This document shows, piece after piece, positions 1-24,000 of a DNA stretch of 24,000 nt. This DNA is from Laceyella sacchari (GTDB lineage: Bacteria > Bacillota > Bacilli > Thermoactinomycetales > Thermoactinomycetaceae), in NCBI RefSeq assembly GCF_004343255.1, contig NZ_SMDD01000003.1, positions 373,038-397,037 on the forward strand. The letters run 5' to 3'. How positions within the stretch are numbered: position 1 is the stretch's first letter; each line of letters begins with the position of its first letter. The position numbers were made by a program, and so were the translations under genes. The notes under the pieces are model-generated. The model was given only the letters and a program-made list of their open reading frames with translations. It did not search any database and had not been told where the DNA came from.

Positions 1-342
1 TTGACGTGGGGCATTGGGATTATTGCGTCTTCCTCCACCAAAAAACATATCAAAAATGTCCCCAAACCCAAAGTCAGCGTCAAATCCGGCACCCGCACCG
101 CCACCGCCGCCGAAACCACCGGTGGGATCAGCATGACCGTAGCGATCGTAATTTGCTTTTTTCTGCGGATCGCTCAATACTTCATATGCTTCTTTCACTT
201 CTTTAAACTTTTGTTCTGCATCCGTATCTTTGTTCACGTCTGGGTGATACTTGCGTGCCAATTTTCGGTAGGCCTTGCGAATCTCATCATCAGAAGCATT
301 GCGGCTAACACCCAGAACTTCATAAAAGTCACGTTTGCTCAC
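1..342 (-). CDS. dnaJ: Molecular chaperone DnaJ, 5' portion (J-domain plus Gly/Phe-rich linker); gene continues beyond window start
   Basis: Not in the ORF track because it has a GTG start and is open-ended. The reverse complement of 1..342 reads [39 protein letters not shown]...[32 protein letters not shown], a canonical J-domain with the HPD motif followed by a G/F region. A GGAGGTG Shine-Dalgarno (complement of 348..354) lies just upstream of the GTG at 342. The gene is directly downstream of dnaK. Confidence 0.9.
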
Positions 343-390
343 CGGGTCACCTCCTCTTCTACCTCAACCCATCTAAACTACGATATCCAC

Positions 391-437
391 AAAAAATGGA
401 AAGCCAAGCCAAGGCAGAGCCTCGACATTGACTTTCC
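391..437 (-). terminator. Structured dnaK-dnaJ intergenic hairpin followed by a T-run (possible partial terminator or processing site)
   Basis: On the minus strand, GGAAAG (complement of 432..437) pairs with CTTTCC (complement of 398..403). An inner AGGC-aga-GCCT mini-hairpin is present, and ATTTTTT follows (complement of 391..397). The stem is short, so this call is weak. Confidence 0.35.
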
Positions 438-466
438 AGTCGAGGAGAACTCTTCCCTTCTCCTCT

Positions 467-2302
467 TTATTTCTCTTCGTCTTTCACTTCTTCGTACTCG
501 GCGTCGACGACATTGTCGTCTTTTTTGCTTGCAGAAGCTTGTGCTCCTGTGCCTTGGTTTGCTTCTTGTTGCATTTTTTCATACAGTTTTACAGATAATT
601 GTTGCACAGCTTGCTCCAAGACTTCAATACCTTTTTTGATTTCTTCTTGATTATTGTCTTCAAGAGCTTTTTTCAGGTCATCTTTCGCTTTGTTTGCTTG
701 CTCCAGTTCAGCTGCTCCCACTTTGTCGCCGAGATCTTTGATCGTTTTCTCAGTGGTGAAGATCAGTTGATCCGCTTTGTTGCGAAGCTCGACTGCCTCT
801 TGGCGCTTTTTGTCTTCTTCAGCGTGCAATTCCGCTTCTTTCACCATGCGTTCGATCTCTTCATCGCTCAAACCGCCCGAAGATTGGATCGTGATCGCTT
901 GGCTTTTACCTGTTGCTTTGTCTTTTGCCGAAACGTGCACAATCCCGTTGGCGTCGATTTTGAAGGTCACTTCGATTTGCGGAACACCGCGTGGTGCCGG
1001 CGGAATGTCAGTCAGCTGGAACCGGCCGAGCGGCTTGTTGTCAGCTGCCATTGGACGTTCACCTTGCAGAACGTGAATGTCCACGGAAGTTTGGTTATCA
1101 GCCGCGGTGGAGAAAATTTGCGATTTCTCGGTCGGGATCGTCGTGTTACGCTCGATCAATTTGGTGAATACGCCGCCCAAGGTTTCGATCCCGAGTGACA
1201 GCGGAGTTACGTCCAACAGAACGATGTCTTTCACGTCACCGGACAAGACACCACCTTGGATCGCTGCACCCATCGCTACGACCTCATCCGGGTTTACCCC
1301 TTTGCTCGGCTCTTTACCGATCAGGCGTTTGATCGCTTCTTGCACGGCAGGAATCCGAGTCGATCCACCAACCAGAATCACTCTGTCAATGTCGTTTGGT
1401 GTGAGTCCGGCATCGCTCAATGCTTGACGGGTTGGAACCATGGTACGTTCAATCAGATCAGCGCTCAATTCTTCAAATTTAGCGCGAGTCAATGAAACTT
1501 CCAAGTGTTTCGGACCGGTCGCGTCAGCGGTCAAAAACGGCAGGGAGATGGTTGTGGTCAACACACCGGACAAGTCTTTTTTCGCTTTTTCCGCTGCGTC
1601 TTTCAGGCGTTGCATTGCCATTTTGTCATGGCTGATGTCAATGCCGTTTTCCTTTTTGAACTCTTGTACGAGGTAATCGATGATGACTTGGTCAAAATCG
1701 TCACCACCCAATTGGTTGTCCCCGCTGGTCGACAACACTTCAAACACGCCATCGCCCAGTTCCAGAATCGATACGTCGAAGGTACCGCCACCCAAGTCGA
1801 AGACAAGAATTTTTTGGTCTTCCGTCTTTTCCATACCGTATGCCAACGCCGCTGCTGTCGGCTCGTTGATGATACGCAGTACTTCCAAACCAGCGATCCG
1901 ACCTGCATCTTTGGTCGCCTGACGCTGGCTGTCGTTGAAGTAAGCTGGAACGGTAATGACCGCTTGCGTCACCGGTTCGCCCAGGTAAGCTTCCGCATCA
2001 GCTTTCAGCTTTTGCAAAATCATTGCGGAAATCTCTTGTGGGCTGTATGATTTATCATCAATGTCCACTTTGTGGTTCGTACCGATATAGCGTTTGATAG
2101 AAATGATGGTTTTCTCTGGATTGGTAATAGCTTGGCGCTTGGCGGCTTCCCCTACCAACCGTTCACCCGTTTTGGAAAACCCAACCACTGAAGGGGTGGT
2201 TCGTCCGCCTTCTGCGTTTGGGATGACGACAGCTTCATTGCCGTCCATAAATGCTACACATGAGTTGGTTGTCCCTAAGTCAATTCCAATCACTTTACCC
2301 AT
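467..2302 (-). CDS. dnaK: Molecular chaperone DnaK (Hsp70)
   Basis: 611-aa ORF with Hsp70 signatures: [57 protein letters not shown]. It has an acidic C-terminus and a GGAGG SD upstream. Confidence 0.98.
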
Positions 2303-2345
2303 TGACTGTTAACCTCCTACTTCAACCTTTGCGTAAGTAGTATTT

Positions 2346-2945
2346 TTATTGGCTCACTTTAACCATTGACGGGCGGATCACACGGTCTTTATAACGGTAA
2401 CCCGCTTGCAGCTCCTCTACAATCATACCCGGCGCCAAATGCTCCGCCTCGACTTGCATGACCGCGTTATGTTCATGCGGGTTGAATGGCTTTCCTTCAG
2501 TTTCGATCATCGTCAAACCGGCTTCGGACAGAACATTTAAGAATTGACGATATACCATCTCAATTCCTTCTTGCAACATTTTCGCGTCTTTACTTTGATC
2601 GGCCGCATCCAAGGCGCGTTCAAAGTTGTCAAGTACAGGCAAGATACTTTCCAAGAAAGGAACCACCGCGTATTTCACGGCATCTTCCTTATCCTTGCGG
2701 GCGCGGCGGCGGAAATTCTCCAAGTCGGCGAGAGCGCGCAGATAAAGCTCACGGTGTTGTTCCGCTTGGCTTTTCCATTTCTCCGCCAGCAACTTGGCCT
2801 CTTCCAGCTCTTGCTCAAGGGATTTTTCGGGCGAGGATGCCTCGGCGCCGGTATGTATACTTTCCTGCTCCTCGAATGGACCTTCATTCGAGGGTTCCTG
2901 GCTTCCAGTTGGATGCTGAAGCTCTTCATTTTCATGCTTCATCAT
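2346..2945 (-). CDS. grpE: Nucleotide exchange factor GrpE
   Basis: 199-aa ORF with an acidic N-terminus and a coiled-coil. The GrpE core reads YLRALADLENFRRRARKDKED ... GKPFNPHEHNAVMQVE ... GYRYKDRVIRPSMVKV. It lies immediately upstream of dnaK. Confidence 0.95.
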   Translation of the reverse strand: MMKHENEELQHPTGSQEPSNEGPFEEQESIHTGAEASSPEKSLEQELEEAKLLAEKWKSQAEQHRELYLRALADLENFRRRARKDKEDAVKYAVVPFLESILPVLDNFERALDAADQSKDAKMLQEGIEMVYRQFLNVLSEAGLTMIETEGKPFNPHEHNAVMQVEAEHLAPGMIVEELQAGYRYKDRVIRPSMVKVSQ

Positions 2946-2962
2946 TGACAGGTCCTCCTATG

Positions 2963-4501
2963 TTAGAAAACAGGGTCTTCTTTCATTTGCACGATCGTGT
3001 GGATGCGCAAAATCGCAACAGCCACTTCGCCAGCCGTTTTAAGCGCATGCGCTTTGACCGGAAGAGGGTCGACTACCCCCATCTCAATCATATCCGCAAC
3101 GATCCCCCGATCGCAATCGATTCCCAAGGAATCAGACTGGCGTTTCAATTGCAACGCTTTGACTGCCTCGATTTTTTCCAAGGGGTTAAACCCAGCGTTG
3201 GCGACGACCTGGCTCATCGGGCGTTGCAACGCTTCGGACACCGCCGACACGCCAAACCGTTCCATCCCCTGCACTGTGTTACGGAAATGCTCAACATCCC
3301 GGGCAATCGCCAATTCCACGGCACCGCCGCCCGGGACAAATCCACCATGAATGGCCGCTTGCACCGCAGAAGCTGCATCTTTGCAAATCCGTTCGCGTTC
3401 TTCGACCACTTCATCTGTCGCTGCTCCGACCAATATCGTGGCGAACGGAGTACCTTGTCCGCCGCTGATACGGATTCTGGACAGCGCTTCATCATCTTCC
3501 ACTTCAGTGCATAGACCGAGCAGGGCTTCAATCTCCTCCGGACTTTTCTTCAGACCGCTCCGTTTGATTTGGCGTGCTCCAGTATATTCAGACACTTTGT
3601 TCAGCTCTTCTTTCGCCACCTCGGCCGCCACGATCACTCCCGCGTCTGCAAGAACTTCTTCCGCATGGGGATCGACGGCCCCTTCCGTAACGATAAGGCC
3701 TACATTTAAATGAATCAAGTGCTCCAGCATGACATAAAATTCTTCCCGCAGGCGTTCCTTGCGGCTGAACGCTTCATCCGTCCGCACATCGTCAGAGAAT
3801 GCCTCCGGCTCCAATGCGTCGGCCAGCACCAACACCCGCGCGTTTTGCCGTGTCCGCGGCATCTGGGAATTCATCCGCGGTTTGCTGACAACGATCCCAG
3901 CGAACACCTTACTTTCGATGCGTGGATGGGCAACCACGCAACTGGATAGTTTAAATCCTTTTTCCAACAACTTCTCGCGCCCCATCAAATGCGCCGCTTC
4001 CATGACGGCCAAAGTGATGTCCTCATTTTCGCGGCTAGCGGTGAACGCGATCCGTTGCAACCATTCGTCATCCATCTCATAAATCATGCGGGCCCGTTCC
4101 TGCATCTTAATCAGGGCGAAGCGGGTTCCGCGCTGAATCCCGGTAATCACTTTAGTCACAGGGACGCCCCGCAATACCTGCTTCAGCCCTTCATCAACAA
4201 GCGCGGACGCAAGCAGGGTGGCGGTTGTCGTTCCGTCACCCACTTCGGCCTGTTGCGCTTTGGCCACATTGACGATCATTTTGGCTGCTGGATGATTAAT
4301 CGCCATCCGATCTAAGATGGTCACCCCGTCATTGGTCACAACCACTTCATTTTTGGAATTGACAAGCATCGTGTCAAGACCTTTGGGGCCCAGCGTGGGC
4401 GCAACCGCTTGCGAGACAGATTTTACAGCTTGGGCATTAGCTTGAAGCGCTGACAGGAACGGTTTTTCTTCGTCTTGGTGTAAGTGGACTTTATCCGGCA
4501 C
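2963..4501 (-). CDS. Group II-like chaperonin (thermosome/TCP-1/Cpn60 family; bacterial 'group III' type)
   Basis: The maximal ORF is 2963..4522. The likely start is the GTG at 4501, preceded by AAGGAGA with 6-nt spacing. The protein carries TCP-1-family signatures: APTLGPKGLDTMLV, VTNDGVTILDRMAINHPAAKM, and AQQAEVGDGTTTATLLASAL (GDGTTT nucleotide-binding motif). Near the C-terminus it has VPGGGAVE. It is flanked by hrcA (65-nt gap) and grpE (17-nt gap) on the same strand. Confidence 0.85.
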   Translation of the reverse strand: MPDKVHLHQDEEKPFLSALQANAQAVKSVSQAVAPTLGPKGLDTMLVNSKNEVVVTNDGVTILDRMAINHPAAKMIVNVAKAQQAEVGDGTTTATLLASALVDEGLKQVLRGVPVTKVITGIQRGTRFALIKMQERARMIYEMDDEWLQRIAFTASRENEDITLAVMEAAHLMGREKLLEKGFKLSSCVVAHPRIESKVFAGIVVSKPRMNSQMPRTRQNARVLVLADALEPEAFSDDVRTDEAFSRKERLREEFYVMLEHLIHLNVGLIVTEGAVDPHAEEVLADAGVIVAAEVAKEELNKVSEYTGARQIKRSGLKKSPEEIEALLGLCTEVEDDEALSRIRISGGQGTPFATILVGAATDEVVEERERICKDAASAVQAAIHGGFVPGGGAVELAIARDVEHFRNTVQGMERFGVSAVSEALQRPMSQVVANAGFNPLEKIEAVKALQLKRQSDSLGIDCDRGIVADMIEMGVVDPLPVKAHALKTAGEVAVAILRIHTIVQMKEDPVF

Positions 4502-4587
4502 CGGATTTCTCCTTCCTTTCACTTTGGCGCAGGGGGCGTCACTTTTGGCAACCCCTTATACGCGTGATGCATCCTAATATGCTTAGT

Positions 4588-5619
4588 TTATTCTTTTTCA
4601 TAGAGCGTGCTCAACCGTCTGGAGAAATCTTTTGCCAAAAAATCAAGAATTCCAATGACGCGCCCGTAATCCATCCGAGTCGGGCCGAGCACCCCGATGG
4701 TTCCAACCGGTTTGCCGTTTATCATATAAGAAGCGGAGATAACGCTACAATCTTGCACAGCTTTCAAATCATTCTCATAACCAATTCGCACTTGCACCCC
4801 GTCCGTCTTATGCTTCAACAGTTGAACTAACCCATCGTTGGCTTCCACGAGATCCAAGATCGACTTCATTTTATCCACATCGCGAAACTCTGGCTGTTCC
4901 AAGATGCGCGTCGTCCCGCTCGTGTAAACCCGGTCTTCCTGTTCCGTGTGCAATAGTTGATTGGTGAGGTCAGACAACTTCTCAAAGTGATCGACATGCC
5001 GTTGCAATTCATCCGTCAACTCTTGCGCCACGATCTGATCCAAACGAGAGATCAAGGCACCGCTTAAGCGGTGATTCAGGAGATTAACCAACTTCTCCAG
5101 CGTCGACCATGGAATGTCCTCTGGCAACAAGAGCCGTTGTTGATACACATGGCCCGTATCAGTCACCAAGATGGACACCGCCAGCCTGTCGTACAGTGGT
5201 ATGATGTGCAGGTGCTTAAGCCGACTCTCTGACAAGTTGGGGCCCAGGATAAATGTCATGCAATTGGTCAAGTAAGCGAGAATGGAATTCATGTGCTTAA
5301 TGGCTTGCTCCACATGATCCACTTTATAAGCATAAAAATCATGCAATGCCATCAGATCATCTTTCGACCACATATATGGTTTCAACAGATGATCGACATA
5401 GAAACGATACCCTTTCTGCGAAGGTATGCGACCGGCAGATGTATGTGGTTGCTCCAAAAAACCCATCTCTTCCAAATCGGCCATCTCATTGCGGATGGTC
5501 GCCGCACTCACATTGACCCCTTTCTTTTTGGAAACGGTACGTGAGCCGACAGGTTCTGCTGAGATAATGTAATCATCAATAATAGCCCAGAGAATCCGTT
5601 TTTGGCGCTCGGATAACAT
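4588..5619 (-). CDS. hrcA: Heat-inducible transcription repressor HrcA
   Basis: 343-aa ORF beginning MLSERQKRILWAIIDDYIISAEPVGSRTVSKK...SAATIRNEMADLEEMGFLEQPHTSAGRIPSQKGYRFYVDHL, a typical HrcA winged-helix N-terminus. A GGGAGG SD and a CIRCE operator lie upstream. Confidence 0.95.
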   Translation of the reverse strand: MLSERQKRILWAIIDDYIISAEPVGSRTVSKKKGVNVSAATIRNEMADLEEMGFLEQPHTSAGRIPSQKGYRFYVDHLLKPYMWSKDDLMALHDFYAYKVDHVEQAIKHMNSILAYLTNCMTFILGPNLSESRLKHLHIIPLYDRLAVSILVTDTGHVYQQRLLLPEDIPWSTLEKLVNLLNHRLSGALISRLDQIVAQELTDELQRHVDHFEKLSDLTNQLLHTEQEDRVYTSGTTRILEQPEFRDVDKMKSILDLVEANDGLVQLLKHKTDGVQVRIGYENDLKAVQDCSVISASYMINGKPVGTIGVLGPTRMDYGRVIGILDFLAKDFSRRLSTLYEKE

Positions 5620-5635
5620 CTGCCTCCCCCCTTTG

Positions 5636-5662
5636 TTAGCACTCCTTATGGTCGAGTGCTAA
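5636..5662 (-). promoter_or_regulatory. CIRCE operator (HrcA binding site), perfect inverted repeat
   Basis: The sequence TTAGCACTC-cttatggtc-GAGTGCTAA is an exact match to the CIRCE consensus TTAGCACTC-N9-GAGTGCTAA. It lies 17 nt upstream of the hrcA start. Confidence 0.92.
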
Positions 5663-5674
5663 AATACTAATTTT

Positions 5675-5703
5675 AAATTACCAAAGGGGCGAAATGATGT
5701 CAA
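5675..5703 (-). promoter_or_regulatory. Candidate sigmaA promoter of the hrcA-cpn-grpE-dnaK-dnaJ operon
   Basis: The minus strand has TTGACA (complement of 5698..5703), a 17-nt spacer, then TAATTT (complement of 5675..5680). This sits immediately upstream of CIRCE, the usual arrangement for class I heat-shock operons. Confidence 0.5.
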
Positions 5704-5712
5704 TCTATCCGT

Positions 5713-6864
5713 TTATAATTCAATCCCACCAATGAAGTCGACAAACACTTCATTGCCAAAAATCAATCCTTTTTCCGTTAAACGGTAGCGATCTCCGCTC
5801 CGCTCAAGCAATCCTTTGTTCATCAGTGGTGTCAGAACCTGGCCAAATGCTCGCTCCAACTCCATCCCGTACAAGCGCGCAAACTTCTCCCGGCTCACTC
5901 CTTCCATCAACCGTAAGCCCAAGATCATGAAATTCTCCATCTCTTCCTCGCGAGTCACTTGATAACTCTCTTGGATGGGAAGTTGGTTGTCCTGCAACCG
6001 TTGAATATATTCTTTGACACCTTTGATATTGGCGTGGCGCCGTTTAAGCACATAGCCGTGCGCGCCTGTTCCCAGGCCGTAATACTCTTCATTCAGCCAA
6101 TAAGTCCGATTGTGGCGGCTTTCATAGCCTGGTTTGGCAAAGTTGCTCACTTCATACTGCGCATACCCTTGTTCGGCCAAATAGGAGCGGGTCAATTGGT
6201 ACATGGCCAACTCCGCATCCTCCGATGGCAACGGCAGCTCTTTGCGCTCTTGTAAATGATGGAACAATGTCCCTTCTTCCACTTTTAAGCTGTAGCAAGA
6301 AAAGTGTTCTGGCGCCAATGCGACCGCTTCTTTGAGTGTTGTTTCCATGTCATCGACGGTCTGCGTTGGCAAACCAAACATCAAATCGAGCGACAGATTA
6401 TTATAGCCGGCCTGCCGTGCCAACTCCACGCCGCGTTTAATCTCTTCCACCCCATGGACCCGGCCGATTCGTTCCAGCAAATCCGGACGGAACGTTTGCG
6501 CACCAAAGCTGATCCGGTTAATCCCGCCTTCTCTCATCACCCGAAGCAATTCAGGGCTGGTTGTTCCCGGATTGGCTTCAATGGTAAATTCGATGTTTTC
6601 ATCCCAGTTGGGAAAATGGCGCCGGACACTTGCCAAAAGGCGCTCCATCTGTTTGGGCGTCAACACCGTTGGCGTCCCTCCGCCGATGAAGATGGACCGG
6701 ATAATTCCCGGAGGGGTGTTGGCCACTGTCAGGGCCATCTCTTTATCCAGTGCGGACACATAATCGTCCACAGGTTGTCCTCCCACAGCATAGGCTGTGA
6801 AATCGCAGTAATGGCACTTGTGCGTGCAAAACGGGACATGTATATAGACGGCTTGGGGAGCCAT
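5713..6864 (-). CDS. hemW: Radical SAM heme chaperone HemW (coproporphyrinogen III oxidase-like, HemN/YqeR family)
   Basis: 383-aa ORF with the radical-SAM motif CTHKCHYCDF near the N-terminus (VYIHVPFCTHKCHYCDF) and FIGGGTP. Its position between lepA and hrcA matches B. subtilis. An AAGGAGG SD is present. Confidence 0.9.
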   Translation of the reverse strand: MAPQAVYIHVPFCTHKCHYCDFTAYAVGGQPVDDYVSALDKEMALTVANTPPGIIRSIFIGGGTPTVLTPKQMERLLASVRRHFPNWDENIEFTIEANPGTTSPELLRVMREGGINRISFGAQTFRPDLLERIGRVHGVEEIKRGVELARQAGYNNLSLDLMFGLPTQTVDDMETTLKEAVALAPEHFSCYSLKVEEGTLFHHLQERKELPLPSEDAELAMYQLTRSYLAEQGYAQYEVSNFAKPGYESRHNRTYWLNEEYYGLGTGAHGYVLKRRHANIKGVKEYIQRLQDNQLPIQESYQVTREEEMENFMILGLRLMEGVSREKFARLYGMELERAFGQVLTPLMNKGLLERSGDRYRLTEKGLIFGNEVFVDFIGGIEL

Positions 6865-6895
6865 AAAGTTTCTCCTCCTTATTGAAATGATTGCT

Positions 6896-6935
6896 CAAAA
6901 AAGCCGCAAGCGGACTCATTTCCCGCCTGCGGCTT
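6896..6935 (-). terminator. Rho-independent terminator downstream of lepA
   Basis: The minus strand reads AAGCCGCAGGCGG-aaatgagt-CCGCTTGCGGCTT, a 13-bp stem with 1 mismatch, followed by TTTTT. It begins 5 nt after the lepA stop and ends about 30 nt before the hemW start. Confidence 0.6.
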
Positions 6936-6939
6936 ACCC

Positions 6940-8757
6940 TCACTTGTTGTCATCGATCTTGAGAACCGCCATGAACGCTTCTTGTGGGACTTCCACACTT
7001 CCCACCGCTTTCATGCGCTTCTTCCCTTCCTTCTGCTTCTCCAGCAGTTTCCGTTTTCGGCTGATGTCCCCACCGTAACATTTGGCCAACACGTTTTTGC
7101 GCATCGCGCTGATCGTCTCCCTGGCGATGACTTTGTTGCCAATCGCCGCTTGGATCGGCACTTCAAACATCTGGCGTGGAATCAGTTTGCGCAACTTCTC
7201 GGTCAGCGCACGTCCGCGTTGGTATGCGCGATCACGATGGACGATGAAAGACAGCGCATCCACCACTTCTCCATTTAAGAGAATATCCATCTTCACCAAA
7301 TTGGAAGCCTTATAACCGATCAATTCATAATCGAAGGAGGCATATCCCTTGGTGCTTGATTTCAATTGATCGAAGAAGTCGTAGACGATTTCAGCCAACG
7401 GCAATTCATAGGTTAGCGTCACCCGGTTGGTATCAAGATAATTCATGTCGAGGTAGTTGCCACGCTTGTTCTGGCAAATCTCCATCACCGTGCCGACATA
7501 ATCGTTAGGCACCATGATCGATGCTTTCACATAAGGCTCTTCAACGCGATCGATCTTCTGCATTTCCGGCATCAGGGTCGGGTTCTCAATCTCCAGCACC
7601 TTGCCGTCCGTTTGATATACTTTGTACACTACGCTCGGCGCAGTCGTAATCAATGGAATGCCGAACTCCCGCTCGATCCGCTCCTGGATGATCTCCATGT
7701 GCAACAGCCCCAAAAATCCGCAACGGAAACCAAAGCCGAGCGCTGTTGACGTCTCTGGTTCATAGGTGAGTGAAGCATCGTTTAGTTCCAGCTTTTCTAA
7801 CGCCTCCCGCAGATCATCGTACGCTGAGGACTCCACTGGATACAGCCCGCAAAATACCATCGGATTGATCCGCCGGTATCCGGGCAAAGGCTCATCGGCA
7901 GGATTGTTGGCATCTGTAATCGTATCGCCGACACGGGTGTCGCGTACGTTTTTGATGTTAGCCACCACAAAGCCAACCTCGCCCGCCGATAACTCGTTCA
8001 TGATCACCGGATGAGGAGCAAACGCGCCCACTTCGGTGATGTCGTATTCCTTTTCCGTGGCCATCATCCGCATGCGCATACCTTTTTTGATCGTACCGTC
8101 CACCACCCGCATGTAGATGATAACTCCTTTGTAGGGATCGTAAACGGAGTCAAAAATCAGGGCTCTGAGCGGAGCATCTGGATCGCCTTCTGGCGCGGGC
8201 ACCTTTTCCACCACCTGCTCCAAAATCTCCTCAATCCCGATCCCCGCTTTGGCCGAAGCGAGCACTGCATCGCTGGCATCAAGACCGATGACGTCTTCCA
8301 CTTCTTTCTTCACCCGTTCGGGGTCTGCGCTGGGCAGGTCGATTTTATTAATGACGGGAATGATCTCCAGATCGTTCTCCAACGCCAGGTAAACGTTGGC
8401 CAGCGTTTGCGCTTCCACGCCTTGGGATGCGTCCACCACCAAGAGCGCTCCTTCGCACGCCTGCAAACTGCGGGACACTTCATACGTGAAGTCCACGTGC
8501 CCCGGTGTGTCAATCAGGTTCAAAATGTATTCTTTCCCGTCTTTGGCCTTATACGGCAGGCGCACGGATTGCAATTTGATGGTGATGCCGCGTTCTCGTT
8601 CCAAATCCATTTTGTCCAAGAACTGATCTTGCATTTCCCGCTCGCTAAGTGCTCCGGTCTTCTCAAGGATCCGGTCGGCCAAGGTGGACTTGCCATGGTC
8701 GATATGTGCGATAATCGAAAAATTGCGGATGATTGCTTGTCGTTCTCTCTTATCCAT
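6940..8757 (-). CDS. lepA: Translation elongation factor 4 (LepA/EF4)
   Basis: 605-aa ORF with a GTPase N-terminus: [33 protein letters not shown]. The LepA-specific C-terminal region reads [55 protein letters not shown]. Confidence 0.97.
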
Positions 8758-8871
8758 TCCCGTTCATTTCCCTCCTGCGTGCATAGCAAGACTGCATTGC
8801 TTAATTATAACAATCTGCCCCCCGCTCTTCAATGCATTTCCTGTTCACCTACCAGTTAACCATAAACGGGC

Positions 8872-8897
8872 AAAAAAAATAAGGCTGTCACTCAGCC
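8872..8897 (-). terminator. Weak candidate terminator after the yqxA-like ORF
   Basis: The minus strand reads GGCTG-agtga-CAGCC followed by TTATTTTTTTT. The stem is only 5 bp and overlaps the stop codon. Confidence 0.3.
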
Positions 8898-9238
8898 CAA
8901 CGAAACATCCACGCAGCCAATTCGCGTGTAAATTGCCTGATCCCCGCGCCTACTTCATTGCCCATGGCCGCCATAAGATTGGTGCCCTGCCGCACCTGCG
9001 CAACGACTTTCTCCTGAGTGGCCACCGATGCGGGGTGTTCGGTCTCTACTGTTTGCCCCAAAACAGCGATTTCAATCCGTCCCTGCGCTGTTGGGGTAAT
9101 CTGTATCGCACGCGGCGCTCCCTCCGTCCCTTGCATCGCCTGCATATTTTTTTCCGCATGGCTAATGCCGATACCGATGCCAACCATAAGCATGATGATG
9201 AGACAACAACATTGCAGCATGACGCGCACTTCACTCAC
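8888..9238 (-). CDS. yqxA: Small membrane-anchored protein, YqxA-like (DUF3679-type) by position
   Basis: ~110-aa ORF with one N-terminal hydrophobic segment (CCCLIIMLMVGIGIGI). It lies between spoIIP and lepA, exactly where yqxA sits in B. subtilis. The start is ambiguous: GTG at 9238, GTG at 9229 with a GAGGTG SD, or ATG at 9220. The assignment rests mainly on synteny. Confidence 0.5.
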   Translation of the reverse strand: MSEVRVMLQCCCLIIMLMVGIGIGISHAEKNMQAMQGTEGAPRAIQITPTAQGRIEIAVLGQTVETEHPASVATQEKVVAQVRQGTNLMAAMGNEVGAGIRQFTRELAAWMFRWAE

Positions 9239-9239
9239 C

Positions 9240-10382
9240 TCACCGCCCGTTCGAGACAGGTTTGGCCTTGCCGATTCGTTCCGCGATGACGCGGGCCAAC
9301 ACCTCTACCGAACGGTTCGCTTCTTCAAACGTATTATCCACCCCCCCAACCTCAACGAGCAGGCTGTTGGGTGACAACGATTGGTTATACTCTCCGTTGT
9401 TCCCTTTTTCGCGCTTTTTAATAATCACCGTGCTGCAAATTCCGGGAACCACCTCGTTCAGCCGTTTGTACAACTCGCGCGCCAGCCGCAGATTTTCTTC
9501 ATAGTTCTTGCTTTCCCTGCCCACCACAAAAGCGAGCCGGGCATAAGCTTTCCCATTCACCACTTTGGTCGTTTTGGGGCGCCGTTGGGCATCACGATGT
9601 AAGTCAATCAAATAAGTGACATCCTCATGTTGCGCCATGGCTTCCTTCACCATTTTTCGCGATTGAACATACGCACCGGAATTCCATGTGTATTTTCGAT
9701 TGACAGTTACCGCCCCTACGCCCATCCTCTCCAGTTGGTTGGCCATATGCTTGGATACAGTGGTAATATTTTTGCGTACGTCCGAAGCCAAGCGGGGATC
9801 TTTCTTTCCTAACTCCGGAAGATAAGACTCCCAAAAATGCGTATTGTAAATCAACACTTGTTTATTTTTGATCGAACCGGTGGGACGTTCATTCACATCT
9901 TCATCAGGGTCTTCCATCGCTTTGATGATCTCTTGCTCCAATTCCGGAGGCGGCGGGGATTCAATCGGAATCGAGGTGTAATCAAAATCGCTGCTCGCCA
10001 CATCGATTTCACTGTCAAACAAGTCATACATGGGAAGCTCCTTTCCCAAATACGTGCGCGGGTCTCTCAGATCAATGCTAGTAGCTAATTCCAAAGCCAT
10101 TCGAGACGCGATCTCTTCCATTCCGGCTTCCTGCATCTTTTCTTGCAGATACGGGATATTTTCACTCATCGCCATCAACAGCGTTTTGGACGAGATATGG
10201 GAGGTGATGCGGCTAAATTCTGCAGAAGCCAATCGGCTTTTGGCTTGTCCCATGGCAAGCGCTCCCGCCAAAGCGAAAGTAAAGGCGACAGCCAAACAGA
10301 GCAGGACGAACGTCTGCCTCGTCCTGGGTTGCGACATGTTGACGGTGATAAAGCTGTGATACCGTTTTTTCACCAGGTCCAC
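9240..10382 (-). CDS. spoIIP: Stage II sporulation protein P (SpoIIP, engulfment amidase/endopeptidase)
   Basis: 380-aa ORF with an N-terminal TM segment (FVLLCLAVAFTFALAGALAMG). The C-terminal domain has motifs I recall for SpoIIP: VLIYNTHFWESY, YLIDLHRD, LLVEVGGVDNTFEEA. It lies downstream of gpr as in B. subtilis. Confidence 0.85.
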   Translation of the reverse strand: MDLVKKRYHSFITVNMSQPRTRQTFVLLCLAVAFTFALAGALAMGQAKSRLASAEFSRITSHISSKTLLMAMSENIPYLQEKMQEAGMEEIASRMALELATSIDLRDPRTYLGKELPMYDLFDSEIDVASSDFDYTSIPIESPPPPELEQEIIKAMEDPDEDVNERPTGSIKNKQVLIYNTHFWESYLPELGKKDPRLASDVRKNITTVSKHMANQLERMGVGAVTVNRKYTWNSGAYVQSRKMVKEAMAQHEDVTYLIDLHRDAQRRPKTTKVVNGKAYARLAFVVGRESKNYEENLRLARELYKRLNEVVPGICSTVIIKKREKGNNGEYNQSLSPNSLLVEVGGVDNTFEEANRSVEVLARVIAERIGKAKPVSNGR

Positions 10383-10552
10383 CTTCTATCAATTCATCTC
10401 TTCCACAACTTATGAGAGACGAAATCGAAGTAGAACCTAGCACGCTTCATTTCAAAGGCTGATAGAAAAGAGAGCGCCATCCTTCGGCAAAAAGAAAAGG
10501 GCCATGCCGGCGCAAAACAGCCGTTCATGACCCATCTTCCACATTGCCACGC

Positions 10553-10933
10553 TCAACTCACATGCGAAGCAACGTTATCCATGGTCACCGCCCCGTGCAA
10601 GGCGCAGTTTAATCCGTTTGCCAACAGCTTGGCCATGTTACCGATGAAAGAATCCACTTCTTTTGGGGTGACGATCAGATTTTGCCCGAGCGGTGACAAC
10701 ACCTCGTGAATCAGTTGCCGCTTGTCTTCGGGATCAAGCGATCCAAACATCCCCATCATGCGCGTCTGCGTTTCCGGCGGTACTTGGTAGTTTTGCAAGT
10801 CCCGCACACTCGGCCGGTTATGCGGGTCCAGCGGATTGCCGCGCACCCCATGCATTTCCCGTCCCAAATGGGACAATACATAATCGATCGTGTCATGGGC
10901 GATGGTCACTGCATCAACTACCGTAGGAACTCC
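10553..10933 (-). CDS. gpr: Germination protease Gpr, 3' segment (about the last 121 codons plus core), detached from its 5' segment by the insertion
   Basis: The in-situ ORF is 10553..10978, but its first 13 codons (MLMPAQIHTGKIM) are element DNA. From GVPTV onward it reads [22 protein letters not shown]...[44 protein letters not shown]. This matches the Gpr C-terminus as I recall it from B. subtilis (VDAVTIASDTVDYILKHFGREM...[44 protein letters not shown]). Confidence 0.9.
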   Translation of the reverse strand, partial: [126 protein letters not shown]

Positions 10934-12689
10934 TACTGCCATTATTTTGCCGGTATGAATCTGTGCCGGCATGAGCAAACGCCGCAGCCGTTTCTCGTGC
11001 GCAACTCACCGCCTCAAAAAACTTGACCACATCAAAGTGAATCGCTACCTCTATCGTCTCCTCGCGGACCGTAACATAATCCACAATGCTCCCCAACATT
11101 TGTCTTTTTTCTTCCGTGGTGGCTTGGTCAAACAGCGCTCCCCAATCCAACAACAGATCTTGCAACTTGAGCACGTCAATCTCTGAAAGCCCATTGGCAT
11201 CTTTCAGTGCCTTCATCTCTTCATACAGCCTTTGCGCGCTTTCCAACTCTTTTACAGCTTTCTCATACAACTCCTTAAGCTGGGCTTCAGAAAAAGGGGA
11301 TTCCTCACCCATCAAAATCTTCAACAGATGGTTATTGGCGTTTTCTTTTGCCCTTTGCCATTGCTCCATGTCTTGCTTCGACTGTGCTAGCTTCTCTTCA
11401 ATCTCCTTGGAGGCGTTTAAAGTCTGTTTTTGAATCTCCACCAACACATTGGAGTTTACCATTTCCTTCAGATATTCTTTTACTTTCTCAATCACCGCAG
11501 ACTCGATCTTCTCCGCCCTGTGTGAACCTTTCTTTGCTCCGCATGCCTGAACCCCTGCTTTAAGCCTTTTCAGGCACCTGTAAATGCCATACAATTCGCC
11601 TCTTTTGGTTCTCTTATGGTCAAGCCAGTCCCTCCGGCTGCCATAAGTCATGCTGCTCCCACATTCACAAGTTAACACACCCACGAGCAGGCCTTTGCCC
11701 GTTCCTTTTCTGACGGGAGTGTTACCACCAAAATGTGACGCGACATCTACCCGGGCTTTTTTCATTTTCTGTGCTCTCTCCCACACCTCGGCAGGAACAA
11801 TCTCATACTCTGCCCAGTACCGCTCGGATACAAGCTCTTCTCCTTCTTTGGTGTACTTTTGATAGGAACCAAACTCTCCTTCTACTTTTTTGGTTTTTCC
11901 ATAGGATAAATACCCCTTGTAAATGGTGTTGCGGAGAATTTTACGAATCCCTTCTGCTTTCCACTCTCTGCCGGTTCTCGTTTTTAACCCTTTTTCGTTT
12001 AAAATACCCGCGATTTTTAACATGCCATACCCTTCAGAGGTGTAAAGCCGATATATTTCTTTCACCACTTCCGCCTCTTTGGGATTGATCTGCAACATAT
12101 TGGACATTTCAGGATGATTGATATAGCCATAGGGTGGGTTGCCCCCAGTCCAAAACCCTTCCTTGTGAATCAATTTCATCATGTCAGTAACACGCACTTT
12201 GGTGTCCATGGACGCTTTCTTGGCTGACCAAAACTCAATGAAGTTTAAAATCTCATCCGCATCTCCGTTATTGGTAAACTCCCTGTCCTTGTCCACGACC
12301 CATATGCGGCAATGCCGCAGAAACCGGATAGCATGGTTTAAACTTTCGGTAGATCGTCTGCCGATTCGGTCCAGCTTGTACACCAACAAAATGTCATACA
12401 AGCCTTTTTTGGCATCCTCAAACGCCCGATTTAAACCCGTTCTCTTGCTGACATGTGTGTGAAACCCAGACACACCCGCCTCCACATACTCCAGCCCTGT
12501 AAATATCCAATCGGGCTTATTTGCGATATATTCCATGCATTTCTCTTTTTGCAGGGGCAGATCATTCTCATCTGAAATGGGTCTGGCGGACATTTTCCCA
12601 GTCCTGGAAGCTGCTTTCTTTTTCCCCTGGCTAGTTTGCTTGTTCGTACTCGCCCTCATAAACAAAGCAACTCGTAGCTTTTCCCCCAT
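10914..12689 (-). CDS. Large serine recombinase (site-specific integrase/excisionase of the gpr element)
   Basis: 591 aa. The resolvase-type catalytic domain has VALFMRASTNKQ (candidate nucleophile Ser) and ILLVYKLDRIGRR. The recombinase domain has GGNPPYGY. A Cys-rich zinc-ribbon region reads CECGSSM...YRCLKRLKAGVQACG. A long coiled-coil follows (EEKLAQSKQDMEQWQRAKENANNHLLKIL...). An AAAGGAG SD is present. The ORF 3' end crosses the attL core and stops in host gpr DNA. Confidence 0.92.
   Translation of the reverse strand: MGEKLRVALFMRASTNKQTSQGKKKAASRTGKMSARPISDENDLPLQKEKCMEYIANKPDWIFTGLEYVEAGVSGFHTHVSKRTGLNRAFEDAKKGLYDILLVYKLDRIGRRSTESLNHAIRFLRHCRIWVVDKDREFTNNGDADEILNFIEFWSAKKASMDTKVRVTDMMKLIHKEGFWTGGNPPYGYINHPEMSNMLQINPKEAEVVKEIYRLYTSEGYGMLKIAGILNEKGLKTRTGREWKAEGIRKILRNTIYKGYLSYGKTKKVEGEFGSYQKYTKEGEELVSERYWAEYEIVPAEVWERAQKMKKARVDVASHFGGNTPVRKGTGKGLLVGVLTCECGSSMTYGSRRDWLDHKRTKRGELYGIYRCLKRLKAGVQACGAKKGSHRAEKIESAVIEKVKEYLKEMVNSNVLVEIQKQTLNASKEIEEKLAQSKQDMEQWQRAKENANNHLLKILMGEESPFSEAQLKELYEKAVKELESAQRLYEEMKALKDANGLSEIDVLKLQDLLLDWGALFDQATTEEKRQMLGSIVDYVTVREETIEVAIHFDVVKFFEAVSCARETAAAFAHAGTDSYRQNNGSRSSYGS
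10926..10933. repeat. attL core octamer GGAACTCC (left junction of the insertion)
   Basis: This is the exact point where Gpr-coding sequence gives way to unrelated DNA. An identical octamer sits at the right junction (21814..21821). The crossover dinucleotide cannot be resolved within the 8 bp. Confidence 0.75.
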
Positions 12690-12783
12690 TCTGTCTATCT
12701 CCTTTTCTATCCTACTGTCATATTATTGCTGGTATTATACATCGATTGAGAACACGGGCGCAAACAAAGAAAAAAGGAGAGAT

Positions 12784-12948
12784 TTAATCTTCTCCCCTTT
12801 CCAGCTGATTTTTCGCCTTCTGGCTGTAATACCTGGAAGCGACCTGGATAAAAACTTTTTGGAAATCATCCACCCTGCGCTCAATCTCAACAGATGACAA
12901 CTTGTTCTTTGCATGGACTATTCTAATGTTGTAATCAGTCATGGTCAT
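12784..12948 (-). CDS. 54-aa hypothetical protein upstream of the recombinase (candidate recombination directionality factor or regulator)
   Basis: Below the ORF-track size cutoff and found by hand translation: MTMTDYNIRIVHAKNKLSSVEIERRVDDFQKVFIQVASRYYSQKAKNQLERGED. A GGAAAGGG SD lies about 6 nt upstream of the ATG at 12948. It is on the same strand as the recombinase and ends 94 nt upstream of the recombinase start. I recognise no family. Confidence 0.4.
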   Translation of the reverse strand: MTMTDYNIRIVHAKNKLSSVEIERRVDDFQKVFIQVASRYYSQKAKNQLERGED

Positions 12949-13041
12949 GTCAGCCCTTTCCACTTCTGATCAACATTATTTCCTATCCAGACGATAGCCA
13001 TTCCATAGGGCTGATAGACATGAGAAGCAAAGCAGAAAACG

Positions 13042-13069
13042 ATTATGAAGCTACTGGCCTATTTATCAA
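13042..13069 (-). promoter_or_regulatory. Candidate sigmaA-type promoter for the small ORF and recombinase unit
   Basis: The minus strand has TTGATA (complement of 13064..13069), a 16-nt spacer, then CATAAT (complement of 13042..13047). It lies about 95 nt upstream of the 54-aa ORF. A second perfect TATAAT lies between the small ORF and the recombinase (minus strand, about 12730). No convincing sporulation-sigma consensus was seen by eye. Confidence 0.3.
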
Positions 13070-13075
13070 CGCTCC

Positions 13076-13092
13076 AGTAAAATCTAATGGAT
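13076..13092 (+). repeat. Direct repeat copy A: AGTAAAATCTAATGGAT
   Basis: 17/17 identity with 15247..15263. Similarity continues imperfectly (ATTTAT upstream, then CTGGAGGC and ATTTA downstream) in both copies. Copy A overlaps the 3' end of the 105-aa minus-strand ORF. Confidence 0.85.
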
Positions 13093-13100
13093 TATTATAT

Positions 13101-13418
13101 CTACTCACTGGAGGCTGCACCATTTAAGAAATCCTCATGCCTCTGCTTTTGAAGCGTGTACAGTAGTTCCATCCTTTGTTCATACTCTCCATGAACATCT
13201 ACTCTGAAGACATCTTCGATTCTTCTTATGATATAACCATCATTTGTGCCCTCAGGAGTTACATGTTTCATAACAAACTGCTCATCGGAGATCGCATCTA
13301 TAAATCCAGCAGAGAAATTTCCCGGCTGATTCCGATCGGAATAAACAGAAACAATCATCCCTTTATAAAGCGAACGCTTTAAAGCTTCAAGTATACGGCT
13401 TTCTCCCATTTGTCTCAT
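13101..13418 (-). CDS. Hypothetical soluble protein, about 102-105 aa (possible small beta-barrel or immunity-type protein)
   Basis: ORF MRQMGESRILEALKRSLYKGMIVSVYSDRNQPGNFSAGFIDAISDEQFVMKHVTPEGTNDGYIIRRIEDVFRVDV... The likely start is the ATG at 13409, with AAGGGG 9 nt upstream. It has no hydrophobic segments. Its last codons lie in the CTGGAGGC part of repeat copy A, so the 3' end may be recombinant or truncated. Confidence 0.55.
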   Translation of the reverse strand: MRQMGESRILEALKRSLYKGMIVSVYSDRNQPGNFSAGFIDAISDEQFVMKHVTPEGTNDGYIIRRIEDVFRVDVHGEYEQRMELLYTLQKQRHEDFLNGAASSE

Positions 13419-13641
13419 CCCCTTGTTTAGTGTTAATAAACAAATGAATGATTTTTTTCAATCTAGATACACCTACTATTTCGCAAATAATAACCATGGA
13501 ACTTAACAAAATTCCTCCCACAAATAAAAATAAATAAAGCATAGCAATAGCATAACGATGTTCGGAGATCGTTTTCATCATGTCCATAAACATATCAACT
13601 AACATCGATGTAAAAATCGGAATCTCTAAACAAAGTCGCAT
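13387..13641 (-). CDS. Hypothetical small membrane protein (84 aa)
   Basis: An open frame in about 25-30% G+C DNA, where stop codons are frequent by chance. It has a hydrophobic core (AIAMLYLFLFVGGILLSSMVIICEIVGV) and overlaps both neighbours. No clear SD is present, so it may be a fragment. Confidence 0.35.
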   Translation of the reverse strand: MRLCLEIPIFTSMLVDMFMDMMKTISEHRYAIAMLYLFLFVGGILLSSMVIICEIVGVSRLKKIIHLFINTKQGDETNGRKPYT

Positions 13642-13882
13642 AAACGAGCTCTTGCGTTAATATAATGACCACAATTGCAAGTGCTACTTCCAACATGGTA
13701 TTCTCTTCTCCTCTTTCATCCATTTCATGCAGGATAAATTCTTCCTCCACACCTAACAAATCGGGCTTAAGCCCTTGATCACCTTTATTTACGTCTATAG
13801 GGAATATCCCGCTCTTCATTCCCCTTCCTATAATGAAAAGGAATATACTCAAAGAGCATATCCCTTTTTGCATGAGCATCAA
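13595..13882 (-). CDS. Hypothetical small membrane protein (about 94 aa)
   Basis: It has two hydrophobic segments (ICSLSIFLFIIG; LEVALAIVVIILTQ) separated by an acidic loop. The ATG at 13879 overlaps the upstream stop as TGATG, a translational-coupling pattern. No SD is present. An alternative internal start (MKSGIF) is preceded by GGAAGGGGA. Confidence 0.35.
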   Translation of the reverse strand: MMLMQKGICSLSIFLFIIGRGMKSGIFPIDVNKGDQGLKPDLLGVEEEFILHEMDERGEENTMLEVALAIVVIILTQELVYATLFRDSDFYIDVS

Positions 13883-14163
13883 TATGAAATAGGCATATAT
13901 TTATACGCCAAAACACTAAGCACACAGTCGAATATAAAAAAACCTAAAAACAACTTTTTGTTCCTCGATAAATAATCCTTTTTATTCTGTGAAAATAAAA
14001 ATTTAACCAGATACGGTACCCATGGAACAACCCAAACAAACCCTACTTGTAATAACGACTTTAGCTCATCATGAACATAATCCGTTAAAATAAATAATAA
14101 TCCTGCTACTAGCACACATCCTATTGCACTTACATTTACTTCTATTTTTTCTTTTCTACTCAT
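13879..14163 (-). CDS. Hypothetical small membrane protein (94 aa)
   Basis: A GGGAG SD lies 9 nt upstream of the ATG at 14163. There are three hydrophobic segments (AIGCVLVAGLLFIL; VGFVWVVPWVPYLVKFLF; LFLGFFIFDCVLSVLAY). It overlaps the upstream ORF by 8 nt (ATGAGTAG). Confidence 0.5.
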   Translation of the reverse strand: MSRKEKIEVNVSAIGCVLVAGLLFILTDYVHDELKSLLQVGFVWVVPWVPYLVKFLFSQNKKDYLSRNKKLFLGFFIFDCVLSVLAYKYMPISY

Positions 14164-14401
14164 TTTCTTTTTCTCCCTTAGTCGTTGACTCCAAATACTC
14201 TGCAGTTAAAAATACGAAAATAATTATATAAATAAAACATAAAGGATAATAATCTACAAACCTTCTATAGATCGTCCCTTTTAGTTTAACGTTTACCTTC
14301 CACTTATGTTCAAGCCAAACAATATTTATCCCATTAATCAAGCATAAAAGTAACGCATATTCGATACTATTAAAATATATACACAACAAAACAAATGACA
14401 T
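14156..14401 (-). CDS. Hypothetical small membrane protein (81 aa)
   Basis: It has hydrophobic segments (FVLLCIYF...ALLLCLINGINIV; YYPLCFIYIIIFVFLTA) and an acidic tail. No recognisable SD is present. It is retained because a long open frame in very AT-rich DNA is unlikely by chance. Confidence 0.4.
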   Translation of the reverse strand: MSFVLLCIYFNSIEYALLLCLINGINIVWLEHKWKVNVKLKGTIYRRFVDYYPLCFIYIIIFVFLTAEYLESTTKGEKENE

Positions 14402-14500
14402 GAAAATATAATTAATAAAAAAGAAACAGAATTACCTTTCGGTAGTTATCATTAAACTTCTCTTTCAGTTCATTGATCATCGTCTTAAATCCCCTTTGTT

Positions 14501-14538
14501 TAATAAGGTGGCAAGTACTGTACCATACCACCTTATTA
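14501..14538. repeat. Perfect 11-bp inverted repeat TAATAAGGTGG-N16-CCACCTTATTA
   Basis: Arms are at 14501..14511 and 14528..14538. It lies in the 217-nt gap between the TPR gene and the small-membrane-protein ORFs. No flanking T-run is present on either strand, so it is not a canonical terminator. Confidence 0.8.
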
Positions 14539-14618
14539 AAAGGCATTCAATTTTACTTTGACGCCCGATGGAGCTGCACAATCATGGGACGTTCAACAAG
14601 ACACCCATTACACATTTT

Positions 14619-15188
14619 TCATCCTTGGCCTTCAAATAACTGCGGATATTTCTTTCTCAGTCTTTGATATCTTCGTTTAGATAAAGAATGTCTCATACAA
14701 TATTGATAAACCTCATTTGCTTTGTCATTCATCCCTTTTTGCAAATATGCCTTGATAACTTTGATAAATTGATCTTTCACCTTTATCCCTTCCGCCTGAA
14801 TCAAAATAGGATAGGCTTTATCAAAATAACCGATGGCCTGATCTATTTCCCCCTTATCATAATAAAGCCTTCCTATATTGTAATTTAATACTGCCCGCTC
14901 CAACTCATGTACATCCCGTTGCAAACCCGCCTGCAATATTTGAATGGCTAATTTCTTATTTCGAAGAAGAAACTCATAATTATGGGATCGTTCTAAGATA
15001 TCATTGAAAGTACGAATTTTTTTGAAAAAACATCGATAAATAAGCCAAGTAATTATTAAAACACCGATAAATAAACGGATCCAGTCCAATGATATAACCT
15101 CCATTGCCGGCAAAACAAGCGGGTAGATTGAAGGAAAAAAATGAGACAGGCATAAATCCTTAAAATGCACCTTTATTTTATAATTCAA
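14619..15188 (-). CDS. Membrane-anchored TPR-repeat protein
   Basis: The maximal ORF has a TTG start at 15188 with no SD. A better start is the TTG at 15089, preceded by GGAGG (complement of 15098..15102) with 8-nt spacing, giving about 156 aa. The protein then begins DWIRLFIGVLIITWLIYRCFF (a TM anchor). TPR-like helices follow (AVLNYNIGRLYYDKGEIDQAIGYFDKAYPI...KVIKAYLQKGMNDKANEVYQYC) and the tail is basic. Confidence 0.65.
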   Translation of the reverse strand: MNYKIKVHFKDLCLSHFFPSIYPLVLPAMEVISLDWIRLFIGVLIITWLIYRCFFKKIRTFNDILERSHNYEFLLRNKKLAIQILQAGLQRDVHELERAVLNYNIGRLYYDKGEIDQAIGYFDKAYPILIQAEGIKVKDQFIKVIKAYLQKGMNDKANEVYQYCMRHSLSKRRYQRLRKKYPQLFEGQG

Positions 15189-15246
15189 TTTACTAAATTA
15201 ACAAGAATAGTATATTCCGATTTTGTTGCAGAATTTATTTTATATT

Positions 15247-15263
15247 AGTAAAATCTAATGGAT
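15247..15263 (+). repeat. Direct repeat copy B: AGTAAAATCTAATGGAT
   Basis: Identical to 13076..13092. Here it overlaps a plausible promoter (TTGCAG 15226..15231, 17-nt spacer, TAAAAT 15249..15254). It is followed by the CTGGAGGC SD of the 108-aa gene. Confidence 0.85.
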
Positions 15264-15299
15264 AATGATTAAGCACCTAATAGCTGGAGGCAATTTACA

Positions 15300-15626
15300 A
15301 TGAAAGATGTGTGTTTCTGTGATGAAACCTTTGAAATACTTGTTGAAGCAGAAGTATCTGCTGATCCGATTTGGTGTAATAAATGTAAAGCAAACTTAGA
15401 TCTTGATGAACTTCCAATATCAGAAGAACTAAAAGCAGAACTATATGAATGGAACAGTACTTTTAGTAACCATCTAGCATCTCATAATTACAACGGAATA
15501 ACACAATCTTTTTCAGAATGGTTAAATGCAAGTGGTGAAAACTTAACAAAAAAATTAAGCGCAGAACTAACTAACACATATGTAATCCAATATCATCCTT
15601 ACGAATCAATTATTAAAGAAAAATAG
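15300..15626 (+). CDS. Hypothetical 108-aa protein with N-terminal CxC...CxxC (zinc-ribbon-like) motif; candidate immunity protein
   Basis: ATG start with a GGAGG SD (15286..15290) at 9-nt spacing. Cysteines lie at residues 5, 7, 26 and 29 (DVCFCDETF...PIWCNKCKANL), followed by a helical acidic region. It is the only plus-strand gene in the element and converges on the 3' end of the RHS toxin gene. Confidence 0.7.
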   Translation: MKDVCFCDETFEILVEAEVSADPIWCNKCKANLDLDELPISEELKAELYEWNSTFSNHLASHNYNGITQSFSEWLNASGENLTKKLSAELTNTYVIQYHPYESIIKEK

Positions 15627-15688
15627 AAAAACTAATCACATTAACATATCCACACAATCTAGTGTTTTTTACCTGTAGCTTAGCACGA

Positions 15689-15725
15689 TAAAAAAATCCC
15701 CTTGATCGTTAATACGTTCAAGGGG
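15689..15725 (-). terminator. Rho-independent terminator immediately after the RHS toxin gene (hairpin shared with the convergent gene)
   Basis: The minus strand reads CCCCTTGA-12 nt loop-TCAAGGGG (8-bp perfect stem, 15698..15705 / 15718..15725) followed by ATTTTTTT. It starts 27 nt after the RHS stop codon. Confidence 0.7.
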
Positions 15726-15751
15726 TCATTTCTAGATAGGCAGAAGCTACA

Positions 15752-18700
15752 TTATTTCCAACGGCTTTTGGGTTTAGGTTGACGGTAACAAGTTGTTAAC
15801 GTACTCCCTTTTCTACAAACCGCTATACCCTTACGCCAATAAACAATCGATTTTTCTTTTGGATCATAATATTTCTTTCCGTATTTTACAGTATTAGCAA
15901 TTTCTCTTGGACCAATCTTCCTTTGATATGCTCTTTGACCCAAATGCTTGGAAACACGCAGCGATACCCCTAACCATCGTAAAATCTGAGTTGCCGCCCG
16001 AATAATCCATGGAATAAGGGGATTCTTTCCGTTTGAATCGACCAAATTGATTGGATTATTATAGGCGTAAGTATATTTATTCAGACTAAACGGATCATTT
16101 TCCGTCCCCTCAAATGTATCCCTCGTCAAAAATCTTCCCGTCTCTGGATTATAGTACCTGCTTTGCAAGTAATACAATCCCGTTTCCTTGTCATACCGAT
16201 AACCGGCATAGGTATAGGGATTTTCAACCGTACCCGTTTGGTTGGCGAGGGTACCAAATGCATCATAGGTATAAGTGTTTACAACAGCACCTGTTTGATC
16301 CGTGAGTGCTACCACATCCCCATGCCCGTTCAACTGATAGAAATACGTCTTTCCACCACGGGACATGCTAACAGGTTCATTCTCTGGACCATAGGTGTAG
16401 CTCGCTACAATCGCTCCACTTTGATCTGTTTCATACGCCACATTGTTGTTTTGATCATAATGGAACGTAATGGTACCCGATGCCGTCGTTTTCGTCCTCC
16501 GCATGCCATCCGCACGGTAGGTGAACGAAGCGATCGTATTACCTGCGCTGTCTTTGACTGCGGTCAATCGGTTCTCCGCGTCATAGACATACGTCTTGTT
16601 GCCATCGCTTAGCAAATTGCCGATAGCGTCGTAGGTATAGGTTGTGCCGTTGACGGAAGTAAGCTGATCTGCATCATCATAAGCATAAGTGGTAGTCGTC
16701 GCCGTTCCGTTTGGGGACGTTACTTTTTTGGTCAGACGATTACCCACAGCATCATAGGTGTATTCATAAGTCGTGCCATCTGGACGAGTTTCTTTGGTCA
16801 ATTGATCCAGTTCATCGTACACATACGAGGTCGTGCCCGCTTTGGACGTGACCGATGTAATATTTCCTTTGTTATCGTAAGTATAGGTAAAGCTGTCAAT
16901 CTGGTTTCCGTTTTTGTCAAAAATGTCACGTGCTATCAAATCTCCCGCACCATTATACCGGTTGAAGGTCATGTTGCCGTCAGCCGTTTTACGGCGAGCC
17001 ACTTGGTCTTGCTCGTTATAGTTGAACCATGCTTGGTTGGTACCATTGGATGTGATTTTGGTTAGTTGATTGTTCCCATTATACCCATAGCCTTGTGTAA
17101 TCTCTGTAGATCCAGCGGACAGCTTTTGTTGGGTGATGTTTCCATTGGCATCATAGGTATAATCCGTTAGATTGCCATTTGGCTCTTTCACTTGTTTCAG
17201 GCGGTTGTCAGCATCATAAGCATAATCAGTCGAAATGCCGCTAGCCACATCGGTTTCATTAGTGACGTTGTTGTTGGCATCATAGTTAAAAGTGTATGTT
17301 TGCGTACCATTGTAGGAAATAGCATCTTTTCGGTTGACACTGTCGTAGCTGTACGAAACAATGTTACCGTTCGGATAAGTGATCTTGGTTTGATTTCCAT
17401 TCAGATCGTAGTCATACGTTGTCGTTTTGTTATTAGCGTCGGTAACACTTTTTATTTGATTTAATTCGTTGTAGGTATAGGTCGTTTCCTTGTTTTTGGC
17501 GTTGATGACCTTGGTTTTGTTGCCCGCCGCATCGTATTGGTATTCGGTGGTGTGATTTTTCGCATCAGTCACCTTGGTCAGGCGATCCAGCGCATCGTAA
17601 GTGAACTGCGTCGTGTCCAATCCAACCTTTTCACTGGTCGTGTTGCCAACCGTATCATAAGTGCGTTGTGTGACCCGTTGCTCAGGATCGGTAGTTGACG
17701 TTTCATAGTTGTTGTTGCTGTCATAGCCATGGTAGGTGGTAATGGCATCTGGTACCACTTTGGCGGTATCAAACCAAGCTGTTCCCGTTTGATTGCTGTA
17801 CTCATAGTACACCCTGATTCGATCGAAGGATTTGGTCGTTTTTATCTCGCTGGCAATATGTTGCCAATCGTGAGACTTTGAGCGATCAAAGTTAAATGTA
17901 AACTTCTCCACTACATCAGTTCCCACACTGGAATCATAGGTATTGATAATGTATCCGTAAATGCCATTTGGGTTCGGATTTTCCGTTTTGGAAAAGCCGG
18001 ATACAGTTAAGATCGAACCCGCTCCACCCTTTAAGTTGACATCTTGGTACACCGTTTTGTATTTTGCCGAATCCCCAACCAGCTTCACTGAACGTGCACC
18101 ACTATATGTTTCTGTGGTATCTAGGCCGTCCCCTGCCGCTGTGTCTCCTTGCAAATACCAGCGATCTGGAATATTGTCGCCAGCGGGATCGAGATCCCGT
18201 TCAAAGTCGCTGTTTTCCAATACGTTATAGGCACCGTAATGCCCTTCTTCGATTTGCAAGCCATCAAACCAGTACGTTCCACCATATTGACCATTGATTC
18301 CGCTGATATACCCGCGTATTTGCAACTGGTCATATCCTGTCAATGTTCCCGGATCGAGAGACAAGTGGATACGGGTTGCTTCTTGCGTACCTGTAATGCC
18401 GGCACCCGCGATAGCTGTGGACGCTCCAGTTTTAGAGTTGAACGCAAACGCATAGATGCTACCTCGTCCCTGGGCACCACTCGTTTTTACATATCCACTC
18501 AGTACATAGGTTTTATTGGGATCATAAGCAACTTTATCACTGGCAATGGCCGTAGCCCCAGAGACATTGGAAATTTTGATGCTTTTATTCCCCAAAGTGA
18601 TACCATCAGTTGTAAGGCCCGTGCTATCCCAAGAGATATCAACTGATCCACTCGGCACTTTGCTCCAATTGTCCGGCCAATTATCACTGTTGCGATCCAA

Positions 18701-21382
18701 TTCAAAACTTCCATTGATAGCCAAATTGTTGCCTGGGCTCATCGCCGATGTTTCGGACAAGACGTTGCCATAGGCATTGTATTTGGTCGCAGTTGATTTT
18801 TCGACTGGGTCAGTGGAAGCCGTCAAATTATTTTTGTCATCATATTCATTGGTTGTGGTGTTACCGTTGGCATCCGTTTCCGTCACCGGATTGTTCTTGC
18901 TGTCATAAGTGGTGCTGCTCGTGTTGTTGAGCGGCGTACTAATGCTGGTTAGATTTCCTTTCTCATCATACGAATAATTGTAAGTGGCCGTGCCGTTGGC
19001 GGCGTTGGCGTTTCCGTCTTTTTGGCTGATCAATTGGTTTTTGTCGTCATATTCAAACGTGTTCTTAATATTGAATCCAGTCGGATCTTCCGTCGATTGG
19101 ATCACGTTTCCATACGCGTTATGAGTATAAATCGTTTTCGTTCCTTTTGGATCAGTGACAGTGGTGGTGTTGTTGACTGCATCATAACTAAATGTTGTTT
19201 TCGCCGTTTGTTTCGCACCATTCACTGTGATGGGATAAGAAACAGCATTCACCCGGTCACTGTCCGTATCATAACTGATTGTTTTCGTATGATTGTTTGG
19301 ATCGGTGATCGATATCAAATTGTGGTTATCATCATAGCCATATGCCTCTGTTGACACCACCGAACCTGTTGCATCCTTGTGTGTGATGCCAGTCAAATTG
19401 CCGTTCGCGTCATAGGTGTACTCCACTGAGCGGTTCGCTGGATCAGTCACTTTGCTGACTCGGTTGTTGGTATCATAAGCCAGTGTGATTTGTCTACCTG
19501 ACGCATCAGTAATGGATGTGGGCAGGTTATCGGTATAAGCGATCGTTGTCGTGTTATTGTTACTATCAACAATCGAGGCCAACTTTTTGGCTGAGTTAAA
19601 ATTGTATTTTGTCTGATCCGATGTGATCAGGGTAAAGGTACCGTTACTGTTTTTCACTAATTCCAAGTTGACTCCATCAGGCGCTTTATACGTACCCGTT
19701 GATACTCCGCCCGATCCATATTCCGGTATAAACGTATGTGTGGTGCCATCGGCATCAGTATAAGCGACAGGACCATCGGAATCCATGGATAGACTTTGTT
19801 CTAGATTGGAAATCCAACCATAGCCAAAAATACCACTTTTGTTTGAACGGCTGTTATAAGCTCGTTCCACTGACAAACTTGGACCGCGACCATTGATACT
19901 GACATCCGTATCTTGCAAATAATAGTTACCGTTATAAGTATTCACATTAGAGGCAGCCGTCGTCCAGAAACTTTCTACACCTATCGGATCAATGGTATAA
20001 GTAATGGTCAGCTTGGGCTTTTGCGAGTTGTTTGGATCAGGGTCGAGATAGTCACTGGAACGGAATCCTTTTCGGTTATTGCTTTCCGAATTCAGGCGTA
20101 ACATCACACCATAGTTGGAGCTGGTGCCTGCATACCATTGTTTTGTTAGTGAAGTGATATCAAAATCATAAGCTCCCACAGCTCCAACCGATTTCGTGGA
20201 GATAGGTGTTGTACCAGATGACGGTTGGTTGCTTCCCTTGATATCAGTTGAGTTCCAATCCGAGGTGACTGGATAAACATTGACTTGCTCTGCATGAGTG
20301 GTTGCGTATTGATGCAATGTAAGCGTCGCTGAAGAAATATTAGCCCCACTCAATAATGGAGATAATGCGAACTTGAGATACGAACGATATTCTCCCGTAC
20401 CATAAGTCGGATCAGTATAGGTTCCTGTGAGCAAATATGAAGAAGTGCCAAAGTTAACATTTTTACCATTAGTGGAATTTGTGACTGTGGCATCGTATGT
20501 CTTAAGTGCACCTTGCACCGAAACAGATGGATCGATCACTACTGGATATGCCCGCTTTTCATCCTTTAACCAAGCGGTATCCACTTTCAAATCTATAAAT
20601 GTTTGGTTTTTCTCCTTACGCAATTCATACCGGGCACCAAAGGACTGTTCGTCATTGGCATCCACCATGAAAGGTCGAGGAATGGCGAACACCGTGTTAC
20701 CCTTGTTGTCCAAAAATGAAAGGGAACCGTCTTTCTCTTGTTTGACATCCACATTTTTCGTTTTTAAAGATAATGTATAAGTAGACTGTCCAGTATATTT
20801 TTGCAACACCCAGGCTTCTTTAAAACCTGTATTGGTGACATAATAGCTCAGATCCGTATATGGATAAACCGAGGGATATGTCACTTTGTTCTTATCTTTT
20901 TTCGCAGCTACATTGGCACCATCAACCAACCCGAAATCGATGTGGGCTTGTCCCAATTGCAAACGAACAACTTTCTTGCCCCGGCTACGTGGAGCAAACC
21001 CCACTTGAAATTGGTTTCCTCCATTTGCGAGGGAAAGTTCAGCATCATCTGCGGCGGCCGCTTTTTTGAATTTGACTTCTTTTATCTCTTTTATCTCGTT
21101 ATCAATTTCTACCCATTTATCTCCCTTTTTATAGTGAATAGGTTCCAAATATTCTTCCAAAGTATATGTCTTTTTGTCTGGAGATATATAAGTTTTGGAA
21201 GTGGCAGTCCGCATGTGTTCCAATTCAACTGGCTTGGGTGCGGGAGCAGCCAATACATCAAATGTTGCTTGTGGCCAGAGAGTGAAGATCAATGTCAATG
21301 CAATGGTAATCGATACAATGCTACGAATTCGCGCGTATCGTTCAGCATAAAAAAATTGCAAACATATCCCTTCTTTCTTCAC
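15752..21382 (-). CDS. Secreted RHS/YD-repeat polymorphic toxin (WapA-like), 1876 aa
   Basis: The track start is a GTG at 21382 with no SD. The likelier start is the TTG at 21361, preceded by GAAGGG. A signal peptide is present (RYARIRSIVSITIALTLIFTLWPQATFDVLA/AP). Dozens of YD repeats occur (YTYDANGNLT, YAYDADNRL, YTYDAVGNRL, and others). The RHS core end reads YAGYRYDKETGLYYLQSRYYNPETGRFLTRDTF...NKYTYAYNNPINLVDSNG. A short variable C-terminal domain follows. Confidence 0.95.
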   Translation of the reverse strand: MKKEGICLQFFYAERYARIRSIVSITIALTLIFTLWPQATFDVLAAPAPKPVELEHMRTATSKTYISPDKKTYTLEEYLEPIHYKKGDKWVEIDNEIKEIKEVKFKKAAAADDAELSLANGGNQFQVGFAPRSRGKKVVRLQLGQAHIDFGLVDGANVAAKKDKNKVTYPSVYPYTDLSYYVTNTGFKEAWVLQKYTGQSTYTLSLKTKNVDVKQEKDGSLSFLDNKGNTVFAIPRPFMVDANDEQSFGARYELRKEKNQTFIDLKVDTAWLKDEKRAYPVVIDPSVSVQGALKTYDATVTNSTNGKNVNFGTSSYLLTGTYTDPTYGTGEYRSYLKFALSPLLSGANISSATLTLHQYATTHAEQVNVYPVTSDWNSTDIKGSNQPSSGTTPISTKSVGAVGAYDFDITSLTKQWYAGTSSNYGVMLRLNSESNNRKGFRSSDYLDPDPNNSQKPKLTITYTIDPIGVESFWTTAASNVNTYNGNYYLQDTDVSINGRGPSLSVERAYNSRSNKSGIFGYGWISNLEQSLSMDSDGPVAYTDADGTTHTFIPEYGSGGVSTGTYKAPDGVNLELVKNSNGTFTLITSDQTKYNFNSAKKLASIVDSNNNTTTIAYTDNLPTSITDASGRQITLAYDTNNRVSKVTDPANRSVEYTYDANGNLTGITHKDATGSVVSTEAYGYDDNHNLISITDPNNHTKTISYDTDSDRVNAVSYPITVNGAKQTAKTTFSYDAVNNTTTVTDPKGTKTIYTHNAYGNVIQSTEDPTGFNIKNTFEYDDKNQLISQKDGNANAANGTATYNYSYDEKGNLTSISTPLNNTSSTTYDSKNNPVTETDANGNTTTNEYDDKNNLTASTDPVEKSTATKYNAYGNVLSETSAMSPGNNLAINGSFELDRNSDNWPDNWSKVPSGSVDISWDSTGLTTDGITLGNKSIKISNVSGATAIASDKVAYDPNKTYVLSGYVKTSGAQGRGSIYAFAFNSKTGASTAIAGAGITGTQEATRIHLSLDPGTLTGYDQLQIRGYISGINGQYGGTYWFDGLQIEEGHYGAYNVLENSDFERDLDPAGDNIPDRWYLQGDTAAGDGLDTTETYSGARSVKLVGDSAKYKTVYQDVNLKGGAGSILTVSGFSKTENPNPNGIYGYIINTYDSSVGTDVVEKFTFNFDRSKSHDWQHIASEIKTTKSFDRIRVYYEYSNQTGTAWFDTAKVVPDAITTYHGYDSNNNYETSTTDPEQRVTQRTYDTVGNTTSEKVGLDTTQFTYDALDRLTKVTDAKNHTTEYQYDAAGNKTKVINAKNKETTYTYNELNQIKSVTDANNKTTTYDYDLNGNQTKITYPNGNIVSYSYDSVNRKDAISYNGTQTYTFNYDANNNVTNETDVASGISTDYAYDADNRLKQVKEPNGNLTDYTYDANGNITQQKLSAGSTEITQGYGYNGNNQLTKITSNGTNQAWFNYNEQDQVARRKTADGNMTFNRYNGAGDLIARDIFDKNGNQIDSFTYTYDNKGNITSVTSKAGTTSYVYDELDQLTKETRPDGTTYEYTYDAVGNRLTKKVTSPNGTATTTTYAYDDADQLTSVNGTTYTYDAIGNLLSDGNKTYVYDAENRLTAVKDSAGNTIASFTYRADGMRRTKTTASGTITFHYDQNNNVAYETDQSGAIVASYTYGPENEPVSMSRGGKTYFYQLNGHGDVVALTDQTGAVVNTYTYDAFGTLANQTGTVENPYTYAGYRYDKETGLYYLQSRYYNPETGRFLTRDTFEGTENDPFSLNKYTYAYNNPINLVDSNGKNPLIPWIIRAATQILRWLGVSLRVSKHLGQRAYQRKIGPREIANTVKYGKKYYDPKEKSIVYWRKGIAVCRKGSTLTTCYRQPKPKSRWK
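15755..16018 (-). other. C-terminal toxin tip of the RHS protein (88 aa), DUF4258 / RelE-ParE-superfamily-like putative RNase
   Basis: The sequence after the RHS core boundary (…NPINLVDSNGKNP) is LIPWIIRAATQILRWLGVSLRVSKHLGQRAYQRKIGPREIANTVKYGKKYYDPKEKSIVYWRKGIAVCRKGSTLTTCYRQPKPKSRWK. The H-x3-R-x3-R-x-I signature (HLGQRAYQRKI), followed by a short beta-rich segment ending ...TTCY, matches my recollection of the DUF4258 toxin fold. This is unverified. Confidence 0.5.
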
Positions 21383-21496
21383 ATGCTAGTTGTTTCGTGA
21401 CACAAAATAGTCACAACCACAATATATAATTTAATAAGTTATAAATAATAAATCAATTATTTTTATCTATCTTTTAATTTATTTTTTTATAAACAG

Positions 21497-21524
21497 ATTA
21501 TATATTTTATCCTATTTTAAGCAA
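21497..21524 (-). promoter_or_regulatory. Candidate sigmaA promoter of the RHS toxin gene
   Basis: The minus strand has TTGCTT (complement of 21519..21524), a 16-nt spacer, then TATAAT (complement of 21497..21502). It lies in a very AT-rich leader, and many alternative hexamers exist there. Confidence 0.25.
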
Positions 21525-21563
21525 TTTATACTCTATTATGTAAAAGTACCATCAAAACGATTT

Positions 21564-21596
21564 GAAAAAATAAAGCCCGGCACCTCCTTGCCAGGC
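21564..21596 (-). terminator. Rho-independent terminator just inside the right end of the element (would stop read-through from the gpr promoter)
   Basis: The minus strand reads GCCTGGCA-aggagg-TGCCGGGC (8-bp stem, 1 mismatch; 21575..21582 / 21589..21596) followed by TTTATTTTTTC. Confidence 0.55.
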
Positions 21597-21638
21597 CCAT
21601 AATCAATAAAAGACTTATCAGTTTTAAGTTTTTCATCT

Positions 21639-21647
21639 TGATATAAT
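21639..21647 (+). promoter_or_regulatory. Outward-facing extended -10 element (TGaTATAAT) near the right end of the element
   Basis: The plus strand has a cTTGATATAATg match to TGnTATAAT, about 170 nt from attR and pointing out of the element, antisense to the gpr 5' segment. No good -35 is present. Confidence 0.3.
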
Positions 21648-21813
21648 GCATTTATATGATGTCAAAGTAAACTGTCACTAGTTTTTAAAATCCCTCTGAC
21701 TGAACAACTCAACCAACTTTTATTAACACCTGTTTTTTGATGGGAACAGGAAACGTCCTAGCAATCCTTTTGAATAAATGGATCGTTTCCATACCAGCAA
21801 TATTATAACTGTC

Positions 21814-21821
21814 GGAACTCC
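21814..21821. repeat. attR core octamer GGAACTCC (right junction of the insertion)
   Basis: Identical to 10926..10933. On the minus strand the gpr reading frame runs ...GCG ATT GGA GTT CC| and then diverges into element sequence. Confidence 0.75.
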
Positions 21822-22547
21822 AATCGCAATCACCGGTACACCCAGTGTTTCTTTGGTGAGTGCTTTGCGCTTGTTGCCCACCCCTGAGCCAGGATGTATA
21901 CCGGTGTCAGCTACTTGGATGGTGGTGTTCACGCGGCTGAGCGCTCTTGACGCCAATGAATCAAAGGCGATGACGAAGTCCGGTTTCGTCTTTTCCACCA
22001 CGCCGCGCACGATCTCGCTCGTCTCGATCCCCGTGATGCCCAGCACGCCCGGCGAGAGTGCGCTGATCGGCCGATACCCTTCAGCGACAGATTCTGGCGC
22101 CAGCTCAAACAGGTGGCGGGTGACGAGGGTGTGTTTGACCACAAGCGGCCCGAGGGCATCAGCCGTGACATTCCAGTTGCCGAGGCCGACGATCAGGCCG
22201 GAGTCGTCAAGGCCAATGCCAACCTCATCCAAAAAACGGCTGAATTGCTGGGCAAAGTGTTCACTTACGCGCTTTTCCAGCATGGAATCTCTGCTTCTCA
22301 GTGCCGGCACTTCCAACGTCAGATAAGTGCCAGGCACTTTGCCGATCGCTTCACTGCCCGCTTGGTCATCGATCCAGATCCAGCTGGTGGTGATGCCTTC
22401 TTCGGTGTTCTCTTCAATCCGTACGCCGGGGATGTCGCTTGTGCCCCCCCGCTCATCTACCGCCATCTGATGCGCTTCCCGTGCAAGGTCTGTGCGGATG
22501 GAGTAGCCAGACAAATCGATTTGGTGTTCAGTGCGCTCTGCGTTCAT
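21814..22547 (-). CDS. gpr: Germination protease Gpr, 5' segment (about the first 247 codons); in situ the frame runs on into the element to a stop at 21723
   Basis: The track ORF is 21723..22604. The likely true start is the ATG at 22547, preceded by GGGGAGGAAG. Gpr motifs present: [126 protein letters not shown]. After these come 27 unrelated element-encoded codons ([27 protein letters not shown]). Confidence 0.9.
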
Positions 22548-22623
22548 GAATGAATCTTCCTCCCCGTTGCATCCATGGGTGGATGCCACCTTTGTTCGGG
22601 ACACCTCCCCGACAATCCGCTAA

Positions 22624-22652
22624 TAGTTTGCTTTTTGTTGATTTATTTATTC
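22624..22652 (-). promoter_or_regulatory. Candidate forespore (sigmaG/sigmaF-type) promoter of gpr
   Basis: The minus strand has GAATAA (complement of 22647..22652), a 16-nt spacer, then CAAACTA (complement of 22624..22630). Compare the sigmaG consensus as I recall it (GnATAa, 17-18 nt, CATnnTA). The match is imperfect and the spacer is one short. Confidence 0.25.
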
Positions 22653-22667
22653 CTCTGGCTTGTGTTA

Positions 22668-22696
22668 TTGCTTTTTGCCATAGCTCATGCTAGAAT
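22668..22696 (+). promoter_or_regulatory. Candidate sigmaA promoter of rpsT
   Basis: TTGCTT (22668..22673), a 17-nt spacer, then TAGAAT (22691..22696) preceded by TGc (extended -10). It lies 57 nt upstream of the rpsT start. Confidence 0.4.
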
Positions 22697-22752
22697 ATTG
22701 CATGTTGCATAAATGGGATGCGGAGATCAGAATCCCACAGGAGGTGAATGTA

Positions 22753-23019
22753 TTGGCTAACATTAAGTCCGCAATCAAACGCGCTAAAACCAACGAAATT
22801 CGCCGTCAGCGCAACGCTTCCCAAAAGTCTGCTATGCGTACGGCTGTGAAAAAGTTCTTGGTTGCCGTTGAACAACAAGACAACGAAAAAGCAACCGTTC
22901 TGTACAAAGAGGCTGCTCGCACTTTGGACAAAGCCGTAACCAAAGGCCTGATCCATAAGAACGCTGCAGCTCGCAAAAAATCCCGCCTCGTAAAAAAACT
23001 GCAAGCATTGCAAGCGTAA
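22753..23019 (+). CDS. rpsT: 30S ribosomal protein S20
   Basis: The track ORF starts at 22687. The real start is probably the TTG at 22753, 6 nt after AGGAGGTG, giving 88 aa: (M)[34 protein letters not shown]...[20 protein letters not shown]. This is the typical S20 sequence and length. Confidence 0.93.
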
Positions 23020-23032
23020 TGCAGCTTATGAA

Positions 23033-23061
23033 CGACCCGCTTTGTTGGGTCGCTTTTATTT
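23033..23061 (+). terminator. rpsT terminator
   Basis: CGACCC-gctttgtt-GGGTCG (6-bp stem) followed by CTTTTATTT, beginning 14 nt after the rpsT stop. Confidence 0.6.
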
Positions 23062-23100
23062 AAAAAGATCTCGCCCCAGGTTTTGGGACGAGATCTTTTC
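23062..23100 (-). terminator. Bidirectional terminator between convergent rpsT and trpS
   Basis: AAAAGATCTCG ... CGAGATCTTTT forms an 11-bp perfect stem (23063..23073 / 23089..23099), with A-rich and T-rich flanks built into the arms. It directly abuts the trpS stop at 23103. Confidence 0.65.
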
Positions 23101-23102
23101 AT

Positions 23103-24000
<898 letters not shown>

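Follow-up and report, generated by a model that had tools for sequence, protein, structure and literature searches.

A serine recombinase island splits the spore protease gene gpr of Laceyella sacchari and may be excised reversibly in the forespore

Results

An island interrupts gpr

The window, a 24,000-nucleotide stretch of the L. sacchari genome, holds gpr in two segments separated by a 10,888-bp insert (10926..21813), with breakpoints at 21814..21821 and 10926..10933; the octamer GGAACTCC is present in exactly two copies in the window, one at each breakpoint. The minus-strand ORF 22604..21723 encodes the start of Gpr followed by 27 unrelated codons, since in the integrated state the 5´ segment runs on out of frame into the element as far as a stop at 21723. 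The Gpr reading is picked up again in ORF 10978..10553 and continues to the Gpr C-terminus. The insert is a non-phage island encoding a large serine recombinase (LSR), a conserved ORF of ~54 aa, an Rhs toxin and small ORFs, and no transfer, replication or phage genes were found in it. The features, listed in the gpr reading direction, are:

22624..22652, minus strand: gpr promoter-like motif, forespore sigmaF/G-like type, GAATAA-N17-CAAACTA
21814..22547, minus strand: gpr 5´ segment, Gpr residues 1 to ~245, core included (tblastn and HMM colinearity)
21814..21821, unstranded: attL core, GGAGTTCC on the gpr strand; central GT at 21818-21817, the putative crossover dinucleotide
21791..21816, plus strand: P´ arm, recombinase half-site of attP, by half-site match
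21709..21813, minus strand: detached recombinase C-terminal exon, continuous with the recombinase body in the attP form alone (622 aa)
15752..21382, minus strand: Rhs/YD-repeat polymorphic toxin, 1876 aa, cargo; RHS_repeat (311 bits) and DUF6531, variable C-terminus
13101..15626, unstranded: small ORFs downstream of the Rhs gene, cargo; a TPR-like 189-aa ORF, a 108-aa ORF (plus strand) and several small hydrophobic ORFs
12974..13004, minus strand: small-ORF promoter-like motif, forespore sigmaF/G-like type, GGAATGG-N16-GGAAATAATG
12784..12948, minus strand: conserved 54-aa ORF, candidate recombination directionality factor, MTMTDYNIRIVHAKNKL...FQKVFIQVASRYY...
12771..12802, minus strand: terminator-like hairpin and T-run between the small ORF and the recombinase
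12710..12735, minus strand: third recombinase half-site, putative operator, 21/26 identical to the P arm, overlapping a TATAAT box
10914..12689, minus strand: LSR, integrated (shortened) form, 591 aa; Resolvase, Recombinase and Zn_ribbon_recom domains
10931..10956, minus strand: P arm, recombinase half-site of attP, inside the 3´ end of the recombinase gene
10926..10933, unstranded: attR core, GGAGTTCC on the gpr strand; central GT at 10930-10929
10553..10925, minus strand: gpr 3´ segment, Gpr residues ~246-368 and stop

The Rhs toxin is 94% identical to those of L001 and L009 over 1809 aa and divergent beyond; the small ORFs downstream are probably immunity or orphan modules, position alone suggesting immunity.

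Joining 734 nt (22547..21814) to 373 nt (10925..10553) gives 1107 nt, or 368 codons plus a stop. The 368-aa protein obtained by joining at the GGAGTTCC core matched Gpr models from end to end, covering positions 2-351 of 353 in Pfam Peptidase_A25 (479.7 bits) and 1-306 of 306 in TIGR01441 GPR (404 bits, cut-off 120). It is colinear with the intact 368-aa Gpr of Laceyella putida (L011; 88% identity), and after joining both halves read through in all five genomes where they could be joined (the window, three Shimazuella species and Paenactinomyces). The first-pass annotation had described gpr as interrupted at a shared octamer and as restored in frame by excision at the core, and its coordinates and counts all proved correct. 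It had also called for uninterrupted, colinear gpr alleles, which we found in L. putida and in Shimazuella alba-like sequences (L023-25), the latter breaking exactly at the core and thus providing the exact empty site of a sister element in conspecifics of its carriers.

Integration also detaches the end of the recombinase gene

The island's own LSR carried out the insertion, through attP x attB recombination at the central GT of GGA-GT-TCC, the Gpr codons G-V-P. Crossover is confined to the GT, as the attL and attR cores of L006 and L013 differ on either side of it. The earlier proposal of a precise, site-specific insertion with an 8-bp core and attP arms mimicking the host codons stands. The same annotation placed the recombinase against attL; a recombinase does adjoin a junction, but this junction borders the 3´ gpr segment and so is attR in the gpr reading direction. 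Three half-site matches were found in the window versus 0.00 expected, and the TATAAT box overlapped by the third lies 46 nt upstream of the recombinase start.

Since attP, an imperfect dyad of ~55 bp, falls within the 3´ end of the recombinase gene, a placement that the first-pass annotation had overlooked, integration both splits gpr and strips a conserved C-terminal exon of ~31 codons from the recombinase, leaving the recombinase stop codon inside gpr sequence, 10 nt beyond the attR core. The reverse reaction restores both genes, gpr and the full-length recombinase. In the tail exon the LSR frame is the only frame open and conserved across genera (pS 0.70-0.86 versus pN 0.13-0.15), and ~31 of 73 LSR clusters carry a tail that only the attP form can encode.

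The attP form is present in public data. The metagenome contig L019 has the attP junction and the full-length 622-aa LSR ORF, and over 6,965 bp it matches the integrated copy of L017 at 99.74% identity; this circle junction, predicted by the first-pass annotation, differs by one strain SNP. A contig of Shimazuella type, L020, also has the attP form. The integrated form was found in five of five cultured isolates.

The recombinase belongs to a widespread gpr-targeting family

The LSR falls in a discrete clade of ~75 clusters with identities of 38-99%, below which identity drops to 27%. Every clade member checked is at the same Gpr codons (GVP|TVV), with hosts in Thermoactinomycetaceae, Clostridia and Paenibacillus, and two are intact attP on phage contigs. 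In eight of eight genome loci the LSR (62-98% identity) adjoins a gpr fragment at GVPTVV, and the target is the same for L013 (60%) and for a Paenibacillus prophage (L012, 38%). This widespread gpr-targeting recombinase family was not part of the first-pass annotation. Similarity to CcrB, CcrC and XisF in NCBIfam is weak; the XisF match (E 2.5e-15) is well below the cut-off, and membership of that family was rejected.

Several properties of the family would fit an ordinary island or prophage remnant whose integrase happens to use a highly conserved coding stretch of gpr as attB, leaving carriers without Gpr, a state tolerated since outgrowth is merely slowed, and excising sporadically or for transfer, unlinked to sporulation. 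Members ride on real phages (L012, L014 and L021), and the cargo is typical of islands (Rhs toxin, Fic, a rifampicin-phosphotransferase-like gene and ABC-ATPase defence-like genes). The element is polymorphic, present or absent, within S. alba, and the 3´ gpr segment has decayed in one Clostridia MAG (L015), indicating that carriers can lose gpr. We consider this explanation less likely than not, given the following.

Both gpr halves are under purifying selection

Comparison of the L. sacchari window with L. tengchongensis gave dS values of 0.128 (LSR) and 0.165 (Rhs), close to the 0.116-0.148 of host genes, indicating from sequence divergence that the island co-diverges with Laceyella. Over the same divergence both gpr halves are open with omega 0.016-0.08, and omega is 0.02-0.05 in a Shimazuella trio, values that denote strong purifying selection on both halves, although the polymorphism in S. 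alba means that low dN/dS in Shimazuella could reflect recent or repeated gain. Such constraint on a split gene, the read-through in every joinable genome and the absence of transfer, replication or phage genes from the Laceyella island all argue against an ordinary island, as does a promoter motif shared between gpr and the small ORF.

The 54-aa ORF (dN/dS 0.2-0.4), which the first-pass annotation had not singled out as conserved, immediately precedes the recombinase gene in all loci with a recombinase identity of 59% or more. It is a candidate directionality factor, but it matched no Pfam or PHROG family and showed no similarity to any known factor of this kind. A relaxed promoter motif, GAATRR-N16/17-nAhAmTA, was defined after the sequences had been viewed. 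In the window the gpr promoter is its only match; in L002, L003, L004 and L006, where the motif likewise precedes gpr, it matches only the gpr and small-ORF promoters (two per locus versus 0.3-0.5 expected). The position of the small-ORF motif is kept in all Thermoactinomycetaceae loci. The strict B. subtilis pattern gave no matches, and the C that marks the -10 box of Bacillus sigmaG promoters is missing from the motif. The small ORF of Laceyella is preceded by a sigmaA-like promoter as well. The gpr genes of B. subtilis and C. difficile are genuine sigmaF targets (PMC3789822).

Discussion

The architecture is skin-like, as the first-pass annotation had it. As in skin/SpoIVCA, SPbeta/spsM, vfbin/spoVFB and vrin/spoVR, an element lies inside the coding sequence of a sporulation gene, with an LSR at one end beside the 3´ gene segment, a short common core at both junctions and a frame rebuilt by excision. 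The recombinase is retained whereas cargo is exchanged freely (bioRxiv 10.1101/2022.02.25.481979). The gin element in gerE of Bacillus cereus ATCC 10987 (GirC and GirX) is likewise an intervening element of non-phage type, and both a serine recombinase and a small accessory factor are needed to rearrange it (PMC5595907); gin has three recombinases and a mother-cell regulator as target, whereas the present element has a single recombinase, its small ORF is of another family and its target is a forespore gene. SprA of SPbeta, the closest solved structure, is only distantly related to the recombinase (E 1e-10), and the SPbeta attP lies between sprA and sprB (PMC8270828) rather than inside the recombinase ORF. 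In cyanobacteria the serine recombinase XisF excises the heterocyst-specific fdxN element and so frees a gene that the differentiated cell requires, as proposed here, but heterocysts are terminal cells. In the SSV1-type integrases of Sulfolobus viruses attP also lies inside the integrase gene, and integration partitions the integrase ORF; those are tyrosine recombinases of archaeal viruses with the gene split far from its end, whereas here a C-terminal tail of ~31 codons is detached from a serine recombinase.

All known skin-type elements interrupt genes of the mother cell, and their excision is restricted to that cell (PMC4191935). In contrast, gpr is a forespore (sigmaF/G) gene, a point absent from the first-pass annotation, and the mother-cell logic of skin cannot apply. 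Since Gpr works in the future spore and not in the disposable mother cell, repair would need excision and re-insertion of heritable DNA. We suggest that a promoter of forespore type (sigmaF/G-like), like that of gpr, drives the small ORF. In the forespore, recombinase and directionality factor would then recombine attL x attR, rebuilding gpr for synthesis of the Gpr zymogen; the dormant spore would hold the island as a non-replicating circle encoding the full-length recombinase, which probably controls its own promoter via the third half-site. During outgrowth, recombinase alone would return the island to gpr, as the general properties of serine integrases would allow. The timing and cell of excision, and the reintegration, are what we infer from these features.

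The closest functional precedent is Listeria phi10403S/A118 in comK, a serine-integrase element that excises reversibly in a cell that reproduces, restoring the gene, and reintegrates without lysis. Such active lysogeny has reportedly been reviewed by Feiner et al. in 2015, a paper cited in PMC10747680. The comK element is a full prophage triggered by intracellular growth, and its reintegration is experimentally supported, whereas here we deduce it. In Paenactinomyces guangxiensis the attL and attR sites are inverted (two of three Paenactinomyces assemblies with this recombinase, the third being grouped as similarly placed), such that recombination would flip rather than excise; the 4.2-kb segment concerned would be turned over, with the element staying permanently in the chromosome.

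We regard this forespore cycle of excision and reintegration as the best explanation, with about an even chance of being correct. Against it, an island excised in the germline is at risk of loss. In addition, spores carrying attB might be expected to yield intact Laceyella-type gpr alleles, and none (>88% identity) was found among 5.8 billion proteins.

Classical skin-type behavior, in which the terminally differentiated mother cell alone excises the element while the spore retains the integrated copy, is improbable. All experimentally studied elements (sigK, spsM, spoVFB, spoVR, gerE and yabG) act so (PMC4191935; PMC10747680), and stable vertical inheritance would require no reintegration step. 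However, Gpr is made and active in the forespore (sigmaF/G regulon), so mother-cell repair could not provide it and selection on the split gene would be left unexplained. The small-ORF motif also resembles the gpr promoter, with a spacing unlike that of the sigmaE and sigmaK consensus sequences.

We give still less weight to separately translated gpr pieces assembling into an active protease with no DNA rearrangement. The N-terminal piece appears to span the motifs that we take to hold both catalytic aspartates, and in the window, L003, L004 and L006 an in-frame ATG from the P arm immediately precedes GVPTVV. No such start is present in L001 (98% identical recombinase), L002, L005 or L007, no ribosome-binding site was evident on reading the junction sequences, and the 27-codon tail of the N-terminal piece shows no conservation between genera. 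That the split is an artefact of assembly or chimerism, a concern of the first-pass annotation, is effectively refuted, as the identical split is found in independent assemblies (L001, L009, L010, L017 and L018) and the same junctions recur in other genera as well as in six or more Laceyella assemblies or metagenome contigs of independent origin.

In the literature searched, a skin-like element in a forespore gene is without precedent. If the forespore cycle is correct, repair of gpr would be a reversible rearrangement of inherited DNA.

An island splits gpr and its removal in silico rebuilds the protease

The minus-strand ORF 22604..21723 begins with Gpr sequence and ends in 27 unrelated codons, and Gpr resumes in the ORF 10978..10553, which continues to the Gpr C-terminus. 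The core GGAACTCC occurs only twice in the window, at 10926..10933 (attR, the junction with the 3´ gpr segment) and at 21814..21821 (attL, the junction with the 5´ segment). Joining 22547..21814 to 10925..10553 in silico yields 1107 nt, equivalent to 368 codons and a stop. The joined product matches Pfam Peptidase_A25 (PF03418; model positions 2-351 of 353, 479.7 bits) and is a full-length equivalog match to TIGR01441 (positions 1-306 of 306, 404.2 bits, cut-off 120), which identifies it as the Gpr germination protease (MEROPS A25). It has the same length as the intact Gpr of Laceyella putida, with 88% identity. Coordinates, counts and HMM matches all bear out the first-pass annotation, which had proposed a split gpr with the core at both breakpoints and a rebuilt 368-codon frame. 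The possibility that the two gpr pieces work as a split protein was rejected, as the in-frame start codon is not conserved.

The gene order at the locus (trpS, rpsT, gpr, spoIIP, lepA, hemW, hrcA, grpE, dnaK) is the usual firmicute neighbourhood and is uninterrupted in L. putida, where a colinear, intact gpr is found (L011, 4001-5107). The empty site (attB) of L. putida, GGTGTGCC, has G+C-rich wobble positions along its arms; it may be a poor target, which could explain the uninterrupted gene. A separate feature of the neighbourhood is a 519-aa thermosome-like (group II/archaeal-type) chaperonin encoded at 2963..4522 (minus strand) between hrcA and grpE in the dnaK operon, with thermosome alpha and beta as best NCBIfam matches, both below the cut-offs. 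The same chaperonin gene (PF00118) also follows hrcA in the Laceyella locus L017 and in L023, an S. alba-like contig with an empty site.

The island carries a recombinase, a small ORF and variable cargo

Main features of the island
10926..21813, insert, 10,888 bp
12689..10914, minus strand, large serine recombinase (LSR), 591 aa, with Resolvase, Recombinase and Zn-ribbon domains
12948..12784, minus strand, small ORF, 54 aa
21382..15752, minus strand, Rhs/YD toxin, 1876 aa

Further small ORFs are present, and G+C content is 0.29-0.47 inside the insert versus about 0.50-0.55 outside. No phage structural, lysis or replication genes were found in the window cargo, for which Pfam gives only Rhs and TPR domains. 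The Rhs protein has an RHS_repeat match (311 bits) and DUF6531, a C-terminus that varies among strains, and only a weak DUF4258 match (E 0.09) in its C-terminal toxin domain; the gene that follows is, by its position, a putative immunity gene. Compared with the Laceyella loci L001 (218-5962), L009 (11143-16905) and L017, the window Rhs is 94% identical over about 1809 aa and then has a different C-terminus (window 15752..16300, minus strand), with total lengths of 1876 aa versus 1914 aa. A 108-aa ORF (window 15300..15626, plus strand) adjoins Rhs in the window and the small ORF in L001, the neighbouring ORFs being reshuffled. These rearrangements resemble the usual swapping of toxin tips and immunity genes.

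What the genera share is limited to the small ORF, the LSR and the att arms; the cargo is wholly different, Rhs being found in Laceyella and, in other genera, Fic, a PPDK_N/PEP-utilizer enzyme and an ABC-ATPase, among others. Shimazuella-type islands (L002 6358-8988, minus strand, and 5521-6258, plus strand; attP contig L020 3048-3782) encode a PPDK_N and PEP-utilizer protein of rifampicin-phosphotransferase-like architecture together with a Fic protein (SoFic/PDC-S04-like), whose gene is seen again in S. soli, S. kribbensis and L020. In the Clostridia contig L013, the cargo includes an AAA_14/DUF4143 ATPase gene (4948-6393; PADLOC candidate PDC-S01), and in a second Clostridia locus (L015 487-3854) an AAA_14/DUF4143 gene lies between the recombinase and a gpr remnant comprising only the last ~70 codons.

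The recombinase belongs to a gpr-targeting family

The LSR scores above the cut-offs for PF00239, PF07508 and PF13408, as expected of a large serine recombinase, and its R-A-S-T-N-K-Q motif (residues 12-18) is invariant in the family alignment. The rebuilt junction of the excised element (attP) is CATACCgGCAAaATaATggCaGTaGGA-GT-TCCgACaGttATaATatTGCtGGTATG, an imperfect dyad with a non-palindromic GT centre, in which P and P´ arms match at 19 of 26 positions around GGA-GT-TCC. Since the attL and attR cores of the Paenactinomyces locus L006 and of L013 differ on both sides of GT, exchange is confined to this dinucleotide, where crossover would be expected for a serine integrase.

A genome scan with the LSR gave eight loci: L. 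tengchongensis (98% identity), Paenactinomyces guangxiensis (82%), three Shimazuella species (77-81%), Thermoactinomyces sp. DSM 45892 (75%) and two Clostridia MAGs (62%). The LSR adjoins a gpr fragment that starts or ends at GVPTVV in all eight, and the same junction is found in L013 (60% LSR relative) and in a Paenibacillus chitinolyticus prophage (L012, 38%). Intact attP sites are present on two phage contigs, L014 (LSR 49% identity, core GGAGTTCC) and L021 (64%), and these, with L012, place distant family members on phages. In a collection of 5.8 billion proteins, the family forms a discrete clade of about 75 clusters with 38-99% identity, the next sequences being at 27%. No close relatives were found in GenBank phages (≤27% identity) or in a first IMG/VR scan, and an alignment-based IMG/VR scan gave one family member (L026); given these results, the Laceyella island is not recognisable as a prophage.

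Both products of excision are found

The attP junction predicted by the first-pass annotation was sought in metagenome contigs and recovered in a single match, L019 (7,479 bp), with the order Rhs 3´ part, cargo, small ORF, 622-aa LSR, attP and left end of the element. Aligned with L017, it shows 99.74% identity to the integrated copy over 6,965 bp and 100% identity to the attL side over 528 bp; these two alignments share 14 nt at the core. A second contig, L020, has a Shimazuella-type attP and no gpr sequence. For the reciprocal product, there is an intact 363-aa Gpr (P0054) that is 99.7% identical to the in silico joined S. alba gene; the contigs that carry it (L023-25) align with the S. alba flanks at 97-99% identity, with breakpoints precisely at the 8-bp core, and provide, with L. 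putida, the colinear uninterrupted alleles that the insertion predicts. Both attP and attB are therefore documented, although not from one culture. The attP contigs L019-L022 showed no overlap between their ends; the attP junction itself points to an excised circle. We regard the insertion and its anatomy, the family to which it belongs and its ability to excise as firmly established.

Integration detaches a C-terminal tail from the recombinase

In the integrated form, the LSR ORF stops 10 nt beyond the attR core. When attP is intact, the ORF runs about 31 codons longer, into tail codons located at the attL end (21813..21709). The tail is the sole open frame at that end across genera, with a conserved L(L/F)(Q/K)KIARTFPxP(I/F)(K/R)K motif encoded by synonymously differing DNA. 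In the LSR frame, pS is 0.70-0.86 versus pN of 0.13-0.15 (Shimazuella and Paenactinomyces pairs only, excluding the window), and the pattern is reversed in the other frames. Conservation of a frame that is joined at attP indicates that the LSR is truncated by integration and made whole again by excision. Of 73 LSR clusters in public data, about 31 carry the tail and must therefore have been in the attP form when sequenced; the integrated form is found in all five cultured isolates.

One LSR subclade (562-572 aa) ends short of the att-encoded residues. Another protein, P0125, is encoded on a contig (JGI 3300056388) with the order YkuD (minus), DUF3679 (minus), spoIIP (minus), a 419-bp gap too small for gpr, and a full-length tail-bearing recombinase (plus), possibly a further attP configuration that has been rearranged or fixed in the chromosome.

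Orientation varies among genera

In Thermoactinomyces sp. DSM 45892 (L008), where Gpr reads GIP, the core is palindromic (GGAATTCC, with an AT centre) and the element has the opposite orientation, which fits a role of the central dinucleotide in setting polarity. P. guangxiensis has the rpsT-gprN-attL block turned around with respect to LSR-attR-gprC, an arrangement seen in two of the three Paenactinomyces assemblies with the LSR (the third was grouped as having a similar place; not shown). Recombination between attL and attR would here produce a 4.2-kb inversion with no release of DNA, and would rebuild both gpr with its native upstream region and the full-length LSR. Just upstream of trpS in L006 (1920-4975) are genes for a 791-aa NACHT/AAA_16 protein with Sel1 repeats and a 223-aa Sel1-repeat protein, possibly a STAND-type defence locus beside the rearranged gpr region.

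The small ORF has a promoter-like motif in common with gpr

By position, size and conservation, the small ORF is a candidate recombination directionality factor. It has no family in Pfam or PHROGs, and no similarity to a described directionality-factor family; only three homologues, all near-identical, were found among the 5.8 billion proteins. AlphaFold predicts a two-helix hairpin (pLDDT 82, 4-sequence alignment), a fold too generic for a structure search or for use as evidence.

Upstream of the small ORF in every Thermoactinomycetaceae locus, we found TGAATAA, a 16-17 nt spacer and (G)nAnAnTA. A relaxed form of the pattern matched only the gpr promoter and the small-ORF site in L002, L003, L004 and L006, giving two matches per locus versus 0.3-0.5 expected (about 20 kb, both strands) for a motif defined post hoc, the only kind by which these two promoters stand out from background. 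In the window, it matched the gpr promoter alone, as the last base of the site before the small ORF is G in Laceyella. Among clostridial loci, the motif is present in L013 and L007 and absent from L005. The strict B. subtilis σG pattern GHATR-N17/18-CATNHTA gave no relevant match. In B. subtilis and C. difficile, gpr is a σF target, and a G directly upstream of the -10 box is found in σF/G promoters (PMC3789822). The motif common to gpr and the small ORF suggests that excision may be triggered in sporulation.

A terminator-like hairpin lies 3´ of the small ORF. Between it and the LSR start, a third half-site (12710..12735; 21 of 26 positions matching the P arm) overlaps a TATAAT box, and its conservation across the LSR family suggests LSR autoregulation. 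In Laceyella loci only, a σA-like promoter (13042..13069, minus strand; TTGATA-16-CATAAT, 10 of 12 matches) precedes the small ORF by about 95 nt. The pairing of σA-like and forespore-like promoters recalls the dual control of SPβ sprB.

Both gpr halves are under purifying selection

Synonymous divergence (dS), window versus L. tengchongensis
LSR, 0.128
Rhs, 0.165
spoIIP, 0.133
lepA, 0.116
hemW, 0.148

Given that dS is comparable for island and host genes, the island is as old as the split between the window lineage and L. tengchongensis. At comparable divergence, ω was 0.016 for the 3´ gpr segment, and it was 0.08 for the 5´ segment (versus L009). For both halves in three Shimazuella species, pN was 0.06-0.07 versus pS of 0.69-0.73, a case weakened by presence/absence polymorphism of the element in S. 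alba. The main rival explanation, which we consider somewhat improbable, is that a plain island has knocked out gpr. A gpr that is never reassembled should have decayed, and decay does occur, in one MAG (L015); joining gives an open frame in each of the five genomes that supply both halves.

Discussion

As in skin-like elements, the coding sequence of a sporulation gene is interrupted and precise excision, by in silico joining, restores the frame. Described intervening elements reside in the mother-cell genes sigK, spsM, spoVFB, spoVR, gerE and yabG, and excise in the mother cell only, so that they are kept in the spore genome (PMC4191935, PMC5595907, PMC10747680). The gpr element works like skin, SPβ and gin but differs in its host gene, which belongs to the forespore σF/G line (PMC3789822). 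Searches of freely accessible full texts turned up neither an intervening element in gpr nor excision in the forespore, with or without reintegration. Functionally, the closest precedent for a germline switch that can be reversed is active lysogeny at Listeria comK.

We tentatively propose a programmed germline DNA rearrangement. In the forespore, the LSR and the 54-aa factor, expressed from a σF/G-type promoter, would cut the island from gpr; the island would pass dormancy as a circle and be re-inserted at outgrowth. Attachment of the LSR C-terminal exon only upon excision would constitute a built-in switch between excision- and integration-competent forms, and in Paenactinomyces this chemistry would have become a chromosomal inversion switch. 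Taken jointly, forespore timing, the small-ORF role and reintegration seem to us evenly balanced between right and wrong; the full programme is possible, short of probable.

In practical terms, the system offers a compact, orthogonal serine-integrase module with an attB conserved across endospore-formers, and the two natural C-terminal forms of the LSR, which track integration state, bear on the control of serine-integrase directionality. Mother-cell placement explains how excising elements are inherited, and an element in a forespore gene breaks that rule. A conserved, selected, excising element in such a gene forces one of three conclusions: that excision occurs in the germline and is followed by reintegration, or is replaced by inversion; that Gpr is made by a so-far unknown route; or that a protease thought to be universal among spore-formers is routinely lost.

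Follow-up and report, generated by a model that had tools for sequence, protein, structure and literature searches.

The split gpr gene and its repair in silico

In the 24,000-nt window analysed (the whole stretch of Laceyella sacchari DNA), the GVPTV codons of gpr are interrupted by a 10.9-kb mobile element that encodes its own recombinase (Table 1). The 5' part of gpr matches PF03418 (Peptidase_A25) over positions 2-229 of 353 (E 8.5e-100), and its ORF runs past codon 248 and, after 25 codons of foreign sequence, stops at 21723. The 3' part matches positions 220-351 of 353 (E 3.4e-43). The TIGR01441 GPR profile agrees with Pfam on both halves. Joining the halves at the core in silico keeps the frame and yields an uninterrupted GPR of 368 aa, whose residues 7-366 align to residues 2-369 of Bacillus megaterium GPR (1C8B, E 3.8e-114); the alignment is ungapped at the junction. 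Only the joined protein has a complete A25 domain (MEROPS A25) carrying the two catalytic Asp motifs; the single fragments are partial. As the first-pass annotation had noted, both Asp motifs (TADALGP and AFDSLA) are found in the N-terminal part. The cut falls within a hydrophobic stretch. The reconstituted gene is 98-99.2% identical to three intact metagenomic alleles (P0257, P0259 and P0256).

Table 1. Features of the gpr locus, in window coordinates
Feature	Coordinates	Strand	Remarks
gpr 3' part	10553..10932	-	GVPTVVDAV... to stop
attR	10901..10958	-	P arm 10958..10931, core 10933..10926 (central GT 10930..10929), gpr-side arm
Large serine recombinase (LSR)	10914..12689	-	591 aa when integrated; Resolvase PF00239, Recombinase PF07508, Zn_ribbon_recom PF13408
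LSR promoter region	12710..12739	-	TATAAT box 12739..12734, overlapping half-site O 12737..12710; inverted repeat I2
Terminator-like hairpin	12771..12802	-	54-aa ORF/LSR gap; from sequence
54-aa ORF	12784..12948	-	candidate recombination directionality factor; conserved with LSR
SigmaF-type promoter candidate	12974..13003	-	GAATG-N15-GGAAATAATG; 25 nt upstream of 54-aa ORF
Low-G+C cargo	13101..15626	both	small membrane ORFs and the three ORFs below
105-aa ORF	13101..13418	-	cargo
TPR protein	14619..15188	-	cargo
108-aa ORF	15300..15626	+	cargo
RHS/YD-repeat polymorphic toxin	15752..21382	-	1876 aa; PF05593 RHS_repeat (E 3.5e-95), DUF6531, TEN_YD-shell
Detached LSR gene 3' end	21709..21816	-	joins LSR frame only on circularisation
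attL	21789..21846	-	gpr-side arm, core 21821..21814 (central GT 21818..21817), P' arm 21816..21789
gpr 5' part	21804..22547	-	codons 1-248; C-terminal end ...AIGVPTV
gpr promoter candidate, forespore type	22624..22652	-	GAATA-N17-CAAACTA; from sequence

Ten related genera keep the pattern GAATA-N17/18-CAAAnTA in front of gpr. From the consensus taken to be that of sigmaF and sigmaG, we infer that the local gpr promoter is of the sigmaF/G type. The gpr gene is in the sigmaF regulon of Clostridioides difficile, as is its ortholog in Bacillus subtilis (PMC3789822), and GPR is universal among spore formers (bioRxiv 10.1101/2022.02.25.481979). Papers on skin, SPbeta, vfbin, vrin, gin and yin are confined to mother-cell genes; gpr is named in none of them. 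The first-pass claim that an LSR element here occupies a forespore-expressed gene, unlike the mother-cell cases, thus holds on the regulon, the promoter type and the literature on known elements.

Attachment sites and recombinase

The element is bounded by a shared 8-bp core, GGAGTTCC, at 21821..21814 and 10933..10926, and the limits first proposed (10926 and 21821) proved to be its exact outer edges. The att boundaries were set by alignment with empty sites, gpr being uninterrupted in L. putida and 10 other Thermoactinomycetaceae. By sequence, both attL and attR are complete LSR sites, with dyad arms flanking the central GT. They have the imperfect dyad and the non-palindromic central dinucleotide of LSR-integrase attP and attB sites, which span about 40-50 bp. 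The P and P' arms match at 22 of 30 positions around the GT, and the P' arm is the best match to the position weight matrix (PWM; 30.6 bits).

The LSR is identical to L. sacchari WP_054095967.1 and matches the PHROG 95 integrase (E 1.6e-80) and, weakly, XisF in NCBIfam. Catalytic S14 and R12 are invariant, as are the DR..RR motif and four Cys, and long helices are modelled at residues 391-497 in the predicted structure; the recombinase is intact. Its last seven codons and stop lie within gpr DNA in the integrated state. The ORF spans attP, and reconstruction of attP in silico gives an LSR of 622 aa: integration strips a conserved 31-aa C-terminal tail, coded at the opposite end of the element, and excision restores it. 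At least 23 long-form homologs carry the same tail. The tail-coding segment at attL is intact in five lineages, and omega of the detached tail is 0-0.17. The attP form (622 aa) of the Laceyella LSR was not found in the protein collection. A third att-arm-like half-site, O, overlaps the LSR promoter, where it could serve autoregulation. It matches both P and P' at 22 of 28 bases, and in all 8 elements 18-22 nt separate it from the LSR ATG. On the PWM built from the P and P' arms it scores 25.0, against a background of at most 12.6 (a score of 14.6 comes from attR in reverse orientation).

The 54-aa ORF and the cargo

LSR integrases need a separate directionality factor to excise, and the 54-aa ORF is the candidate here. 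Every related island, and phage L104 too, has a homolog of the 54-aa ORF upstream of the LSR, mostly adjacent (one gene lies between in L092), and 42 clusters of this family are on contigs that also carry members of the LSR clade. The predicted structure has an extended N-terminus and a single long helix; homology to known directionality factors was not found. By sequence the gene forms its own unit, followed by a terminator-like hairpin and preceded by a sigmaF-type promoter candidate. The pattern GHATR-N15-GGNRANANTR, based on consensus strings taken to be those of sigmaF and sigmaG, has a single match in the window (0.12 expected), at the 54-aa ORF. Its boxes are kept with a variable spacer in L012, L087 and L081. 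Paenactinomyces keeps both boxes with 11 of the 15 spacer bases changed, and L082 and L092 have G[AC]ATA-N15-AAAGAYAATA. The phage version L104 is without the motif. The first-pass annotation had seen no sporulation sigma consensus near the LSR or the 54-aa ORF; this stands for sigmaE and sigmaK, neither of which was found upstream of the two genes, and has to be revised for sigmaF. The same promoter DNA is also readable as weak sigmaA (TGGAAT/TTGAAT-N18-AATAAT), and there is a sigmaA-like site near the 54-aa ORF, whose -10 box is not kept in L087.

The G+C content of the cargo is 32-40%, versus about 50% in the flanks. The RHS toxin has a C-terminal tip that diverges between strains; no immunity gene was identified. 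The low-G+C cargo gave zero matches to PHROGs and PADLOC.

Relatives, selection and the ordinary-island explanation

In Paenactinomyces, Shimazuella, Paenibacillus and clostridial metagenome bins, LSR relatives occupy the same codons of gpr. Chromosomal context is available for seven LSR homologs (38-99% identity); all seven adjoin gpr fragments at these codons, and the gpr halves are free of frameshifts and stops in all seven independent loci. In the Paenactinomyces variant attL and attR are inverted, so that LSR action is expected to invert a 4.2-kb segment and not to excise it. Other LSR relatives are on phage contigs, in the free attP form; contigs of attP form are L092, L090 and L104. This gpr-targeting family, which spans Bacilli and Clostridia, is previously undescribed; the searchable literature gave no mention of gpr as an integration target. 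In Laceyella, the element is present in every named L. sacchari, L. sediminis or L. tengchongensis NCBI record listed in two clusters (about eight LSR records). A second intact gpr, which by the first-pass annotation would have made the disruption irrelevant, was not found at 59% identity or above. The same annotation had asked whether the element is immobile; it does not appear to be, since intact gpr alleles exist, in metagenomes and on short contigs.

Selection was compared among three element-bearing Laceyella lineages. The N-terminal half of gpr shows 23 synonymous and 5 nonsynonymous changes against L012 (omega 0.066) and 18 and 1 against L087; the C-terminal half shows 19 and 1 against L087 (omega 0.014). 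The departure of the gpr changes from neutrality has a binomial P of about 5e-20. For the LSR, omega is 0.054 and dS is 0.119, versus 0.12, 0.13 and 0.15 for the host genes lepA, spoIIP and hemW. Purifying selection is strong on both halves of gpr and on the LSR (omega 0.01-0.07), and the LSR co-descends with its host at equal dS. Plain inactivation of gpr, one of the scenarios first offered, is therefore unlikely. The suggestion that the truncated N-terminal fragment works alone is likewise disfavoured, because the C-terminal half is equally constrained.

Selection on both halves would also be expected if they were expressed separately and assembled into an active protease with no DNA rearrangement. 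Thermoactinomycetaceae elements have in-frame P-arm ATGs just before GVPTV, and gene callers predict C-terminal ORFs of 85-141 aa. However, these ATGs have no ribosome-binding site, L084 and L085 are without a conserved start, the break is inside a hydrophobic stretch, and nothing in this model would account for the conserved LSR, its att arms and its detached tail. We consider a split protease very improbable.

The main rival to the reading we prefer is an ordinary island or prophage remnant that uses the GVPTV codons merely as an invariant, quasi-palindromic target, knocks out gpr at a tolerable cost while resident and excises for horizontal transfer only. Slower SASP breakdown and outgrowth would be tolerated or offset by the RHS toxin or defence cargo. 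For the wider family this scenario, also raised in the first pass, is partly true: real temperate phages and prophages are among its members (L090, L091 and L104). Of 80 gpr loci, 79 have the attB codons, and the cargo is toxin- or defence-like. The intact alleles within the clade mean that each lineage may have held the split only briefly, and gpr mutants of B. subtilis are viable. Against this stand the low omega of both halves in three element-bearing lineages, the equal dS of element and host, the presence of the element in all of the named clade records listed in the two clusters, the seven undamaged split loci, and a sigmaF-type promoter kept on islands and not on the phage. GPR is, moreover, universal in spore formers (bioRxiv 10.1101/2022.02.25.481979). 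We regard an ordinary island as rather unlikely for the L. sacchari element.

Possible excision in the forespore

The element is best explained as a reduced, phage-derived integrative island whose LSR and 54-aa module would be specialised on the invariant GVPTV codons. The repeated hits on the same few gpr codons in many spore formers suggest DNA excision in the bacterial "germline". Our best reading, which we hold at a little short of even confidence, is excision timed to the forespore and followed by reintegration. In the early forespore, sigmaF would drive synthesis of the 54-aa protein, acting as directionality factor, and the truncated LSR would excise the element and rebuild gpr. The rebuilt gene's own forespore promoter would then drive its transcription, and the GPR zymogen would be packed into the spore. 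The circle, which would encode the full-length LSR, would stay undiluted because the forespore does not divide. Once the 54-aa protein is gone, in late sporulation or outgrowth, the full-length LSR would reintegrate the circle into gpr and so keep the element in the lineage.

Forespore excision is favoured because all seven placed LSR homologs target the same gpr codons, gpr is still under purifying selection, the LSR co-descends with the host, and all of the named clade records listed carry the element, with no second gpr of 59% identity or more found. The intact tail segment, the attP-form contigs and the near-identical intact gpr alleles argue for competence to excise. The timing is suggested by the lone sigmaF-type match at the 54-aa ORF, with boxes that are kept in relatives and absent in phage L104, and by the lack of a nearby sigmaE or sigmaK motif. 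This reading is weakened by the weak sigmaA reading of the same promoter DNA, by the viability of gpr mutants and by the absence of the Laceyella attP-form LSR from the protein collection. The metagenomic intact alleles may stem from element-free strains, so that recent or repeated acquisition could lie behind the selection signal. We know of no precedent for forespore excision with reintegration, which also counts against it.

Excision might instead be stochastic or precede the septum, the LSR and the 54-aa protein maintaining a low equilibrium of integrated and excised forms. Only some cells would then give GPR-positive spores, and mixed outgrowth speeds would amount to bet-hedging. The constitutive-looking TATAAT promoter of the LSR with its putative autoregulatory half-site and the intact alleles on short metagenome contigs are consistent with this, and the C. 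botulinum yin element has mixed integrated and excised subpopulations (PMC10747680). The 54-aa ORF, however, has its own terminator and a promoter of forespore type rather than a clear sigmaA promoter, and the attP-form Laceyella LSR was never assembled; we think stochastic excision improbable. Excision specific to the mother cell and irrelevant to gpr function would follow all characterised intervening elements, which excise there (PMC4191935). But GPR does its work in the spore core and its gene is transcribed in the forespore, selection on the split gene is inexplicable by a mother-cell copy, and the regions upstream of the LSR and 54-aa ORF are without a sigmaE or sigmaK motif. We give this explanation hardly any weight.

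In its boldest form, the forespore reading becomes a germline rearrangement with sigmaF-controlled exit, a non-replicating circle in the spore, reintegration at outgrowth, a direction switch within the LSR gene (591 versus 622 aa with the conserved tail) and, in Paenactinomyces, sites that form an unlosable inversion switch. This joint picture is less likely than not. A conserved element family in a forespore gene, the split gene being still under selection, would mean either that loss of a universal spore protease is tolerated or that a programmed rearrangement in the inherited line is reversible; the latter, if true, would be a new kind of developmental switch. L. sacchari is a culturable thermophile and direct testing is possible. 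The family also offers LSRs whose attB is defined and highly conserved, which have a small partner dedicated to them and whose C-terminus changes on integration, features useful for understanding and engineering serine-integrase directionality.

Comparison with known systems

Like the described intervening elements, the L. sacchari element splits a sporulation gene (at codon 248), has a serine recombinase at the junction and a shared core, and permits in-frame repair in silico; unlike theirs, its target is not a mother-cell-expressed gene. The described elements avoid the inheritance problem, their excision being confined to the mother cell, which dies. A close parallel is skin in sigK (SpoIVCA/Skr in B. 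subtilis, CD1231/CD1234 in C. difficile), likewise an LSR element whose precise excision restores the ORF, its timing being set by a small directionality factor that a sporulation sigma factor controls (PMC5025042, PMC4191935). The gpr element differs in its distantly related LSR, whose ORF spans attP, and in its forespore gene, so that excision would hit the inherited chromosome. SPbeta in spsM (SprA/SprB) pairs a constitutive integrase with a separately regulated small factor (PMC5499854, PMC6957869), and its module is common to active phages and defective islands, as in the gpr family. SPbeta, however, excises in the mother cell only and is retained in the spore genome, a route that cannot supply GPR. 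The gin island in B. cereus gerE (GirC/GirX) resembles the gpr element in its non-phage cargo, serine recombinase with small helper and short conserved coding target (PMC5595907). But gerE is a mother-cell gene and gin has three recombinases, whereas the gpr family spans Bacilli and Clostridia.

The arrangement of attP within a gene is also seen in SSV1-type integrases. In the integration-dependent immunity of mycobacteriophage BPs and relatives, attP lies within a phage gene and integration removes the 3' end and alters the protein (PMC9262239). No ssrA-like tag is evident in the LSR of the gpr element. In the BPs and SSV1 types the truncated gene encodes a repressor or a tyrosine integrase, whereas here a serine integrase loses its conserved 31-aa tail. 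The Paenactinomyces variant is similar to Hin/Gin-type inversion switches in its inverted sites, but its LSR does not belong to the small invertases, and neither an enhancer nor a Fis system is apparent in it. XisF of the Anabaena fdxN element is also an LSR acting in development, but in a terminally differentiated cell.

The divided gpr gene and the element boundaries

In this Laceyella sacchari DNA (Thermoactinomycetaceae) the minus strand has the usual Bacilli arrangement of trpS, rpsT, gpr, spoIIP, lepA, hemW, hrcA, grpE and dnaK, and gpr is split by an element of ~10.9 kb into an N-terminal piece (gpr-N) and a C-terminal piece (gpr-C) (see table). Within the dnaK operon, hrcA and grpE are separated by a Cpn60/TCP-1 (thermosome-like) chaperonin gene, as they are in Paenactinomyces (L081) and in a second Laceyella strain (L087). 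Reports exist of archaeal-like chaperonins in some Firmicutes. To locate the end of host sequence, gpr was aligned with its unbroken counterparts in L. putida, Lihuaxuella and Thermoactinomyces. The core GGAGTTCC is present at both junctions, and its outer edges are exactly the element limits proposed in the first-pass annotation, 10926 and 21821. Joining the two halves in silico at the core gave a 368-aa protein that matches the crystallised B. megaterium GPR (1C8B) end to end (E 3.8e-114) with no alignment gap at the junction. Both Asp motifs had been placed correctly in the N-terminal piece. The insertion in gpr is confirmed, and its interpretation as an intervening element in a forespore gene is supported and extended below. 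The gene immediately downstream of gpr-C is spoIIP. In C. difficile it shares a sigmaF operon with gpr (PMC3789822); the insertion may also sever spoIIP from forespore transcription.

Features of the element and its flanks (positions in the window)
Feature	Position	Strand	Description
gpr-N, codons 1-248	22547..21804	-	Peptidase_A25 positions 2-229 of 353, E 8.5e-100
gpr-C, remaining 120 codons	10932..10553	-	Peptidase_A25 positions 220-351, E 3.4e-43
Core at gpr-N junction	21821..21814		GGAGTTCC
Core at gpr-C junction	10933..10926		GGAGTTCC
P arm	10958..10931		element-side att arm
P' arm	21816..21789		element-side att arm
LSR, 591 aa	12689..10914	-	Resolvase, Recombinase and zinc-ribbon domains
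Site O	12737..12710		between 54-aa ORF and LSR start; overlaps TATAAT box (together 12710-12739)
54-aa ORF	12948..12784	-	upstream of LSR
Terminator-like hairpin	12802..12771		belongs to 54-aa ORF
SigmaF-type site	13003..12974		GAATG-N15-GGAAATAATG, upstream of 54-aa ORF
LSR tail segment	21816..21709		joined to LSR on the in-silico circle
69-nt stretch	21639-21707		just past the LSR-tail stop
RHS/YD toxin, 1876 aa	15752-21382		cargo
spoIIP	9240-10382		
Cpn60/TCP-1 chaperonin gene	2963-4522		

Recombination module and cargo

P and P' are imperfect inverted repeats with a central GT between them, a putative attP of ~54 bp with the layout expected for a large serine recombinase (LSR); the gpr-side att sequence is likewise partly symmetric. 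The LSR protein is identical to WP_054095967.1, and homologs show no variation at its catalytic Ser14, its Arg residues or four Cys. A weight matrix trained on the P and P' arms only found its three best sites in the window at P' (30.6), P (28.9) and O (25.0), where the att arm recurs a third time; the next score (14.6) was attR read in reverse and the remaining background did not exceed 12.6. O is identical to P at 22/28 bases and to P' at 22/28, and the distance between it and the start codon of LSR is 18-22 nt in 8/8 elements examined. Covariation between O and the arms of its own element is weak. O is likely an operator at which LSR would regulate its own expression; a role as a second element boundary was ruled out because O is only a half-site.

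The 54-aa ORF and the small cargo ORFs had no matches in Pfam, PHROGs or PADLOC, and the 54-aa protein was modeled as one helix. Its homologs are found upstream of LSR in the islands and in a phage contig (L104), mostly adjoining it, with one gene between them in the small-element contig L092. The family comprises 42 clusters, all hypothetical, and many have a longest contig of the same size as that of an LSR homolog. Since the homologs accompany LSR and the clusters co-occur, the 54-aa protein is probably a dedicated LSR partner and the obvious candidate for a directionality factor.

The cargo (RHS/YD toxin, TPR protein and small membrane ORFs) drops to 32-40% G+C, compared to ~50% in the flanks. 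The toxin shares ~94% identity with its L087 counterpart (L087:1125-6869, 1914 aa) over residues 1-1809, and the C-terminal tips cannot be aligned, a pattern indicative of toxin-tip swapping within the element. No immunity gene for the toxin was identified in the element. The 69-nt stretch past the LSR-tail stop is missing from L. tengchongensis (L012).

The LSR gene reads across attP

When the element is integrated, the LSR reading frame runs through the P arm and has its stop seven codons inside gpr DNA. On an in-silico circle it passes the core into the opposite element end with a net gain of 31 residues, giving 622 aa. Among 77 database homologs, 20 end soon after a frame-shifted read-out of the gpr codons and represent integrated copies. 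At least 23 share a long, homologous tail in which K-K-[IL]-x-[KR]-x-F recurs; the other 34 fit neither strict pattern, ~8 of them resembling variant long tails by eye. The long-form LSRs examined are on contigs lacking gpr, namely two phage contigs (L090 and L104) and L092, and the att core in L090 and L092 still mimics gpr (GTAGGAGT(A/T)CC). The contig of another long-tail (attP-type) LSR, P0005, has the gene 419 nt from spoIIP and divergent from it, where a whole gpr would not fit.

The detached tail segment at attL is intact in Laceyella, Paenactinomyces, Shimazuella and a clostridial bin, and its omega of 0-0.17 indicates that it evolves as protein. The tail is in frame only on the circle and yet is conserved as protein, which argues that circularisation belongs to the life of the element. 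The tail model has short helices only, at modest to low confidence (pLDDT 37-68). An ssrA-like degradation tag on the tail was considered and rejected, as it is not conserved. The closest known precedent for an attP inside an element gene is the integration-dependent immunity of mycobacteriophages, where the gene encodes the repressor (PMC9262239).

A family of elements at the same gpr codons

In tblastn searches, gpr fragments broken at the same codons adjoin 7/7 LSR homologs with retrievable chromosomal context. The same element is found in Laceyella strains L087 and L088 (LSR 99% identity) and L012 (a locus that does not include LSR). Related LSRs are found in Paenactinomyces guangxiensis (L081, 82%, gpr-N segment inverted), Shimazuella kribbensis (L082, 77%), metagenome contigs L083 and L084 (60-61%, AAA_14/DUF4143 cargo), a Defluviitaleaceae bin (L085 and L086, 60-61%, SIR2/HerA cargo), an Oscillospiraceae bin (L089, 59%) and a Paenibacillus chitinolyticus prophage in the opposite orientation (L091, 38%). 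The target codons G(I/V)PVIAIG(V/I)PTVVDAV are found in 79/80 gpr loci, and this near universality accounts for the wide host breadth. One close LSR relative (59% identity) was found in IMG/VR and none among deposited phages in INPHARED (identity ≤27%). No relevant account of gpr as an integration target was found in the searchable literature.

In L089 (487-3854) LSR and gpr-C are separated by an additional gene, which encodes a DUF4143 AAA protein. The arm at the junction is unlike the one on the LSR side, and the arrangement may represent a tandem or nested element. L091 (10001-12347) is a complete prophage at the same gpr codons with LSR convergent with gpr-N; its called LSR start is ~110 nt too far downstream.

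Selection on the divided gene

Element-bearing Laceyella lineages were compared by Nei-Gojobori counts. For gpr-N, the window differs from L012 by 23 synonymous and 5 nonsynonymous changes (omega 0.066) and from L087 by 18 and 1 (omega 0.017); for gpr-C, the comparison with L087 gave 19 and 1 (omega 0.014). Comparison with the intact L. putida gene gave similarly low omega (0.03-0.06). The Laceyella counts deviate from neutrality at P ~5e-20. The LSR dS (0.119, omega 0.054) is similar to that of flanking host genes (0.12-0.15), which fits co-descent of element and host. The element is present in all named NCBI clade records listed in two clusters (~8 LSR records), and neither gpr piece contains a stop or frameshift in 7/7 loci. 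A second intact gpr, which by the first-pass annotation would make the disruption irrelevant, was not found at ≥59% identity among the best hits. GPR is universal among spore formers (bioRxiv 10.1101/2022.02.25.481979).

The low omega, matching dS, prevalence, intact halves and GPR universality argue against the plain inactivation of gpr that had been listed as one scenario. Three metagenome proteins (P0257, P0259 and P0256) read through the junction without a break and share 98-99.2% identity with reconstituted GPR, which shows that the clade includes the empty site. Their source could be either excision or strains that lack the element; should such strains be common, the selection signal would count for less. 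The main rival reading, an ordinary island with gpr knocked out, is on balance unlikely, and deserves serious weight. Stochastic or pre-septational excision, which would yield mixed spores, could also leave uninterrupted copies and is considered improbable. A functional N-terminal fragment acting alone, earlier thought conceivable, is argued against by the equal constraint on gpr-C. Complementation between the two pieces as a split protein would engage both constrained halves; we regard it as very improbable.

Timing of excision and a proposed cycle

In C. difficile gpr belongs to the sigmaF regulon, as does its ortholog in B. subtilis (PMC3789822, which treats the consensus in a general statement). 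GAATA-N17/18-CAAAnTA is retained upstream of gpr here and in ten related genera. For the scan we used the sigmaF and sigmaG strings that we take to be the consensus. The sole match to the sigmaF pattern GHATR-N15-GGNRANANTR in the 24-kb window is the site before the 54-aa ORF (chance expectation 0.12), where inspection by eye had seen no convincing consensus. L012 and L087 differ from it in spacer bases only; Paenactinomyces keeps both boxes (GAATG ... GGAAATAATA) with 11/15 spacer bases changed; and Shimazuella and L092 have the counterpart G[AC]ATA-N15-AAAGAYAATA. The motif is absent in phage L104. A weak sigmaA promoter is an alternative reading of the site, and 40 nt farther upstream there is a sigmaA-like site whose -10 box is lost in L087. 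The pattern scan found no sigmaE or sigmaK match near the LSR module, in agreement with the earlier inspection; excision in the mother cell, as in described intervening elements, is highly doubtful.

The best-supported reading, held at somewhat less than even confidence, is forespore-timed excision. The 54-aa protein would drive excision in the forespore, gpr would be rebuilt and then expressed, the circle would be retained because the forespore does not divide, and full-length LSR would put it back into gpr. The sequence anatomy was observed, and we infer the timing, the role of the 54-aa protein and the reintegration.

In Paenactinomyces guangxiensis (L081:7387-12149) the segment with rpsT and gpr-N is flipped with respect to gpr-C. 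Both attL and attR are intact, as is the tail segment of LSR; the central GT is unchanged, and the att sites are in inverted orientation. A weight-matrix scan at the inversion breakpoints found no additional att-like sites. It is predicted that LSR would flip 7537..11766 (4.2 kb) there, rebuilding gpr and the long LSR with no circle released. Since no DNA is released, such a switch could not be lost.

The searchable papers on intervening elements describe mother-cell genes only and never mention gpr, whereas the present element interrupts a forespore gene. It would add a new form to the sporulation intervening elements, with a forespore target, family-wide fidelity to one site and an LSR gene remodelled by its own reaction.
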